Under the pieces are notes generated by a model, which had not been told where the DNA came from, did no database searches, and saw only the letters and a program-made list of their open reading frames with translations. Source: an uncultured bacterium (GTDB taxonomy: Bacteria; Patescibacteriota; Saccharimonadia; UBA4664). Taken from it: 64,000 bases of DNA. Where the stretch lies: assembly GCA_963740635.1 (NCBI GenBank), contig CAVUEQ010000001.1, positions 81,026-145,025 on the forward strand, written 5' to 3'. Both the position numbers and the translations under genes were made by a program. Positions 1 through 64,000 of the stretch are shown here, in pieces (positions within the stretch are counted from its first letter, which is position 1; each line of letters begins with the position of its first letter).

Positions 1-810
1 TCGGATGCTGGCCAGGACGCGGTTCTCACGTTCACTAACCACAATGATATAGACCAAAATTTTCGCCTCAGTGTGGCGGATTTCGGTTCGCTGGACGAAG
101 AGGGCGGAGTGGCCTTTTTGGGTAAGCCGGCCAACGAACTGGAGCACAAGTACGGGTTGGCCTCATGGATGCAGCTGGAGGCGGATGCGCTGTTCGTGCC
201 GGCGGGGCAGTCGAGGTCGGTAACGGTGACGGTGAACAACCGGAAATCATTGGCGCCGGGAGGCCACTATGGCGCGGTGCTGGCGACGGCGGTGGATAAC
301 CTGGGCCGGCCGCTGACGAGTGCGGTGGGCGTGCAGCCGGTGTTGTCGAGTCTGCTGCTGGTGGTGAAGCAGGGCGGCGGTGAACGCGACCTGACGCTCG
401 TGGGGCAGACGCCGAACCGCAGCGGGCTGCAGTTGCCGACCTCGATCGAACACCGGTTCCAAAACACCGGCAACATCCATGTGGTGCCGCTGGGGGTAGC
501 GGAGGTGAAAGACCCGGCCGGCCGGGTGGTGGAGCGCGGGGCGCTGAACGAAGAGTCCGGCTACGTGCTGCCCGAGACGTTCCGTCGATTCACGACGCCT
601 CTGCTGAGCGTGGGGCATGCCTGGTTGCCGGGGCGGTACACCGTGGCTACAACGTACCACTTCGAAGGCAGTGACGCCATGCAGCTGGCCGCGGTCAGCT
701 TTTGGTATGCGGGTGACGTGTTGGTGTGGCTGGGGATGCTGCTAGTGGCTCTCATTTTGGCGGGGGCAGGTTGGTGGCTGTGGCGGGCGCGCGCGGCCAA
801 GCGAAAATAG
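1..810 (+). CDS. Two-domain beta-sandwich cell-surface protein with C-terminal TM anchor, DUF916/DUF3324-like (5' end lies outside the window)
   Basis: Frame 1 is open from nt 1, so the gene starts upstream of the listed ORF 73..810. The C-terminus FWYAGDVLVWLGMLLVALILAGAGWWLWRARAAKRK is a TM helix plus basic tail. It is a clear paralogue of ORF 27353..28366 (ADFGSLDEEGG vs DDFGAGTDESG; LAPGGHYGAVLATA vs AEPGGHFGVVRFTA). The family name rests on recalled architecture only. Confidence 0.7.
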   Translation, partial: SDAGQDAVLTFTNHNDIDQNFRLSVADFGSLDEEGGVAFLGKPANELEHKYGLASWMQLEADALFVPAGQSRSVTVTVNNRKSLAPGGHYGAVLATAVDNLGRPLTSAVGVQPVLSSLLLVVKQGGGERDLTLVGQTPNRSGLQLPTSIEHRFQNTGNIHVVPLGVAEVKDPAGRVVERGALNEESGYVLPETFRRFTTPLLSVGHAWLPGRYTVATTYHFEGSDAMQLAAVSFWYAGDVLVWLGMLLVALILAGAGWWLWRARAAKRK

Positions 811-834
811 CCGCAAAAAAGCTGCTCAAAGTAC

Positions 835-863
835 TTGTGTTTATATCTGAAAACGGCTATGCT
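835..863 (+). promoter_or_regulatory. Candidate sigma70-type promoter of giant gene 1 (TTGTGT-17-TATGCT)
   Basis: The -35 TTGTGT (835-840), a 17-nt spacer and the -10 TATGCT (858-863) lie about 90 nt upstream of ATG 955. The same TTGnnn-17-TATGCT/TACAAT layout precedes the other two giant genes. Confidence 0.4.
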
Positions 864-954
864 TAGGGTGTAACCGTGTGAAGGTGTGCGCGTACCAGGT
901 CGCCTCGATGTAAATCGAAGATTCCGGGGACTAGCGGGTGGAAACAGCCGAAGC

Positions 955-3900
955 ATGGTAACCAGGGCGCTGATGGCGACTGGTCTTGCTGGGTTGGTGG
1001 TGGGGGTGGTGCTGGCGGGTCTGCTGAGCCAGCCCGCAGCGGCCGCCACGGGTATCAACAAAGCCATAAACTTCCAGGGCAAGTTGGTGAATACAGACGG
1101 GACGAATATCCCAAACGGCACGTACAACATCGAGTTTAAACTCTATACGGCGGGCGGCGGCTGTGTGGGCGGCGGCAGTTCGCCGTGCGGCGGTACGCTG
1201 CAATGGACCGAGGATCACGTATACGGGTCGGGTTCTCCCGATAACCGCGTGACGGTAACCGACGGCGTGTTCCAGGTGGACCTGGGCGCTATCACAACGC
1301 TGCCGGCGATCTTCAACGATGACACTATTTGGCTGTCGATCAACCTGGGCGATACCACGGCGGCGGTAACGTTCGCGGGAGCGAGCGGGGACGACGAGAT
1401 GTTGCCGTTTATCCGGTTTACGGCCGCGCCGTACGCGCTGAACTCGGATTTGCTGGACGGCCTCGACGCGAGCGCGTTCGCGCAGCTGAACCCGGGGTCG
1501 GCACAGGCCGGCTCACTGCATGTGGATACGAACATCGTGGCTGACGCTAGCCTGCAGGCGCCGTTGGTGGATACGTCTTCGGCAGTGGCTCTCGGTGTGG
1601 GGACCGGGACAGCCTCAAGTGTGACCGTGGGGCGGGCAACGTCCGCCACAAACTTGACGCTGCAGGGATCGGCTAGTACGAGCTGGACCGCTACCGGCGC
1701 GAGCGGTACCACCACGATTGCTTTCAATGCGCCGACGGCCAACACGACCTTGAAATTCCCAGCCAGCGCCGCCGGCAACTATACGATTTGCACGACGGAT
1801 GCGGGGAGCTGTAGCGCGACTTATCAGGCAGCCGGTAATTATTTGGCAAAGAATGCCATCGATACCTCCAGCTTTGCCGTCACGACTGCCGGAGACGCGG
1901 CGCTGTACAAGTTCACCAACTCGAGTTCGGCGGTGGCCAGCGGAGTCCTGCAATTGGATAACGGAAGCAATACCAGCAACACCTTGAGCGTGACGGCGGC
2001 CGCCAGTCCGGCAGCAAATAAAGCTCTGGTGCTGGTGAACGACACGCTCAATAACGCCACCGGTAATCTGATCGATTTGTGGAGTACGCAATCGACTACC
2101 TCGGCCAGCCGGTTCGCGGTGGATACTGTCGGTAACGTGACGCAGGCCGGCGGCACCAGCACCACCGACACGATCAACGGCCAGCGGATCTCGAGTGCCG
2201 CCAACTTTACCGGCACGGTAACGGCAGCCACGAGCCTGCTGGCGCCGCTGCTCGATACGGCCAGCGCCGGCGTGTTGGCCGTCGGGACGACCAACGCCAC
2301 TGCCATCGACCTCAACCAGGACACGGTGCTGGCGGCCGGCAAGAGCCTTAGGGTCACCGGCGATGTGACCGCCAACCGTCCCGCTTCACCGACCGAAGGG
2401 ATGGTGTTCTACGACACCACCACCAAGCAGCTGATCACCTACAGCAACGGCAAATGGCAGAGCGACCGCAGCACCGCTACCAAGATTGTGGCCGCCAGCA
2501 ACGCCAGCCAGGCAGAAAAGGACGGGGCGGACTACATAGCCACCGGCACGAATGACCAAACCACCATCAACACAGCGCTGACCGCGGCTTCCGGCGGCCG
2601 CGTCTACCTGACGGATGGTACCTTCTCGACCACCGATGTCATCTCCATACCGAACAACACCACACTGGCAGGCGCTGGCCGCGGTACGATCATCCAATTC
2701 GCAAACATCGCCGGTCAAACCAAAAACATGATCACTAACACGGACACTGCCACCGGTACAGGTGTAACGGTCCGTGACCTGCAACTCGATGGCAACCGGT
2801 CGGTCAACACCACCGGCACCATGGACGGTATCCACTTCGATCACATGGGCGCTGGCACCGGTTCGAACCCCCGGCAGGGTGCCCTCATCACAGGCGTTTG
2901 GATTAACAACTTCAACGAATACAACTTGTACATGACTACTTCGGGTAACACAACTATTAGCAACAACACCATTCAAAACAGCCTAGGCAGTGGTTTAAGG
3001 CTTGAAGGCTCAAATCGTAACAATATCACCGGCAACCTCGTTGTCAGTAATGGCGGCTCCGGCATTGTGGCGATCAACAGTGGCGCTAACAACTCGAGCT
3101 ACAACGTGATATCCAGCAACAATGTAGTAGGCAACTCCACGAACGGTATCTATGTAATCGGTGACTCCAACACCATTACCGGCAACAACATCCGCGATAA
3201 CGGCGGTTCCAGTGCCTTTGATGGAATCAAATTGACTGATGCATCATCTGGATCAGCGACGGCCAGCAATAACACGATCGTCGGTAACACTATTTCGGAC
3301 ACAGCCGGCACCGGTTACGCGATCGATCTTCTGCTTGTGACAGCGGGAGCTTGTCAGAACAACTACCTGGCCAGCAACTACTACACCGGGACCGGCGCAA
3401 CCACTATGAACGATACATGTACCGGCACTATCTACGGCGGCCAGCTCAACAGCTCTGGTGCATATGTCATCCAGCCTGCGGGCGGTGTAACTATCGATAG
3501 CTCCGCAGCCGGCCAGACATTCGCCATCGCCAACAGTGCCGTCACGCACACCATTCAGATCGGTACCGGTGCAGCGGTGCAAGGTATAACTATCGGCAGT
3601 ACAAACGGCGCTTCGTCGCTGGCATTGAATGCCGGTACCGGCGGACTGACGATCCAAACTCAGGGGACAGGTACGCTAGGAATCGGCAATAACGCTGTCG
3701 CCCAAACATTGGCGATCGGAAACAATACGGGCGCAACTTCCGTAAATATTCAGGCTGGTACCGGCAACCTCAGCTTGGGTGATGGCGGCGTTGCCAACTC
3801 AATCCAATTAGGCAATACGACCGGCGCGGTAACCCAGATAATAAATATCGGCAACAACAGCACTGCAAGCTCGACCAACAATATAAACATCGGCTCATCG

Positions 3901-6900
3901 ATTGCCGGCACCACTGCTATCACCGGCCCAACGACCGTTACGAACCGAACCAGCGGCTCGTCAGACACGTTTGTGGTGAGTAACTCGACCTCTACTGGCA
4001 ACGTGGCGGTGTTTAAGGACAACTCGACAGCGGTGGCAACAATCGCCGACGGCGGGGCGACGACCTTTAAGAATGCGGTCGACTCGGCCTCCGCCTTCCT
4101 GGTGCAAAACTTGGGGGGCGCGGACCTGTTCAAGGTGGACACTTCGAATACCAACATTGTGGCCGGTAGCAGCTCGGGCGATGTCCGCGCCTGGAGCAGT
4201 GATACCACAGGCACGATATCCGCCCGGGATCTGGCAAAAACCGCCACGGTGGGCGGATACGTCTACACCGTCGGTGGTTGCGATACCTCCGGGAGTTCAT
4301 CCGCGACGGTGCAGTACGCCAAGATTGCCGCGGATGGGTCGCTGGGCAACTGGGGCACCACCACGAGCATTCCCGCCAATGCGTGCCTGGGGGCCGGTGT
4401 TGCAGCGGCGAACGGATATTTGTACGTCACAAACTACAATGGCTCGGCCATCGAGACTTACTACGCCAAGCCGGCCCTGGACGGAACTGTCAGCGCCTGG
4501 ACGACCAGTCCGGTCACCATCGCCAGTGGCTACCAGGAGTACGGCCTGACGGCGTACTCAAATTACCTTTATGTCCTCGGCGGGACAAGTGAGATTACGA
4601 CGGTCCAGTACTCCAGAGTGAATCCGGACGGCACGATCGGTGCCTGGGCGGCAACGTCGTCACTGGCGCTGGGGTTGAAGGCGGCTCAGCCGGTGGTGGC
4701 AAACGGGTACATGTACATGGCCGGCGGCAACGGCGGGGGAAGCGGCGCCAACGATGACGTGCAGCGGGCCAAGATTAACGCCGACGGTACGCTGGGATCC
4801 TGGTCGAACCAGACGAATGTGCTTCCGGATATCCGGGCGTATGCTGTTAACCTGGCGCTCAACGGCTACTTGTACGTGATTAGCGGAGCCGAAACCTCAG
4901 CCGGCACTAACCCCAGCAACACCGTGTACTACGCGCCGTTTAATGCCGATGGTACCGTGGGATCGTTTACTTCCAGTGCCAGCACGCTGCCCGCCGTCCG
5001 CTGGCTGAGCTCCGGCTTTGTGGCCAACGGTTACCTGTACGTCATCAGTGGTACGCCCGACGTCGATGCTAACGCCACGACCACCACCTACTACACCTCG
5101 GGCAGCCGGGTGCAGGTGGCGGGTTCGCTGGATCTGATCGGCATTTCGGGCGAGGAGTTGCCGGAAGGCTCTACCGGTGGTCAGCTGTATGCCGGCGATA
5201 CCTACGTCGCTGGTCTGATGCAGGTGACAGGGGCGGCAAACTTCCTTAATAATGTGTCGGTTAACCGGGATCTGTCGGTGGGCGGCATGGTGGCCTTCCG
5301 CAACGCGACCAACTCGGCCACGGCCTTTGCGGTGCAAGACTCTCTGGGGGCAGCGCTGTTGGCGGTGGATACGGCGACGCGGGGGGCCGGCGGAGGGAAC
5401 TTGCTGAAGGTCGGGAACTCGACGGGTACTGACGGTGCCACGACGATTTTCCAGCTTGATTCGTCCTCAGCCAACCCCACTTCGAACCTGTCGGCGCTCA
5501 ACGGCGGGTTGTATTACAACTCGAACACCACCAAGCTGATGGCGATTGAGAATGGGGCGGTGCAGACGGTATGTACGACGATTGCGGTCTGCTCGGGCTA
5601 CGCGGCCGGGACGGGAACGGCGTTTTTGCAGAATGGCAATAGTTTCTCGGCTACTGCAGTGCTCGGGACCAACGACGCGCAGGCGCTTGAGTTAGAGACT
5701 GGCGGGGTGACGCGGCTGACGGTGAGCTCGACCGGTAGCACGACAGTTGCATCGGGCAATTCGTTCACGGTGACGAGCGGGGCGACGACTTTGACCGGGG
5801 CCACCAGCGGGGACGCCTTCGCGGTGAGCAACAGTACCTCGACCGGTAACATTGCCGTGTTCAAGGATAATTCGACGACTGTGGCGAGGATTGCCGATGG
5901 CGGCGGGGCGTATTTCCAAAATGCAGCCGACTCCACTAATGCCTTCAATATCGAGACGCTCGCGGCCGATAGCCTATTCAAGGTTGACACTACGAATTCA
6001 CGAGTTGGCATCAATCTTCGCGGCACAAACACTCCGACGCTCGGCTCCGGGGTGCAGGGCCTGGAAGTGAATGGGGCGATCCGGCTGTCCGGGGGCGCCA
6101 CGGCATCGCTCAACGATGACTTCACGACCCCGGTGGGTACGAGCGTGAAGTCCAAGATTAATATTCCGCTGTTCAACCCGGGAAACTTCGGGCAGATTCT
6201 GGCTTTTGGTCTACCTTCGGGGTCGGATGGGACGGCGCGGGCGATCTCGGTGTTTGATGACCGGGCGGCGGGGGACAACCAACCGCCGCTGAATGTGTTT
6301 GCGCCGAACGAAAACAACCTGCTGGGTCTGAGCTGGGACGGCTCAAACACTACCGGATATCTCAAAGTGACCGGGTCGAATTCGGTTGGCATCAAGGCTA
6401 ACGGGACGGCAGCCGCCACGTTTAGCTCGTCGGCCGTGAGCCTGTTGCAGGACACGACGGTGGCTGCGAACAAGAGTTTGACTCTGACGAGTGGTACGGG
6501 TACGTTCGCGCAGACCTACACCGGCACGACCACCGATGCTCATATCATTACGGCCAACTCGCTCACGACCGGGACGGCGCTGAAAGTGACGTCGGCGTCG
6601 AATTCGGCGGCCAACTCGGCTTGGAGCGCGGTGTCGCTGAACGTGACGAACAACCAGGGCACGACGGCCGTGAGCACCGGGACCATTGCCGGGCTGGACC
6701 TGCAGTATACCCAGAACACATCCGTGGCCGGCAACACCAAGACGGTGGCGAACTTTGCGATCGCGCAGAATAACAGCTCGAGTACGGATAGTGCAGTGAG
6801 TTCCATTATTAATGTAGCGAACAATGACACCGCGACCGGTAACCAGATCACGGCTGCCAAGGGCGTGAACATTGACGGCGCCAATGTGACGGACGGGGTG

Positions 6901-9900
6901 TACTTCAACGGCACGTTTGGGACGAACCTGATCAATTCCAGCACAGGCAACTTTGTGGTGGCGCAAAGCGGGGCGGTGACGGCGGTGGGCGTGAACTCGG
7001 GGAGCGGGTTGATTCAGGGCACTGGTGGCGAAACGACCACGGGTACAATCCAGCTCAATGCGTCCGGTGCGGGTGTGACGACCATTGGTAACGCATCGAG
7101 CGGGGCGCTGACAGTGGCGGCGGGTGCGAACTCCACTATAAATACGGGCTCTAATTCGCTGGCGGTGACATCGAGTAACTTTAATGTGTCGACCGGCGGC
7201 GTGCTGAATGTGGTGGGTGGGTCGGCCGGGTTCCAGATTGGGGGCGCGGCGGCCAGCGGGGACTTCCTGCGCGGGAACGGCACGAGCTTTGTGGCCGGCA
7301 CTATCCAGGCGACGGATGCGACCGGCGTGTTTGTGAAGAATGTGCCGGCTGCCACGAGCGACAACACGATCAACCCGGGCGCCAACAACGCCGTGGCGTT
7401 GACGGTGCGCGGTTCGAGCGATGGATCCAACCCCAGTATTCTCGACATCCGCGATTCGGGTAACACTCAGCAGGCGTTTTTTAACTCAGCGGGTTCGCTG
7501 AATGTGGCTCAGGTAATTCAGCCGACTACCAATAATGCAGTGGACCTTGGCGTGACGGGGACCAACACTTTCCGTACAGGCTACTTTGGCACGAGTGTGA
7601 TAGCGGCCGCGTCGACGCTTAACGGAACGTCGCTGACATTTGGCGGGACGTCGAATGCGACGGTGAAACCGGCCGACCAGGCGTCGGCGGCGACAGCCGG
7701 AGTGAACCTCACGGTGCAGGCGGCGGCCGGCAATACCTCGGGCGTTGGCGGCAACCTGGTGCTCAACGCCGGGGCCGGGGGTAACGCGGCGGCAGGTGGT
7801 AACGCAACAATCCAAGGTGGTGCAGCCGGCGGCGGAAACACCGCCGGCGGGACAGCTACGGTCCAGGGTGGGACGGCCTCGGGTACCGCTGCCGGTGGTG
7901 CAGTGACGGTCCAGGGTGGTACGGCGGCCTCGAATGCCTCCAGTATCGGTGGCGCAGTCACAATTGTCGGTGGTTCAGCCGGGGCGACGGCCGGTTCGCA
8001 GGGTGGCGCGGTCGCGATTACTGGTGGAGCGGGTACCAGCACCGGCACCGGCGCGGCCGGCAACACGGTGACGATCACCGGCGGCGCGGCCGGTGGCAGC
8101 GGCAACAACGCCGGCGGCGCCACAACAGTGCAAGGCGGCCAGGCAACCGGAACCGCGACCGGCGGGCTCCTTACGCTGCAGGGCGGCGCGGCCGCCGCCG
8201 CTGCCGGCAGCCAGGGCGGTAGCGTATCGGTGCTGGGCCGGGCCGGTTCTAGTACTGGTACAGGTGGAGCGGGCGGCAATATCACCATAACGGCCGGAGC
8301 GGCTGCAGGCAGTGGAGCGAACAATGGTGGCAGTGTTACCATCGCTGCCGGGGCGGCTTCGAGTACTGGTGTGCCGGGCGTGGTGAGCATAGCCGCGCCA
8401 GTCTTTACTTCGGTGAGCGAGTCGTTTACGCAGACTGGTAACAACCAGACCTTCACGTCAGGCACTGATCCAGCGCTGCAGACTAACCTGGACGCGTACG
8501 GCACTATAGTGATGAACGTCACCGGCGCCTATACCGGAGCGACCGTCACGATGCCGTCGCCGACAAATACGGCTGCCGGACGGGTGATGCTCGTATCAGC
8601 AGCTAGCGGCTCGGTGGCCTTCACCCTGGCGGCGACGGGTATGTCGAGCGTGAACATGAGCGCCGGCAACACCGCCACGCTGGTGTGGAACGGCAGCGGT
8701 TGGAGCGGCACCACGACGGCCAGCTCGCTGCAGCAGGTGTATAACAATACCTCCACGACGCCGGCATCTATTATTACGACATCGTCCACCAAGAATATTC
8801 TGTTGCAGGCCGGCAGCGGTTACGACAACGCCAACTTGTTCCAGATCGGCAACAGCGTGGGTGCGCAGGAGCTGACGGTGGATACTACCAATACCGCTAC
8901 GGGCCTGAACCTGATGCCGAACAGCGGGGCGGAAACGGCGACCGGCTTTACGACGACCTATCCGTTGACCGGCTTCGGAACGGTCGGCACTGAGGACCGA
9001 ACGACTTCCACCTTCGCTTCTGGCTCGGCAGCGGTTTACGCGACGCCAACCGCAGCAAATAGTGGCATCCGCGCCAACTTGGGCGCAGCTCTAACTACCT
9101 CGAAGGTATACAACGTATCATTTACGGTCATGTCGAGCACCGCGTGGAGCGATATTGATGTCCGTTACAACCGCACTGGCACAACGTCGGACGGAGCAGC
9201 GGCTACCTGTTCTACGGCTAGCTCCACCGGTGGCTCCACCTTCAATACACGGACTGTGAGTACCACCGCTTGGACCAAGATTGTCTGCTATCTGACGACA
9301 TCGGCTTCGGCGGGAGACGCCACGGCCAACATTGTTATTTTCCAGACCGCATCCACTAGCCGTACGATCTACGTCGACAACATCGCGGTGGTAAATCAAA
9401 ATACTACCGGCGCTCAGGACGTAGGCGTTTTACAGGTTGGTGGAACCTACAGTCAGGGGCTAACCTTGATGACACTGGACTCGTACGCTAGCACTCCGTG
9501 GACCGGTGCCGGTAACACAAATCTATTTGGCTCGATGTATTACGACACTACGGCCGGCCTCATTAAGTGCTATCAGGCATCCGGCTGGGGTACTTGCGGG
9601 GCGGCGCCGAATAACAACGTGGGCTTGATTCCGGAGTATGGCAACGCTGTGCTCAACGGCACTATCGGGGCCGGAGGTGGCACTGACTCCAATATCGGGA
9701 CGATGACCGCCAATATTTGTTCTGGTACCAGTAGGCTAAGCGTAAACACGTCCGGCCCCTGCGCAGCCACCGAACGACTACAACTACTACCAGTGGACAT
9801 CGAGTCAAAATCTTACAGACCAACAGACTTACGACATCTTCGTGCGCTACCAGTTGCCGCCGACATTTAATAACTTTGCCAGTGACTCGACAATCCAGGC

Positions 9901-10156
9901 GACTGCTCGGGGTTCCAGTACGTCGGAGGGATCCGTGAACTTGTCATTGTATCTGCCCAGTGGAACACAATGTGGTAGCACTACCTCGCTATACAGCAGT
10001 GCGAATACCTGGACAACAACCAGCTTAGGTGGCAGCGGCGAAACGTCCTGCGGATTTACGGGCGGCGATGTCATGACATTTAAGGTTCGGATGTCGTCGA
10101 AGAACAATGCTATCGTGTATGTGAGTAACATTACGTTTACGATGACGGGTAAGTAG
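955..10156 (+). CDS. Giant secreted adhesin-like protein (about 3,066 aa if one extra nt near 9773-9777 is removed); beta-helix + Kelch-like + Gly/Ala-rich modules
   Basis: Long frame-1 ORF 886..9870. ATG 955 gives the Sec signal peptide MVTRALMATGLAGLVVGVVLAGLLSQPAAAA. Parallel beta-helix repeats lie at about nt 2590-3340 (NNTIQNS, GNLVVSNGGSGI, NNVVGNSTNGIYV, GNNIRDNGG). Kelch-like blades lie at about 4250-5060 (GGYVYTVGG, NGYLYV, NYLYVLGG, NGYMYMAGG). Gly/Ala rungs lie at 7690-8400. Plausible protein then continues in frame 2 (NDYNYYQWTSSQ...FTMTGK, stop at 10156), while frame 1 turns into junk. Confidence 0.8.
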
Positions 10157-10164
10157 GGGGAGCT

Positions 10165-10782
10165 GTGGTTCGGTTTAGCGAGATGAGCAGGGGGAGATTT
10201 GCCGGCTGGATGCTGGGGGGCTTGGTGTTCGTGGTGGGGTCTGTAACGCTGGCGCAGCAGGTCGGCGGGGTGGTGTCGCATATTGCGAACGGGGTTGTGA
10301 GCCACCAGAAAACGTATGCCAATACCGGCACGACGGCCGCAAACGGGCCGGACGCACCCACGGATGTGAGTAATGCCAAATTTGACTACCTGGTGCCGGG
10401 CAAGAGCGATGCGTGGAAAATGAATGACGGGCAGACGGCCTACGATCCCGATAAGGGAATCGTGAAATATGAAGTGACGTTTACGAATGCCAAGGTGGCG
10501 GCGACGGTGACTCAACAAGTATTTCCGGACCAGTTGAAGCCGCGGGGCGGGGACGCGTTCCGGGCTTTTGTGGCTAAATCCAATCCGAGCCGCAGCGCGG
10601 ACGTGAACGGCGGGACGGTGTACTTCCTGCAGTTTTTGCAAAACGGGGCGCCGTCATCGGACGGCACCAACACGGTGATTTTCGCCCGCGACGACGTGTT
10701 GATGTTTGGCCAGGCCCGCGGCATGCTAGGATACGATGCCTGGACCAAGATGATGGCGAGCTTGCAGAAGGCGGCGAAGTAA
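10165..10782 (+). CDS. Hypothetical secreted or membrane-anchored protein
   Basis: 205-aa ORF directly after giant gene 1. It has an N-terminal hydrophobic segment (WMLGGLVFVVGSVTLAQQ). No motif was recognised. Confidence 0.55.
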   Translation: MVRFSEMSRGRFAGWMLGGLVFVVGSVTLAQQVGGVVSHIANGVVSHQKTYANTGTTAANGPDAPTDVSNAKFDYLVPGKSDAWKMNDGQTAYDPDKGIVKYEVTFTNAKVAATVTQQVFPDQLKPRGGDAFRAFVAKSNPSRSADVNGGTVYFLQFLQNGAPSSDGTNTVIFARDDVLMFGQARGMLGYDAWTKMMASLQKAAK

Positions 10783-10785
10783 CCC

Positions 10786-11163
10786 TCAGGATAAGAGCTC
10801 GAGTTTTATGCCGGGTAGTCCCTGATACGTTTTATAGAGTGATTTATCGAGTGTAACAAAGTGACTTACACCGTGGCGGATAGCGGTAGCCAGTTGAAGG
10901 GCATCTTCGTAGTCCTTGGTGCGGGTGTTGATGAAAGCCCATTCGAAGTCGGCGGCGTCTAGTGGCAAGATGGAGTAGTCGGCTAGAAATTGGCGCAGTA
11001 TGGGCAGAACAGTAACGGACGTGCCGAAATGAACAACCAGGTGGGCTGTGAGGGCTGAGATATAAAGTACACCATTCGCGTACCGTTGCAAGATTTGCCT
11101 GGCGCTGGCTTGGCGGGTCCGGTCTAGCAGGATTTCGAGTAGGATGTTGGCGTCGAGGAAGAC
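10786..11163 (-). CDS. vapC: PIN-domain toxin (VapC-like); start codon unresolved
   Basis: PIN-like sequence EVFLDANILLEILLDRTRQ...DYEDALQLATAIRHGVSHFVTLD lies immediately downstream of an antitoxin gene. No ATG/GTG/TTG occurs in frame near the expected N-terminus (codons read AAT ACG GTC GCT AAT ACC GGC GAG GTC). The 5' coordinate is therefore approximate. Confidence 0.65.
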   Translation of the reverse strand, partial: VFLDANILLEILLDRTRQASARQILQRYANGVLYISALTAHLVVHFGTSVTVLPILRQFLADYSILPLDAADFEWAFINTRTKDYEDALQLATAIRHGVSHFVTLDKSLYKTYQGLPGIKLELLS

Positions 11164-11173
11164 CTCGCCGGTA

Positions 11174-11437
11174 TTAGCGACCGTATTTCTTGGCGATGGA
11201 GTCACGGTAGATTTCCTTGATGGGCGCGTTTGGATCGAAGGGCGACGGCTGTTTGGGTGCGGCATCAAAGGCGCGTAAGCCCGCGAGCGGCTGCCGGTTT
11301 TGGAGTTTGGGCTCGGCAGGACTGAGGCGGACCGGTTGCTTGAAACGGTGCTTGACGACGACTTCTTCGCCGGCCAGTACCCGGTCCAGCACTTGGTCGA
11401 GGTGTGCGCGTAGCTCTTTGGCGCCAATTGTCTTCAT
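11174..11437 (-). CDS. Phd/YefM-type antitoxin
   Basis: 87 aa. The N-terminus MKTIGAKELRAHLDQVLDRVLAGEEVVVKHRFKQPV is typical of Phd/YefM antitoxins. It sits directly upstream of the PIN gene. Confidence 0.75.
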   Translation of the reverse strand: MKTIGAKELRAHLDQVLDRVLAGEEVVVKHRFKQPVRLSPAEPKLQNRQPLAGLRAFDAAPKQPSPFDPNAPIKEIYRDSIAKKYGR

Positions 11438-11500
11438 AGTTGAAGTTTACCTTAGGTTTACTTTGGAGTCAAAGTGATGTTGGTCGGCCAGCACAGTCAG

Positions 11501-11529
11501 TTGAATCTGAGAGCCAAAGCTATTATGCT
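11501..11529 (+). promoter_or_regulatory. Candidate promoter of the Kelch-repeat gene (TTGAAT-17-TATGCT)
   Basis: -35 at 11501-11506, 17-nt spacer, -10 at 11524-11529. These are followed by AAGGAG (11537-11542) and GTG 11549. Confidence 0.45.
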
Positions 11530-11548
11530 AATGGTTAAGGAGTTGTGA

Positions 11549-14500
11549 GTGGACCTCAGGCGCAAGGCTGATAATTTACTGGCGTTAATACTCCAAACCG
11601 ACTGGCGCAAAATTGCCAGGCGGTGGTATTGGCGTGGGCGCCGGCCGGTATTAGGGATTTGGCGGCGGGTGCAGTCGGGCTGGAAGGGGCTGCGGCAACT
11701 GCGGTGGCGGGACCTGCGGCAGATGGGGCGGCGCGTGGGGAGGCAGCTGCGGCGGTTAGATATCCGAAAGCCGGTTCACGCGGTGGTGATAGGGGTGATA
11801 TTGGCGGGGATTATCGCGCCGGTGTCCGATTGGGTAGCCAACAATGAGCGCTACCGCCTGGACGGGCCGCGGGCGGACGTGGTGGAGAAGCCGTCGCCCA
11901 AGCTCAAGAGCAAACTGCTGTATGACAAAGCTAAGAAGGCCAGCGTGTTTAACGCTGATGGCGAGAAGGCGACGTCGGAAGACGCGAAAGACGCCCTGAC
12001 GTCGCGGGTGGGCGGGGGCGAGGAGAAGACGGCGCAGCTCTACAGCGCCACCCTGCCGGACCGGGCTACGGATGGCATAGACGTGCGCGACAATGTGAAC
12101 AAAGTGTCGGTGAAATTCCGGCCGCTGTTTGGCGTGATGGACGGCCAGGCTCGCAGCGGGCGGGTGATATATCCGCTGAAGGGGCAAGACGGGGCGATGG
12201 TTTATACGCCCAAGGCCAACGCGATCAAGGAAGATATTTTGCTGCAGTCGGCGCCGGGGAATAAGGCGGAGTATAGCTACCAGTTGGAACTGCCGGATTC
12301 ACTGGCGGCGCGGCTGGGGTCAGACGGCTCGCTGGGGTTCTACGCCGGCGACCCGAAATTGTTTGGCAACATTACGTTTGGCAGTGACAAAGACCGCGAT
12401 CTGGTGGAAGACGCCCGCAAGAAGGCCGACAAGAATACGCTGCTGTTTACGATCCCCGCGCCGACGATTACCCAGGGGGCAAAGCCGGCGGGCAATCCGC
12501 AGGCGAAGTTTAGCCTGGACGGCAAGAAGCTCACGGTGCACGTGACCGGGTTGGCCGGCGCGGCTTACCCGCTGTCGATCGACCCGACATTCTACATCGC
12601 TTCGACGGCGGATTTTTTGCTCGGGAGCTCGGATGACAACGTCGACATCTCTCAGGCCAACCAGGTGGGCCGGGCGGCGCTCACCGGCGGGTCGCTGCAG
12701 ACTTGGGCGAGCACAGCTTATAACTTGAGCTTCACAAAGATTCCCAGCGGGACGAGCACCACGAATTTTGCATTTGGTATCGCGGTGTACAACGGGTATA
12801 TGTATCAGCTCGGGGGCCACGACACTGGAACAACGGACGTGGCATATGCGCCAATAAGCCTTACCACCGGAGACCTCACGAGCGGGTTTACTGCGTTGAC
12901 ATCCTTTCAAACTGGTCGAGTGGGAATGCAAGCCTTTGGCTATAATGGCTACCTTTACATTGTGGGCGGCGAAAATGCGGCCGGGACGACGATTTATGCG
13001 ACTACGGAGTACGCGAAATTGACGGATACCGGCGCTATCTCGGCCGACAGCGGTTGCGGGACTCCTTGGTGCTATGGAACTAATCTGAACACAGCTCGGG
13101 CGTTTTTTGCAGCTGCTCAATATCAGGGAGTGCTGTATGTATTTGGCGGATCTACCAGCGACTCGCCGACGCTCAACGGCACGCTCACAAAAACTGGTGA
13201 ATATTCCCGTATCGGCGGTGACGGGTCTATCGGTAGCTGGACAACCAATACGAATGACTTGCCGAGTAACCGGGACCGATTTAGCGCGGCGGCCTATAAC
13301 GGGTATGTTTACATAACAGGGGGTTTGGACACTACCACGACCGTGACCAGCGCGGTTAGCTACGCTCCCATAAATAGCGACGGCACGTTGGGTGCGTGGG
13401 TGTCGACCACGGCCTTCCCGACCGCCCGGCGCGACCATGGGCTGGGTATGGAGCGGGGGCATATGTATATCTACGGCGGATGTCCCTTCGGCAACCCCTG
13501 CAACAGCGGCGATTCATTTAACGATACCAACTATGCGGTAGTGAACGCCGACGGGAGCATCGGGCAGTGGCAGCAGACCAACAATATGAACAACGCCCGC
13601 AGTATGATGGCGACCACTTTCTATAACGGATGGCTGTATTCGGCGGGTGGCTGCAGCCGAGAGAATGCCGGCGCCAACGACTGCAGATCGGAAAAAAGTA
13701 ACATATTCAAAACGACCTTTGACTTACCCGGTCGTTTCGATAACGGCATTCAGACTTTGATGACCACGCCGCCGTACAACAACAATGGGATAGGAACGGC
13801 GCGTTTCGGGGGGCAGTCGGTAGCGCTGAACGGTTACCTGTATCTGGTAAGCGGCTGTGCATCGACGGCTGCGAACTGTAACAACGCCTATACGTCGTCA
13901 GTGGAATACTCCACTATTAATGCCGACGGGTCACTGGGGACCTGGGCTTCTGCGGGTACAATGATTGCGAGCGCGGGTGGTACCAACAAGGCTGGTCGAG
14001 TAGGGCATGCAGTGGTGGCGTACAATACCAAAATTTATATTATAGGTGGTTTGGAATATACCAATGGAAATGCCGATTCGTGGAGAGGCGATACAGTGTC
14101 TGCGGTACAAGCCTCCAACGGTACGCTCGGTACTTGGACAAATGAGACTAATGTATTCCCGACGGCGAACGGATCGGCCGTTCGAGGTTTTGGAACGGCC
14201 GTTATTTGGCATAATAATATTTATTACTTGGGTGGCCGGGACTCCACGACGACGGTGTATACCGACATCTTCAGGGCGACGCTTACGGGCAACACGCTTG
14301 GCACATGGGCGACGGCTAAGCAGACCAATGGGTCGACCGCGCAGGTCTTGAACAACGCACGATGGGGTCACTCCGGTGGTATTTGGGGCAACTGGATATA
14401 CGTGGTAGGGGGGCAGAGCAACACTACCGGGACGTATCTGAGCTCAGCCAACAGTGTGGAGCGGCTAAATTTGAACAATGACGGAACTTTCGCAAGTGAT

Positions 14501-16327
14501 ACCACGCTTACTAACGGCACGGCAGGGCGAACTCGTTTTGCCGGCGGGTTCGTTCATAACGGCTACTTGTATACTTTTGGCGGCTACAATAACAGTACCA
14601 GTGCCACAACGAAAATGTACTGGACACGCCTGGATCCCACGACCGGCAATTTGGGGTCGGACGCGGCAACGCAGCAGTGGTCTTCAACCAACATCGGTAA
14701 CTTTGGTAGTCCGTATGGCTTGGCGCAAGCCAGAGGAGCGACAACGGCGACAGCTGTGGACGGGCATTTTTACATACTGGGTGGATGTTCTGCGACAATG
14801 GCTTCAACTGTTTTTAAAGCGTGTGGGACCTTGGTGACGACTACGAATTCGGTGGAGGTGTACCTTCCGAACAACGGCGGGACCGGGCAGACCGGGACGT
14901 GGTGTAGTACTTCTCCGACCTGTGCTCGAGTCTTGCCAAACGCCAAAGCGGATGCGGCGGCGGTGGCTTATAACGGTATTATCTATAGTATTGGCGGATG
15001 CACGGCGTATACGTCGGGTGTGTGTTCGACATGGTCGTCAGAAGTTAAGAGTAATCCGATAGCGTCGGATGGGACGCTCAGTGCAAGTTGGGCGACGGAG
15101 AATTCACTGACCACCGCGACTGGATTGCTGCAAGCTGTGGCCTATAACGGGTATATTTATGTGCTCGGTGGATGCATAAGTGCGAGTTGTAATACAACGA
15201 ATCCGGCGGCTGTCGCGACAGTGCTGTTCGCGACAGTTTCGAGTACCGGGGTGCTTGGTTCGTGGACGGCGGCCTCGCACAACATGGGGACGGCCCGTCG
15301 TGCTTTCGGGGCGGTGATTTCGAGCGGGTACATTTACGCGATCGGTGGGGAGGACGCGTCTGGTAGCAAGCTCTCGAGCACGGAATACGCATTGCTGGAT
15401 CCTACCACTGGAGATGTGGGCTCGTGGACTTCTGGCAACGCTTTTACGACGGCCCGGGCCCGGCATAGCGTGGCGGTGTACAACGGGGTGATTTATGTGG
15501 TCGGGGGGATAGATGGCAGCAGCAATACCTTATTGGACGTGCAGTATGCGGCCCTTAGCACGTCAGATGGGTCGATTGGGACTTGGGCGAATACGACAGA
15601 TATTCCGCGCGGCATGATATCCCGGCAAGTTGTGACGGCCAATGGGTATATGTATTTCCTGGGCAACGAGGGGACCACGACTGAGGTGTCCTACGCGGAC
15701 ATAAATGCTAATGGCACACTCGGGCTGCTATATGATCAGCCGAATGCTTTGGCTGGGGCACATGCCCATGGTGCGGCTGTGCAGTCTAATGGATTCATAT
15801 ATATATTAGGCGGATGCACGTTGAGCAGCGGAAACTGCAGTACAGTTTCGACCACCACCGAGTATGCCGGTCAGAAGGCGATTTCGCGGGCGGCGCATTA
15901 TTCGAAGCTGTGGGAGACGCAGGGCATCGATACGGCCCCGTCACAGATTGTGGTAAATGGGACTAGCTCGGGGGGAAGTAAGGTATCGACGATTTTGCGC
16001 ACATCGAGCAGTTTCGATCCCGTGCTCGGTATCCCACAGGTAATAAACCCAACTCAGTTCAATACATATTACCGCGTCTATCCGCTAAACTCGAGCGGTG
16101 TGAATGTGGGTGTGGCCAAGACTTATGCGATGGTGGTTATTATGGACGACACGCAGGCCGGGACATTTCCGGATGTGAACACGGGTGGCATTCAGACGAC
16201 GGTGACTAGCATTACCTTGTACTACCACGCCAACCCGAGCCGGCGATTGCGGCACGGGGCGTCGTTCTCGAATGTGGGCTGCAACATCGTGCCGGCGAAC
16301 GGGTGTATTTTGGACACGGCGCCTTAG
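11549..16327 (+). CDS. Giant N-terminally anchored Kelch-repeat surface protein (1,592 aa)
   Basis: GTG start with an AAGGAG RBS. An Arg/Trp-rich N-terminal tail is followed by a TM helix (VHAVVIGVILAGIIAPV). I counted 18 blades by the xGxxYxxGG signature (NGYMYQLGG, NGYLYIVGG, NGYVYITGG, NGYIYVLGG and others), with the recurrent DG(S/T)(L/I)GxW. A non-Kelch C-terminal domain of about 170 aa ends ...YYHANPSRRLRHGASFSNVGCNIVPANGCILDTAP. Confidence 0.9.
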   Translation: MDLRRKADNLLALILQTDWRKIARRWYWRGRRPVLGIWRRVQSGWKGLRQLRWRDLRQMGRRVGRQLRRLDIRKPVHAVVIGVILAGIIAPVSDWVANNERYRLDGPRADVVEKPSPKLKSKLLYDKAKKASVFNADGEKATSEDAKDALTSRVGGGEEKTAQLYSATLPDRATDGIDVRDNVNKVSVKFRPLFGVMDGQARSGRVIYPLKGQDGAMVYTPKANAIKEDILLQSAPGNKAEYSYQLELPDSLAARLGSDGSLGFYAGDPKLFGNITFGSDKDRDLVEDARKKADKNTLLFTIPAPTITQGAKPAGNPQAKFSLDGKKLTVHVTGLAGAAYPLSIDPTFYIASTADFLLGSSDDNVDISQANQVGRAALTGGSLQTWASTAYNLSFTKIPSGTSTTNFAFGIAVYNGYMYQLGGHDTGTTDVAYAPISLTTGDLTSGFTALTSFQTGRVGMQAFGYNGYLYIVGGENAAGTTIYATTEYAKLTDTGAISADSGCGTPWCYGTNLNTARAFFAAAQYQGVLYVFGGSTSDSPTLNGTLTKTGEYSRIGGDGSIGSWTTNTNDLPSNRDRFSAAAYNGYVYITGGLDTTTTVTSAVSYAPINSDGTLGAWVSTTAFPTARRDHGLGMERGHMYIYGGCPFGNPCNSGDSFNDTNYAVVNADGSIGQWQQTNNMNNARSMMATTFYNGWLYSAGGCSRENAGANDCRSEKSNIFKTTFDLPGRFDNGIQTLMTTPPYNNNGIGTARFGGQSVALNGYLYLVSGCASTAANCNNAYTSSVEYSTINADGSLGTWASAGTMIASAGGTNKAGRVGHAVVAYNTKIYIIGGLEYTNGNADSWRGDTVSAVQASNGTLGTWTNETNVFPTANGSAVRGFGTAVIWHNNIYYLGGRDSTTTVYTDIFRATLTGNTLGTWATAKQTNGSTAQVLNNARWGHSGGIWGNWIYVVGGQSNTTGTYLSSANSVERLNLNNDGTFASDTTLTNGTAGRTRFAGGFVHNGYLYTFGGYNNSTSATTKMYWTRLDPTTGNLGSDAATQQWSSTNIGNFGSPYGLAQARGATTATAVDGHFYILGGCSATMASTVFKACGTLVTTTNSVEVYLPNNGGTGQTGTWCSTSPTCARVLPNAKADAAAVAYNGIIYSIGGCTAYTSGVCSTWSSEVKSNPIASDGTLSASWATENSLTTATGLLQAVAYNGYIYVLGGCISASCNTTNPAAVATVLFATVSSTGVLGSWTAASHNMGTARRAFGAVISSGYIYAIGGEDASGSKLSSTEYALLDPTTGDVGSWTSGNAFTTARARHSVAVYNGVIYVVGGIDGSSNTLLDVQYAALSTSDGSIGTWANTTDIPRGMISRQVVTANGYMYFLGNEGTTTEVSYADINANGTLGLLYDQPNALAGAHAHGAAVQSNGFIYILGGCTLSSGNCSTVSTTTEYAGQKAISRAAHYSKLWETQGIDTAPSQIVVNGTSSGGSKVSTILRTSSSFDPVLGIPQVINPTQFNTYYRVYPLNSSGVNVGVAKTYAMVVIMDDTQAGTFPDVNTGGIQTTVTSITLYYHANPSRRLRHGASFSNVGCNIVPANGCILDTAP

Positions 16328-16379
16328 AGGGCCGAAGGTTAACCGGTTTGACTTCATTCTAGTTCATGGGGCATGATGG
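15811..16379 (+). repeat. Copy 1 of the 569-nt repeat (3' end of the Kelch gene plus 52 nt downstream)
   Basis: It aligns without indels to 18013-18581 at a constant offset of 2202 nt. The first 50 nt match at about 74%. Nt 15860-16210 match at about 87% (hand count). Nt 16211-16379 are identical. Confidence 0.95.
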
Positions 16380-18003
16380 TTTGGTGGACATAAGCGTAAA
16401 GGGAAATAAATTGCTTAGAAAGTTTTGTTCTGCAGTCAGTTCGATAATGATGATTCTGTGTACACTTGTACCCGCTGGACAGGTGTCTGCGGAATCGGGA
16501 GAGCGTATACTTTTTACTGGAGGAGATGACTCCCAAACACTCATAAGCATTAAACCTGATGGCTCAAACCGTCATGTGATCGGGGCTGGCACAGAGCTAA
16601 CCGTATCGCCGGATGGCAAGAAGTTTGCATTTCTGCGATACACCGCTGTGTCAGGTGGTCTTGAGCTATTTGTAATGAACTCAGACGAGACGGGAGTTAG
16701 GAACATATCGCAAGCAGACGAGGGTCAATTTGTTGGTCCTGATTATTCGTGGTCGCCGGATAGCACGAAGATTGTTTACGAAAAAGCTGTTGATGACAAC
16801 GGAGTTGCTTTATTTGTCGTCAACATCGATGGGACTGATGACACACTTCTGAGGCCACATGTGCCAATAGTGTCAGCATACTTACCCAAGTGGTCGCCAG
16901 ATGGGCAGAAGATACTATTTACAGGTACGGACGATGACTTTGAGTTCCAAGGGGTGTATGTAATGGATGCCGATGGTCGGAATGCCGAATTGTTGGTCAA
17001 TGATGCCCTTAACGCTTCGTGGTCGCCCGATGGAGCGAATATTGCGTTTGAGGCGGATTTCTACTCAACACAGGGGAAGGAAATAGCCGTTATGAATGCA
17101 GACGGCAGTAGCCCTGTCAGGCTAACTTATGATAATGGGGCAGACATTGACCCCGTGTGGTCACCCGATGGCACGCGCATTTTGTGGTTGGCAGGTGGCC
17201 AGGCATATACGATAAGTGTTGATGGGTCGGATCGAAGACATATCAACCAAATCCAAGGATCGAGCTTGCAAACCGGCGCACGTTGGTCGCCGGACGGAAC
17301 AAGGGTAGTATTCGGCTTACTTTTGCCGCCGACTGCCGGACCTCCAAACGTATATCGCTTGTTTACTGCCTCGGCGATGGGTGGAGATGAGCTGGAAGTG
17401 AGTGCCGAAGGGGCCAATGTCCCTATGTGGGCGTACGTCGATGACACGCCAGGAGTAACAGATCCTAGGTCCTGTACGATTACTGGTACTGCTGGTGACG
17501 ATATCCTGCATGGGACACCAGGCAACGATGTAATATGTGGGCTCGGAGGTGATGACAAGATTTACGGCAACGGGGGAGTAGATACATTGTACGGTGATGC
17601 TGGAGAAGATACTCTAGATGGCGGTCCGGGAAACGACAGACTTTATGGCGGTGACGGGAATGACAAACTGGACGGTGGCGGGGGTAATGATACGCTATAT
17701 GGTGAAGCAGGAAACGATACAGTTGATGGCAGTGCGGACGATGATATCGTCTCGGGCGGAGTGGGCGACGATACAGTGCGGGGAGGGACTGGCGTTGACT
17801 CGGTCTACGGAGATGACGGGAACGATGTGATAGAGGGCAATGGTAGCGATGACATTCTATTCGGTGGAGATGGCATAGACCAATTATCTGGTGGAACTGG
17901 CAACGACCAGCTTGATGGTGGCGCTGGTACGCCGGATAGTTGTGACGGTAACGGTGGCACAGACACCGCCGTAAATTGTGAAATCTCAACCAATATTCCC
18001 TAG
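16366..18003 (+). CDS. Secreted TolB-like PD40 beta-propeller protein with C-terminal RTX-type Ca-binding repeats
   Basis: Six PD40-like repeats are visible ([68 protein letters not shown]). Nonapeptide repeats follow ([53 protein letters not shown]). The signal peptide is [28 protein letters not shown]. The likely true start is TTG 16411, after AAAGGG. The gene is visibly more A+T-rich than its flanks. Confidence 0.8.
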
Positions 18004-18012
18004 CTGTTGTAG

Positions 18013-18529
18013 CGGATGTAGGCTCAACAGCGTAAACTGCAATACGGATCTGAGCACCACCGAGTATGCTGGGCAGAAAGCGATTTCGCGGGCGGCGCAT
18101 TATTCCAAGCTGTGGGAGACACAGGGCATCGATACGGCGCCGTCGCAGATTGTGCTAAACGGGACTAGTTCGGGGGGGAGTAAGGTATCGACGATCTTGC
18201 GAACGTCATATAGTCTTGACCCGGTGCTGGGTATTGCGCAGGTAATAAACCCAACTCAGTTTAACACCTACTATCGCGTCTACCCGCTGAACTCCAGCGG
18301 TGTGAACGTGGGTGTGGCCAAGACGTATGCGCTGGTGATAATTATGGATGACACGCAAGCCGGGACATTTCCGGATGTGAACACAGGTGGCATTCAGACG
18401 ACGGTGAGTAGTATTACCTTGTACTACCACGCCAACCCGAGCCGGCGATTGCGGCACGGGGCGTCGTTCTCGAATGTGGGCTGCAACATCGTGCCGGCGA
18501 ACGGGTGTATTTTGGACACGGCGCCTTAG
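18013..18529 (+). pseudogene. Orphan C-terminal domain of a Kelch-gene paralogue (no N-terminal part, no credible own start)
   Basis: It encodes ...TTEYAGQKAISRAAHYSKLWETQGIDTAPSQIVLNGT...DTAP, which differs from the Kelch C-terminus at only 7 residues. The listed ORF 17978..18529 opens just after an in-frame TAA and has no signal or anchor sequence. Confidence 0.7.
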
Positions 18530-18581
18530 AGGGCCGAAGGTTAACCGGTTTGACTTCATTCTAGTTCATGGGGCATGATGG
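18013..18581 (+). repeat. Copy 2 of the 569-nt repeat
   Basis: See copy 1. It starts 10 nt after the stop codon of the PD40/RTX gene. Confidence 0.95.
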
Positions 18582-19191
18582 AAGTCATTTAGCGGAGTCA
18601 GTTGGCGTGTACAATGTCGGCCTACGCGCCAAGGATGTGGCTGGGAACTGGAGTCCGGTGACGTCAACAATGCTGGTAATATACGACCCGACCACGACCC
18701 TAAGGATAACGGGTAAAAATAAGAAGGATTTGGTGCCAAGCTTGGCCGGCGGGGACATACTTCCAGGGCTTGTCTCTGGCTCTCAGTCAGACGCGGCGGA
18801 TTTTGGCTTTACGGTGCAATATAAGAATGGGGTGATTGATTCAAAGAACGACTTCATTTTCAACTATCTCACCGGGACCAACTGTGGCAAGCCAAATGCT
18901 CAGAACTGTCACAGCCTAACGCTTAATGCTACCAGCTTCGCTTGGCTAGTATTGGACCAAACAAATAACTCTAGAGGAAGTTTTCAGGGGACGGCTACGG
19001 TGACTGTAGATGGAGTAACCACTTCAAACCCATTTACAGTTGAAGGTATTGACGGCGACAGGTTAAGCCCGTCCACAAATGATCACCTGTTGGTACGAGT
19101 CTTTGCTCCTGGAGCGGATCCATCGACCGCGACTCCGATTTACCAGGCGTCTGGATACATAGCTAAGGGGAATAGCATAAAGGTCCAGTAG
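18568..19191 (+). pseudogene. 5'-truncated fragment of a foreign surface-protein gene (Ig-like end plus C-terminal beta-sandwich domain)
   Basis: It has no signal peptide. Its first five codons (MGHDG) belong to the repeat spacer. It then enters mid-domain (VGVYNVGLRAKDVAGNWSPVTSTMLVIYDP), followed by a beta-sandwich (AADFGFTVQYKNG...SFAWLV...GTATVTVDG...GNSIKVQ). It is A+T-richer than the flanks. Confidence 0.55.
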
Positions 19192-19302
19192 GCTTGCTAC
19201 CATGCCAACCCGTCGCGGCGGCTGCGGCATGGGAAGTCTTTTAGCAACATTGGGTGCAACCTGAATCCGGCCGGGGGGTGCATTGAGGACACGGCGCCTT
19301 AG
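19192..19302 (+). repeat. Copy 3 (remnant) of the Kelch-gene tail: last 36 codons plus TAG
   Basis: ACYHANPSRRLRHGKSFSNIGCNLNPAGGCIEDTAP* compared with LYYHANPSRRLRHGASFSNVGCNIVPANGCILDTAP* gives 28/36 identical residues at the same length. It is in frame with ORF 18568..19191 across a single TAG. Confidence 0.85.
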
Positions 19303-19319
19303 CGTGTTTAGGTACTGGA

Positions 19320-19976
19320 CTAGTGGATTTGGAGGCTGGCGGGGGAGGAGCTGCCGAGGACATTCTGGTTGGTGACGCTGGAGACGAGGGCGGTGCCGGC
19401 GGTGAAGGCGAGGGTAGCGGCGCCGGAGGCCTTGGCTTTGAGGGTGAGCGTGGCGATTAGTTGGTCGCCCTTTTTGGGGGTGGTGGTGCCGCGGCTGACC
19501 TTTATGACACCGTTCTTGCCGCTGGTTTCGGCGGCAATTTCGAAGCCGCTGCCGGTGCCTGAGGCGGAGACGTAGTCGAATTTGTCGGATGGGTAGGTGA
19601 GGTTGGCCTGGACCGCGTTGACGTACTGGTTTTGGCTGTTTTCGCGAATGGCGACGGTGAATGACGATCCTGCGGCGAGGCTCGCGGTGGCCGGAGTGAG
19701 GTAGAGCTGCCCGTTGCCGGTGGCGGCGCCGGACTGGACGGTTGGTGTGGGTGTGACGGGCTTGGTGTTAATGTTGTTGCCGGCACGCAGACCGATGAGG
19801 GTTAGGCCGCCGATGACTGCCAGGCCGATGGCGGCCAGCACCGCAACTATCTTTATGACGGGGCCGGTGAGGGAGGCCGCCGGCTGCTGAGGCGGCTGCT
19901 GCGGGGGTTGGGGCTGTTCCGGGGGTTGCGGGGCCTGGGGCTGCTGGGGTGATTCTGGTGATTGCGCGGGTGGCAT
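19320..19976 (-). CDS. N-terminally anchored cohesin-like domain protein with Pro/Gln-rich cytoplasmic tail
   Basis: MPPAQSPESPQQPQAPQPPEQPQPPQQPPQQP is followed by a TM helix (IKIVAVLAAIGLAVIGGLTLIGL) and a beta-sandwich of about 130 aa. The beta-sandwich has a cohesin-like pattern (FTVAIRENS..VNAVQANLTYPSDKFDYVS..GDQLIATLTLKAKASG). Confidence 0.7.
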   Translation of the reverse strand: MPPAQSPESPQQPQAPQPPEQPQPPQQPPQQPAASLTGPVIKIVAVLAAIGLAVIGGLTLIGLRAGNNINTKPVTPTPTVQSGAATGNGQLYLTPATASLAAGSSFTVAIRENSQNQYVNAVQANLTYPSDKFDYVSASGTGSGFEIAAETSGKNGVIKVSRGTTTPKKGDQLIATLTLKAKASGAATLAFTAGTALVSSVTNQNVLGSSSPASLQIH

Positions 19977-19991
19977 GATTCGGGGCTCCTG

Positions 19992-20546
19992 CTAATGGAT
20001 GTAGTATGAAACAACTGCGGTGGTGGTGCCGGGAAGGTTGGCGTTGGTAACGCTTGATACAATGCCTGAATCGGGGAGGAAACTCAAGGCCGCGCTGCCA
20101 CCGGTGGGGAGGACGGTGAAGTTGATTGTGGCTACAGGCTGGTCGCCGGTGAGGGGCGTGGTGGTGCCGCGCACGAGCTTGGTGGTGCCGGGGCCGTTAG
20201 TGGATTGGGCGGCCACGCCAAAGGCGCTGGTGGTGGTGTCGATGGATGCCAGTTCGAGCTTGTCGGCGGGGTAGGCCAGGTCGGCCACGATGGCGTTGAC
20301 TGGGGTATTGAGGCTGTTTTCCCGGATTTCGAATGTGAGGGTGGAGCCTGGTGCGAACGTGCCTTCGGCCGGCGAGATGTAGATCGCGGGATTGGTGGTG
20401 ACGGCGGGGTGCCTGGCCGCTTGGCTGGTGGCTACGACTGCCCCTATGGCAACCGCGCCCACCACGACGGCGGCCAGGCTCATGACCTGGATTTGAACGC
20501 GGGGGTCGAGGGGGCTGAAGTTGGAAGGTGAGTTAGTGCGGGGCAT
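19992..20546 (-). CDS. N-terminally anchored cohesin-like domain protein (paralogue of 19320..19976)
   Basis: It has a TM helix (VMSLAAVVVGAVAIGAVVATS). The matching domain reads LTFEIRENSLNTPVNAIVADLAYPADKLELAS..GDQPVATINFTVLPTGG. Confidence 0.7.
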   Translation of the reverse strand: MPRTNSPSNFSPLDPRVQIQVMSLAAVVVGAVAIGAVVATSQAARHPAVTTNPAIYISPAEGTFAPGSTLTFEIRENSLNTPVNAIVADLAYPADKLELASIDTTTSAFGVAAQSTNGPGTTKLVRGTTTPLTGDQPVATINFTVLPTGGSAALSFLPDSGIVSSVTNANLPGTTTAVVSYYIH

Positions 20547-20567
20547 TATTTTGGCTCTCCTAAGGGG

Positions 20568-21527
20568 TTATTGCGTTACGAAGTAATCATAGCTGAGTAC
20601 GGCACCACTGCCGGGGGGAGCGGCATCGGTTTTGACCTGGAAGCCGCCGCCGTTGCGCGTGACGTAGGCTGGGGTAGAAGCGGCCGAGCCGGTGAGGGGC
20701 GAGAGCAGCACGTGCACGGTGGCGCCGTAGCCGGCGCGGAAGGTGATGGTGCCGAGCACGCCGGCGGGCGGGGAATTGCCGGTGTTGAAATTGAGGGTGC
20801 CGGCGGTGTCGTTGCCGCTGATTGAGGCCGTGCCGCCGCCGCCGACGGCCGTGCCCGTCACAAACGCCGGCGTGGGGCCTTGGGTAGCCAGATGGCTGAT
20901 GGTGAGCGGCCCGGAGATCCTGATGGTGCGCACGGCGATGGAGCTGGCGTTGAGCGAATTGAAGCCGGCGGCGCCGCCGACGTTGAGGCCGCCCGAGAGG
21001 GTGGCGAGCCCGCCGACGGTCAGGCTTTGCTGCAGGGTGGTGTTGCCGGTGACGGCCAGGTTGCTGCCCACGCTTAATCCCGTGGCAGCGGTGCTGCCGG
21101 TGATGTTGAGCTGGCTGAGGGTGACCGGGCCGTTGGCGTTGAGGTGGCCGCCGATCGAGAGGTCGCCGCCCACGTCGACCTTGCCGCGGAAGAGCGAATT
21201 GGCGCCGATGTTGAGGGTTTGGCCGGAGCTGCCGAGGTCGGAACCGATTTGGCCGAGCTTGGCAATGTCTTCGGGGCTGAGGGTGGTGATATTGGTTTTG
21301 GGCGCGGCCGGGGCCTGCTCGTGGGCTTTGCCCCAGTAGTAGCCCACGACACTCCCGACGGCAACCAGGAACACGAACAGCCCGGCAATGCGCCCGACCG
21401 CGTTGGCGCGGCCTACGAGCGCATCCCAACTGCGATTGGCCGCTCGTTTTTTGGGAGCGGCGGGGGGTTGGCCGGGTGTGGGTGGCGTTGGCGGTTGGCC
21501 AAGTGTGGGGGGTGTGCCCGGTGGCAT
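20568..21527 (-). CDS. N-terminally anchored surface protein with beta-helix-like short repeats and Pro-rich tail
   Basis: MPPGTPPTLGQPPTPPTPGQPP is followed by a TM helix (IAGLFVFLVAVGSVVGYYW). Repeats follow: VDVGGDLSIGGHLNANGPVTLSQLNITGSTAATGLSVGSNLAVTGNTTLQQSLTVGGLATLSGGLNVGG. It is the first gene of a three-gene minus-strand operon. Confidence 0.7.
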   Translation of the reverse strand: MPPGTPPTLGQPPTPPTPGQPPAAPKKRAANRSWDALVGRANAVGRIAGLFVFLVAVGSVVGYYWGKAHEQAPAAPKTNITTLSPEDIAKLGQIGSDLGSSGQTLNIGANSLFRGKVDVGGDLSIGGHLNANGPVTLSQLNITGSTAATGLSVGSNLAVTGNTTLQQSLTVGGLATLSGGLNVGGAAGFNSLNASSIAVRTIRISGPLTISHLATQGPTPAFVTGTAVGGGGTASISGNDTAGTLNFNTGNSPPAGVLGTITFRAGYGATVHVLLSPLTGSAASTPAYVTRNGGGFQVKTDAAPPGSGAVLSYDYFVTQ

Positions 21528-21624
21528 TATTACTCACAAGAATTACTGCCCAATATTATAACGCTTGTGCTCCATATATTCTAATTGTGCTTGCTGACAC
21601 TCCCTCACTTTTGACACCCGCCCG

Positions 21625-21710
21625 GTGATAAACCAGCTATACCATCACTTCACCTGCACACGGCGTGCTCGGAGGGAGCAGGAGTTGATAGTTTCATGTC
21701 ATAGTAGGGT
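21625..21710 (+). repeat. Intergenic repeat element R1 (about 86 nt)
   Basis: It shares the blocks GTGATAAA, AGCTATACCAT, ACACGnCG, CTCnGAG and GTTTCATGnCATAnTAGG, in the same order and orientation, with R2 at 21922-22008. Confidence 0.7.
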
Positions 21711-21921
21711 TTTACAGATAAAACGGGTTGTAATGGCGATGGTTGCAGGGCAAGGGGGCGGATGCTGATAGGCAGCTCAGGCACCTTGGCTGCTTTGCCG
21801 TTTTGGGCATTATTCCCAGACTAGCAAGCCTGCTTTATACCACTGCTTACGCCCATTTCACTTCCAACAACAGCCTCTTTTCGGCTCATGTGACTCCCAA
21901 TAGGTTCAGACCACCGGATGA

Positions 21922-22008
21922 GTGATAAAAGTAGCTATACCATGCATTTTCGAAACACGACGCCCTCCGAGCCCGCCGGCTGCTGACTGTTTCATGGCAT
22001 AATAGGCT
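21922..22008 (+). repeat. Intergenic repeat element R2 (about 87 nt)
   Basis: See R1. The two copies are 297 nt apart, start to start, inside a 584-nt non-coding gap between divergent surface-protein operons. Confidence 0.7.
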
Positions 22009-22111
22009 CGCGATAGTCCGTGCCGTTGGAGATGCCTGAAAGTGAGGGTGGGTCAGCTCGAAGCTCAAGCAGATTGCGAAATTGCCCGGAATCCGGCAAG
22101 ATACTTCATAT

Positions 22112-22933
22112 ATGAGACGGTGGAGTCGGAAGTTTATAGTGGGCGTGGCCGTGGCGCTGGGCCTGGCGGGTGTGGCGCAGGCGAGCCTGGGCGACCCTTC
22201 GGCTTCGTCCAATAACTACATGGTGATCGAGAGCGAATTGGGGGGCAACGGCTGCCCGAACGGCAGTCCGTACCAGTGCGGCAGCTCGGCTTCGTATTCA
22301 TTTAATCCCTCGACCGACGACGGCGGCTCGAGCCTGGGCGAATCGGCCGTGGGCAGCGGCAGTTCCGCGAATTATTCCAGCGGGGCGGGGTTCAACACCA
22401 CCGCGCAGCCGGGACTAACGATGACTGTGAGCTCAACTCCGGCGGACCTAGGAGTGTTGTCTACTGGGTCGGCAAATACCGCTTCGGCTACATTTAGTGT
22501 AAAGGACTACACCTCCTGGGGTTACGCAGTGACAGTTATCGGCTCACCCCCTGCGTATAATGGGCATCCGTTGGCCGCGATGGGCACCCAATCGTCCAAT
22601 AGTACCGGTTGCTCTCCGACGTGCGCTTCGAATAATGGCGTCGAGCAATTTGGCATGAATCTGCGATTGAATGCATCCCCGAACGCGGTAGGTGCGGATC
22701 CCGTCCCAATTCCGAGTTCCTCATTTAGCTTGTCCGACCCTAACGTAATAATACCTACTCCATATCGAACGCCTGATGCCTACCGCTTTTTCTCCGGAGA
22801 TACTATTGCGTCAGCACCAAGCAGTTCGGGTGAAACGGACTACACCATCAGCTTTATGGCAAATATGAGTACTACGACGCCCGGCGGCAAGTACACCGGC
22901 GGCATTACGCTGGTGGCCACAGGGACCTACTAG
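22112..22933 (+). CDS. Secreted beta-sandwich surface protein, short member of a 4-gene paralogue family (possibly WxL-like)
   Basis: ATG 22112 gives the signal peptide MRRWSRKFIVGVAVALGLAGVAQA. It shares the C-terminal domain of the family (..AMGTQSSNSTGCSPTCAS..EQFGMNLRLNASPNAVGADP..YRFFSGDTIAS..GGKYTGGITLVATGTY*). Confidence 0.75.
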   Translation: MRRWSRKFIVGVAVALGLAGVAQASLGDPSASSNNYMVIESELGGNGCPNGSPYQCGSSASYSFNPSTDDGGSSLGESAVGSGSSANYSSGAGFNTTAQPGLTMTVSSTPADLGVLSTGSANTASATFSVKDYTSWGYAVTVIGSPPAYNGHPLAAMGTQSSNSTGCSPTCASNNGVEQFGMNLRLNASPNAVGADPVPIPSSSFSLSDPNVIIPTPYRTPDAYRFFSGDTIASAPSSSGETDYTISFMANMSTTTPGGKYTGGITLVATGTY

Positions 22934-22956
22934 CTTAAATTTTCCTGAAATCCGAG

Positions 22957-22986
22957 TTGACCTTCTTATAAAGCTTATGCTATGGT
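22957..22986 (+). promoter_or_regulatory. Candidate promoter (TTGACC-18-TATGGT) for 23031..24176
   Basis: -35 at 22957-22962 and -10 at 22981-22986, about 45 nt upstream of the ATG and preceded by an A+T-rich tract. Confidence 0.4.
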
Positions 22987-23030
22987 ACCGTTAAATAGTA
23001 TCTTTGAGGTAAAAGCAAAGGAAATGAAAA

Positions 23031-24176
23031 ATGAGTAGAAGGGATATCCTTCGAACCCATTACACAGGGTTATTGAGAAGGGCCGGCGCCTGGGCAGGTC
23101 TTGGTGCGTTGATGGCGAGCATGTTTGTCCCAACGGGAGCAAGTGCGGTCGGGCAACTGACGGAGCGTTCGCTCACTCTTGGGTCATCGAAGATTAGTAC
23201 ATCGACAACTTACCTATATGGCTTTAAGCCGGCGACCACGACAGCTGTCGGGTCAGTGAAGTTTCAGCTGTGTACGTCTCCGCTGGAGAACGTTTCTTGT
23301 ACCGGCCCGTCCGGTGCCGACTCATCAGTGCCAGGCGCCCTCACTCTGGGTGGTCAGATCTCAGGGTTTTCGAAGAGTAATGGTACAAACAACCCGTCTC
23401 CGACTGCGAACGTGATTTGGATAGAGAATGGTACCCCGCAAAGCTTAACAAGCGGTACAGCTTCGACTGTTCAGTTTGCGACGATTACAAACCCCTCGAC
23501 TGTCAACCAGACGTTTTACGCGCGCATTACGACCTATGCTGAAACCGCCGGTAGCACTGAGGTAGACTATGGTGCGGTAGCGGTATCGACGGCTGCCCAG
23601 ATTACTGCGAGTGCAAACGTTCAAGAGCAATTAGCGTTTTGTGTATACACCGGGGCTAATTGTGGCGCCGGTGGTTCGACTGTGAACGTCGGTACGACAT
23701 CGGATAACATTTTAAACACCAGCACCCCTACGGGCGGGACATCCAAAATGGATGCGTCGACCAACGCATCCTCAGGGTACGTCATAACGTACATAACGAC
23801 CACCATTGCTGGACACCCGAGCGCATCGTTTACATCACTTAACGACACGATTACAGATGCCGGTAGCTCAAACGTACCTGATCCCGGAGATGGTGTAGCA
23901 ATTTTCGGAATAAACCTCAAAGCTAACAGCACCTTGGGAGGCGGCTCCCTAGGAGCGAACTCGTCAGGTGGTTCAGGTGTGGCAGTTGGGTCGTATGCTG
24001 TAGCGGATCAAATCGCTTTTGTAGCCGGATCTACGCCGCAAACGGTAGCTAACAGTGCCGGTGGGCCCTCTGACACAACCACCTTCACAGTCAGTTACGT
24101 GGCTCAAGCCGGTACGACATCCAAGGCCGGCCAATACAGTGCACTGTTCACCTACGTCTGCACCGGTACATTCTAA
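23031..24176 (+). CDS. Secreted two-domain beta-sandwich surface protein, paralogue family member (possibly WxL-like); RR-containing signal peptide
   Basis: MSRRDILRTHYTGLLRRAGAWAGLGALMASMFVPTGASA is followed by the conserved mature N-terminus GQLTERSLTLGSS. The C-terminus is AGQYSALFTYVCTGTF*. It is A+T-richer than the two downstream paralogues. Confidence 0.8.
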   Translation: MSRRDILRTHYTGLLRRAGAWAGLGALMASMFVPTGASAVGQLTERSLTLGSSKISTSTTYLYGFKPATTTAVGSVKFQLCTSPLENVSCTGPSGADSSVPGALTLGGQISGFSKSNGTNNPSPTANVIWIENGTPQSLTSGTASTVQFATITNPSTVNQTFYARITTYAETAGSTEVDYGAVAVSTAAQITASANVQEQLAFCVYTGANCGAGGSTVNVGTTSDNILNTSTPTGGTSKMDASTNASSGYVITYITTTIAGHPSASFTSLNDTITDAGSSNVPDPGDGVAIFGINLKANSTLGGGSLGANSSGGSGVAVGSYAVADQIAFVAGSTPQTVANSAGGPSDTTTFTVSYVAQAGTTSKAGQYSALFTYVCTGTF

Positions 24177-24193
24177 AATAGCCTAATCGACAA

Positions 24194-24220
24194 TCCGCCA
24201 CCTCTCGGTGGTGGATTTTT
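24194..24220 (+). terminator. Intrinsic terminator
   Basis: TCCGCCACC-tctc-GGTGGTGGA (9-bp stem with one mismatch) is followed by TTTTT. It lies 18 nt after the stop of 23031..24176. Confidence 0.75.
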
Positions 24221-24245
24221 GGTTGAGGCCGAGCTGAGGGCAGGA

Positions 24246-24274
24246 TTGAGTGTTCGCTTTGTGTTCGGTATAAT
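24246..24274 (+). promoter_or_regulatory. Promoter module copy A (TTGAGT-gttcgctttgtgttcgg-TATAAT)
   Basis: One of four copies of a 29-nt promoter whose 17-nt spacer is also conserved. The other copies are at 39646, 40186 and 40894. Confidence 0.6.
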
Positions 24275-24317
24275 GAATGAGAGGTGGGGTTTATACTGGA
24301 AACAGAAGGGGAATGGT

Positions 24318-24629
24318 ATGCCGACGGTAGATTTTACACTGGAAGACTTACGAAAAGTCGTAAAAGAGGAGATCAAGAGCGAACTCGTCAAGGAACGGGA
24401 GGCTACGAAAGGGATGATCCAGGATGCCTTGGTGGCCGAGCGGAAGGTGACGCAGCGGATGATTTCGGAGGGTACGGAAGATGTTAAGCAAGACCTGAAG
24501 CAGTTTGTGGCGGACGAATTTGTGAGTTTTTGGGACAATAACCTCGGGCCGGCGTTTGATGAGTTGCATGGAGAATTTGCGAAGTTAAAGGCGCAAATGC
24601 AGAGGGCGGGCCGGGCCATGGGCCGGTAG
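24318..24629 (+). CDS. Small charged, probably coiled-coil protein (103 aa)
   Basis: ATG 24318 follows AAGGGG. The upstream part of the listed ORF 24219.. overlaps the promoter module. The sequence is MPTVDFTLEDLRKVVKEEIKSELVKEREATKG... Confidence 0.6.
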   Translation: MPTVDFTLEDLRKVVKEEIKSELVKEREATKGMIQDALVAERKVTQRMISEGTEDVKQDLKQFVADEFVSFWDNNLGPAFDELHGEFAKLKAQMQRAGRAMGR

Positions 24630-24681
24630 CAAGTAGTTTGCACTTATGATCAAGATAGGGTAGGCTTGTAGCGTAAGAACA

Positions 24682-25788
24682 ATGAAAACAAAGATAATTT
24701 TAGCCCGGGTGATGCTTGCGGGGCTGATGACGCTGTTCATCAGCCAGTTTGGTGTCGTGGAGGCAGCGGGTCAGCTGACGGGCCGGAGCGTGACGCTGTC
24801 GAATTCGGCCGGGGCTCCGGCGGCGCAGACGAGCACTTACACAGCGACGTTTACCTTGGCTTCGTCGGGGCAGACGCTGGGTTCGATAATGCTTGAGATT
24901 TGCGATTCGCCGTTGTTGACGGCCTCTTGTCTGAATTCGGGTAATTCGAACGGCGCGACGTTTACCGGGGCGACGTTTGGCAGCGTGACCTGCGCGGTTT
25001 GTAATGGTGGCGCCTGGTCGCTGGGGACGGCCAGCGGTAATTTGGCCTACGTGACGCATTCGGCGGCGGCGGTGACGGGTACGCCGGCGGTGACGGTGGT
25101 GCTGAATAATGTGACCAATCCAAATGCGAATAACAAAGAATTTTATGTGCGGATCTCAACATACAGTGCCACCAATACGTCGGCGCCGGCGTATCCGGGG
25201 ACTGACTTTGGCGGGGTAGCTCTCAGTACAGCCCAGCAGCTGACTGTGAGCGGCGTGATGCCCGAGAGTCTGGTGTTTTGCGTGGGCACGAGCGGGACGG
25301 ACTGCACGAACATTGCCGGCTCGAGCGTGGATCTGGGGACGTTTTCGCCGGTGGCTACAAATTCCGGCACGAGCGTGATGAGCGCGAGTACGAATGCGGG
25401 TTCGGGGTATATTATTACAATTAACGGCACCACCCTCACGAGTGGGGCGAATAATATTCCGGCAATGGGCACGCAGAGCTTAAACTCGGCCGGGTGTTCG
25501 CCCAGCTGCTCGTCGGCCACCGGCACCAGCCAATTTGGGACGAACGTGCGCGATAACGCCACGCCCAACGTGGGTACGGATGTGTCCGGGACGGGTACCG
25601 CGACCGGCTCGGGCGGGTACAATACGGCTGATAGCTTCCGGTTCTTCACCGGTGACACGGTGGCCGGCGTGGGCGGCGTGACCAAGGCCAACTTGTTTAC
25701 GAATTCATACATCGTGAACGTGGGCGGCGACCAAGCGGCGGGTGTGTATTCGGCCACCATGACCTACATCTGCACGGCGACGTTCTGA
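24682..25788 (+). CDS. Secreted two-domain beta-sandwich surface protein, paralogue family member (possibly WxL-like)
   Basis: Signal peptide MKTKIILARVMLAGLMTLFISQFGVVEA. The mature N-terminus is GQLTGRSVTLSNS. It carries the family motifs AMGTQSLNSAGCSPSCSS, SQFGTNVRDNATPNVGTD and FRFFTGDTVAG. It ends AGVYSATMTYICTATF*. Confidence 0.85.
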   Translation: MKTKIILARVMLAGLMTLFISQFGVVEAAGQLTGRSVTLSNSAGAPAAQTSTYTATFTLASSGQTLGSIMLEICDSPLLTASCLNSGNSNGATFTGATFGSVTCAVCNGGAWSLGTASGNLAYVTHSAAAVTGTPAVTVVLNNVTNPNANNKEFYVRISTYSATNTSAPAYPGTDFGGVALSTAQQLTVSGVMPESLVFCVGTSGTDCTNIAGSSVDLGTFSPVATNSGTSVMSASTNAGSGYIITINGTTLTSGANNIPAMGTQSLNSAGCSPSCSSATGTSQFGTNVRDNATPNVGTDVSGTGTATGSGGYNTADSFRFFTGDTVAGVGGVTKANLFTNSYIVNVGGDQAAGVYSATMTYICTATF

Positions 25789-26798
25789 TGCGGCGGCGGC
25801 TCGCCCAGATCGCGGTTCTGGCGCTGGGGCTGATGCCGCTGGGGGCTCAGGGGGCGGCCTTGGCGCCGCGCAACGTGGTGGCGGGATCGAGCGGGCAGGG
25901 CGTGAGCACGAGTTATGTGGCTAATTTTACAACGGGGACGACGGCCAATATTGGCTCTATAAAATTTGAATTTTGCACGACGGCCACCGGCGCCTGCACA
26001 ATGCCGGGCGGCGTGGTGACCACGAGCTCGTGGCTGACGGCCCAAAGCGGGGCGGTCGGTTTTACGCTTGATAATACTACCAACGGCGCGCCGTTTATTA
26101 CGCGGGTGGCGGCCAACATTAACACCGGGACGGCCCTGAGCTACACGCTGAACCCGATTACCAACCCGGCGGCGACGAACACAACGTATTATGTGCGGGT
26201 AACGACGTATACGGGCTCTGACGGCGCTACCGGGCCGACTGACACCGGGACCGTGGCCATGAGTACGGCCGAGCCGGTGCAGCTGACGGGCGTGACGCCG
26301 GAGATTTTGGTGTTTTGCGTGGGCACGAGCATTGCCGGCAACTGCACGACGATTTCGGGCAACACGATCGATTTCGGGGACTTTTCGCCGGTGGCGACGC
26401 GGTCGGGCACGAGCGTGATGCAGGCCCAAACCAATGCTGCCAACGGTTATACGATCACGGTGAACGGCACCACGATGGCGTCGGGTGTGAATACGATTCC
26501 GGGGCTGGCGGTGCAGACGGGCAGTGTGATTGGCACCAGCCAGTTTGGGCTGAACCTGCGGGCTAATTCCACGCCGGCGGTGGGCGCTGACCCGGGCGGG
26601 GCCGGCAGCGGTACGTTTACCGGCGCCTACGGCACGGCCGACCAATACCGGTTCGCCAGCGGCGACAGCGTGGCCTCGGCGGCCTTGCCGACCAACGCCA
26701 ACACGTTTACCTCGAGCTACATCGTGAATATCGGCGGCGCGCAGGCGGCCGGGGTGTATACCGCGACCATGACTTATATCTGCACAGCCTCGTTCTAG
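25788..26798 (+). CDS. Secreted two-domain beta-sandwich surface protein, paralogue family member (possibly WxL-like)
   Basis: Its start overlaps the previous stop (TGATG). Signal peptide MRRRLAQIAVLALGLMPLGAQGA. Family motifs include SQFGLNLRANSTPAVGADP and YRFASGDSVAS. It ends AGVYTATMTYICTASF*. Confidence 0.85.
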   Translation: MRRRLAQIAVLALGLMPLGAQGAALAPRNVVAGSSGQGVSTSYVANFTTGTTANIGSIKFEFCTTATGACTMPGGVVTTSSWLTAQSGAVGFTLDNTTNGAPFITRVAANINTGTALSYTLNPITNPAATNTTYYVRVTTYTGSDGATGPTDTGTVAMSTAEPVQLTGVTPEILVFCVGTSIAGNCTTISGNTIDFGDFSPVATRSGTSVMQAQTNAANGYTITVNGTTMASGVNTIPGLAVQTGSVIGTSQFGLNLRANSTPAVGADPGGAGSGTFTGAYGTADQYRFASGDSVASAALPTNANTFTSSYIVNIGGAQAAGVYTATMTYICTASF

Positions 26799-27145
26799 GA
26801 AGTGCGGCCGAAGGCCCCAAGTTTGCGGCCCAGCTTGTAGTGAGCGTGCGTGATTATGCGCTCTAGGCGCGTGATTTCGCGCGCGAGCCGGCGGCGGCCG
26901 GTTTCGGTGAGGCGGTAGCGGCGGGCGATTTGGCGTTCATCCGCGGGGATGGCTTCGAGCAAATGTCTTGTAAGCAAGCGGTTTAGAACCTTATATGTAG
27001 TTCCGGTAGTCATGATGAGTGAGCTATTTGAATCCGCTGCCACCTGATTTCGGACGGCGTAGCCGTGAAACGGGTTCTGGGTGAGCGCCAGCAGGACATA
27101 AAACTCATGGGTGGTCAGGGTGTCGTTTAGGGTGAAATTACTCAT
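26795..27145 (-). CDS. PadR-family transcriptional regulator
   Basis: 116 aa. The winged-helix pattern HEFYVLLALTQNPFHGYAVRNQV...GTTYKVLNRLLTRHLLE...RRYRLTETGRRRL is typical of PadR. Confidence 0.8.
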   Translation of the reverse strand: MSNFTLNDTLTTHEFYVLLALTQNPFHGYAVRNQVAADSNSSLIMTTGTTYKVLNRLLTRHLLEAIPADERQIARRYRLTETGRRRLAREITRLERIITHAHYKLGRKLGAFGRTS

Positions 27146-27153
27146 ATCTGCGA

Positions 27154-27248
27154 CTATACTCCAAAAGGGTATAGGGTCAAAATTAATGTCTCGGCAAAGC
27201 CATTTTCTCTCGGTTAAATTGGGTAAGGTATACCCTTTGGGAGTATAG
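27154..27248. promoter_or_regulatory. Pair of TATAC-N9-GTATA palindromes (candidate PadR operators) in a divergent promoter region
   Basis: Site 1 is CTATACtccaaaaggGTATAG (27154-27174). Site 2 is TATACcctttgggaGTATA (27229-27247). The two 20-mers are reverse complements of each other with one mismatch. Site 1 begins 9 nt from the PadR ATG. Confidence 0.6.
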
Positions 27249-27352
27249 TTGGGGGCGGTACTTAGGCTGTAATTAGGAGTTCTGCAGGCGCGGTATGGGA
27301 CAGGAGTTGTTAGCTCCGAAGATTTGCCACCAATTCAACTTATGCTATACAC

Positions 27353-38800: not shown

Positions 38801-39638
38801 TGGTGCAGGGGACAGTGGACTGATAGGGGTCTACTCGGAGAAGCCGGCCCTACGACTTTCGCAGCAGGACAGCACTATAAATGGGGGCCGGGCGGTGCCG
38901 GTGGCGCTGGCCGGGCGGGTGCCGGTGAAAGTGTCGACGGAGCATGGGGTGATAATGCCTGGCGATCCGTTGACTGCGTCGAGCACGCCCGGCGTGGCTA
39001 TGAAGGCAAACGGTTCCGGGCGGATCGTGGGTATGGCAATGGAGGCCTACAGCGGCGATGGTGTGGGCAAGGTGATGGCCTTCGTGAACCCGAACTTCTA
39101 CACCGGCGGAGAGGCGCTCCAGAGCAGCACGGCGGCTTCGAGCCTGGTGGTCAACGGCGCACTTTCGGCCAAGGATTTGACGGTGAACGGGACAGCCACG
39201 GTTGGTGATCTGGTGGCGTTGCATTCAGTGACGGCAGGGAATTTGCAGGTGACCGGGATTACTACCGTGGTGGACATCATGGTGAGTGGCCACATTATCA
39301 CAGGTGGAAACGCGCCGGCGGCTTCGATTCTGGCGGCCGCTGGGTCTAATGCCACGGTGACGATCGACGGCAACGACACGAGCGGCACGATCACGATTGT
39401 GACGGGCGACGCGGCGCACGGGGCGGCGCCTGGACCTTCGGCCGGTGAGCTGGCCAAAGCCGTCTATAGCCAGGCTTTTGGTAAGGTGCCGCATATAATT
39501 CTGACACCGGGCGACTCGGCCACGGCGGGGCTGTCGGTGTACCCGGGCCCGAGGGCGGCGGACTACTTTACGGTGGGAGTGACGGGCACGCCGGAGCCGA
39601 ATACCACGTATACGTTTGAGTATCTGACGGTGCAATAG
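29867..39638 (+). CDS. Giant secreted adhesin-like protein (about 3,230-3,260 aa if one extra nt at about 34652 is removed); LVIVD and other beta-propellers, FN3-like, duplicated lectin-like modules
   Basis: ORFs 29948..35020 and 34443..39638 join cleanly: ...ASAAGPGTLK then [T] then AYDISTPGSPTLVGS..., inside an LVIVD-type repeat run (YIYDITNPASP, VVMDISNPAAP, QIIDIANPASP, DVIDVSNPASP, VVDVSSATSP). The N-terminus AAAGINKTLNFQGRLLN is homologous to that of giant 1 (AAATGINKAINFQGKLVN). The signal peptide n-region lies upstream of TTG 29948 with no canonical start. CTG 29867, after GAGGG, is the best candidate. FN3-like GYNVYRT motifs lie at about 35.7-36.1 kb. A second LVIVD run is at 36.36-37.2 kb. 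A roughly 50-aa repeat propeller is at 37.47-38.5 kb. Confidence 0.8.
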
Positions 39639-39645
39639 GATAAGG

Positions 39646-39674
39646 TTGCGTTTTCGGCTTTCGTTCGGTATAAT
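39646..39674 (+). promoter_or_regulatory. Promoter module copy B (TTGCGT-tttcggctttcgttcgg-TATAAT)
   Basis: See 24246..24274. It lies 8 nt after the stop of giant gene 2 and drives hicBA. Confidence 0.6.
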
Positions 39675-39702
39675 CAGATGAAGAAGTAAGGGGTATACTG
39701 AA

Positions 39703-39954
39703 ATGAGAAGAATTGTAAGCAGAAATGCGAGGCCGAACATGGCAACAAGAGATCTGGAGGTGGTCGTCTACAAAGAAGGTGACGGTTATGTAGCGCAATG
39801 TTTGAATGTTAACGTTGCGAGCGAGGGTGACACTGAAAAGGATGCCCTCGAAAATATTCGAGAGGCGCTTGAACTTTATTTTGAGGATTCCGAGCCTGAA
39901 GTGGCGTCGGTTGAGAATGCCCGGGTAACAAAACTTTTGCTTCAAGATGCCTAA
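39703..39954 (+). CDS. hicB: HicB-family antitoxin
   Basis: LEVVVYKEGDGYVAQCLNVNVASEGDTEKDALENIREALELYFED is the HicB/UPF0150 N-terminal fold pattern. It overlaps hicA by 8 nt. The start could instead be ATG 39739. Confidence 0.75.
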   Translation: MRRIVSRNARPNMATRDLEVVVYKEGDGYVAQCLNVNVASEGDTEKDALENIREALELYFEDSEPEVASVENARVTKLLLQDA

Positions 39955-40156
39955 ACGGCCGTCGTCCGGCGATGTTGTGAAGGTCTTAAAGCGTCACGGG
40001 TTCGCGTTCATCAGTCAGCGCGGTTCGCACGCTAAGTTTCGGAGCGGTGGTGGCAACGCTCGCACCGTCATTGTGCCGATGGGTCGGAAGAATCTACGAG
40101 TCGGGACTTTTCGATCGATTGTGGAGCAAGCGGGTATGACCGAAGCCGATTTCTAG
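39947..40156 (+). CDS. hicA: HicA-family mRNA interferase toxin
   Basis: 69 aa. SGDVVKVLKRHGFAFISQRGSHAKFRS...VIVPMGRKNLRVGTFRSIVEQAGMT matches the HicA pattern. Confidence 0.8.
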   Translation: MPKRPSSGDVVKVLKRHGFAFISQRGSHAKFRSGGGNARTVIVPMGRKNLRVGTFRSIVEQAGMTEADF

Positions 40157-40185
40157 TTTTCTACCCCTGGCCCCAGTGAGTAGAC

Positions 40186-40214
40186 TTGCATTTTCGGGTT
40201 TTGTTTGGTAGGAT
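40186..40214 (+). promoter_or_regulatory. Promoter module copy C (TTGCAT-tttcgggttttgtttgg-TAGGAT)
   Basis: See 24246..24274. This is the most degenerate -10 of the four copies. It drives the Bro-N gene. Confidence 0.5.
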
Positions 40215-40243
40215 GGATTCATGATTAGGGGGATACTCAGGGT

Positions 40244-40639
40244 ATGGACGAGGCGCGCATAGCGATATTTCAGGACCGGCAGATCCGCAAAGCTTTGCAT
40301 GACGGCGAGTGGTGGTTTGTGGTGGTTGATGTGGTGGGGGCGCTGACGGATTCGCGGGATCCTCAGCAGTATGTCCAGCGTATGCGGTTGCGGGACGAAG
40401 AGCTTACAAAAGGGTGGGTACAAATTGTACAGACCCTTGACATTCAGACAGATGGTGGCCGGCAGAAGGTTAATTGTGCTAATACCGAGGGGGTGCTGCG
40501 TATTATCCAGTCGGTACCGTCGCCGAAGGCGGAGCCGTTTAAGCGCTGGCTGGCAAAGGTGGGGTACGAGCGGGTGCAGGAGATTGAAAACCCGGAGCTG
40601 GCAACGCGGCGAGATTTTATAGAAATGTTTTCGTCCTAA
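40244..40639 (+). CDS. Bro-N domain protein (DinD/antirepressor-like), apparently short
   Basis: IRKALHDGEWWFVVVDVVGALTDSRDP...NTEGVLRIIQSVPSPKAEPFKRWLAKVGYERVQEIENPE is a Bro-N type sequence. It ends soon after the domain (..RRDFIEMFSS*), so it may be truncated relative to DinD-like proteins. Confidence 0.65.
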   Translation: MDEARIAIFQDRQIRKALHDGEWWFVVVDVVGALTDSRDPQQYVQRMRLRDEELTKGWVQIVQTLDIQTDGGRQKVNCANTEGVLRIIQSVPSPKAEPFKRWLAKVGYERVQEIENPELATRRDFIEMFSS

Positions 40640-40708
40640 TAACAAGACTTGACCCTCCCTGGAAGCCCAGCGGTATGATGGTAGTCCAAGATCAAAAGGA
40701 GGGGAGAA

Positions 40709-40891
40709 GTGAAGCATTTTGAGCTTCAGGAAAAGGCTCGCGAGCAGGGCAAAGTCAGCTTTTGGGCATGGCGGCGGGCCCGGCGCGAGGGCAAGGATTT
40801 GGCTACGGCCGAGAGGGAAGAGCGCGAGCACTTGCGCGAATATCAGGCGGAGTTGCGGGAGTATGCGAAATACGTGCGGGGTGAAGGGTAG
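40709..40891 (+). CDS. Small highly charged protein (60 aa)
   Basis: GTG 40709 follows AAAGGAGGGG. An upstream TTGACC...TATGAT pair is present. The sequence is Lys/Glu/Arg-rich and helical-looking. No family was recognised. Confidence 0.5.
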   Translation: MKHFELQEKAREQGKVSFWAWRRARREGKDLATAEREEREHLREYQAELREYAKYVRGEG

Positions 40892-40893
40892 GC

Positions 40894-40922
40894 TTGCATG
40901 TTCGCATTGTGTTCGGTATAAT
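40894..40922 (+). promoter_or_regulatory. Promoter module copy D (TTGCAT-gttcgcattgtgttcgg-TATAAT)
   Basis: See 24246..24274. It starts 3 nt after the previous stop. Confidence 0.6.
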
Positions 40923-40967
40923 GAGATCTAGAGAGTGCGTTATGATGGGAGTAACAGGAGCTAGACG

Positions 40968-41249
40968 ATGCTGACGAAGGACGATTTGGGACAGATTAAG
41001 ACAATTGTGAATGACGTCGTGGAAGATAAGATAACCAGGGCGGTGGCGCCGCTGGCGACAAAAAGTGAGCTGAACGAGACGGTTCAGAATGCCGTGGCGC
41101 CGCTGGCGACAAAGGTTGATCTGGCCGGTACGGAACGCCGGCTGCAGGCAGCGATTTTGGGCATGGATTTGGCGGGCCGTGACAGCTTCGCCCGGCTGGA
41201 TGACCACGAAGCGCGGCTCACTAAACTAGAGCGGGCCCGGCCAGCATAA
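40968..41249 (+). CDS. Small coiled-coil protein with internal repeat (DUF1640-like pattern)
   Basis: 93 aa. It contains the tandem AVAPLATKSEL / AVAPLATKVDL. These are encoded by an exact 20-nt direct repeat, gtggcgccgctggcgacaaa. The N-terminus LTKDDLGQIKTIVNDVVEDKI resembles that of 24318..24629. Confidence 0.6.
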   Translation: MLTKDDLGQIKTIVNDVVEDKITRAVAPLATKSELNETVQNAVAPLATKVDLAGTERRLQAAILGMDLAGRDSFARLDDHEARLTKLERARPA

Positions 41250-41267
41250 ACTGCCGGACGCCCAGAA

Positions 41268-41630
41268 CTAGTGTGCCACGCCCAAGAGCATCCGCAGGCC
41301 GATGAGGATGGCGACCACACCGAAAGACCGGGTGAGAAAGGCGGTCGGCAGATTGACCGCTACGCGCGTGGCGATGATTGAGCCAACGACGAAACCGAGC
41401 ATGAGCAATGCGGCGGCGCGGATGTTGACATAGCCGTGGTGATAGTAGGTGGCGACCGCGAAGATGCCGACCGGAAACATTAGCATGGCGAGCGAAGTGC
41501 CGACGGCGGTTTTTTGGTTGAAGTGCGCAAAATAGACCAGGGCGGGGATAATCACGAGGCCGGCACCGGTACCCACCAAGCTGAGCAACGAGCCCGATAC
41601 CGCGCCGATGAGAATGAAAATAATATACAT
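41268..41630 (-). CDS. Half-size TauE/SafE (TSUP) family membrane transporter
   Basis: 120 aa with about 4 TM helices. The pattern GTGAGLVIIPALVYF...KTAVGTSLAMLMFPVG is typical of TSUP proteins. Full-size members are about twice as long. Confidence 0.6.
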   Translation of the reverse strand: MYIIFILIGAVSGSLLSLVGTGAGLVIIPALVYFAHFNQKTAVGTSLAMLMFPVGIFAVATYYHHGYVNIRAAALLMLGFVVGSIIATRVAVNLPTAFLTRSFGVVAILIGLRMLLGVAH

Positions 41631-41786
41631 CCTCGTCTATTATAGCGTAAGGCCGCAGCTGCCACCCAGGGGCTCGCGGCCCGGGCGTCCGGGCTACCAT
41701 ACCGCCGATTGTCACATAATGAGCGAAGCGTATCCAACCACAAGCGTGATTTGCTATAATGTTCTTGATATGAGAGTTGGTGGTAG

Positions 41787-42554
41787 ATGGCCAAGGTAAT
41801 TGCGATTGCGAACCAGAAGGGCGGCGTGGGCAAAACGACCACGACGATAAACCTGGGCGCCTATCTGGCCGACAATGGCCACCGGGTGCTGGTGGTGGAT
41901 CTGGACCCGCAGGGTAATACTTCAAGCGGGCTGGGAATTACCGGGGATAACCTGTCGGGCGACCTCTATGATGTGCTGATGGATGGTGTGGCGGCGGCGG
42001 CTGTAGCGCGCGAGACGGCGGTGAAGGGGCTGCACTTACTGCCGGCCAGCCCGGTGCTGGCCGCGGCCGAGGTGGAGCTGGTGGCCGTGCCGCAGCGCGA
42101 ATTTAAGCTGCGCAAGGCGCTCGAAGAGCTGGATTACGATTATGTGCTAATTGATTGCCCGCCGAGCTTGGGGATTTTGACGGTGAACGGACTGGTGGCG
42201 GCGCACGAGTTGATAATCCCGGTGCAGGCGGAATTTTATGCCATGGAGGGATTAGGGCAATTGGTGCAGACGGTGCAGCGGGTGCGCAAGGGCCTCAATC
42301 CGGGGCTCGGGCTGATGGGGGTGCTGGTGACGATGCACAATGGCCGGACTACGCTGAGCACCCAGGTGCACGAGGAAGTGAAGCGCCATTTTCCGGACAA
42401 GGTGTTTGAGACCGTGATCCCGCGTAACGTGAGGCTGGCGGAGGCGCCGAGCTTCGGGAAGACGATTATGCATTATGATAGGTGGAGCAAAGGAGCGCGG
42501 AGCTATAAGGCGCTGGCCAAGGAAGTGCAAAAGCGGGCAGGGGTGAAGAAATGA
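41787..42554 (+). CDS. parA: Chromosome partitioning ATPase ParA/Soj
   Basis: The deviant Walker A KVIAIANQKGGVGKTTTTINLGAYLA is present. An extended -10, TGCTATAAT, lies about 30 nt upstream. Confidence 0.95.
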   Translation: MAKVIAIANQKGGVGKTTTTINLGAYLADNGHRVLVVDLDPQGNTSSGLGITGDNLSGDLYDVLMDGVAAAAVARETAVKGLHLLPASPVLAAAEVELVAVPQREFKLRKALEELDYDYVLIDCPPSLGILTVNGLVAAHELIIPVQAEFYAMEGLGQLVQTVQRVRKGLNPGLGLMGVLVTMHNGRTTLSTQVHEEVKRHFPDKVFETVIPRNVRLAEAPSFGKTIMHYDRWSKGARSYKALAKEVQKRAGVKK

Positions 42555-43489
42555 GCGAAGGGCAGCGAGTGGAGCGTAAACGAGGATTGGGCCGGGGCTT
42601 TGACGCCTTGATACCGACGCCGGTGATTGAGACAGAATTTGATGTGACGGCCAATGTGGATGAGACCGGCCAGCGAACCAGCGGCGACCAGGTGCGCGAA
42701 GTGGATCCGGGGCTCGTAGACCCCAACCCGCACCAGCCGCGCCAGAATTTTGACGAGGCGGCGCTGGAGGCGCTGGCGGCCAGTATCCGGGTGCATGGGA
42801 TTTTGCAGCCGATGGTGGTGACGCAGAAGGGCCCGCGGTATGAGCTGATCGCGGGCGAGCGGCGGCTGCGCGCGGCCAAGATCGCGGGCCTGGAAACGGT
42901 GCCGGTGATTGTGCGAAGTTTCGACGAGCAAGAGAAGCTGGAGCTGGCGCTGATTGAGAACTTGATGCGGGCGGAGCTCAACCCGCTCGAAGTGGCTACG
43001 GCTTACCGCAAGCTGCTTGACCAGTTTAACCTCAGGCTGGCGGACCTGAGCGAGCGGATTGGCAAAGACATTTCAACCATATCGAACACCACCCGGTTGC
43101 TGCTGCTGCCGGCGGAGGCTAAACGGGCCTTGATCGAGAATAAAATCACCGAAGGCCATGCCCGGACATTACTGTCGATGAAAGAAGACAATCCCGAGCG
43201 CCAGGAGGCCAAGCGCCTGGAGCTGCTGAGCATGATTTTGCGCAACAATTGGGGAGTGAGGCAGGCTGAGGAATACGCGCGGGGCTACAAGGGCAAGAAA
43301 GGTTCGAAGAAGGCGGCGGCGGCGCGGATCGCGGCGGTGAACCAGCTCACAATGGACTTGGGCGACTACCTGGGCGCCAAAGTTACACAGATACAGAGGG
43401 CCAAGGGTGGGAGACTGGTGATTGAATATTACTCCGACGAGGAGCTCAACCGGATTATCGGGGCGATTAAGGCCGAGCGGGGAGAATAA
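42551..43489 (+). CDS. parB: Chromosome partitioning protein ParB/Spo0J
   Basis: It carries the NPHQPRQNFDEAALEALAASIRVHGILQPMVV and LIAGERRLRAAKIAG motifs. It overlaps the parA stop by 4 nt. Confidence 0.95.
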   Translation: MSEGQRVERKRGLGRGFDALIPTPVIETEFDVTANVDETGQRTSGDQVREVDPGLVDPNPHQPRQNFDEAALEALAASIRVHGILQPMVVTQKGPRYELIAGERRLRAAKIAGLETVPVIVRSFDEQEKLELALIENLMRAELNPLEVATAYRKLLDQFNLRLADLSERIGKDISTISNTTRLLLLPAEAKRALIENKITEGHARTLLSMKEDNPERQEAKRLELLSMILRNNWGVRQAEEYARGYKGKKGSKKAAAARIAAVNQLTMDLGDYLGAKVTQIQRAKGGRLVIEYYSDEELNRIIGAIKAERGE

Positions 43490-43706
43490 GTTACTTTTAA
43501 GGGGAATTGCCCGTGGTGAGGGGGGTTGCTCATGCGTCGGAAATTTTTTTCTGGGAATGCACCCTTTTAGGAGGGTTGCCCAAATTGGGAGATAGAAAAT
43601 AATTTCGAGGCTAATTTTGGGACCTATTTCCCAAAATGGGACATACTCTAGTAAGTGCGTGAACAATAAAAATACGGAATGCGGCCCGTGACATTATAAA
43701 GAATCC

Positions 43707-44420
43707 CTAGAGAACCTTAACCTGGTCGAGGGGAAGCAGCCGGAGCACAGCATTGCCGATGATGTAGCTGGAGGGCAATTCGCCCCACTCGCGGGAGTCG
43801 TAACTGCCATTGGGCGTGCGGTTGTCGCCCATCACGAAGACGTTGCCGCTTTGGACAACTTCGTCGGTGTCGATCAGGGTGGTGGTGTCTTTGTTTTCGT
43901 AGCCCAAGTCGGGGTTGAAGCCGCTGGGATGGGCAGAATTGTAAAGCGTGACGGTGCCGTTTTTGATGACCACGCGGTCACCGGGAAGGCCGATCACGCG
44001 CTTCACGAATACCCGGGAAGTGTCTTTGGGGAAGCGAAAAACGATGACTTCGCCGCGGGCGGGGATGTATTTTTTATCTTGCCCGAAGGTGCGCTCGATG
44101 AGTCCTTGGGTGTAGCCGAGTTTGCTGATAATGAGGTAGTCGGCGTCGTGAAGGGTGGGCACCATGCTCGTGCCGATAACGTGGTACGCCTGGAAGACAA
44201 AGTTGTGGAGGATGAGCACCACCGCGATCGGGAAAATGATCCACGAAAAAATGGCGCCGAAGACGGTAGCAAAACCGGCCGCAATGTTGCTAAGGGGGCC
44301 GCTGGGTTTATCCGGTGTTGGCGCGGGGGGCGCGGGTGGCGCGGGTGGTGCTGGCATCGGGGACTGGCCCGGGAATTGCTGAGGCGGCGCCGGGTTCGGT
44401 GTTGGGTTTTGGTTATCCAT
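43707..44420 (-). CDS. lepB: Signal peptidase I
   Basis: Catalytic Ser box GTSMVPTL, plus KRVIGLPGD and GDNRTPNGSYDSR. ATG 44420 (MDNQNPTP..) is the credible start. The N-terminus is Pro-rich before the TM helix. Confidence 0.9.
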   Translation of the reverse strand: MDNQNPTPNPAPPQQFPGQSPMPAPPAPPAPPAPTPDKPSGPLSNIAAGFATVFGAIFSWIIFPIAVVLILHNFVFQAYHVIGTSMVPTLHDADYLIISKLGYTQGLIERTFGQDKKYIPARGEVIVFRFPKDTSRVFVKRVIGLPGDRVVIKNGTVTLYNSAHPSGFNPDLGYENKDTTTLIDTDEVVQSGNVFVMGDNRTPNGSYDSREWGELPSSYIIGNAVLRLLPLDQVKVL

Positions 44421-44499
44421 TGGTACGAGTATATCGGCCCGCGTGGGCTGGTACAAGTGGGTTGTACCTGAGAGCAGATACTGGTTATACTTGGGTACG

Positions 44500-46080
44500 A
44501 TGACTATGAACAAAGGCAGCGGGCACCGGTCGTTGGATGGCCCCAAGCGCCCGCGCCCGCCCATGAAAATTCCTCCGATATCCGGCGGACCGGCGCAGTC
44601 CGTCCCCGCGGCCGAAGCCGGGCCGGCTCCGGTGCCCGCACCGGCCGCTGATGAGCCGGCGATCAGCGAGGTGAATCCGGAATTTGCGTACCAGGACGCG
44701 CCGATATTTGTCTACAAGAAGCCGGTCCATAAGCGGGTGCGCGGCGGCTGGTTCAAAGCCGCCCGGGCGATTGCGCTGGGGTTGCTGGTGTTGGTGCTCG
44801 CCACCGGGGGCTGGTTTGGCTATAAGGCGCTGAGCGCTGCCCGCAATATTATTTCGAAGTCGCACGGCGGGGCGCCGGCACTGGCGGGGCTGCTCGACGT
44901 CACCAAGCTCAAGGGCGAGGGTGACGGGCGGGTGAACATTCTGATTCTGGGCATCGGCGGGCAGGGGCACGAGGCGCCGAACTTGACCGACACGATCATG
45001 GTGATAAGCATCGACCCCAAGACCAAAGACGCGGCCATGCTGTCGATACCGCGCGACTTGTACGTGAAGATTCCGGCATCGGCTAAAACGCGGACGCAAT
45101 ACGGCAAAATTAACGCGGCCAATGCCTATGGCGGGCCGGAGCTGGCGGCGCAGACGGTGAGCAATGTGATCGGCGTGCCGATTCACTATTATGTGCTGAT
45201 CGATTTTTCGGGCTTCCGGCAGGCGGTCGACGCGGTGGGCGGGGTGGATATTAATGTACCGACGGCTATTTACGACCCGCAATATCCCTGCGACAACGAG
45301 CGCGGCGGTTACTGCCCGTTCAAGATCGCGGCGGGCCCCCAGCACATGAACGGCACGGTGGCGCTGCGGTATGCCCGGTCGCGCAAGAGCACGAGTGACT
45401 TCGACCGGGCGGCGCGCCAGCAGCTGGTGATAGCGGCGGTGCGGCAAAAGGCCCTGCAACTTTCGACGCTGACCAATCCGGTGAAGCTTACACAGCTGAT
45501 CGATGCGGTGGGGTCGCACGTGAAGACGGACATCCAGCCGGCCGAGATCAAAAAAATCGCGGCGCTGGCCAAGGACATCGACCCGGCCAAAACCCCGCAG
45601 AAGGTGCTCGATACCGACTCCAAAGACGCGCTGCTGGTGGGCGGCACCAACATTATTGACGGCGCCGGGTACATCGAAGTGCCGAAGCTTGGCAACTTCA
45701 ATTACAGCGACATTCAGGATATGGTCAAGAACATCTTTGCCGACCATTACTTGATCGACGAGAATGCTCTAATCGAGGTCCAAAACGGTTCAGGATTGCC
45801 GGGAATCGCCGCGCGGGTGGTGCAAAGCTTGCAAGCGGCGCACTACAACGTGGGCGCGCCGGTAAACGCTGCCGATCGCTATACAAAGACGGTGTTATAT
45901 GATTATACTGGCGGGAAGAAACCGTATACCATCAATTATCTTGAACAACGGTTTAAAGTGAAGGCGCAGCGGGCGACCGCCCCGGCGCCTGTGGTGGACG
46001 CGAACGGTCAGCCGGTTCCGGCCCCCCAGATAAGGATTATTCTTGGCAGTGATTACAAAGCAACGGGAACGTCTCAGTAG
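44500..46080 (+). CDS. LytR-CpsA-Psr (LCP) family cell-envelope polymer transferase
   Basis: VNILILGIGGQGHEAPNLTDTIMVISIDP...SIPRDLYVKIP...IHYYVLIDFSGFRQAVDAVGGVDINV. The N-terminus has a TM helix. The start at ATG 44500 is preferred over the listed 44443. Confidence 0.9.
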   Translation: MTMNKGSGHRSLDGPKRPRPPMKIPPISGGPAQSVPAAEAGPAPVPAPAADEPAISEVNPEFAYQDAPIFVYKKPVHKRVRGGWFKAARAIALGLLVLVLATGGWFGYKALSAARNIISKSHGGAPALAGLLDVTKLKGEGDGRVNILILGIGGQGHEAPNLTDTIMVISIDPKTKDAAMLSIPRDLYVKIPASAKTRTQYGKINAANAYGGPELAAQTVSNVIGVPIHYYVLIDFSGFRQAVDAVGGVDINVPTAIYDPQYPCDNERGGYCPFKIAAGPQHMNGTVALRYARSRKSTSDFDRAARQQLVIAAVRQKALQLSTLTNPVKLTQLIDAVGSHVKTDIQPAEIKKIAALAKDIDPAKTPQKVLDTDSKDALLVGGTNIIDGAGYIEVPKLGNFNYSDIQDMVKNIFADHYLIDENALIEVQNGSGLPGIAARVVQSLQAAHYNVGAPVNAADRYTKTVLYDYTGGKKPYTINYLEQRFKVKAQRATAPAPVVDANGQPVPAPQIRIILGSDYKATGTSQ

Positions 46081-46849
46081 CCTGGTAGGCGGCTTCGGGT
46101 CGCGGGTGTCGCCCAGCTGGATACTGATCGCGATCGAGCTGGCCGCGGTGTATGGGCTCAGCCGGCGGTCGGGTTGGCTGTGGCTGGCGGCGGCCGTGGT
46201 GTTGGCGGTGGAGCTGTGGGGATTGAGACCTGGAGCCGCCAGACCGGCGGCAGGCCGGGGCGGGTTGATATGGCAGCGGGTACCCGGAGTGTTGGTGGGT
46301 CTCAGCACGGCGCTCATCATCGACATGGTGCCGCGGCTGGTGACGCAGCGGGGGTTGGCGGTGTTGTACGCCGGTTGGCTGGTGTGGCGGGAGGTGGCAG
46401 CGGAGCGGCAGGCCGCCAGCAACGCCAACTTGCTGATAGTGCAGGCAGTGATGTTTGAGGCTATTTTCCTGATGGCGGCTATTTGGCAGACCTCGAGCCT
46501 GCTGGTGCTGCTACTGGTGTGGGCGGGCGCGTACCTGAGTGTGTACGCCGATCTCACGCGGCGCGGCGACCGCCTGGCCGGTGTGATGGCGGCCACCTGG
46601 GGCGTGATTGCGGCCGAGGTGGCGTGGGTGCTGCAATTGTGGCTCATTACCTACACCATGCGCGGCGGATACGTGCTGGTGCCACAGCCGGCGTTGATTT
46701 TAACGGCGTTGGCGTATCTGTTTGGCAGCATACTGACCTCGGCGCGGGCCGGGAGCCTGAGCCGGGCGCGGCTGGCTGAGTATATGGTGATAGCGGTGGT
46801 GCTGGTGGCGATCGTGGTGGCCGGGACTTCCTGGCGCGGCAACGTTTAA
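46043..46849 (+). CDS. Polytopic membrane protein, unknown function
   Basis: 268 aa with about 7 hydrophobic helices. It follows the LCP gene with a short overlap. No motif was recognised. Confidence 0.6.
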   Translation: MAVITKQRERLSSLVGGFGSRVSPSWILIAIELAAVYGLSRRSGWLWLAAAVVLAVELWGLRPGAARPAAGRGGLIWQRVPGVLVGLSTALIIDMVPRLVTQRGLAVLYAGWLVWREVAAERQAASNANLLIVQAVMFEAIFLMAAIWQTSSLLVLLLVWAGAYLSVYADLTRRGDRLAGVMAATWGVIAAEVAWVLQLWLITYTMRGGYVLVPQPALILTALAYLFGSILTSARAGSLSRARLAEYMVIAVVLVAIVVAGTSWRGNV

Positions 46850-47050
46850 GCGTTAACGCTGCGGAGGAATATTTGCCCGACGACCGAAGCGGGGTGTGCG
46901 ATGCGGAATCCAGAGGGCAGAGCTCCCACGTTCGCTGAGTAGAGTGGCGAATGTTCCGGCGCAGGAGATCGGAGAACGTTTAAGCCGGTTCTCAGCTAAT
47001 TCTCGCAGAGTAGAGTGAGGGGCTATAATATCAACGTTAGAGGGTGAGCA

Positions 47051-48274
47051 GTGACTGACGAGCACAACAATGACGAGCACAAATATACCGGTAATACCGA
47101 GCCGGAGTTAACCGTACCGCGCCCGCCCGGGCACCGGTATGGCGCGGGGCATAACCGCCGCGGCAACATGACGCCGGCACGGCTGTTGGGTGCCGGACTG
47201 CTGCTGGGTTTGGCCGGCGGTATGCTGGGGGCGTTTGTGTTTGTGCGGTTCTTTGCGGCCTCCATTCCCACCGATCGCAAGCAGCTGGTGGTGCAGGAGA
47301 GTTCGGCAGTGATTGACGTGGCCCAGAAGGTGAGTCCGAGTGTGGTGTCGATTACCTCGAAGGCGATAACGCAGGGATTTTTTGGCGCCCAGCAGCAGGA
47401 GGGAGCCGGCACCGGCATGGTCGTGAGCAGCGACGGGCTGATTATGACTAACCGGCACGTGGTGGACGACACCACGGCCAACTACACGGTGGTGACTAAT
47501 GACGGCAAGAGTTATCCGGCGACGGTGGTGTCGCGCGATACCATTAACGACGTGGCGTTTGTGCGCATATCCGCGACCGGGCTGAAGCCGGTGGAGCTCG
47601 GTGATTCCGGGGCGGTGAAGGTGGGGCAGCAGGTGATAGCGATCGGTAACGCGCTGGGGCAGTTCCAAAATAGCGTGACATCCGGTATCATCTCTGGCTT
47701 GTCGCGCGGCGTGACGGCCGGCGACAGCGGCAGTGCCCTGGGCAACGGCTCCAGCGAGAACTTGCAAGACCTGCTGCAAACCGACGCGGCCATAAACCCT
47801 GGCAACTCGGGCGGGCCGCTGGTGAACCTTGACGGCCAGGTGGTCGGCATAAACACGGCGGTGGCCGGGCAGGCGCAGAATATTGGCTTTGCGATCCCGG
47901 TAAACGAGGTGAAAGCGCTGATATCGAGCGTGAAGAGCAAGGGGCGAATCGTGCGGCCGTATCTGGGCGTGCGGTACGTGGCCATAGATAAGCAGACGGC
48001 CACCGAAAACAATCTGGGGGTGAGCGACGGTGCGTGGGTGCAGGCGGCCGACGACGCCAATCCGGGGGTGGTGCCGGGTTCGCCGGCGGAAAAGGCGGGC
48101 GTGAAGGAGGGCGACATTATCATTAAGGTGAATAACGACAAGATTGATGCTACCCACAGCCTGCAATCTCTAATTGGCAAGCACAACGTGGGCGACAAGG
48201 TGACAATAACGGTAATGCGCGACGGCAAGTCGCAGACGATCACGGCTACGCTCGAAGCTGCGCCGGCGGGTTAA
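47051..48274 (+). CDS. htrA: HtrA/DegP-family serine protease with PDZ domain
   Basis: It has an N-terminal TM, then the catalytic triad regions TNRHVV, NDVAFVRI and GNSGGPLVN. The PDZ region reads GSPAEKAGVKEGDIIIKVNN. Confidence 0.9.
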   Translation: MTDEHNNDEHKYTGNTEPELTVPRPPGHRYGAGHNRRGNMTPARLLGAGLLLGLAGGMLGAFVFVRFFAASIPTDRKQLVVQESSAVIDVAQKVSPSVVSITSKAITQGFFGAQQQEGAGTGMVVSSDGLIMTNRHVVDDTTANYTVVTNDGKSYPATVVSRDTINDVAFVRISATGLKPVELGDSGAVKVGQQVIAIGNALGQFQNSVTSGIISGLSRGVTAGDSGSALGNGSSENLQDLLQTDAAINPGNSGGPLVNLDGQVVGINTAVAGQAQNIGFAIPVNEVKALISSVKSKGRIVRPYLGVRYVAIDKQTATENNLGVSDGAWVQAADDANPGVVPGSPAEKAGVKEGDIIIKVNNDKIDATHSLQSLIGKHNVGDKVTITVMRDGKSQTITATLEAAPAG

Positions 48275-48302
48275 TTGGAAAAGTCAAAGGTTATGTGGGC
48301 GC

Positions 48303-48328
48303 GGCCCGCCCCTGTTGAGGGGCGGGCC
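48303..48328. terminator. Bidirectional GC-rich hairpin between convergent genes
   Basis: GGCCCGCCCC-tgttga-GGGGCGGGCC is a perfect 10-bp stem. It lies between the htrA stop (48274) and the stop of 48334..48873. There is no clear U-run. Confidence 0.6.
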
Positions 48329-48333
48329 ACTAG

Positions 48334-48873
48334 TTACCTCGCTTCCGGGTAAGTGACCCTGGTTGGGGCTGCTTCGCTCGGACTGTAGACCTGGAGCGGG
48401 TACAAACCCCCGTAGTTGGTCTCGCGCACATGGCATATCGGAACGAGCAGATGCTCACTCGTAACGACCACGAAGTGGGTGGTGTGCGATGTGGCGGCTC
48501 GCCGCCGCATGTCGCGGACCAGGGCTTCAAGCGCTGGGGCGGTGAAGTCCACGGCGAATGGATCTCGCATTTTGGCAACAGACTCCAGAAGTACGGGTAC
48601 TGGGGTACCTGCCTCCAGATACTGGGCCAGAATCTCCGCGCTGGTGATATGCCGGGGGAGGTCGCCGCCGATGTACACGACGAACTTCGCAGGCGGTTGG
48701 TTTCCTGTGAGTAGCCGGTGGGCGGCGCGCCGGATTTGGACTAGCCCTAGTTGATCAAGTCCGCCCGGTTCTGATTCGTTTGGTTTGCCGTGGCGCAGGC
48801 CGTAGAGCATGAGCTCATAGGGCGTGTTTCGGGTGCGTCGCACGATTACATCACTTACAAGGGTTCGCAGCAT
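48334..48873 (-). CDS. Histidine phosphatase superfamily protein (phosphoglycerate-mutase-like)
   Basis: The RHG motif occurs in LMLYGLRHGKPNE, and the distal His region in FVVVTSEHLL. 179 aa. Confidence 0.55.
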   Translation of the reverse strand: MLRTLVSDVIVRRTRNTPYELMLYGLRHGKPNESEPGGLDQLGLVQIRRAAHRLLTGNQPPAKFVVYIGGDLPRHITSAEILAQYLEAGTPVPVLLESVAKMRDPFAVDFTAPALEALVRDMRRRAATSHTTHFVVVTSEHLLVPICHVRETNYGGLYPLQVYSPSEAAPTRVTYPEAR

Positions 48874-48942
48874 TTCCTGGCCTCCACTAGATCGGTCGAA
48901 AACGAGTGACCGAACTATGACACTGTTTGAGCGTAATTACAA

Positions 48943-49749
48943 CTATTGTTGCTGAAAGCCGAGTATGAAGTAGCCTTGCTCGATGGGCGAGAGGCCGTGT
49001 TTGGCGGCCTCGGCGATGAGGGCTTCATGCTGCCAGGGGTCGCATTCGGTGAAGAGGAAGCCGCCCGGCGCGAGATGCCCGGGGAGGCCGGCCAGGAAGC
49101 GGCGGTAGAGGCCGAGACCGTCCGGGCCGCCGAAGAGGGCGACGGTGGGTTCACGCCTCACTTCGGGCATGAGGTCGGCGCCGTCTTCGAGGTACGGCAG
49201 GTTGGTGACCACGGTATCGAAGGTTTCGCCTTCGAGAGCCGACCAGAGGTCTGAGGCTAAATGTCGAATTTCGACATTTAAGCGCTTGGCATTGCGGCGG
49301 GCGACGGCCAGCTCGCGGTCGGAGAGGTCGGTGGCGGTGACGCCCAGGTCGGGGCGATGGGTGGCAATGGCGATGGCGATGGCGCCCGAGCCGGTGCCGA
49401 TGTCGATGAGCCGGGAATTCTTGGGCGCGTATTTGATGGCCCATTCGACCAGCTGCTCGGTCTCCACGCGCGGTGTAAGCACGTCGGGCGTGATTTCAAA
49501 TTCCAGCCCATAAAATTCGCGCGTGCCGGTGATGTGGACTACCGGAACGTGTTGGGCTCGTTTTTGGATAAATTTATTATACAGCTTATGCTTATCCGCG
49601 CTAATTATTTCGTCATCGTGGGCCAGCAGCCAGGCGCGGTCGTGACTGAGGGCGTGGGCGAGGAGTAATTCGGCGTCGAAGCGGGCGCCGGAGATTTTGG
49701 CTTCTTCAAGCTCGGATATGGCGAGCTTTAGGGCCTCGCGGATGGTCAT
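48943..49749 (-). CDS. prmC: Release-factor glutamine N5-methyltransferase PrmC/HemK
   Basis: The SAM motif is LIDIGTGSGAIAI. The substrate motif is VVTNLPYL (an NPPY variant). It lies in the same strand run as prfA. Confidence 0.85.
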   Translation of the reverse strand: MTIREALKLAISELEEAKISGARFDAELLLAHALSHDRAWLLAHDDEIISADKHKLYNKFIQKRAQHVPVVHITGTREFYGLEFEITPDVLTPRVETEQLVEWAIKYAPKNSRLIDIGTGSGAIAIAIATHRPDLGVTATDLSDRELAVARRNAKRLNVEIRHLASDLWSALEGETFDTVVTNLPYLEDGADLMPEVRREPTVALFGGPDGLGLYRRFLAGLPGHLAPGGFLFTECDPWQHEALIAEAAKHGLSPIEQGYFILGFQQQ

Positions 49750-50660
49750 TTTGACTTCGAGAGGAATTTTTCAACCTCTGTACGATAGGGCATAGCAGGG
49801 CCGGCGCCGAGGACTTGGACCGAGAGCGCGGCGGCGGCGTTGGCGAAGAAAAGGGCCGCAGTTGCGGTTTGATTTTCGGCCAGCGCGGCAGCAAAAGCGC
49901 CAGTGAAGCAATCACCGGCACCGGTAGTGTCGACACTTTTTACGGTGTGGCCCAGAACTTGAGCAGTCGAGCCGTTAACACGTGCAACGAGGCCATGCTT
50001 GCCGAGAGTGACGATGATGTTAGTGGGTTGCCCTAGGCCATGGTTTAGCTCTTCTTCGTAGAGTGCCGGTGTCATTAGGTTAGCTGGGGTCCCGCTGAAA
50101 TCGGCAAATTCAGTTTCATTGAGGATAAGGTAGTCAATGAGGGGGAGGAATTCGGGTGGAATTGGCTTGTAGGGAGCGGGATTGTAGATAGTGACGGCGC
50201 CGCGCGAATGGGCGCGCTCGAGGGCGTGATGGATGACAGGCCGGGGAATTTCGTTTTGAAGCACTACGATGTCGCTGGGCTTGATCGGAGCACGGCCGAC
50301 AAGCTCCGTGGACACGGAATCGTTGGCTCCGGCGACGACTGTAATAGCGTTTTCGCCGGTGGCGTCGACGGTAACAAGGGCTGCGCCGGAAGGGCCAGGG
50401 ACTGTGATGACGCCATCAATGTTGACGGACTCGGCTTCCAGAAAATCGCGCAGGGTATGGGTGGAGGTATCGCTGCCGATAGCACCGATTAGGTGGACGG
50501 TGGCACCGGCCCGGGCGGCGGCAACTGCCTGATTGGCGCCCTTGCCGCCGGGCAGGAATTTAATGGAGAAGCCGGAGACGGTTTCGCCGAACCGGGGCAG
50601 GCGCTCGGTGGTGACGAACACATCTAAATTAATGGAGCCGATGACGAATACGCGCTTCAC
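49746..50660 (-). CDS. rbsK: Ribokinase (PfkB family)
   Basis: VIGSINLDVFVTTERLPRFGETV...GGKGANQAVAAARAG and the C-terminal DTTGAGDCFTGAF. Confidence 0.8.
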   Translation of the reverse strand: MKRVFVIGSINLDVFVTTERLPRFGETVSGFSIKFLPGGKGANQAVAAARAGATVHLIGAIGSDTSTHTLRDFLEAESVNIDGVITVPGPSGAALVTVDATGENAITVVAGANDSVSTELVGRAPIKPSDIVVLQNEIPRPVIHHALERAHSRGAVTIYNPAPYKPIPPEFLPLIDYLILNETEFADFSGTPANLMTPALYEEELNHGLGQPTNIIVTLGKHGLVARVNGSTAQVLGHTVKSVDTTGAGDCFTGAFAAALAENQTATAALFFANAAAALSVQVLGAGPAMPYRTEVEKFLSKSK

Positions 50661-51196
50661 GCGGCGGCCTTCACCCGGGCCAGGATGTCCCTGGCCACCA
50701 ATTTGAGCTCGCGGGTGGCGTCTATTTCGATGGCGCCGAGGTCGAGCATTTCCTGCTTAAACGGTGCCGCCCAGCGCAATAATTGGTCGCGCTCTTCCAC
50801 CCTCTGGCCGAAGCTGGTGTCCGGGGCGCCGCTTTTAATGCGGGAACGTATGATATTTGTGGGAATATCCAGATAGAATATGGCTTTCAACATGTCATGG
50901 GCGCGGTCGATGTTGCCGGCGTTGCCGCACAGGAATACAGGTTTGCCGGTGGGTTCGAGTTTGTCGATGTGCTTGCGCAGCCGGTCCAGTTCCCAGACGT
51001 AATTGTGGCGCTCCCACCAGGCCGCATCGGCGCCGGCGGGGTAGGGGACGGGCTTGTGGTTCTTGTTGGCGAAGTAGCCGAGGCCCTGGGTACTGTCGGC
51101 GTCGATGGTTTGGTAGCCTTGGGCGGATAGGTACTCAGCCAGGGCGGACTTGCCTGCGCCGGACGGCCCGGTGATGAGGTAAATGGGCTGGCTCAT
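50657..51196 (-). CDS. P-loop NTPase / small-molecule kinase-like protein
   Basis: Walker [18 protein letters not shown]. 179 aa. It is translationally coupled between prfA and ribokinase. The substrate is unknown. Confidence 0.6.
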
Positions 51197-52260
51197 GCCG
51201 CGGCCTGTTCAAGTTTGAGGCGGAGGTCTTCGGCGCGGAGGGCTTCGAGCATGTCAGCGATGCCACCGAGCATGAAGCCGGGGAGGCCGTGCTGGGTGCG
51301 GCCGATGCGGTGGTCGGTGACGCGGTCTTGCGGGAAATTGTAGGTGCGGATTTTCTCGGAGCGGTCGCCGGTGCCGATCTGGGAGAGGCGGGCGTTGCGG
51401 TTGGCCTGCTGCTCTTCTTCCATCTTGAGGGCGAGCAAGCGGGAACGGAGCACGCCCATGGCCTTGAGCTTGTTTTTGAGCTGGGATTTTTCGTCTTGGC
51501 AGGTGACGACCAGGCCCGAGGGAATGTGCGTGATGCGCACGGCGGAGTCGGTGGTGTTGACGGACTGGCCGCCGTGGCCGCCGGAGCGGTAAACGTCGAT
51601 GCGCAGGTCGGAGTCTTTGATTTCCAGGTCGGTTTCTTCGGCCTCGGGCAGGACGGCGACGGTGACGGTAGAGGTGTGGACGCGGCCTTGGGATTCGGTT
51701 TCGGGGACGCGCTGCACGCGGTGGACGCCGGATTCGTACTTGAGAAGGCCGTAGGCGCCGTCGCCATTGACCTCGAAGATGATTTCCTTGTAGCCGCCGA
51801 CCTCGCTGGGGCTTTCGGACACGAGCTCCACATGCCAGCCGGGCTGGGTTTCGATGTAGCGGGCGTACAGGCGGTAGAGCTCGCCGCCAAACAGGCTGGC
51901 CTCGTCGCCGCCGGCGCCGGCGCGGATTTCCACGATGGCGTTTTTGGTGTCGGCGGGGTCCTTGGGCACCAGTGCCAGGCGCAGGGCGTCGCCTGCTTGG
52001 TCGAGCTGGGTCTCGAGCTCCGGGATTTCCTCGCGGGCCAGCTCGGCCAGCTCGGGGTCGCCCAGCGCCTCGCGGCTGTCGGCCAGCGCGGCCTCCAGGC
52101 GGGCGCGGCGGTCGTAGAGCTCGATCAGCGGCGCGAGCTCGGCCTGGCGCTTGGCCAGTGATACTATTTCGGGCGTGCCGAACAGCGCCGGGTCGGTCAT
52201 GCGGCCGGCGAGCTCATCGGATTCGGAGCGGATTTTAGCTTCAGTGGGGTCCATAATCAT
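51193..52260 (-). CDS. prfA: Peptide chain release factor 1
   Basis: The GGQ motif is in [27 protein letters not shown]. The RF1-type PxT loop is in [17 protein letters not shown]. Confidence 0.95.
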
Positions 52261-52275
52261 CTCTTGGTAACAAAA

Positions 52276-52305
52276 AACGCTCTGTTACAAGTGTATCAGA
52301 GCGTT
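52276..52305 (-). terminator. Intrinsic terminator downstream of rpmE, abutting the prfA start
   Basis: On the minus strand: AACGCTCTG-atacacttgtaa-CAGAGCGTT followed by TTTTTGTT. The U-run ends about 10 nt before the prfA ATG (52260). Confidence 0.7.
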
Positions 52306-52316
52306 CGCTGGCTTAG

Positions 52317-52634
52317 TTAGACTTCGGGCTTGGCGTCGGCTTCGACGGTCTCGGTCTGGAGCTCTTCCTGGATTTTGGCCAGCTCGGCATCCTTTTTGTT
52401 GGTGGCGGCGGCCTTGGTTTCGGCGAGCTTGGACGCGTGAGCCTGGCGGGCCTTGAACTTGTCGACGCGGCCGGCGGTGTCGATGAGCTTCTGCTTGCCC
52501 GTGTAGAACGGGTGGCAGTTCGAGCAAATCTCAACGTTAATTTCCTTCACGGTCGCGTGGGTCGTGAAGGTGGTGTTACAACCGTTGCAATGAACGGTGG
52601 TTTCGAATAGTTCGGGGTGAATGCCGGTTTTCAT
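52317..52634 (-). CDS. rpmE: Ribosomal protein L31 with Lys/Glu-rich C-terminal extension
   Basis: [53 protein letters not shown], followed by an extra charged tail of about 35 aa. The start is ATG 52634. Confidence 0.9.
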
Positions 52635-52902
52635 AACTTCGGAATTGTACCTGATAATGGCGGGTGGGTCAACCTGGCCGTAGGCCGGCACAAACTTCTA
52701 ACGGAACATAGCGGTTCACAAAATAGGTATACTATATATCTGTATAAAATATACCTAAAATCGAGATGACAAATTCTCCCTTGGGTGAGGTTGTCTCTGA
52801 GCCTGGAATCTGGTATGCTCGCTGGGCTTAAACATTTAATGAAGCAATGCGGCCGACATCCTCCCGCTTGGGTGGCCGCATGAAGCGAAAGGACACAATT
52901 TA

Positions 52903-53640
52903 ATGGCTGACGTAAGCCTCAAAGAACTACTGGAGGCGGGTGCGCATTTTGGGCACCAGACCCGCCGGTGGAACCCGAAGATGAAGCAATATATCTACGG
53001 GGCCCGCGGAGGGGTGCATATTATTGACTTGACCAAGACGGGCGTAATGCTCAAGGAGGCGACCGAGTTTGCTAAGCAGACCGCTGCCGATGGCGGCAAG
53101 GTGCTGATAGTGGGTACCAAGCGCCAGGCAGCGCCGGTGGTGCGCGAAATCGCCGAAGCCAACGGCTTGCCATACGTGAGCGAACGCTGGCTGGGCGGTA
53201 TGCTGACCAACTTCCGCACCATTCGCCTGCAGGTGCAACGCCTCAAGAAGCTCGAGGCGGGCCTGGAGAGCGGCGACTACGCGAACAAGTACAACAAGAA
53301 AGAGTTGCTCGATTTCTCGAACGAGGTGGCGGCGCTGAACCGCATTTTCGGCGGTATTAAAAACATGGACGGCCTGCCGGGTGCGGTGTATGTAGTGGAC
53401 GTGCCGGGCGAGAGCATCGCGGTGGCCGAGTCGCGGCGGCTGGGGATTCCGGTGATCGCGATCGTGGACTCGAACGCTGACCCGGATCTCGTGGACTACA
53501 AGATTCCGGCGAACGACGACGCTATCAAGAGCGTGCGCGTGATTACGAAGGCCGTGGCCGAGGCGGCGGCGGAAGGCGCTAAGCTGCACGCCAGCAAGGC
53601 TGCCGAGAAGGCGGAGAAGGTAGAAGAGGAGGCCAAATAA
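52903..53640 (+). CDS. rpsB: Ribosomal protein S2
   Basis: [34 protein letters not shown] candidate promoter TTGTCT-17-TATGCT and an 8-bp leader hairpin (ATGCGGCC...GGCCGCAT) lie upstream. Confidence 0.95.
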
Positions 53641-54227
53641 TGGCGATTGCGATTGAAGACATCAAGAACCTGCGCGAAAAGACCGGCGCGGGCATGATGA
53701 AGGCCAAGGAGGCGCTGGAGGCTTCGGGCGGCGACTTTGACGCGGCCGTCAAGTACCTGCGCGAAAAAGGCGAGGCTAGCGCCGCCAAGAAAAGCGAGCG
53801 TGAGGCCCGCGCCGGCGTGATCGAGGGTTACGTGCACTCGGGCCGGATTGGCGTGTTGGTGGAGATCAACTGCGAGACCGACTTTGTGGCCCGCACCGAG
53901 GATTTCAAGAATTTCGCGCGCGACATCGCCATGCACGTGGCGGCGGCCAATCCGGAATATTTGAGCCCAGAAGCGGTCCCGGCTGAGGTGGTGGAGAACG
54001 AGAAGACTATCTACCGCAAAGAAGTCGAGGGCAAGCCGGCCGAGATTATCGAGAAAATCGTGGACGGCAAGCTAGCCAAATATTACGAGCAGGTGTGTTT
54101 GGTGAACCAGCCCTTCGTGAAAGACCCCGACCGAAGCGTAGGCAAATTGACCAGTGAATTAATCGCGAAATTGGGAGAAAATATTGTCATTCGTAGATAT
54201 GAGCGGATGGAACTAGGAGGCGTATGA
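53640..54227 (+). CDS. tsf: Elongation factor Ts (short form, 195 aa)
   Basis: IKNLREKTGAGMMKAKEALEASGGDFDAAVKYLREKG...VEINCETDFVART. TAATG overlap with rpsB. Confidence 0.95.
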   Translation: MAIAIEDIKNLREKTGAGMMKAKEALEASGGDFDAAVKYLREKGEASAAKKSEREARAGVIEGYVHSGRIGVLVEINCETDFVARTEDFKNFARDIAMHVAAANPEYLSPEAVPAEVVENEKTIYRKEVEGKPAEIIEKIVDGKLAKYYEQVCLVNQPFVKDPDRSVGKLTSELIAKLGENIVIRRYERMELGGV

Positions 54228-54784
54228 TCAGGTCATTGGTTGAATCGGCGGGTCCGAAAATGGAAAAGGCAGTCCAGCATTTCGCGGAAGATCTGAAGTC
54301 GTTGCGCACCGGCAGGGCGTCGGTGGCCATGCTCGACGGCGTGACAGTGGAGCTATATGGGGTGCCGCAGCCACTGAAGGCGGTGGCCTCAGTGAGCACG
54401 CCCGATGCCCGCTCGCTGGCCGTGGCGCCGTGGGACAAGACGGCGCTGGGCCCGATTGAGAAGGCCATCCGCGAGAACCAGTCGCTGGGGCTAAACCCGG
54501 CCAACGACGGCAGCGTGATCCGTCTGAACATTCCGCCGATGACCGAGGAGCGCCGCCGTGAGGTGGTGAAGAGCCTGGGCTCGAAGGTCGAGGATTGCCG
54601 CATAGTGTTGCGCAATATCCGCCATGATGTGATGAACGACATCAAGAAGATGGAGAAGGCCAAAGAGGCTACGACGGACGACGTGAAGTTCGCCGAGGCC
54701 GAATTGAATAAGAAAATTGAGCAATTTCAGCGCCGCATTGAAGAAATTGAGAGCCTCAAGTCCAAGGAGATCATGGAGGTCTAA
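54224..54784 (+). CDS. frr: Ribosome recycling factor
   Basis: HFAEDLKSLRTGRASVAMLDGVTVELYG...IRLNIPPMTEERRREVVK. It follows tsf directly, with no pyrH between them. Confidence 0.95.
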   Translation: MIRSLVESAGPKMEKAVQHFAEDLKSLRTGRASVAMLDGVTVELYGVPQPLKAVASVSTPDARSLAVAPWDKTALGPIEKAIRENQSLGLNPANDGSVIRLNIPPMTEERRREVVKSLGSKVEDCRIVLRNIRHDVMNDIKKMEKAKEATTDDVKFAEAELNKKIEQFQRRIEEIESLKSKEIMEV

Positions 54785-55492
54785 GTGGTCGATGAGGCTA
54801 TGGCACAGCCGAAAGTGCCCCTGCACCTCGGCCTGATTCTGGACGGCAACCGGCGTTGGGCCCGGGAACACGGGCTGCCGCAGCTCGAGGGGCACCGCCG
54901 CGGGTACGATAACCTGCATAATATTGTGACGGCGGCGGCCGAGCGGGGGGTGAAATATATTTCCGCCTACGTTTTTTCGACTGAGAATTGGAACCGCAGT
55001 CAGGAGGAGGTGAATTACCTCATGGATATGCTGGTGTGGGTGGCCACCAAAGAAATCGACAAGTTTGTCCGCGAGGACATGAAAGTGGTGTTTTTGGGGT
55101 CGCGGAAAAACCTGAGCGCCAAGGTGCTGCGGGCGATCCGCTCGGTCGAGGACAGAACGGCCGGCTGCACCCGGGCGGTGGTGGCATTGTGTTTCAATTA
55201 TGGCGGCCAGGTTGAGGTCGCCGAGGCGGTGGCCCGGATGGTGGACGACGGCGTGAAGTCAGCCGAGGTGACGCCCGGCAAGCTATCCGAATATTTGTAC
55301 CATCCGGAAGTGCCGCCGGTGGATTTGCTGATCCGGAGCTCCGGCGAGCTGCGGACATCCGGGTTCATGATGTGGCGCACGGCATACGCGGAACTGTATT
55401 TTAGCCCCGTGCCGTGGCCGGCTTTTAGCGTTGCGGATTTAGATGCCGCGCTCTTCGAATACGCCGGCCGGCACCGCCGGTACGGAAAATAA
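54785..55492 (+). CDS. uppS: Undecaprenyl diphosphate synthase
   Basis: HLGLILDGNRRWAREHGLP...AYVFSTENWNRS...LLIRSSGELRTSGFMMW. Confidence 0.95.
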   Translation: MVDEAMAQPKVPLHLGLILDGNRRWAREHGLPQLEGHRRGYDNLHNIVTAAAERGVKYISAYVFSTENWNRSQEEVNYLMDMLVWVATKEIDKFVREDMKVVFLGSRKNLSAKVLRAIRSVEDRTAGCTRAVVALCFNYGGQVEVAEAVARMVDDGVKSAEVTPGKLSEYLYHPEVPPVDLLIRSSGELRTSGFMMWRTAYAELYFSPVPWPAFSVADLDAALFEYAGRHRRYGK

Positions 55493-55507
55493 GTTACAAT
55501 AGCTGAT

Positions 55508-56614
55508 GTGCTGATAGCTATTGTCATTATCGTTTTATTTTCGCTCTTGGTGATCTTACACGAATGGGGCCACTTCCTGGCCGCCCGCCGCGGAGGCGTG
55601 GAGGTGGAGGAGTTTGGCGTCGGTTTTCCGCCAAAGGTCTGGGGCAAGAAGGTGGGCGGCACGTTGTATTCGGTGAACTGGCTGCCGCTGGGCGGCTTTG
55701 TGCGTCTGAAGGGTGAGGACACCGGCCAGACCGGCCCCGGGACGTTTGGGGGCGCCAGCTACAGTGTGAAGGCCAAGATTCTGCTGGCGGGCGTGGGCAT
55801 GAACATGCTGACAGCCGTGGTGATCTTGTACGCGCTGTGTGTGACCGGTATCCCGGCGCTGGGCGGCGCTTTTGAGCCGAAATTTTTGCCGTCGACCTAT
55901 TCCCAGTCGAGGCAGTTGATAATGGCTGAGGTGGTGCCGGGGTCGCCGGCGGCGGCGGCCGGGCTGGTGCGCGGGGATTTTCTGTTGAGCGCGAACGGCG
56001 CCCCGCTCGAGGATGAGGCGGCCTTGCGGGCGTTCACGAAGGCCCATGCCGGCCAAGAGGTCAGCTTGAGCGTGAAGCATGATGGTGTGGTGCGCGATGT
56101 GGCGGTGAAACTGCGCGACCAGGCGTCGAGCTCCGGCTACCTGGGGGTGGGCAGCCAGCAAGTGTACCGGCTGCGCTATGACCCGCTGACGGCGCTGGCG
56201 GCGGCGGTGTATATCGCCGGTGCGCTGTTTGTGGGCACGATCGTGGGCGTGGTGATGCTGCTGGTGCACATACCGGCACTGGTGTTGGGACTGTTTTCGA
56301 CGAAAGTGCCGGAAGCGGCGGCCTCTGCCTCCGGGCCGGTAGGCATTTTCCTGATTTTGCAGAGCCTGTCGTCGCTGGGTTACGCCTACATTTACCTGTT
56401 TATGGCCAACATCGCGGTGGCGCTGGCGGCGTTTAACGTGCTGCCTTTGCCGGCGCTCGACGGCGGGCGGCTGGCAATTATTACGCTGCGGCGGTTTGTG
56501 AAGAAGCGGCAGATTTCGGCGGACCTGGAGGCCCGGATTCACTCGATTGGGTTTATCGCGCTGATCGCGTTGATGGTGTTGATAACGGTTTACGACTTGC
56601 GAAAGCCGCACTAA
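55508..56614 (+). CDS. rseP: Site-2 (RseP/M50) intramembrane zinc metalloprotease with PDZ domain
   Basis: The HEXXH motif is in ILHEWGHFLAARRGG. The PDZ region is GSPAAAAGLVRGDFLLSANG. The C-terminal NxxPxxxLDG motif reads AFNVLPLPALDGG. Confidence 0.9.
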   Translation: MLIAIVIIVLFSLLVILHEWGHFLAARRGGVEVEEFGVGFPPKVWGKKVGGTLYSVNWLPLGGFVRLKGEDTGQTGPGTFGGASYSVKAKILLAGVGMNMLTAVVILYALCVTGIPALGGAFEPKFLPSTYSQSRQLIMAEVVPGSPAAAAGLVRGDFLLSANGAPLEDEAALRAFTKAHAGQEVSLSVKHDGVVRDVAVKLRDQASSSGYLGVGSQQVYRLRYDPLTALAAAVYIAGALFVGTIVGVVMLLVHIPALVLGLFSTKVPEAAASASGPVGIFLILQSLSSLGYAYIYLFMANIAVALAAFNVLPLPALDGGRLAIITLRRFVKKRQISADLEARIHSIGFIALIALMVLITVYDLRKPH

Positions 56615-56617
56615 TCC

Positions 56618-57352
56618 ATGAGCCGGCGCGAGCTCCCCGAAAACTTGCAGGTGCCGTGGGGGGTGCGCGACGTATTGGTGATGGTGCTGGTGTGGTTCGG
56701 GTTGCAGGTGGTGATGGGGATATTCCTGGCCATCACGGCTCGGAGCACGCCGGCGGTAGCGCGGTTTTTGGACCAGGCTAAGGGCGGCAACGTGGCGGCC
56801 AACTTCGCGCTCGACACGACCGGTGTGTTGCTTGGTTTTGGCTTGGTATGGCTATTTTTGCGCAAATACAACGTGGGCTGGAAGGCTGTGGGCTGGCGGC
56901 GGGTGAGCGTGCTCAAGACCATCGGTTACCTGATCGGTATCCTGGTGGCGTTTTTGGTGCTGGCGCAGTTGGCCTTCGTGGTGGTGAAGTTGCTGGTGCC
57001 GGGCTTTGACCCCAACCAGCCGCAGGCCAACGAGTTTACGACTGGGGCCGGTACCAACCCGAACCTGGCCATCATTGCGCTGGTGCTGCTGCCGCCGGTG
57101 TTTGAAGAAACCATTTTCCGCGGGTTCATGTTCCCGGCGATCGCCAAGCGCACGGGTTTGGTGTGGGGGGCGGTGCTGTCGTCGATGATTTTCGGGATCG
57201 CGCACGGCCAGCCGAACCTGTTTGTGTACACCACCATCCTCGGCTTGCTGCTGTGCTTCATGTACGTGCGGACCAAGAGCATCGTGCCGGGGATACTGCT
57301 GCACATGGTGAATAACTATTTGGCGTTTCTGGCGATAACTTCGCCTAAATAG
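56618..57352 (+). CDS. CPBP-family intramembrane glutamic endopeptidase (CAAX protease-like)
   Basis: It carries the EExxxR motif (PPVFEETIFRGFMF) and FxxxH (IFGIAHG), plus the late HMVNN. It has multiple TM helices. Confidence 0.8.
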   Translation: MSRRELPENLQVPWGVRDVLVMVLVWFGLQVVMGIFLAITARSTPAVARFLDQAKGGNVAANFALDTTGVLLGFGLVWLFLRKYNVGWKAVGWRRVSVLKTIGYLIGILVAFLVLAQLAFVVVKLLVPGFDPNQPQANEFTTGAGTNPNLAIIALVLLPPVFEETIFRGFMFPAIAKRTGLVWGAVLSSMIFGIAHGQPNLFVYTTILGLLLCFMYVRTKSIVPGILLHMVNNYLAFLAITSPK

Positions 57353-57529
57353 GCTGACTTATAACGGGATGTGGGGCTCCTATTGCATTTTTCGAATGAC
57401 TGCTCTTTACATGGTAGTCTTAACTTTAGACTTCTTTCGAAAAAGTTGAGCGTGGGAATTCGCTTATGGTCTTAATTTAAGACTAGTACTCGAATGGGCG
57501 TGGCCCGATATTTATAAGTAATGTATACT

Positions 57530-57690
57530 GACTTGCAAAGCCGTGAAGGGGTTTCCCGCCCTGGAGCTGCCGGCGATGAGCCGAGCCGTAACCCGACGTT
57601 ACCGGGGAATTGAGGCCGAAGTGCGCTTCGGCGAAGGCAAGATGGTACCACGAGACACCTCGTTCTTGCCAAGCGTTTTTTGCGTTTGGC
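57530..57690 (+). promoter_or_regulatory. Candidate T-box leader upstream of proS
   Basis: AUGGUACCACG (57642-57652) matches the T-box core UGGUACCGCG at 9/10 positions and includes the UGGU that pairs with tRNA NCCA. An alternative helix GGCAAGA(57636-42)...TCTTGCC(57664-70) is followed by T6 (57676-81). A possible Pro specifier, AA-CCC-G, lies at 57590-57595. The full stem I was not modelled. Confidence 0.45.
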
Positions 57691-57737
57691 GGGGATGGGG
57701 ATTTTTCGTGGAGCAATAATGAGTGAGGAGAAACGCT

Positions 57738-58988
57738 ATGAAAATGTCGCAATTATTTACCAAGACCCGCAAGGAAGCGCCGCGGGACGAGGTGTCGAAA
57801 AACGCCCAGTTGCTGATCCGGGCGGGTTTCATATATAAGGAAATGGCCGGCGTGTACGTGTTTTTGCCCTTGGGGTTGCGCGTGCTGGGGAAAATTAACC
57901 AGGTGATCCGCGAGGAAATGAACGCCATCGGCGGGCAGGAAGTCCAGATGAGCGTGCTTGTAAACAAGGAGCTGTGGGAACGCAGCGGCCGCTGGAGTGA
58001 CGAGGTGGTGGACGACTGGTTTAAGACCAAGCTGAAGAATGGGCTCGAGGTGGGCATGGGCTTTTCGCATGAGGAGCCCTTGACTAATCTGCTGCGCGAG
58101 TATGTGAGCTCATACCGGGACCTGCCGATCTATCCGTACCAGATTCAGACCAAGTTTCGTAATGAGCTGCGGGCGAAGTCGGGGATTATGCGCGGACGCG
58201 AATTTTTAATGAAGGACATGTACTCGTTTTGCCGGACTCAGCAGGAGCACGATGAATTTTATGAGCAGGCTAAGAGTGCGTACCTGAAGATTTATGACCG
58301 GTTGGGCATTGGCGACAGAACCTATGTGACCTTTGCTTCGGGCGGGAGCTTTAGTAAGTATTCGCACGAGTTCCAGACGCTGACGGAGGCCGGCGAGGAT
58401 ACAATCTACTTGGATGAGCTGAAGCGGCTGGCGGTGAATGACGAGGTGTTTAATGACGAGATTTTGAAGGATCTGGGGCTTAAAAAGAGTGAGTTGGTGG
58501 AGCGCAAGGCGATTGAGGTGGGCAATATCTTTTCGCTCGGGACCAAGTTTTCGGATGCATTGGACCTGACCTTTACGGATGAGGAGGGGAAGGTGAAGCC
58601 GGTGACCATGGGCTGCTACGGCATTGGGCCGAGTAGGGTTCTGGGGACAATCGTGGAACTTCTGGCCGATGATAAGGGGATTGTGTGGCCGGACGGCGTG
58701 GCGCCGTTTGAGGTGCACCTGGTGCGGCTTGGTGATGACGAGGCCGTGGTGAAGGCGGCCGATAAGCTGTATGCGGAGTTGTTGAAGGCCGAGGTGGAAG
58801 TGCTCTACGATGACCGCGACGAGTCGGCCGGGGCTAAGTTTGCCGACGCGGATTTGATCGGCGTGCCGGTGCGTCTGACGGTGAGCAAGCGGACCTTGGC
58901 TGAGGACGGCGTGGAGTGGAAGCGCCGCGATGAGAGCGAGGCTAGGCAATTGAAGCTGACGGGGGTGCTAAAGGCGCTGGGCAAATAA
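57738..58988 (+). CDS. proS: Prolyl-tRNA synthetase, bacterial type lacking the INS editing domain
   Basis: ATG 57738 follows GAGGAG. Class II motifs are present (FRNELRAKSGIMRGREFLMKD; GCYGIGPSRVLG), together with an anticodon-binding C-terminus. At about 416 aa it is too short to contain an INS domain. Confidence 0.9.
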   Translation: MKMSQLFTKTRKEAPRDEVSKNAQLLIRAGFIYKEMAGVYVFLPLGLRVLGKINQVIREEMNAIGGQEVQMSVLVNKELWERSGRWSDEVVDDWFKTKLKNGLEVGMGFSHEEPLTNLLREYVSSYRDLPIYPYQIQTKFRNELRAKSGIMRGREFLMKDMYSFCRTQQEHDEFYEQAKSAYLKIYDRLGIGDRTYVTFASGGSFSKYSHEFQTLTEAGEDTIYLDELKRLAVNDEVFNDEILKDLGLKKSELVERKAIEVGNIFSLGTKFSDALDLTFTDEEGKVKPVTMGCYGIGPSRVLGTIVELLADDKGIVWPDGVAPFEVHLVRLGDDEAVVKAADKLYAELLKAEVEVLYDDRDESAGAKFADADLIGVPVRLTVSKRTLAEDGVEWKRRDESEARQLKLTGVLKALGK

Positions 58989-59008
58989 TTTCGGGTAAAA
59001 CGTAGGGT

Positions 59009-59039
59009 GGCCTGTCCGGAGGGTTACTCCGGACAGGCC
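59009..59039. terminator. Bidirectional hairpin after proS
   Basis: GGCCTGTCCGGAG-ggtta-CTCCGGACAGGCC is a perfect 13-bp stem. It lies 20 nt after the proS stop. There is no U-run. Confidence 0.6.
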
Positions 59040-59109
59040 GTGGTGCAGACCAAGCCCTATGCGCGATCAGCCGGAATGCTGGGCCGACCGCCTTGCTGTT
59101 GGTGTTACC

Positions 59110-59364
59110 CTATCGGGTGACAGGGCAATCCTCGTGCGTCCCCGTCAGAACAAGACGGTTGTGCTCGAGGCGATAGGCTTCGCGAGCGGCATCCGCTTCT
59201 TCGGGGGTCTTTGCGTCGCTCAAAGCCGCGACTAGCCTGTCGATATTGGCACTGCAGGCTCCACTAGATCCTCCCATTGGGATTCTCCAATCATTCGGAT
59301 GGGGCAGGACAGCCCCGTTGTCGGTTGGCGGCCAAGGGCACGCCAATTGCTGTGAGAAGAACAA
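59110..59364 (-). CDS. Hypothetical small protein (weak call)
   Basis: 84-aa ORF in an otherwise empty 450-nt gap. No motif or RBS was recognised. It could be non-coding. Confidence 0.3.
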   Translation of the reverse strand: MFFSQQLACPWPPTDNGAVLPHPNDWRIPMGGSSGACSANIDRLVAALSDAKTPEEADAAREAYRLEHNRLVLTGTHEDCPVTR

Positions 59365-59437
59365 CCGGACGTATGGCGCCCTCCTAACTAGTTGGGGTTG
59401 GGTCCATGGTGGGCTTGGTTGCCATAATTATATGTGA

Positions 59438-60220
59438 TTAATACCTACGAGGCAAACTAACCGGAGCGGTTTTTTGGGCGTAGCGCTCCACGAACCGGCG
59501 GAGGATGCGCTCGGGCTCGGTGACGGTAGCGGAGTGGGCGACGGCGGTGAGGCGGCCGGCCTCACGGGGGTCGAAGTACCCGGCGTGCTTGTAAATCTGT
59601 ATGCGCAGGGCCATTCCGGGGGCGTCAAGCTCGGGGTGGAATTGGGTGGCGTAGACATTGCGGCCGACGCGGAACATTTGGACGGGGCAATCCTTGGAGC
59701 CGGCCAGCAGAACGGCGCCGGGCGGCAGGACTTCGCAGGCCTCCTTGTGGCCCAGGAAGGCCGTGAACGTGTCCGGAAGACCGGTCGTGAGCGGGTCGTC
59801 TTGGGCGGCCGGGGTGAGATGGATGACGGCGGGGCCGACTGGTTCGGCGTATTTTTTGGACATGACGCCGCCGAGGTTGGCCGTCACGAAGCCAATGCCC
59901 AGGCAGGCGCCGAGAAACGGGTGGTCGCGGCGGATAATCTCGGTGAGCAGGGTTTGGAGCTGGGGCTCGAAGGCGCGCTGGGCGGGGGATTTTTTGGCGG
60001 GCGGGTCGGTGACATTGCTGGGGCCGCCGCCGAGAATGACGCCGGAGTAATCGCCGAGATTAACCTTGCCGAGCTCGCCGCGGTCCATGGCTACGCGGAT
60101 AAGCTGGTTGGGCTTGAGGCCGCCAAATTTGCAGAAGGCCTCATATTCGTTGTCGGAGGCTTCGGGTTCGGGGCGGGATTGGAGGAGCAGGAAGGGTTTG
60201 GATGTAGGGAAGGGTTTCAT
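59438..60220 (-). CDS. Class I glutamine amidotransferase-like protein (GMP synthase N-domain type)
   Basis: The nucleophile elbow is FLGACLGIGF. The His/Glu region is ATQFHPELD. ATG 60220 forms an ATGA overlap with the upstream M20 gene. Confidence 0.75.
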   Translation of the reverse strand: MKPFPTSKPFLLLQSRPEPEASDNEYEAFCKFGGLKPNQLIRVAMDRGELGKVNLGDYSGVILGGGPSNVTDPPAKKSPAQRAFEPQLQTLLTEIIRRDHPFLGACLGIGFVTANLGGVMSKKYAEPVGPAVIHLTPAAQDDPLTTGLPDTFTAFLGHKEACEVLPPGAVLLAGSKDCPVQMFRVGRNVYATQFHPELDAPGMALRIQIYKHAGYFDPREAGRLTAVAHSATVTEPERILRRFVERYAQKTAPVSLPRRY

Positions 60221-61347
60221 TTGGCCTTGCACCATTCCCGCACGAAGCGGCGGGTAATCTCGTAGTATTTGGCGAAGTCGACGAGGCCGATCCATTCGCC
60301 GGCGCCGTGGGGGTTGCCGCCGGTCGGGCGCACCGACACCACCGGGATCTTGTGGGCGGCAAAGAAGCGGGCGTCGGAGGCGCCGTTGGACATGACATTG
60401 GGGAGGTCGTGGCCGGTGAGCTCCATTGCGAGGCGGCGGAAAAGCGATACGGCGCCGTCCTGACTGACGGTGTAGGGGTCGGCGGAAACTCTTTCGCGAG
60501 CCTCAACTCCCGGCACAGCGGCCGTGCTTTGGCGCATCCAGCCCCGGATGATTTCGTGGGACTGCCCAGGCGCCAGGCGGAAGTCCATTTCGGCGGTGGC
60601 GGAATCTGGTACCTGGTTGGCGGCGCTGCCGCCGCTGATTTTGGTGAGGGTGATGGTGTGGTGAGCGTGCGAGGGGTCGCCGCAGGGTTCAGGGACGGCG
60701 TTTGACTGGACGTCGCGAATAAAATCGACGAGACGGTCGAGGGCATTGGTGCCGCGCCAATTGGTAGAGGCGTGAGTGGATTGGCCGGTGGCGGTCAATT
60801 CCCACCACGCTACGCCCTTGGCGGAGCTTTCGAGCTCCCAGTTGAAGCCGCCGTCGGGGATGATGGCGGCCTCACCGCGGTAGCCATCGGCGACTAGCCG
60901 GCCGGTGCCGTCCAGGCCGCCGTGCTCTTCGTCGGTGGTAATCATCAAGCCGAGGCTGTAATTCTTAAGATCAGGGCCGAGTTCGGCGAGGAGAGCGATA
61001 AAGCCGGCAATGGCGAACTTCATGTCGTAAACGCCCCGGCCAATAAGCCGGTCGTTTTTCACCCGTGGCGCAAATTCGGCCGGCGGGGCCGGCACGACAT
61101 CGAGGTGGCCGGCTAGCCACAGCCGCGGGTTTTTGCCATCTTTGACGGCCGGCGTGGTGGCGATGAGCGACGGGACTCCGTTGTGGCTCAGGTGCTTGAA
61201 ATTTAGGGGGAGACCATGGAGTTGCGCTTCGATCCAATCCAGGCCACCGCGGTTGGTGGCGTGGTCGCCGCTGACCGTGGGCATACGGATGAGGTGGGAG
61301 AGCAATTCAATGAGAGTTTTGGTGGTAGCAGGAGGAGAGGTAGGCAT
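60217..61347 (-). CDS. M20-family metallopeptidase/deacylase (ArgE/DapE/CPG2-like)
   Basis: AGHLDVVPA, GRGVYDMKFAIAG and ITTDEEHGG are metal-ligand motifs of the M20 family. Confidence 0.8.
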   Translation of the reverse strand: MPTSPPATTKTLIELLSHLIRMPTVSGDHATNRGGLDWIEAQLHGLPLNFKHLSHNGVPSLIATTPAVKDGKNPRLWLAGHLDVVPAPPAEFAPRVKNDRLIGRGVYDMKFAIAGFIALLAELGPDLKNYSLGLMITTDEEHGGLDGTGRLVADGYRGEAAIIPDGGFNWELESSAKGVAWWELTATGQSTHASTNWRGTNALDRLVDFIRDVQSNAVPEPCGDPSHAHHTITLTKISGGSAANQVPDSATAEMDFRLAPGQSHEIIRGWMRQSTAAVPGVEARERVSADPYTVSQDGAVSLFRRLAMELTGHDLPNVMSNGASDARFFAAHKIPVVSVRPTGGNPHGAGEWIGLVDFAKYYEITRRFVREWCKAK

Positions 61348-61390
61348 AATCGGTTTCCATTATTGTAACAGGTGCGTCGAAGGGTTCTAC

Positions 61391-61435
61391 GGAGGGTAGG
61401 CACGGCGCTGGTGGCGCTGGGCGTGCCTACCCTCC
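61391..61435 (-). terminator. GC-rich hairpin downstream of the ATP-grasp gene
   Basis: GGAGGGTAGGCACG...CGTGCCTACCCTCC is a perfect 14-bp stem. It sits in the 166-nt gap between 61514 and 61347. Confidence 0.55.
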
Positions 61436-61513
61436 GGGCAGCGTGGCGGGATCTTCCGCTGGCTGCAGTTTATTGCCCGCAGTGGGTGATGCGGGATGGT
61501 GCAGATGGAGACT

Positions 61514-62818
61514 TCAGGCGGCGAGCCGTTCCGCGGATTCGGCGAGCATGCTCTTGGCTTCAGCAACATCGCGCCCGACAGCGTAGAGCATGGCCTTGCG
61601 AAATACGAGCAGCCTGGGGCAGGCTGGGACGACGCCTGTAGTGCCGTTGAACATGAGCGGACCGAGCTGTGTTGAGAGCCGTTCGAACGAGCTTGGCGCC
61701 TCCAACGCGATGTTGTCCGAGCCGACGCCCCACTTGCTGAGGCCGTTGGCATGTGCCTGGAGCGCGACGCTCAGCGGGTACATGGCCCCGGTGACGCGGC
61801 CGTTGGTTTCCAGCAGGAGCAGACGGTTTTCCTTTAGCCCCAGTGTGTACAGGAAGTCCGCGCCGAAGTAGCCGTGGTAGCCGAGGGCGTGTAACTCCCA
61901 GCCGATCTCGAGCGCTCGCAGTTTCATCGTTGCGACAATCCCGGGATCAATGCCGGGCAGCGCGCGGGAGCTGATGAAGTTGCCCGAGTGCACTGTGCCA
62001 TTGGATATCTGTTGCACGGTGGCGCAGATGTAGCGTGGGCCGTTCGCGCCGATCTCCATCTGGGCCGAAAGTGGCACATGGTCCTTGTAGAAGGCGTCGA
62101 TGATGATATCACCTTTGTAGCCGCGTTCCTCGAAAGACGTGAGGGCGGCGGTGAGCTGCTGGGTCCAGTCCGGGGCATCCGATGTGGGCCGGACGAACTT
62201 TATACCATCCCCTGATGCAAGGTTGGGGTGCTTGAGTACGGCCCCGCCGTGGCGAATGATCATGCGGCCTACCCTGTCGCGGATGGTTCCGGCGGATTCG
62301 GGATCGCTCAAATTCACGATCCGATACTCCGGGTAGGGCTGGTCCGGCAGGGTACGGCGCAACCAGATTTTGTCGTTGACCTGCGTTGCCAGTTCCGGAT
62401 TCGGACCCCAGACCAGGCTGCGGTAATCGTAGCCGAGCCGCTCCACGTAGTGATGTTGCCATTGGGTGGGAAGGAAGAACTCCAGGCGGTGGCCGGCTAT
62501 GACCGACAGGCGCAGGTCTCGCAGATCATTCAGTGAGAAGCACCCGGCCAGGCCTTCGCCCGGGTGCACAGGAGTGCGGACCTCTATTATCCTCCGGGCG
62601 CCGATACCGACGGCTTGCAGGTACTGCAGCCAGCTTCGTGGTACGCCCTCCTGAACCACACAGGTTCCGGGAAGAACGGCCGCGCGGTCCGGGTATGTCC
62701 CGAGTCCGTCCACTTGTAAGTCGGGGAAGGCGGACAAGTCATGGATGCGGAAGTAACCGCCGTCGATGGGGCTGGACGCCTGGATCGCCGGGCGAGGACG
62801 CGTCGATGAGGTTTGCAC
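61514..62818 (-). CDS. ATP-grasp fold ligase with long N-terminal domain (possibly PGM1-like peptide ligase)
   Basis: The C-terminal half has an ATP-grasp pattern (GAVLKHPNLASGDGIKFV...GYFGADFLYTLGLKENRLLLLETNGRVTG). GTG 62818, after GGAG, is preferred over the listed ATG 62956, which overlaps a small upstream ORF. Confidence 0.6.
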   Translation of the reverse strand: MQTSSTRPRPAIQASSPIDGGYFRIHDLSAFPDLQVDGLGTYPDRAAVLPGTCVVQEGVPRSWLQYLQAVGIGARRIIEVRTPVHPGEGLAGCFSLNDLRDLRLSVIAGHRLEFFLPTQWQHHYVERLGYDYRSLVWGPNPELATQVNDKIWLRRTLPDQPYPEYRIVNLSDPESAGTIRDRVGRMIIRHGGAVLKHPNLASGDGIKFVRPTSDAPDWTQQLTAALTSFEERGYKGDIIIDAFYKDHVPLSAQMEIGANGPRYICATVQQISNGTVHSGNFISSRALPGIDPGIVATMKLRALEIGWELHALGYHGYFGADFLYTLGLKENRLLLLETNGRVTGAMYPLSVALQAHANGLSKWGVGSDNIALEAPSSFERLSTQLGPLMFNGTTGVVPACPRLLVFRKAMLYAVGRDVAEAKSMLAESAERLAA

Positions 62819-62906
62819 GTGAGTCTCCGTTCTGTCGAGGTGCGAGGGCCGCTGTTGGCGGTCCGGGAATGGACACTGGGTACCGATTTGCCGGGTGAGT
62901 GGCCGG

Positions 62907-63080
62907 TTAGTTCCGGATAATTCGGCCGAGCGAGTCGAGTTTACGGCGTTGATCACCAGTGAGCTTGCTGATGATGGTCACTTTGCGCCCGGGTTTAGGT
63001 TTGCCAGAGTAAGTAACGCCTCGGAGCGCGGCATTGATCCGGTCTTGGCTGACGTCGGATGCGATCAAAAGTCTGGTCAC
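62907..63080 (-). CDS. Small ORF (57 aa) upstream of the ATP-grasp gene; not in the ORF track
   Basis: GTG 63080 is preceded by GAGAGGG. The sequence is VTRLLIASDVSQDRINAALRGVTYSGKPKPGRKVTIISKLTGDQRRKLDSLGRIIRN. Third-position G+C looks like that of coding sequence. Function unknown. Confidence 0.35.
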   Translation of the reverse strand: MTRLLIASDVSQDRINAALRGVTYSGKPKPGRKVTIISKLTGDQRRKLDSLGRIIRN

Positions 63081-63482
63081 AGCAATCCCTCTCGGGTCGG
63101 ATTAACCTGAATCGGTCCTAGTTGTCGAAGGTCTGTTTTGGACCTGTGGCTGTGCGGCGGACGGTTGAAGGTGCGCCGCACAATTCAGGCTCAAACGAAA
63201 AATCGCTCCGGCGAGGGAGCGGTGTCTGGTTGGTTTTTGCTAGCTTCTAGCTGCTACGACCAGGCACCGCCGGGCGAATAATCAGGACAACCAGCAGCAG
63301 GAAGAAGCTGTTGATGGGGTTGGCGCCGATTTGGGCGGTGTTAGTCATGGGCAAAGGTTAGCAATATCGGGCGAATAAGTCAAAAAATGCGTTGGGTTTG
63401 AGTGAGGGGGTACAGAAGGGCCGGCGTGGCCCTCCTGCACCCGCGGACAGGGACAGTAGCGGATAACCGGCCGCGAGGCCAG

Positions 63483-63872
63483 TTACGCGCTTTGGCGGTT
63501 GGGCAGAGAAGTTTTCCGGGCCAGCTGCTTGACGACCCAGGCCAGGTCGACGGGTTTGCCGTTGAGGTTGGTGAACGCGCCATACTTCGTGAGTTCACCG
63601 AATCGGGTTTGGCCGCGGGGCGAGACCAGCAGTGCCTCGGTGACAACGAGTGTGAGCGGTCTGCCGGTGTTGATCCGGCTGCTCCCGCGCCTGGTGATTC
63701 CTTCATTTAGAAGGATACCGAGGGCTATTCCGAAGCCCTTATTCGACGCCGTGATCTTGTACCGTATACAGACTTCGGTTCTGGCGGGGAGAGTGGCGAC
63801 ATTGCCGCTTTCGGACGGGGTTTGGTCGTCGCTCTGAGCCGGGGCTAGAATCCGGCGTCGTTTACCTGCCAT
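63483..63872 (-). CDS. Hypothetical protein
   Basis: 129-aa ORF with a basic N-terminus (MAGKRRRIL). No family was recognised. Confidence 0.4.
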   Translation of the reverse strand: MAGKRRRILAPAQSDDQTPSESGNVATLPARTEVCIRYKITASNKGFGIALGILLNEGITRRGSSRINTGRPLTLVVTEALLVSPRGQTRFGELTKYGAFTNLNGKPVDLAWVVKQLARKTSLPNRQSA

Positions 63873-64000
63873 TTGTAACTCCGTTTCCGGCCGCCGGGCG
63901 GCAGCCTGACGTTGGGGTGACGCGGGGGTTACTGCACTGGGGGCGGGTTGGGGTGTTCCGGGAGAGGCACGGCCGTGACCTGAGGCCGGTCGGCCGGTGA

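Follow-up and report, generated by a model that had tools for sequence, protein, structure and literature searches.

A Kelch gene tail present three times in a soil Saccharibacteria genome: possible recombination scars in a hypervariable spot

Why should the 3' end of a single surface protein gene be present three times at one locus, with A+T-richer genes between the copies? The locus lies in a Saccharibacteria (TM7) genome from soil, in a stretch of 64,000 nt that was analysed as a whole (the window). An intact Kelch-repeat surface protein gene, identified by the ORF list, its translation and Pfam Kelch families, is located at 11549–16327 (plus strand). Its 1,592-aa product combines Kelch blades with a predicted membrane anchor at the N-terminus and with a C-terminal tail of 171 aa that ends ...YYHANPSRRLRHGASFSNVGCNIVPANGCILDTAP. 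Comparison of the window with itself demonstrated that 15810–16379 recurs at 18012–18581 at a constant offset of 2202 and with 0 indels. A third copy, recognized by tblastn and alignments, consists of a Kelch tail's final 36 codons with their TAG (T3, 19192–19302, 111 nt, plus strand) and is identical to copy 1 at 77 of 111 nt and 28 of 36 aa. When the tail was searched against the window by tblastn, copy 2 (E = 3e-105) and copy 3 (E = 5e-15) were recovered, and there was no further match below E = 0.2. With K for the Kelch gene, T for the tail copies and R for an exactly repeated block, the overall order is K-T1-R / cargo 1 / T2-R / cargo 2 / T3. A preliminary description of this DNA had reported the same three copies, offset and absence of indels as well as the 28/36 match of copy 3, all of which were reproduced.

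Copies 1 and 2 each consist of two parts. All 56 differences between them lie in the 5' part (T1, 15810–16210, plus strand, in the live gene; T2, 18012–18412, plus strand, in the orphan copy, as established by copy comparison and translation), where the 401 nt are 86% identical. The copy comparison revealed 0 differences in the remaining 169 nt (R, 16211–16379, plus strand), which are 100% identical to 18413–18581 (R', plus strand). Identity leaps from 86% to 100% at 16210/16211, which is a mosaic boundary. Given the flanking divergence, 169 nt would be free of differences with a probability of about 1e-11 to 2e-10, and the identical block points to sequence exchange between copies 1 and 2. 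R takes in the final 117 nt of the Kelch gene with its TAG and a spacer of 38 nt, and reaches 14 nt into the next ORF. An imperfect palindrome is present inside R at 16334–16355, as is a promoter-like TTGACT-18-CATGAT at 16348–16377, followed by 2 nt to the end of R.

By codon position the 56 differences are distributed 8/9/39, and they change 14 amino acids over the whole 171-aa tail, half of them (7/14) in the first 14 codons. The earlier hand count of 44 differences in 351 nt (15860–16210), with 7 amino-acid changes there, was exact. In the diverged 399 nt, dN is 0.057 and dS is 0.58, a ratio of about 0.10, which bears out the earlier claim in that copy 2 diverged mostly under purifying selection. 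Lineage-specific changes number 24 in each copy (11 synonymous and 13 nonsynonymous in copy 2; 18 and 6 in copy 1). On the basis of dS, dN and these balanced counts, copies 1 and 2 appear to be diverged alleles rather than an in-situ duplicate.

Diversity-generating retroelements are common in CPR bacteria, and the 3' end of a surface-protein gene is repeated nearby here, as it would be if copy 2 were the template repeat and copy 1 the variable repeat at the 3' end of a target gene. The substitutions refute this reading, to which we give practically no credence: their spectrum is symmetric and not adenine-specific (C>T 11, T>C 10, G>A 9, A>G 6; 36 transitions, 20 transversions), and 39 of the 56 fall at third codon positions. 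The repeat is also 570 nt long with an identical 3' part, and no reverse transcriptase domain was present among the ORFs scanned round the locus.

An error of assembly is a further explanation to consider, as the genome is metagenome-derived and short k-mers branch at an exact repeat of 169 nt, where strain variants or collapsed paralogues might be wrongly joined. Logan contigs of run ERR11718635, assembled apart from the deposited record, argue against it. Contig L014 corresponds to 16350–18442 of the window (placed by its gene coordinates) and contig L012 to 18552–21663 (verified by blastn). Together they confirm four of the six junctions (16379/16380, 18011/18012, 18581/18582 and 19191/19192) and stop short of 15809/15810 and 16210/16211. 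The contigs break nowhere but inside the exact repeat, and the edges that fall there each reach 30 nt (k-1) into the identical block. Tail 2 is physically joined on its left to the first intervening gene, and is therefore not merely another strain's allele of tail 1. We conclude, at the level of assembly, that the repeat is physically real, and a false join is highly improbable.

The unit that recurs encodes the C-terminal domain of a Kelch surface protein of ~1,500 aa, which is conserved. Orthologues at Saccharibacteria loci L001–L010 share 37–66% identity, and a profile search returned 698 relatives, mostly of 1,400–1,900 aa and with the tail at the C-terminal end. The tail is the best-conserved section of the gene. 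Comparison with related genomes, which the preliminary description had proposed as a check, found exactly one tail in each of about 30 related sequences (the 25 fetched loci included); the three-tail arrangement was absent from all of these, and no tandem triple was seen among them. A single tail is the ancestral state, and the triplication is thus a one-off. Decay of tandem paralogues, one of the origins suggested earlier, fits poorly with the single tails in about 30 sequences, the low dN/dS and the jump to 100% identity.

What lies between the tails? Cargo 1 (16380–18011, plus strand) is a complete gene for a secreted protein with a PD40 beta-propeller and RTX calcium-binding repeats (Pfam PD40 and HemolysinCabind). 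Its ORF spans 16366–18003 and is followed by 8 nt up to copy 2. The true start is likely the TTG at 16411, behind AAGGGA, from which a signal peptide is predicted, and the promoter-like element inside the repeat probably drives expression of the gene. Its nearest relatives are at most 38% identical, and the C-terminal end resembles their native ends. Cargo 2 (18582–19191, plus strand) corresponds to the 3' two-thirds of a gene from a beta-rich family that has no name. Designated ORF207 (ORF 18568–19191), it has lost at least the first 120 codons and the signal peptide but retains its native TAG stop. Its homologues (P0013–P0031) are 55–67% identical, measure 310–340 aa when full-length, and share the C-terminus ...GN(S/A)V(K/R)(I/V)(R/Q), ending at the same place. 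Cargo GC (50.7% and 49.8%) is below the 56.8% of the Kelch gene and the 59.1% of the window, and cargo GC3 (46% and 53%) is below the 64–83% of resident genes and the 69–76% of the tails. The cargo is compositionally foreign and the tails are native. These results agree with the earlier account of A+T-richer cargo (GC and GC3), comprising a complete PD40/RTX gene and a second, 5'-truncated fragment (Pfam and the lengths of the homologues).

Because both cargo genes have native stops, they are independent genes and not fusion partners. The preliminary description had seen an inverted logic here, with the variable part 5' of a common tail. This does not hold: PD40/RTX stands alone, with its own predicted signal peptide and native stop and in a different frame from tail 2, and ORF207 ends at its family's native stop, so that tail 3 is not its C-terminus. 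The geometry of such separate genes is the ordinary one, a conserved homology block with variable DNA downstream. Swapping of ectodomains onto a shared tail, also suggested earlier, gained no support.

Both cargo segments begin at one identical point, 2 nt past the -10-like box, and the gap from stop to next tail is 8 nt for PD40/RTX and 0 nt for ORF207. At 18011/18012 and 19191/19192 there is at most 3–4 nt of 'TAG/GTAG' similarity. T2 is open in the tail frame, +1 relative to PD40/RTX, and its translation and flanking sequence lack a Kelch body, signal peptide, anchor and recognisable start context. T3 is altered at two otherwise invariant positions (A->K and L->E). The orphan tails are most likely non-functional relics.

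The position of the third tail can be understood from related loci. T3 lies 17 nt from a convergent cohesin gene, the first of two resident cohesin-domain genes (19320–19976 and 19992–20546, minus strand; Pfam Cohesin) that are convergent with the tails and have a GC3 of 78–80%. Beyond them is orf20568c (20568–21527, minus strand), the conserved downstream neighbour and normal right border of the locus. Its homologues are found in 17 related loci, 3' of the Kelch tail and on the opposite strand, mostly within about 20–800 nt, and the usual order in relatives is Kelch tail, orf20568c homologue (opposite strand) and orf22082. In L019 one cohesin gene lies between the tail and the conserved downstream gene, and the intact tail is placed as T3 is. 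T3 resembles the L010 tail (87/111) more than it does copy 1 (77/111), and its GC3 (76%) is in line with its resident neighbours. From the L019 layout and GC3 we conclude that copy 3, probably the oldest orphan, is a resident remnant in ancestral position by the cohesin gene. Neither this ancestral position nor the mosaic boundary at 16210/16211 had been remarked in the preliminary description.

Among relatives the space after the tail is empty or holds a Y1_Tnp gene (L009–L011), a phosphatase/redoxin protein of ~780 aa (L004–6, L010, L017 and L025), small genes (L015) or the one cohesin gene of L019. On the basis of this varying content among genomes, the region just 3' of the Kelch gene is a hypervariable spot. 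We lean, with modest confidence, toward reading the array as recombination scars in this spot behind a conserved Saccharibacteria Kelch gene, with no dedicated cassette system; it looks like a scar of known type and not a new genetic system. The tail would have served as the homologous anchor by which DNA from related strains, carrying a Kelch 3' end and a different downstream gene, recombined into the locus, probably after entry by natural transformation. The far end of each incoming piece would have been joined illegitimately inside the resident tail, which would displace the 3' remnant of the older tail downstream. The array itself shows a conserved anchor, then non-homologous DNA, then displaced 3'-end remnants, with T3 in ancestral position, and divergence from copy 1 climbs with position from 14% (5' part of copy 2) to 31% (copy 3), which fits newest-first stacking. 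Tail 3 would be oldest, tail 2 with the truncated cargo 2 would have come next and tail 1 with PD40/RTX last, and a later homologous exchange (crossover or gene conversion) would have erased the differences between copies 1 and 2 in their last 169 nt. As neither a donor nor a recipient haplotype was found in the sequence collections searched, we infer both the order and the number of these events.

Several observations sit uneasily with serial recombination. The common start point of both cargos is unexpected from independent illegitimate joins, and the model needs one junction to derive from the other via exchange within R, or a hot spot there. The gaps of 0 and 8 nt at the cargo ends are tighter than random joins predict. 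In classical homology-facilitated illegitimate recombination, recipient DNA 3' of the anchor is usually deleted; here the join is upstream of where the anchor ends, and a duplication results in place of the classical deletion. Known from one genome only, the array cannot show recurrence.

Two other sequences of events reach a similar product. One is the Campbell-type insertion put forward earlier, a possible form of insertion driven by homology. In it, tail 2, R and PD40/RTX would make up a circle of 2,202 nt that underwent one crossover in R with the chromosomal tail and yielded K-T1-R-PD40-T2-R-ORF207, and excision or amplification of the unit may still occur. Such a crossover accounts for the exact order and for the identity of both R copies, and the unit is a cycle in the Logan assembly because contig L014 starts and ends 30 nt inside R; circle, tandem array and integrated unit are alike by sequence. 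Against this, the unit is chromosomal in the deposited contig of 829 kb, no integrase and no function for replication or excision was found in or near it in the ORFs scanned (Pfam detected no integrase domain in ORFs from 886 to 26798), and tail 3 and the truncation of ORF207 are left unexplained. The circle must also have carried PD40/RTX already joined to a truncated tail, so 18011/18012 needs an earlier illegitimate event. We regard this insertion as unlikely.

The other begins with tandem duplication of the tail and PD40/RTX, continues with deletion of the second PD40/RTX and the 5' part of ORF207, and ends when a diverged allele replaces the Kelch gene as far as 16210, tail 2 being the previous allele's fossil. 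It overlaps heavily with the serial recombination that we favour, the main difference being the first step. Only common events are called for, and they explain why R, with the opening 14 nt of the next ORF, is identical and why the cargos share a left breakpoint, as well as the low dN/dS (as orthologous divergence) and the 16210/16211 boundary. But the left end of the deletion must hit the R/cargo boundary exactly, the extra nonsynonymous changes of copy 2 (13 versus 6) suggest an orphan period yet R' has 0 changes, and tail 3 is again unexplained. Its probability, too, seems low.

Arrays of this kind have precedents for the serial recombination that we favour. Natural competence has been shown in cultured Saccharibacteria, which take DNA into their genomes by homologous recombination (PMC10633639), and homology-facilitated illegitimate recombination was put forward for like displaced arrays at Vibrio T6SS and Rhs loci (PMC5361080). 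Vibrio cholerae T6SS effector-immunity modules undergo sequential displacement by this route (Kirchberger et al., 2017, PMC5361080): foreign genes are added behind a conserved upstream gene in a naturally competent bacterium, and the proposed anchor-plus-illegitimate-join mechanism leaves 3'-end remnants within the array. The immunity genes retained in Vibrio arrays offer a clear selective reason (PMC5361080), whereas here a tail fragment and a truncated gene are kept with no evident use and no T6SS context. Displacement of Rhs C-termini into orphan CT arrays (Jackson et al., 2009; Koskiniemi et al., 2014), as far as it is summarized in PMC5361080, likewise involves a conserved block of the main gene as anchor, the newest module on the live gene and older modules displaced downstream, each with a conserved-block fragment and with divergence growing along the array. 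Here the variable DNA consists of separate genes past the stop codon, unlike Rhs, so the protein product is unchanged. An Rhs/CdiA main gene would have an Rhs/YD-repeat or FHA/CdiA core, with a PxxxxDPxGL or VENN demarcation motif ahead of the variable C-terminal toxin; in the main gene here Pfam reported only Kelch and beta-propeller families and neither RHS nor filamentous haemagglutinin families, and there is no Rhs/YD core. The tail fragments end at their own stop and do not form the core fragment, in-frame toxin and immunity gene of an Rhs/CdiA orphan; no toxin or immunity signature was found in PD40/RTX or the ORF207 fragment. The array also does not recur across its lineage as Rhs/CdiA arrays do, with a single tail in about 30 related sequences, and it is known from one genome, that of a CPR bacterium. 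The earlier likeness to orphan-module arrays was apt as to mechanism, and the statement that no described system has this arrangement was too strong, as Rhs C-terminal and T6SS effector-immunity displacement leave like scars (PMC5361080).

Other systems offer partial parallels. An incoming fragment that pairs at two places can generate a duplication flanked by direct repeats, which here would duplicate the tail round new DNA; for Streptococcus pneumoniae, Johnston and colleagues reportedly described, in 2013, merodiploids and tandem duplications that arise by transformation. Such duplications are large and unstable and have IS or rRNA repeats on either side, while the unit here is 2.2 kb and includes foreign DNA. 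The pilE/pilS loci of Neisseria also have partial, promoterless copies of a surface-protein gene close to the expressed gene, and the identical 169-nt block makes gene conversion between the tail copies plausible. The pilS copies hold variable sequence that diversifies the expressed protein, whereas the tail copies encode almost one conserved domain; copies 1 and 2 specify nearly the same protein (14/171 aa differ), so there is no sign of diversification. G4-forming and Sma/Cla-type elements like those of Neisseria pilS are absent here, and the arrangement occurs in one genome. Like an integron, the locus has new cargo beside a promoter-bearing site, older cargo shifted down and a shared cargo start nucleotide; unlike an integron, it has no integrase and neither attI nor attC sites, no imperfect inverted repeats bound the cargo, and the gene in cargo 2 is truncated.

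The tightness of the cargo ends also raises the question of a functional variation system, in which orphan tails act as silent cassettes or acceptor modules that fuse cargo to tail, or switch the Kelch tail. Fusion could proceed by recombination, by a +1 shift at the CCC-TAG that ends PD40/RTX or by read-through of the TAG that ends ORF207. The cargo stops are followed after 8 and 0 nt by a tail fragment, reading in +1 from CCC-TAG stays open into tail 2, which runs for 171 codons with no stop or frameshift, and ORF207 is in frame with tail 3. Yet some recoding can be read into any frame relation, and TAG is the commonest stop in the window. The arrangement is found in 0 of about 30 other related sequences, ORF207 lacks a start and signal peptide, tail 3 has lost two invariant residues, and no recombinase or invertase was found near the locus in the ORFs scanned. 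Switching would alter little, as the three tails encode nearly the same protein. We consider such a system very unlikely indeed.

We give only slightly more weight, and still little, to the idea that the Kelch end and the 38-nt spacer, with its hairpin and promoter-like box, form a cargo-capture site in soil Saccharibacteria. Genes for secreted proteins may enter at a fixed nucleotide, 2 nt past the -10 box and flush with their stops. The mechanism might be site-specific or single-stranded, perhaps related to the Y1 transposase-like genes of the nearest relatives, with a 2.2-kb circular intermediate and recoding that fuses cargo to tail as possible further elements. An IS200/IS605-type or REP/RAYT-associated insertion would have a Y1 HUH transposase and subterminal hairpins at both of its ends; tblastn found no Y1_Tnp gene in the window, and the sole palindrome is inside R with none at the right ends of the cargo. 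The -35 element of R is shared with the spacer 5' of the Y1_Tnp gene in L010 and L011.

The C-terminal end of the Kelch gene (11549-16327, + strand, 1,592 aa), a 171-aa tail, is present three times, the third time only in part. Self-comparison of the window placed the repeat where the preliminary description had put it: positions 15810-16379 recur as 18012-18581 at a constant offset of 2202 nt, with zero indels. Copies 1 and 2 differ at 56 positions, every one within the first 401 nt (tail 1, 15810-16210; tail 2, 18012-18412), and a recount reproduced exactly the earlier hand count of 44 differences and seven amino-acid changes within 351 nt. The following 169 nt, block R (16211-16379 and 18413-18581), show no differences and comprise the last 117 nt of the Kelch gene including its TAG, a 38-nt spacer and the first 14 nt of the following ORF. 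The third copy is also where it had been reported (tail 3, 19192-19302) and matches copy 1 at 77/111 nt and 28/36 residues. As a tblastn query the tail found these three places only (copy 2, E = 3e-105; copy 3, E = 5e-15; next match, E = 0.2), and no further tail copies or RLRHG-type motif proteins were found in the 64-kb window. Tail 2 is annotated in the deposited genome as an ORF of 101 aa; P0003, one of the proteins related to the tail, is tail 2 itself.

Four junctions of this array are physically real. Two Logan contigs of run ERR11718635 were retrieved by exact protein match: L012, which is window 18552-21663 at 100% identity (blastn), and L014, of 2,093 nt, which carries the PD40/RTX gene from base 17 and matches window 16350-18442 by coordinates. 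Together they confirm the joins 16379/16380, 18011/18012, 18581/18582 and 19191/19192, with coverage that begins at 16350, downstream of the stretch joining the Kelch gene and tail 1. The contig ends inside the repeat each lie exactly 30 nt into the identical block, as in a k = 31 graph at a true repeat.

The DNA between the tails is foreign in composition. GC3 is 46% in cargo 1 (16380-18011) and 53% in cargo 2 (18582-19191), against 69-76% in the three tails and 64-83% in resident genes, which strengthens the earlier claim of A+T-richer cargo. Cargo 1 is a complete gene, in which Pfam identifies PD40 propeller repeats and seven stretches of RTX nonapeptides; its C-terminus is similar to the native termini of other proteins of this architecture. 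Its annotated ATG (16366) falls inside R; a TTG at 16411 has AAGGGA just upstream, would yield a normal signal peptide and is probably the true start. The best relatives of this gene are at most 38% identical; the homologue search was dominated by RTX repeats, with no close relative among the matches. Cargo 2 holds ORF207 (18568-19191), whose homologues are 55-67% identical and all share the end ...GN(S/A)V(K/R)(I/V)(R/Q) at the same stop. Since the full-length homologues are 310-340 aa long and share this one end, cargo 2 is a fragment that lacks at least 120 N-terminal codons and keeps its native stop (19189-19191). Tail 3 lies in frame directly after that stop; it was rejected as the native C-terminus of ORF207 because the homologues end at the same stop. 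The preliminary description had also proposed recombination that swaps ectodomains onto a common tail. This finds no support, as each cargo ends at a native stop, the frame of cargo 1 differs from that of the tail and cargo 2 has no start.

Among the best full-length cargo 2 homologues (contig L013, 10001-11002; protein P0018), one is from Dactylosporangium (Actinobacteria), and another has neighbours of actinobacterial type (MarR, TetR, MDMPI_N) on its 900-kb contig. The known hosts of cultured Saccharibacteria are Actinobacteria. The GC3 of cargo 2 (53%) is unlike that of a high-GC actinobacterium, and no Kelch tail was found near the ORF207 relatives on the actinobacterial contig L013 or on contigs L031 and L032.

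The 1,592-aa Kelch protein has Kelch-type blades (Pfam) and, in its translation, a hydrophobic stretch near the N-terminus (...VHAVVIGVILAGIIAPV...), a sign that the protein may be anchored in the membrane at its N-terminus and carry the tail at the far end. Neither the 171-aa tail nor ORF207 or tail 3 matched a Pfam or NCBIfam family. A profile search of the tail against solved structures yielded no relative, just a chance match at E = 0.13; its AlphaFold model is poor (pLDDT 56), with a beta-sandwich core at residues 40-115 only, and in the PDB Foldseek matched this model only to generic jelly-roll or CBM-like folds, none below E = 0.03. A word-indexed protein search with the tail returned 11 relatives, all Kelch proteins or fragments ending ...YYHANP.RRLRHGASF...GC(I/L)LDTAP. 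An exhaustive profile search returned 698 relatives, mostly of 1,400-1,900 aa and matching at the extreme C-terminus. The tail thus belongs to a single widespread family, as its conserved C-terminal domain, and is not a module common to different proteins. A literature search on Saccharibacteria and Kelch found nothing relevant.

Related loci were collected by a degenerate-pattern scan based on the tail alignment, which found nine loci among GTDB species representatives (7/9 labelled Saccharibacteria, Saccharimonadia, Saccharimonadales or Patescibacteria) and 16 further loci in JGI metagenomes. Kelch orthologues with 37-66% identity hold the same position in related genomes, flanked upstream by a giant ORF and a small gene and downstream by a conserved opposite-strand gene. 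Every other related sequence examined (about 30, including the 25 fetched loci) has a single tail, which points firmly to a single tail as the ancestral state. Downstream of the tail, 17 related loci have an opposite-strand homologue of the window's gene 20568-21527, mostly after a gap of ~20-800 nt. This space is nearly empty in loci L001, L007 and L026. Elsewhere it holds a Y1_Tnp gene (IS200-like, possibly RAYT-like) directly after the Kelch stop (L009 10528-11133, L010 2454-3020 and L011 921-1262, carriers that include the window's two closest relatives), a ~780-aa phosphatase/redoxin protein (L004, L005, L006, L010, L017, L025), small coiled-coil genes (L015) or one convergent cohesin gene (L019). 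The post-Kelch region is thus a hot spot whose content differs for almost every pair of related genomes, and this variability places the window's 4.2 kb from Kelch stop to downstream gene within this hot spot. No homologues of the relatives' Y1_Tnp or phosphatase/redoxin cargo were found in the window. Only 17 nt separate tail 3 from a convergent cohesin gene, an arrangement like that of the intact tail in L019, and we read tail 3 as a probable in-place remnant of the resident gene end.

Over the 399 diverged coding nt, copies 1 and 2 show dN of 0.057 and dS of 0.58, and 39/56 differences fall at third codon positions. Polarised against L011, L010 and L015 as outgroups, the lineage-specific changes number 24 in either copy: 18 synonymous and six nonsynonymous in copy 1, and 11 and 13 in copy 2, whose surplus replacements cluster in its first 14 codons. 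These patterns indicate past selection on copy 2, most of whose evolution took place within a functional gene, as had been proposed from the hand count, with a hint of later relaxation. A diversity-generating retroelement was ruled out because the spectrum of changes is symmetric and third-position dominated. The first 14 codons, at the left edge of the repeat (15812-15853 against 18014-18055), hold 7/14 of the amino-acid differences between tails 1 and 2, among them a T->R change in an otherwise constant GCT motif; possible causes of the cluster are a variable linker, a loss of constraint at the broken end and error-prone repair at the junction.

At the flanking divergence, the probability of zero differences over 169 nt is ~1e-11 to 2e-10. 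This improbable jump marks the mosaic boundary 16210/16211 as an end point of recombination or gene conversion. No available sequence is closer to copy 1 or copy 2 than the other copy (86%); L011 (74%) and L010 (70-72%) come next. Local tandem duplication, followed by deletion and allelic replacement, is a close variant of the stepwise recombination that we favor and is compatible with the same data. Tail 3 is more diverged, with 87/111 nt matching L010 against 77/111 for copy 1, and is substituted at two family-invariant positions.

The 38-nt spacer in R contains an imperfect palindrome (16334-16355; hairpin GAAGGTTAACCGGTTTGACTTC) and a promoter-like TTGACT-18-CATGAT. In L010 and L011, the spacer that precedes the Y1_Tnp gene aligns with the -35 element of this promoter-like sequence. 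R stops 2 nt past the -10-like box, and both cargos start at that identical nucleotide; at the right, the gap to the next tail is 8 nt after cargo 1 (tail 2) and 0 nt after cargo 2 (tail 3). The shared left breakpoint and tight right ends are not well explained by independent random joins, and we count them as unexplained. They leave a small chance for a site-specific capture mechanism, which we consider very unlikely. Around the cargo no mobile-element ends were found, the tails being the only terminal repeats, direct or inverted, and Rfam found no RNA families in the window. An integron or IS200/IS605 element was rejected, as the scanned window region holds no integrase, attC-like repeats or Y1 transposase.

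The PD40/RTX gene ends in CCC-TAG (within 17998-18014), with the +1 frame open from 17975 through tail 2, and the ORF207 TAG is in frame with tail 3 (within 19186-19197). No evidence of recoding at either site was found in the sequence examined. TAG is the commonest stop here (9/17 large ORFs checked), and any frame relation whatever lends itself to a reading as recoding of one form or another.

The most economical account would be stepwise recombination through known processes. DNA uptake and integration by homologous recombination are documented in Saccharibacteria (PMC10633639), and a homologous anchor plus an illegitimate join is the model put forward for the displaced arrays of Rhs loci and of Vibrio T6SS clusters (PMC5361080). 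Here, DNA of related strains, with a Kelch 3' end ahead of a different downstream gene, would have recombined in through an anchor in the Kelch gene, while its other end joined illegitimately inside the resident tail and pushed the 3' remnant downstream. We infer two such steps, with tail 3 the oldest piece, followed by tail 2 with the truncated cargo 2 and then by the present tail 1 and R with the PD40/RTX gene. Homologous exchange in R, either the crossover of the last event or later gene conversion, would have made the 3' blocks identical. The Logan contigs are compatible alike with an integrated unit and with a 2.2-kb circle, and Campbell-type insertion of such a circle through R is another close variant of this stepwise account. 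An Rhs or CdiA array was rejected, as the locus has no such core and no toxin/immunity pair; unlike in those arrays, the variable DNA here follows the stop codon. The observations of the preliminary description stand, and its interpretation is partly right.

The locus belongs, in general terms, to a known kind of recombination scar array. New is its setting, in an uncultured Saccharibacteria lineage, at a Kelch surface-protein gene and with stand-alone cargo genes. Saccharibacteria are ultrasmall epibionts with reduced genomes, and to our knowledge their gain of surface and secreted proteins is poorly documented. The array would be a natural record of stepwise gene gain beside a conserved surface-protein gene, with scars that suffice to read the order of events, and of diverged alleles recombining in an uncultured soil lineage. 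The finding remains anecdotal, as the triple-tail array occurs in one genome only, its orphan pieces show no function and the mechanism is drawn by analogy with Rhs and T6SS loci.

The Kelch gene belongs to a surface locus that is conserved in Saccharibacteria (window 886-9870 and 22082-26798) and has the same order in L003, L008 and L009: a giant 2,994-aa ORF, a small gene, the Kelch gene, an opposite-strand 319-aa gene and an array of 270-390-aa signal-peptide paralogues. The giant ORF and the scanned paralogues had no Pfam match; the paralogues, where their ends are readable in related loci, end in ...ATGTY/F. Two ORFs of 1,690 and 1,731 aa (29948-35020 and 34443-39638, + strand) overlap by ~580 nt in different frames; they may be one giant gene, frameshifted or recoded, or else two genes with a start set wrongly. 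The small conserved gene (10165-10782) is separated from the Kelch gene by a PIN-domain gene (10786-11427, - strand). Since L004, L007, L008 and L009 have only ~60 nt and no PIN match at this position, it is a second window-specific insertion, on the other Kelch flank.

Follow-up and report, generated by a model that had tools for sequence, protein, structure and literature searches.

The locus raises the question of why two diverged copies of the same gene end become identical all at once. In the window, as we call the whole 64-kb stretch of DNA that was analyzed, a long gene (K) is followed by truncated copies of its own 3' end, and the order observed is K...R1-promoter-X-R2-promoter-Y'-R3-neighbours. 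R1 and R2 are clearly diverged over most of their length and then agree at every position of a block of 169 nt. The identity is confirmed, and we read the block as the mark of recent homologous recombination between the 3' end of K and a stranded copy of it. That this exchange was non-reciprocal, leaving a gene-conversion scar between the K 3' end and the orphan R2 located 2.2 kb downstream, we consider an evenly balanced proposition. The features involved are the following:

11549-16327, + strand: K, a Kelch-repeat gene of 1592 aa, recognized from its ORF, Kelch Pfam matches and orthologues in Saccharibacteria loci
15809-16379, + strand: R1, first copy of the direct repeat (571 bp), comprising the final 172 codons of K with its stop codon, and a 52-nt spacer
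16211-16379, + strand: identical block, copy 1, with 38 codons (16211-16324), the TAG (16325-16327) and the 52-nt spacer (16328-16379)
16348-16377, + strand: promoter-like site in the spacer, with a -35 box TTGACT (16348-16353), an 18-nt gap and a -10 box CATGAT (16372-16377)
16411-18003, + strand: X, cargo gene with a PD40 (TolB-like) propeller and RTX calcium-binding repeats
about 18005-18581, + strand: R2, orphan 5'-truncated K end that begins at most 4 nt after the X stop
18413-18581, + strand: identical block, copy 2, carrying the second promoter copy (18550-18579)
18582-19191, + strand: Y', 3' fragment of a larger gene that keeps its natural stop and is joined to the spacer 2 nt past the -10 box
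19195-19302, + strand: R3, second orphan, with the last 35 codons of a K gene and the TAG, starting at most 4 nt after the Y' stop
19320-21527, - strand: three convergent genes, of which two have cohesin domains and the third encodes 319 aa, assigned by Pfam and synteny

When R1 and R2 were compared without gaps at the repeat offset of 2202 nt, 45 differences were found in the 360 nt between 15851 and 16210 (87.5% identity), the final ones at 16206 and 16210, and zero mismatches over the 169 nt of 16211-16379. In the coordinates of R2, the diverged part runs up to 18412 and the 100% identical part starts at 18413. At the 3' edge the bases are T (16380) and A (18582), and the sequences beyond are unrelated, with about 25% identity. 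The original prediction had described a jump from about 87% to 100% at 16211, a block made up of 38 codons, the TAG and the 52-nt spacer, and an abrupt end at 16380/18582; all of this is corroborated by the coordinates and the base-by-base comparison. It should be noted that diverged homology flanks the block on its 5' side only; on the 3' side (16380/18582) all homology stops. Random placement of the 45 differences gave no run of 169 or more in 200,000 trials (largest 160, mean 48), and analytically the probability of such a run is 1.2e-8 at the terminus and about 5e-7 anywhere. Furthermore, third codon positions carry 36 differences at 158 sites overall and 0 at the 38 sites of the block (P = 1.1e-5), and third positions combined with the spacer give P = 1e-10 for a difference-free block. 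A statistical test of the two copies, of the kind suggested with the prediction and here made by permutation and by analytic values, places the switch far beyond chance.

K orthologues of 1400-1600 aa are present in Saccharibacteria loci, and the product of K is probably a surface protein. Its C-terminus is a conserved domain of 172 aa that closes with 35 nearly invariant residues (YYHANPSRRLRHGASF..GC..GCILDTAP in the family alignment A1). The predicted structure of this domain is mediocre (pLDDT 63.5), with a beta-sandwich core and a tail below pLDDT 50, and the model gave no significant match in the PDB (best E-value, 0.013), so that it offers no functional lead. We also considered the tail as a C-terminal sorting signal common to several proteins and rejected it, since only K orthologues have it, one per locus. 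The closest relative found by protein search is 82% identical at the protein level, and in genome and metagenome scans the closest relatives are 60-70% identical. Each of 24 related loci has a single K end, and more than one was observed only in this genome. An origin from tandem paralogues with subsequent deletions is therefore disfavoured, a second K end being found in 0 of the 24. The content between K and the neighbouring cohesin genes varies among relatives, some of which have nothing there and others small ORFs, a RAYT-like gene or a gene of 769 aa.

The cargo gene X probably starts at TTG 16411, preceded by AAGGGA and followed by a signal peptide; this start is predicted from the sequence, and the mechanically delimited ORF begins at 16366. 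No X homologue (E <= 1e-5) was found in the flanks of any related locus. Its best matches elsewhere are 34-38% identical, and those above 40% cover the RTX repeats only. The joint between X and R2 was placed at 18004-18008, and no sequence common to both sides, which might have caused a chimeric join, was found there. An exact look-up of the 101-aa R2 product returned no contig. Upstream of the block, R1 and R2 are separated by 36 synonymous and 9 non-synonymous differences (dS 0.58, dN/dS 0.06, pS 0.40), and since they are mostly synonymous, R2 comes from a different working allele of K.

The next segment, Y', is a truncated Ig-like protein gene. Its homologues have 195-339 aa and a common C terminus; the longest extend about 110-140 residues further at the N-terminal side, the first Y' residue corresponding to column 144 of alignment A2, and the closest ones are 64% identical and Actinobacteria-like. 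The truncation point coincides exactly with the 3' edge of the block, and the ORF delimited mechanically for Y' (18568-19191) takes its ATG from the spacer. R3 follows, with the joint at 19192-19195. This decayed copy is 71% identical to R1 and 81% to the tail of the related locus L001, no closer to R1 than to tails from other species, and it carries replacements at otherwise conserved residues (HGK, CIE). R3 adjoins the convergent genes, which directly follow K in most relatives (L003, L009, L010, L015-L019 and L022) and mark the ancestral end of K. A fusion of Y' to a K tail was rejected as the source of the copy behind it, because the Y' TAG is its natural stop, and synteny explains the position of R3. 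R1, R2 and R3 together show that ends of three different K alleles were left at one spot in this genome.

The spacer reads as a putative sigma-70-type promoter, a function predicted from its match to the consensus. Downstream of TTGACT-18-CATGAT are the AAGGGA and the TTG of X, and R1/R2 identity stops 2 nt past the -10 hexamer. A comparable TTGAC..N17-19..(T/C)ATGATGG motif, followed by a Shine-Dalgarno sequence and a start codon, is present at 40649-40681 of the window and in the related locus L011, and in L001 and L002 TTGACTT lies just as far from the stop of K. In addition, the palindrome GGTTAACC is found at 16337-16344; a palindrome of 8 nt is expected about once per 256 positions. An RNA explanation of the spacer was rejected: no Rfam family came near threshold and no tRNA was found in the searched region, and the spacer folds no better than its shuffled versions (z = 0.04).

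Several explanations other than recombination could be proposed for a perfect block. Selection on the sequence itself might keep the copies identical, given that conservation in the K family is highest over the last 35 residues, that the tail DNA of relatives is 80-88% identical as compared with 65-74% upstream, and that the spacer contains a promoter. However, the rates of the relatives predict some 9 tail and some 20 spacer differences, where 0 were observed; in relatives, synonymous positions of the tail vary freely, and the spacers cannot be aligned outside TTGACTT. Since the upstream differences are mostly synonymous and the block has none at its 28 synonymous sites or in its 52 non-coding bases, protein-level constraint cannot explain the identity; R2, moreover, as an orphan fragment, would not evidently need its tail conserved, and we give this explanation almost no credit. 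The identity could also be an artefact of assembly or polishing, in which reads of two similar copies were pooled, or the arrangement might be chimeric, built from two strains. The sequence does come from a metagenome-type assembly (a contig of 828,923 nt), and an indel error might lie behind the 1-nt frame break seen in a giant gene near 34640-34650. This is nevertheless a very improbable account, as reads would not cross-map at the divergence of at least 8% expected for the tail, and the X/R2 joint lacks any common sequence able to produce a chimeric join. An independent assembly of run ERR11718635 (k=31) gave two contigs that are exact substrings of the window, 16350-18442 (2093 nt) and 18552-21663 (3112 nt), one of which (L026) spans the X/R2 joint. 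They break exactly 30 nt inside the block edges (16350, 18442, 18552), as a de Bruijn graph does at a true exact repeat, and within the block they cover only the outer 30 nt on each side. As for the spacer, it had been proposed as an attachment-like sequence, and, with or without the tail, it might be a cassette site at which a site-specific recombinase inserts cargo behind K. The cargo does vary between relatives, the same spacer base starts both cargo segments, a short palindrome (GGTTAACCGGTT) lies within the spacer, and L001 and L002 have a RAYT-like Y1 (HUH) transposase-like gene at the equivalent place behind K. But the spacer occurs only twice in the 64 kb, even when up to 3 mismatches were allowed, and the search for further occurrences next to other cargo gave none in 25 fetched loci (exact search with its 3' 32 nt), in the metagenome collection (43-nt exact pattern) or in the viral collection (two exact sub-patterns). 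The spacers of relatives cannot be aligned apart from the -35 box, the fold is not unusual, and on the right the cargo is bordered by K fragments (172 and 35 codons) instead of site halves. Pfam scans of about 38 ORFs across the window revealed no integrase, resolvase or transposase, and no homologue of the Y1 gene of L001 and L002 is present, for which reason a mobile element was rejected as well. With the promoter match added to this, the attachment-like role is not supported, and a site-specific origin is scarcely credible; of the original reading, the footprint of gene conversion or of a homologous crossover is supported, since the switch exceeds chance and constraint is insufficient, and the site-specific part is not.

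The history that we favour, gene conversion, would comprise two steps. DNA of related Saccharibacteria may have recombined through homology within K, supplying a cargo gene downstream of a new K end with the promoter spacer, while the far end of this DNA would have been joined illegitimately inside the resident K. The old K end would thereby be stranded as an orphan, R3 on the first occasion and R2 on a later one. Afterwards, the 571-bp direct repeats R1 and R2, 13% diverged, would have paired, and at least 169 bp would have been copied between them, with heteroduplex or synthesis proceeding until homology gave out at the joint that truncates Y'. Copying that ran until homology ended would account for a perfectly sharp 3' edge together with a 5' edge placed among scattered mismatches. 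Natural competence and homologous recombination of linear DNA have been shown in cultivated Saccharibacteria (PMC10633639), and a process by which DNA integrates through homology at one end and illegitimately at the other has been described (PMC3240628). As no strain lacking the conversion or X was found, the order of events is drawn from one genome. Some observations count against the conversion model. Both cargo segments end at most 4 nt from stop codons, unlike random illegitimate joining. In addition, no more than about 10 nt separate the 5' edge at 16211 from the point in the repeat at which R3 starts, a hint of a preferred breakpoint for which the model has no explanation.

A conversion tract also normally needs homology on both sides, and a remnant of an identical duplication fits this aspect equally well. 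Because the tract ends at the end of homology, there is room for a history in which X entered with a duplicated 571-bp K end and promoter, as when a circularised fragment integrates by a single crossover, so that R1 and R2 were initially equal, and transformation with DNA of a related strain later replaced K up to 16210 by an allele diverged by 13%. The import would then have its right-hand endpoint at the 5' edge of the block, and the duplicated segment would end at the 3' edge. Such a course of events would give the sharp 3' edge without a conversion tract that stops exactly where homology does, and the R-sp-X-R-sp geometry is the product of a single-crossover integration. Furthermore, the upstream differences between R1 and R2 resemble those of two working alleles, and uptake and recombination of linear DNA are known in Saccharibacteria (PMC10633639). 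On the other hand, it requires a circular double-stranded intermediate or another duplicative insertion, neither of them in evidence, it demands a separate and different history for R3 and the truncated Y', and it leaves unexplained why the X/R2 joint directly follows a stop codon. On one genome it looks the same as conversion; we regard it as possible, though rather unlikely. A bolder extension of the conversion reading is that the K tail and promoter form a reusable docking cassette, in which the invariant K end would serve as a homology anchor to capture foreign genes, including some from Actinobacteria hosts, and place them behind the promoter, and in which perfect repeats kept by conversion would allow cargo such as X to be switched on and off in the population by deletion and re-acquisition. 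We consider this improbable.

Ectopic gene conversion is known between dispersed or tandem bacterial paralogues, as in the tufA/tufB pair. As in that case, the locus presents a run of perfect identity in diverged copies that is longer than chance and independent of constraint; here, however, one partner is a non-functional orphan fragment and the diverged flank is on one side only. In the pilE/pilS silent cassettes of Neisseria, an expressed surface-protein gene has nearby promoterless, 5'-truncated copies with a conserved common 3' sequence. K also has nearby 5'-truncated copies with conserved 3' sequence, but its orphans number only two and are absent from relatives, and since R1 and R2 differ mainly at synonymous sites (dN/dS 0.06), there is no sign of the diversifying exchange of that system. 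Integration hot spots occur between conserved core genes, and the interval from K to the cohesin genes, with different cargo in different relatives, resembles one, except that here the turnover has left truncated copies of the flanking gene K that expose the breakpoints.

In the Rhs/CDI systems of Enterobacteria, orphan rhs-CT or cdiA-CT modules lie downstream of full-length Rhs or CdiA genes (PMC3967940), and in Salmonella LT2 the main gene and an orphan share 522 bp at 95% identity, a possible substrate for homologous recombination (PMC3967940). Similarly, full-length K is followed by the 5'-truncated fragments R2 (172 codons) and R3 (35 codons), which look like displaced ends of earlier alleles, the older remnants are further downstream, and a high-identity block of a few hundred bp between main gene and orphan can feed recombination that rearranges the locus. 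The arrangement differs in that Rhs/CDI have a conserved core upstream of a variable toxin tip, whereas the block here is the conserved extreme C terminus plus an intergenic promoter; the variable parts are separate downstream genes (X, Y'), while each Rhs/CDI module has an immunity gene; and the host is a Saccharibacterium. No match to Rhs, CdiA or toxin families was found, and neither a toxin nor an immunity role is indicated. The locus may also be compared with homology-facilitated illegitimate recombination during natural transformation (PMC3240628), under which a homologous end would lie within K and illegitimate ends at X/R2 and Y'/R3; the host group is naturally competent (PMC10633639). 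Joints located at most 4 nt from stop codons are, in contrast, not predicted by that process.

The event is of a known kind, an ordinary genome scar that calls for no new mechanism. It offers a base-resolved example of gene gain and loss in a reduced genome of the naturally competent Saccharibacteria, and the captured fragment Y' resembles genes of Actinobacteria, the phylum of known Saccharibacteria hosts. The 169-bp perfect repeat could delete X by recombination, and, as a side effect, an identical predicted promoter now faces both X and Y'. For annotation, the 'hypothetical proteins' of 101 to 183 aa and 207 aa at the locus are remnants of genes.

An ungapped, base-by-base comparison of R1 and R2, the two long copies of the direct repeat formed by the 3' end of the Kelch-repeat gene K, showed a constant offset of 2202 nt, with homology beginning near 15805-15850. 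Between 15851 and 16210 the copies differ at 45 of 360 nt (87.5% identity), the final mismatches being at 16206 and 16210, and from 16211 to 16379 there are no differences over 169 nt. The abrupt switch from about 87% to 100% identity described in the original prediction was borne out, as were the make-up of the identical block (38 codons, the TAG and a 52-nt spacer) and its sharp 3' edge, with T at 16380 against A at 18582 and random-level identity from 16380 on. When the 45 differences were placed at random, none of 200,000 trials gave a run as long as the block (the largest was 160). The analytic probability of a terminal run of this length is 1.2e-8, with values of 1.1e-5 for third codon positions only and 1e-10 for third positions plus spacer. 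The last 169 nt of the direct repeat share very recent ancestry, the remainder being 13% diverged. The elements of the locus are the following:

K, 11549-16327 (+): gene for a 1592-aa protein full of Kelch repeats (ORF and Pfam), with R1 as its 3' end
X, 16366-18003: ORF after R1 and its spacer, likely start TTG at 16411 behind AAGGGA, followed by a signal peptide
R2, about 18005-18581: K end without the 5' part of K
Y', 18582-19191: after R2 and the second spacer, starting in the middle of an Ig-like domain (alignment with homologues)
R3, 19195-19302: the last 35 K codons only

Searching for exact matches to the proteins of X and Y' led to two contigs in a k=31 assembly of run ERR11718635, each identical in sequence to part of the window (16350-18442 and 18552-21663). 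In a de Bruijn graph, contigs break at the borders of an exact repeat, and here, at three block edges, their ends lie precisely 30 nt within the identical sequence. The block interior is without contig coverage, and the first contig crosses the joint between X and R2. Given that these independent contigs match the window and span that joint, a chimeric join or polishing artefact is unlikely at this locus, and we assign very little weight to the identity having arisen during assembly or polishing. Another alternative is that selection at the sequence level keeps both blocks identical. Within the block none of 28 synonymous sites has changed. In DNA comparisons among relatives, identity is 80-88% in the K tail and 65-74% upstream of it, and the spacers are unalignable except for the stop, 20 nt and TTGACTT at the same offset in loci L001 and L002. 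With such variation in tails and spacers, constraint cannot yield 169 identical bases, which makes the selective explanation highly improbable. The feature is real, and its proposed reading as a recombination footprint is supported, since the run exceeds chance and constraint is insufficient.

Over the 120 codons that precede the block, 36 synonymous and 9 non-synonymous changes separate R1 from R2 (pS 0.40, dS 0.58, pN 0.033, dN/dS about 0.06), and this low ratio indicates that R2 still belonged to a working gene when it diverged from R1. Because relatives have one K each, R2 would most simply be the end of a different K allele, joined with R1 by recombination. R2 is an open frame of 183 aa from GTG 17978 (17978-18529), of which the public record holds a 101-aa protein (18226-18529). 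Its dN/dS of 0.06 and intact tail imply either a very recent truncation or retained expression. R3 is 71-72% identical to R1 and has HGK for HGA and CIE for CIL, substitutions at positions that are otherwise invariant or almost so. With 71% identity to R1, R3 is as far from it as from the tails of other species, and L001 is nearer (81% identity); R3 therefore represents a third allele lineage.

X encodes a PD40 propeller and RTX-repeat protein; its TAG is at 18001-18003, and K sequence resumes within 4 nt at K codon -172. The first residue of Y' corresponds to alignment column 144, the longest homologues having about 110-140 more N-terminal residues, and the natural C terminus and stop of the family are present. 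Because Y' starts in mid-domain, the border between spacer and Y', which is also the 3' edge of the block, is by its sequence a rearrangement joint. The TAG of Y' is at 19189-19191 and R3 starts within 4 nt; 17 nt after R3 lie convergent cohesin-domain genes and a gene for a 319-aa protein. The closest homologues of Y' (64% identity) are Actinobacteria-type records, namely Dactylosporangium and contig L025, where the neighbours are TetR, MarR and two-component genes. Since the hosts known for cultivated Saccharibacteria are Actinobacteria, a host-to-epibiont transfer of Y' is possible.

A homologue of the 319-aa gene is found within about 20-60 nt downstream of the single K stop in L003, L009, L010 and L022, and at about 270-350 nt in L016-L019; in L015 the order is K stop, cohesin gene, 319-aa gene. 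With the K stop beside these genes in relatives, the position of R3 is, judging from gene order, the ancestral end of K, and 16328-19194 is added material. The same spot holds a RAYT-like Y1 transposase gene in L001 and L002, three small ORFs in L011, and a 769-aa ORF and more in L008, and neither a second K end nor an X homologue was found in any of 24 related loci. The orphan K ends are nested at a variable spot. The RAYT-like Y1 (HUH) genes lie directly behind K (L001, 2454-3020; L002, 921-1262), are 44% identical to each other and, in these two closest relatives, follow the TTGACTT box, which has the same spacing from the K stop in both; the window holds no such gene.

Natural competence is a trait of Saccharibacteria, which also recombine linear DNA (PMC10633639); among the processes described in PMC3240628 is homologous integration from one side. 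We infer that DNA from related Saccharibacteria may have entered via homology in K, its far end being joined illegitimately inside the resident K, and that each entry would have stranded the old K end, first R3 and then R2. Later pairing of R1 and R2 would have led to the copying of 169 nt or more, as far as the homology reaches, a step with about an even chance of being correct. In the main rival, X arrived together with an identical duplication of 571 bp, and K as far as 16210 was subsequently replaced by an imported allele; the block would then be a remnant of the duplication, a course of events that we regard as possible though rather doubtful. At its 5' end the block begins (16211) no more than about 10 nt from the equivalent of the R3 start (about 16217); this proximity may be a coincidence (a probability of about 3%, estimated post hoc) or may reflect a preferred site of recombination where the invariant tail begins. 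Both cargo segments stop within 4 nt of an orphan K start (18001-18008 and 19189-19195); random illegitimate joining does not predict cargo ends so near their own TAG stops. The feature adds one more case of a known event type, from a little-studied phylum.

The spacer reads as a candidate promoter (TTGACT, an 18-nt gap, CATGAT), with R1/R2 identity stopping 2 nt past the -10 hexamer and, behind the first copy, a Shine-Dalgarno site and start codon at the right distance. The arrangement TTGAC-N17-19-(T/C)ATGATGG, upstream of a Shine-Dalgarno site and start codon, is also present at 40649-40681 and twice in L011, and seems typical of this clade. The L011 copies are at about 6590-6625 and 6930-6965, with a GGAGG-like site and start codon after them. 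The spacer presented no Rfam match, unusual fold or adjoining tRNA. The suggestion that it acts as an attachment-like sequence found no support: exact searches of the window, the fetched loci and metagenome and viral collections gave only its two copies, and palindromes of the size of GGTTAACC are expected hundreds of times in 64 kb. A site-specific attachment site is hardly credible with the spacer so confined.

No Pfam or NCBIfam model matches the last 172 residues of K, which are a family-specific domain with only nine relatives in the protein database, including P0003, the product called on R2 itself. An orthologous gene of about 1400-1600 aa is present in 15 of 22 loci from genome and metagenome collections, the genome records being Candidatus Saccharibacteria / Saccharimonadia MAGs. 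The AlphaFold model of the domain shows a beta-sandwich core and a low-confidence tail, and had no significant PDB match. In the family alignment the last 35 residues, YYHANPxRRLRHGASF..GC..GCILDTAP, are nearly invariant. This tail (16217-16324; two Cys, DTAP end), near-invariant yet with pLDDT below 50, was seen only on K orthologues in the window and relatives, and might be a processing, anchoring or partner-binding peptide.

The overall layout is most like that of full-length toxin genes followed by orphan rhs-CT / cdiA-CT fragments; the fragments are described there as gene ends that were displaced, and in Salmonella a block of 522 bp with 95% identity mediates rearrangement (PMC3967940). 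Unlike in those systems, the shared block at the K locus is a conserved C terminus plus candidate promoter and the variable parts are separate genes; membership of that family was rejected, as no toxin or immunity function is indicated. Nor does the locus match pilE/pilS-type variation, since most differences between R1 and R2 are synonymous.

The window belongs to a contig of 828,923 nt, and its remaining part is ordinary chromosome, with parA/parB, peptide-chain release factor, ribosomal protein S2, EF-Ts and a prolyl-tRNA-synthetase-like gene, among others. ORFs 29948-35020 and 34443-39638 form one repeat protein of about 3,200 aa (GRYxYV-type), split by a 1-nt frame change near 34640-34650, around CTTAAGT; the possibilities are a true pseudogene, a site of recoding and an indel from assembly. 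Relatives conserve three tandem paralogous genes downstream of the K locus (23031-26798 in the window; 381, 368 and 336 aa; no Pfam hits), and the two copies of a 94-nt repeat, at 25200 and 26237, share 73% identity. The two tandem cohesin-domain genes adjoining the K locus (19320-20546, minus strand) have a common 64-nt repeat with 70% identity. Together with K and a 2994-aa beta-helix protein at 886-9870, they suggest a cell-surface locus. A PIN-domain gene (10786-11427, minus strand) lies just upstream of K.

Follow-up and report, generated by a model that had tools for sequence, protein, structure and literature searches.

Why should four promoters that stand before small accessory genes conserve not only their -35 and -10 hexamers but also the sequence between them? 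The question arises from a stretch of 64,000 nucleotides, here called the window. The host is assigned to the Saccharimonadia (TM7, Patescibacteria/CPR), because ribosomal protein S2 in the window is 88% identical to that of Candidatus Saccharimonadia MAGs and because CPR Pam pilins are encoded there. The first-pass annotation had described four 29-nt copies, each with a 17-nt spacer that carries two half-sites about one helical turn apart. All four were found, on the + strand, and are given below with a hairpin that lies just before the first.

24192 to 24217, + strand: hairpin resembling a terminator, at the end of the upstream pilin gene and immediately ahead of module A
24246 to 24274, + strand: module A; -35 TTGAGT (24246-24251), putative LexA box GTTCGCTTTGTGTTC (24252-24266), -10 TATAAT (24269-24274)
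39646 to 39674, + strand: module B; -35 TTGCGT, putative LexA box TTTCGGCTTTCGTTC (39652-39666), -10 TATAAT (39669-39674)
40186 to 40214, + strand: module C; -35 TTGCAT, putative LexA box TTTCGGGTTTTGTTT (40192-40206), -10 TAGGAT (40209-40214)
40894 to 40922, + strand: module D; -35 TTGCAT, putative LexA box GTTCGCATTGTGTTC (40900-40914), -10 TATAAT (40917-40922)

The distance between -35 and -10 is exactly 17 nt in all four modules, which by their hexamers (17 +/- 1 nt apart) and their position upstream of a gene are predicted to be sigma-70-type promoters; module A matches sigma-70 at 10 of 12 positions. The half-sites within the spacer form a direct repeat, (G/T)TTCG ... GTT(C/T)GG, with an 11-bp period, and correspond to GTTC-N7-GTTC. 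Modules A and D match this motif exactly, module B deviates once and module C twice. Module C is the weakest of the four copies, since both of its half-sites deviate (TTTC...GTTT) and its -10, TAGGAT, is poor. The stop codon of a giant LVIVD-repeat gene lies 8 nt before the start of module B.

A degenerate pattern that fits modules A to D has only these four matches in the 64 kb, even when 3 mismatches are allowed, and none in 100 dinucleotide-preserving shuffles of the window. When both strands are scanned with a position weight matrix (PWM), the four modules score 44-49 bits and the next best site 5.8. Bare GTTC-N7-GTTC, being too short a motif for this, is not enriched in the window. The promoter-like sites located elsewhere, before parA, pilin and surface-protein genes, and htrA, contain the extended -10 sequence TGcTATAAT and lack the box. 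Ordinary sigma70 promoters do not show such a spacer, as the first-pass annotation pointed out, and because the other promoters of the window lack the box, the module is not the housekeeping consensus.

The modules precede accessory-type genes clustered within 1.3 kb. Domain searches agree with the earlier assignment of the genes behind the modules (hicBA, bro-N, and two that encode small coiled-coil proteins), with the start of hicB moved.

24318 to 24629, + strand: small coiled-coil protein A, 103 aa, MPTVDFTLEDLRKVV..., between CPR Pam-pilin genes; no known family
39739 to 39954, + strand: hicB-like antitoxin, likely start at 39739 (MATRDLEVVVYKEGDGY...); the longest open reading frame runs from 39703
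39947 to 40156, + strand: hicA toxin, 69 aa; HicA_toxin E=2e-15, phrog_353
40244 to 40639, + strand: Bro-N domain protein, 131 aa; Bro-N E=1e-13, phrog_15286 4e-33
40709 to 40891, + strand: charged open reading frame of 60 aa with its own box-less promoter-like site; no LexA box upstream
40968 to 41249, + strand: small coiled-coil protein D, 93 aa, MLTKDDLGQIKTIV..., with LATK repeats

The start of hicB is most likely at 39739 rather than 39703. Its product matches DUF7387 (1e-6, residues 18-65 of the long form) and the HicB-like phrog_497; it is short, and no DNA-binding domain is recognised in it. Together with the HicA_toxin domain of its partner and an 8-nt gene overlap, these features identify a type II toxin-antitoxin pair, hicBA. 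The Bro-N protein spans only the N-terminal half of longer models (PDC-S13, positions 1-128 of 286), and no prophage context was found near the hicBA/bro-N cluster. Coiled-coil proteins A and D and the 60-aa open reading frame have no significant match in Pfam, NCBIfam, PADLOC, PHROG or PDB. Protein D belongs to a small uncharacterised family with 79 representative clusters at E<=1e-3. In the coiled-coil family, start codons lie within a narrow range of distances from the promoter, 40-47 nt.

The sequence within the spacer has a close published counterpart. Alphaproteobacteria, Caulobacter among them, have GTTC-N7-GTTC as their LexA box, an example from Caulobacter being GTTCttgttatGTTC (PMC8565304; PMC12700426), and a box of this type is also mentioned, by way of PMC7739468, as reported for Acidobacterium capsulatum (Mazon 2006). 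The half-site, the 7-nt gap, the direct orientation of the repeat, and the T-rich character of the gap are the same in the modules as in the alphaproteobacterial box. The two differ in that the modules occur in a CPR host (Saccharimonadia), that their half-site is extended to GTTCG(G), and that in these lineages the box occupies a fixed place in the 17-18-nt stretch separating -35 from -10. The LexA box of Gram-positive bacteria and Actinobacteria, known as the Cheo box, is CGAAC-N4-GTTCG with the half-site GTTCG. The modules have this same half-site, but the Cheo box is an inverted repeat, whereas here the repeat is direct. Even so, one Geothermincolia-like lineage of Actinomycetota (GC 65-69%) carries the direct-repeat module at lexA. 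Patescibacteria themselves are listed, with reference to Sanchez-Osuna et al. 2017, among the lineages whose LexA recognises a direct repeat (PMC7739468). The modules resemble that motif in being direct repeats, a likeness drawn from the description in the citing paper. The study in question, by Sanchez-Osuna, Barbe and Erill in 2017 (Environ Microbiol 19:3465), is said to concern Parcubacteria, Microgenomates, and Gracilibacteria rather than Saccharimonadia.

The genes found behind the module elsewhere point in the same direction. The 29-nt pattern matched 84 metagenome stretches, in which the architecture is partly imposed, given that the pattern itself forces the -35, the -10 and the half-sites. 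The first downstream gene is lexA in 29 of these 84 loci, representing 25 distinct proteins with the Pfam domains LexA_DNA_bind and Peptidase_S24, and other SOS genes behind the module encode RecN (L052), an IMS Y-family polymerase (L071), and a radical-SAM SplB-like enzyme (L028). The lexA genes of Uhrbacteria, Falkowbacteria and 'Patescibacteria group' bear the module, and the lineages that carry it span 30-71% GC. Aligning about 70 related sites made the spacer conservation stronger rather than weaker; their consensus is TTGnnT-GTTCGGTTTTTGTTCGG-TAtnAT, and the positions left free in the pattern are non-random. Neither of the two outcomes that the first-pass annotation named as refuting it, a motif before most genes or a loss of spacer conservation on aligning more copies, is thus seen. 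As a mis-spaced control, a version whose box was longer by one N gave only 3 matches, all unrelated, in 596 Gb of genomes. In viral contigs the 29-nt pattern gave 0 matches. Small coiled-coil homologues of the A and D products stand behind the module in about 16-18 of the 84 loci; the same module lies upstream of homologues of protein A in L006, L022 and L066 and of protein D in L024, L039, L059 and L030. Further genes behind the module in metagenomes encode a PemK toxin and RhuM-Fic. Separately, proteins with no Pfam match that are possibly ImuA-like are encoded behind the module in L070 and L033.

The bias of a pattern that imposes its own architecture is mitigated because five lexA loci were found independently of it. 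These loci, chosen by protein similarity alone, come from Saccharibacteria (three), Falkowbacteria (one), and an Actinobacteria MAG (one). All five have GTTC-N7-GTTC in the spacer between -35 and -10, with ATTC or TTTC as the first half-site in three of the five. The box thus occurs in the manner of lexA autoregulation at each of the 3 Saccharibacteria lexA genes as well as at those of Falkowbacteria and the Actinobacteria MAG. No lexA is present in the 64-kb window (tblastn with 11 LexA queries), and among the LexA homologues listed by two similarity searches none comes from the 828,923-bp contig to which the window belongs; judging from the relatives, this genome would be expected to encode LexA and to have the box at its own lexA promoter.

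Taken together, these comparisons indicate that the modules are very likely sigma-70-type promoters with a LexA operator in the spacer, which would be repressed by LexA and induced upon DNA damage. The architecture is distributed non-randomly, is identical to that of many lexA and SOS promoters, including Saccharibacteria lexA, and is absent from the other promoters of the window. LexA is most likely the regulator at the spacer site because the motif equals a published LexA box and sits at lexA and SOS genes; the common regulator site proposed by the first-pass annotation is accordingly of the LexA operator type, in the same architecture as at the 25 distinct lexA genes, the other SOS genes, and all five pattern-independent lexA loci. 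The promoter would be laid out as a -35 TTGnnT, a 17-nt spacer, and a -10 TAnnAT, with an operator of the GTTC-N7-GTTC type extended to (G/T)TTCG(G/C)-N5-GTT(C/T)GG. A LexA dimer seated between the two hexamers would bar RNA polymerase; once DNA was damaged, RecA would stimulate LexA to cleave itself, and the four promoters would be released at the same time. Thus, the LexA of this genome is predicted from sequence to bind these sites and to repress transcription from them until damage induces it, and hicBA, the Bro-N gene, and the two coiled-coil genes are probably switched on by DNA damage.

The best of the alternatives is that a regulator other than LexA binds the spacer and also controls lexA, such as a response regulator that reads direct repeats spaced by 11 bp, or HicB. 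Regulators of the OmpR/PhoB type typically recognise direct repeats with a spacing of one helical turn, and the texts read report no binding experiment for this lineage. However, Alphaproteobacteria have the same motif as their LexA box, as experiments have established, and its half-site, GTTCG, is common to the LexA box of Gram-positive bacteria. Furthermore, the strongest association of the module is with lexA, followed by recN, the Y-family polymerase, and the radical-SAM enzyme, a signature that defines LexA regulons. The lack of a recognised DNA-binding domain in the short HicB argues against it in particular. A regulator of this kind is therefore improbable.

A portable cassette, that is, a promoter-leader unit that is mobile or has been copied repeatedly and spreads along with small accessory genes, is less probable still. 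In its favor, the modules have more in common than the box, given that a second -10-like hexamer follows at a fixed distance in 4 of 4; the accessory-type genes are clustered, and the coiled-coil family holds its start codon at a set distance from the promoter. Yet the similarity among A to D is limited to functional positions, and the flanks as well as the 17-19 nt between the hexamers are unlike. Alignment of the four regions reveals no shared flanking sequence, and the marks of a mobile or MITE-like cassette (extended identity, terminal repeats, cargo co-transfer) are absent, terminal repeats and target duplications being judged by eye only. None of 14 viral Bro-N homologues has the module. 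Finally, the module also stands before lexA, recN, and polymerase genes in many lineages across the 30-71% GC range, which speaks for a regulon and not for a mobile element. The suggestion of the first-pass annotation that a cassette travels with the accessory genes is therefore not supported. The remaining idea, that the module is simply the housekeeping promoter consensus of the organism, can appeal to -35 and -10 hexamers that are good sigma-70 matches, but it is refuted within the window, with its about 45 genes, by the four sites alone, the gap in PWM score, and the box-less TGcTATAAT promoters, and its likelihood is close to nil.

Control of toxins and phage functions by LexA has precedents. 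SOS-controlled toxin-antitoxin systems include tisAB, yafNO, and dinJ-yafQ of E. coli, and LexA-controlled antirepressors are found in Gifsy prophages and in coliphage 186 (Tum). By analogy with tisAB and the antirepressor systems, toxin modules or Bro/Ant-type genes whose promoters contain a LexA box would be coupled to DNA damage. The present case differs from those systems in its genes (hicBA and a short, Bro-N-only protein), in its LexA motif, and in its CPR host. SOS boxes that overlap promoters, like SOS-controlled toxins and antirepressors, are already well known, and the current understanding stands. What the LexA operator reading provides is a testable regulon assignment, in place of an anonymous repeat, for a hard-to-culture CPR bacterium with a reduced genome. 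If the assignment holds, a toxin-antitoxin pair, an antirepressor-like Bro-N gene, and two uncharacterised coiled-coil members come under DNA-damage control. The four sites and the roughly 70 related ones also furnish a matrix with which the entire SOS regulon of Saccharimonadia could be mapped, and they point to one promoter-embedded LexA-box design common to Patescibacteria and one lineage of Actinomycetota, from 30% to 71% GC.

Downstream of the box, the modules contain another element. A GGGG(t)ATACT sequence, noted earlier in the 5' UTRs of copies A to C, is indeed present there; a more fitting description is that of a second -10-like hexamer, for which module D has TATGAT.

24292 to 24297, + strand: second -10-like hexamer of module A, TATACT, 17 nt after the -10
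39694 to 39699, + strand: second -10-like hexamer of module B, TATACT, 19 nt after the -10
40232 to 40237, + strand: second -10-like hexamer of module C, GATACT, 17 nt after the -10
40941 to 40946, + strand: second -10-like hexamer of module D, TATGAT, 18 nt after the -10

Of 22 promoters of the accessory class, 18 carry a TAnnnT sequence 16-19 nt after the -10; of the 47 others, none does (p = 4e-13). The hexamer is thus a feature separate from the LexA box and specific to the accessory promoter class, a small new observation in bacteria whose transcription is barely studied. One possibility for this hexamer, which lies at about +12 to +17, is a sigma-dependent promoter-proximal pause element. 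Such sigma-70-dependent elements are known from lambda PR', phage 82, and lacUV5. Like them, the hexamer resembles a -10 sequence with A2 and T6 conserved, falls among the first ~20 transcribed bases on the non-template strand, and keeps a fixed distance from the promoter. It could equally be a second promoter, presumably a weak one, from which transcripts would have a short leader or none. There is no evident Q-like antiterminator. Scans of the window for Rfam families and tRNAs gave no match, and RNAalifold on the four leaders predicts no pairs and hence no conserved structure.

One may tentatively, and with more doubt than confidence, go further and propose a subclass of CPR SOS promoters in Saccharimonadia and their relatives, TTGnnT-17-TATAAT-17-TATACT, that serves the small coiled-coil genes, hicBA, and bro-N, with lexA and repair genes falling outside it. 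Its third hexamer would act as a functional checkpoint, either a pause or a LexA-independent second start, and the LTxxDL/LATK family would be a conserved, CPR-specific SOS effector. If so, the third hexamer would give the accessory class a timing or basal level of its own, a LexA-independent second start would give short or leaderless mRNAs, and the coiled-coil effector might be, for example, an inhibitor of division or of host interaction. The ATG of bro-N lies 6 nt past GATACT, the second hexamer of module C. As for the first -10, the ATG of a long open reading frame follows it by 5-9 nt in 10 of 67 distinct related sites, a distance that fits leaderless mRNAs and so argues that this hexamer is a real -10.

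The first-pass annotation described four 29-nt promoter copies with a 17-nt spacer, and their positions are exact:

24246-24274, plus strand, module A, ahead of the gene for small coiled-coil protein A
39646-39674, plus strand, module B, ahead of hicBA
40186-40214, plus strand, module C, ahead of bro-N
40894-40922, plus strand, module D, ahead of the gene for small coiled-coil protein D

All four fit one degenerate pattern (TTGNNTKTTCGSNTTKYGTTYGGTANNAT), which matches nothing else in the window, even with up to 3 mismatches, and has 0 matches in 100 dinucleotide-preserving shuffles. With a position weight matrix built from A-D, the four score 44-49 bits, and the runner-up on either strand scores 5.8. 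Thus, the module is real, rare (4 per 64 kb), and far above chance. Its hexamers are good σ70 matches, and the conserved half-sites seen earlier in the spacer are indeed present, as a direct repeat: the core, (G/T)TTCG(G/C)-N5-GTT(C/T)GG, contains GTTC-N7-GTTC (period 11 bp), which A and D match exactly, B with 1 deviation, and C with 2. A real promoter is also supported by 10 of 67 distinct related sites, at which TAnnAT is followed after 5-9 nt by the ATG of a long ORF, as expected for a leaderless mRNA start. The module is not simply a housekeeping consensus, since other promoter-like sites of the window (among them those preceding parA, pilin and surface-protein genes, htrA, and a 60-aa ORF at 40709) lack the box and look like the extended -10 type, TGcTATAAT.

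A metagenome collection was scanned with the 29-nt pattern, which leaves 9 positions free and itself imposes the hexamers and half-sites on every match. The 84 matching stretches range in GC from 30% to 71%, and their free positions are non-random (consensus TTGnnT-GTTCGGTTTTTGTTCGG-TAtnAT). At 29 of the 84, lexA is the first ORF downstream, representing 25 distinct proteins (about 200-240 aa; LexA_DNA_bind and Peptidase_S24 domains); first ORFs elsewhere encode RecN, an IMS/Y-family polymerase, a radical-SAM (SplB-like) enzyme, PemK-like toxins, a RhuM-Fic protein, and 23S-rRNA-IVP four-helix-bundle proteins, and about 16-18 encode small coiled-coil proteins homologous to the A and D products. 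LexA operators are classically recognised by such a motif, centred on lexA and shared with recN and translesion polymerases. By every feature testable here, the spacer is a GTTC-N7-GTTC SOS box, which bears out the suggestion of a regulator site within it. Such a box is of a known kind: the same repeat has been published as the LexA box of Alphaproteobacteria and Caulobacter (PMC8565304; PMC12700426), and a passage of PMC7739468, citing Sanchez-Osuna et al. 2017, places Patescibacteria among the lineages whose LexA recognises direct repeats.

Since the scanning pattern imposes hexamers and half-sites, lexA loci were also gathered by protein similarity alone (n=5; L numbers denote loci fetched from metagenomes or databases).

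lexA promoters of the loci retrieved by protein similarity
L089, Saccharibacteria: -35 TTGACA, spacer c-GTTCGTACGCTGTTCG-t, -10 TATTAT
L092, Saccharibacteria: -35 TTGTCA, spacer ATTCGCTTAATGTTCGC, -10 TATAAT
L094, Saccharibacteria: -35 TTGACA, spacer a-GTTCGCATTACGTTCGG, -10 TATGAT
L111, Falkowbacteria: -35 TTGACT, spacer TTCGTTTTTTGTTCGTG, -10 TATAAT
L110, "Actinobacteria bacterium" MAG, GC 67%: -35 TTGATT, spacer TTCGGTTTTTGTTCGGT, -10 TACACT

The direct repeat fills the -35/-10 spacer in all five, so the taxonomic class of the window organism uses this putative spacer-embedded operator at its own lexA. The first half-site is ATTC or TTTC, not GTTC, in L092, L111, and L110. The offset from -35 to box differs by 0-1 nt among these loci, which points to a -35 that is separate from the operator.

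The portable promoter cassette also proposed by the first-pass annotation was not borne out. A-D are alike only at functional positions, and both their flanks and the 17-19 nt between hexamers are dissimilar; none of 14 viral Bro-N homologues (37-58% identity) has the module upstream; and the same module stands ahead of core genes in many lineages. The set points to a regulon, not a mobile promoter.

At A-D we infer LexA binding, repression, and damage induction. LexA on the spacer would block the promoter; DNA damage would lead to RecA-stimulated LexA autocleavage, and loss of LexA would jointly derepress hicBA, bro-N, and both coiled-coil genes. The module architecture and its comparative association with SOS genes are direct observations; lexA is absent within the 64-kb window. 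LexA control of toxin modules and antirepressor-type genes is known in other bacteria, and Sanchez-Osuna et al. reportedly published a LexA motif for (part of) Patescibacteria in 2017. What is new is the presence of four LexA-box-type promoters in a Saccharimonadia genome, the recurrent pairing of the box with an uncharacterised small coiled-coil family (79 representative clusters among 1.84 billion), and a class-specific second hexamer.

This hexamer corresponds to the GGGG(t)ATACT element noticed earlier, which is confirmed here in a more general form. It is a -10-like TAnnnT (mostly TATACT) located 16-19 nt after the first -10 (mode 17 nt), and it is found in 4/4 window modules and 14/18 metagenomic promoters of the coiled-coil group (18/22) versus 0/47 lexA and other promoters (Fisher p = 4e-13); the Saccharibacteria lexA promoters have none. 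It falls at about +12 to +17 of the transcript from P1, the promoter formed by the module. No conserved RNA structure including it was found, and it matched no Rfam family. By analogy with lambda PR' and phage 82, it may be a σ-dependent promoter-proximal pause element. Alternatively, it may be a second, weak promoter: the ATG of bro-N comes 6 nt past the second hexamer in module C, as in a leaderless start, and the coiled-coil genes start 20-24 nt past theirs.

Domain searches confirmed the downstream genes named earlier: hicA (HicA_toxin at 2e-15) with a hicB-like partner, a short protein with a Bro-N domain (1e-13), and two small coiled-coil proteins, for which domain and family searches found no family. 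The hicB start is more probably 39739 than 39703. The Bro-N protein (40244-40639) is a Bro-N-only short form: of the 286 positions in the PADLOC candidate-defence model PDC-S13 it spans 1-128 alone (E=2e-50), and in phrog_15286 it matches the N-terminal part.

The window belongs to a bacterial chromosome and not to a phage. Its genes include rpsB-tsf-frr-uppS-rseP, proS, prfA-prmC, parAB, and those for a LytR-CpsA-Psr protein, signal peptidase, HtrA, and several giant surface proteins (Kelch, LVIVD, and RTX). Given this gene content, the CPR-type pilins, and a ribosomal protein S2 with 88% identity to Candidatus Saccharimonadia proteins (NCBI naming), the host is a member of the Saccharimonadia (TM7; Patescibacteria/CPR).

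Several features of the other loci deserve mention. In L014, L023, L038, and L056, PemK/MazF-like toxin genes begin 6 nt after the -10 of a LexA-box promoter, so their mRNAs are probably leaderless; they add a second case, from soil relatives, of toxins behind this box. Tandem LexA boxes occur in L005, L027, L042, L054, and L007; in tandem loci a second GTTCGGTATTTGTTCG lies ~12 nt after the -10, ahead of a 23S-rRNA-IVP four-helix-bundle gene, and in L007 the second box is inverted, just downstream of the lexA promoter. In L050, L051, L068, and L073, a LexA-box promoter of the same kind precedes genes in which the LexA C-terminus is fused to a D12-class N6-adenine DNA methyltransferase (510-623 aa). 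Of 69 distinct LexA-box promoters, 9 (L005, L007, L040, L042, L050, L051, L068, L069, L075), mostly those of lexA in low-GC Patescibacteria, have a perfect DnaA box (TTATCCACA or complement) 5-10 nt ahead of the -35; this frequency, far above chance, suggests DnaA input at those SOS promoters.

A high-GC (65-69%) lineage, with relatives named Candidatus Geothermincolia or Actinobacteria at NCBI, has the direct-repeat module at lexA, not the usual actinobacterial palindrome (L018, L020, L025, L029, L047-L049, L067, L072, L082, L087, L110). The next nearest relatives of its LexA are those of Saccharibacteria (about 49% identity), and lexA transfer between the two is possible. A minus-strand ORF of equal length (65 aa) and similar position lies upstream of lexA in 3/3 Saccharibacteria lexA loci (L089 750-947, L092 2636-2833, L094 2589-2786), with another ORF between it and lexA in L089.

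Module A and its coiled-coil gene sit among three paralogous genes for CPR Pam-pilus pilins (NF058581, E values as low as 2e-48), and the window also holds four ORFs of 1,538-2,994 aa and an RTX/PD40 gene:

23031-24176, pilin gene
24682-25788, pilin gene
25788-26798, pilin gene
886-9870, giant ORF
11549-16327, giant ORF
29948-35020, giant ORF
35022-39638, giant ORF
16366-18003, RTX/PD40 protein

No terminator was found in the window sequence 3' of coiled-coil gene A, so that SOS read-through could conceivably reach the two pilin genes downstream. Three of the four giant ORFs contain Kelch or LVIVD beta-propeller repeats, and the largest has zero Pfam matches. The order rpsB-tsf-frr-uppS (52903-55492), without pyrH between tsf and frr, and a short EF-Ts (195 aa) fit a reduced CPR genome. 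Minus-strand ORFs of some size, such as 10786-11427 and 48334-48873, occur in the long stretches at 10783-11548, 26799-27352, 28367-28835, and 48275-48942, between the annotated plus-strand genes.
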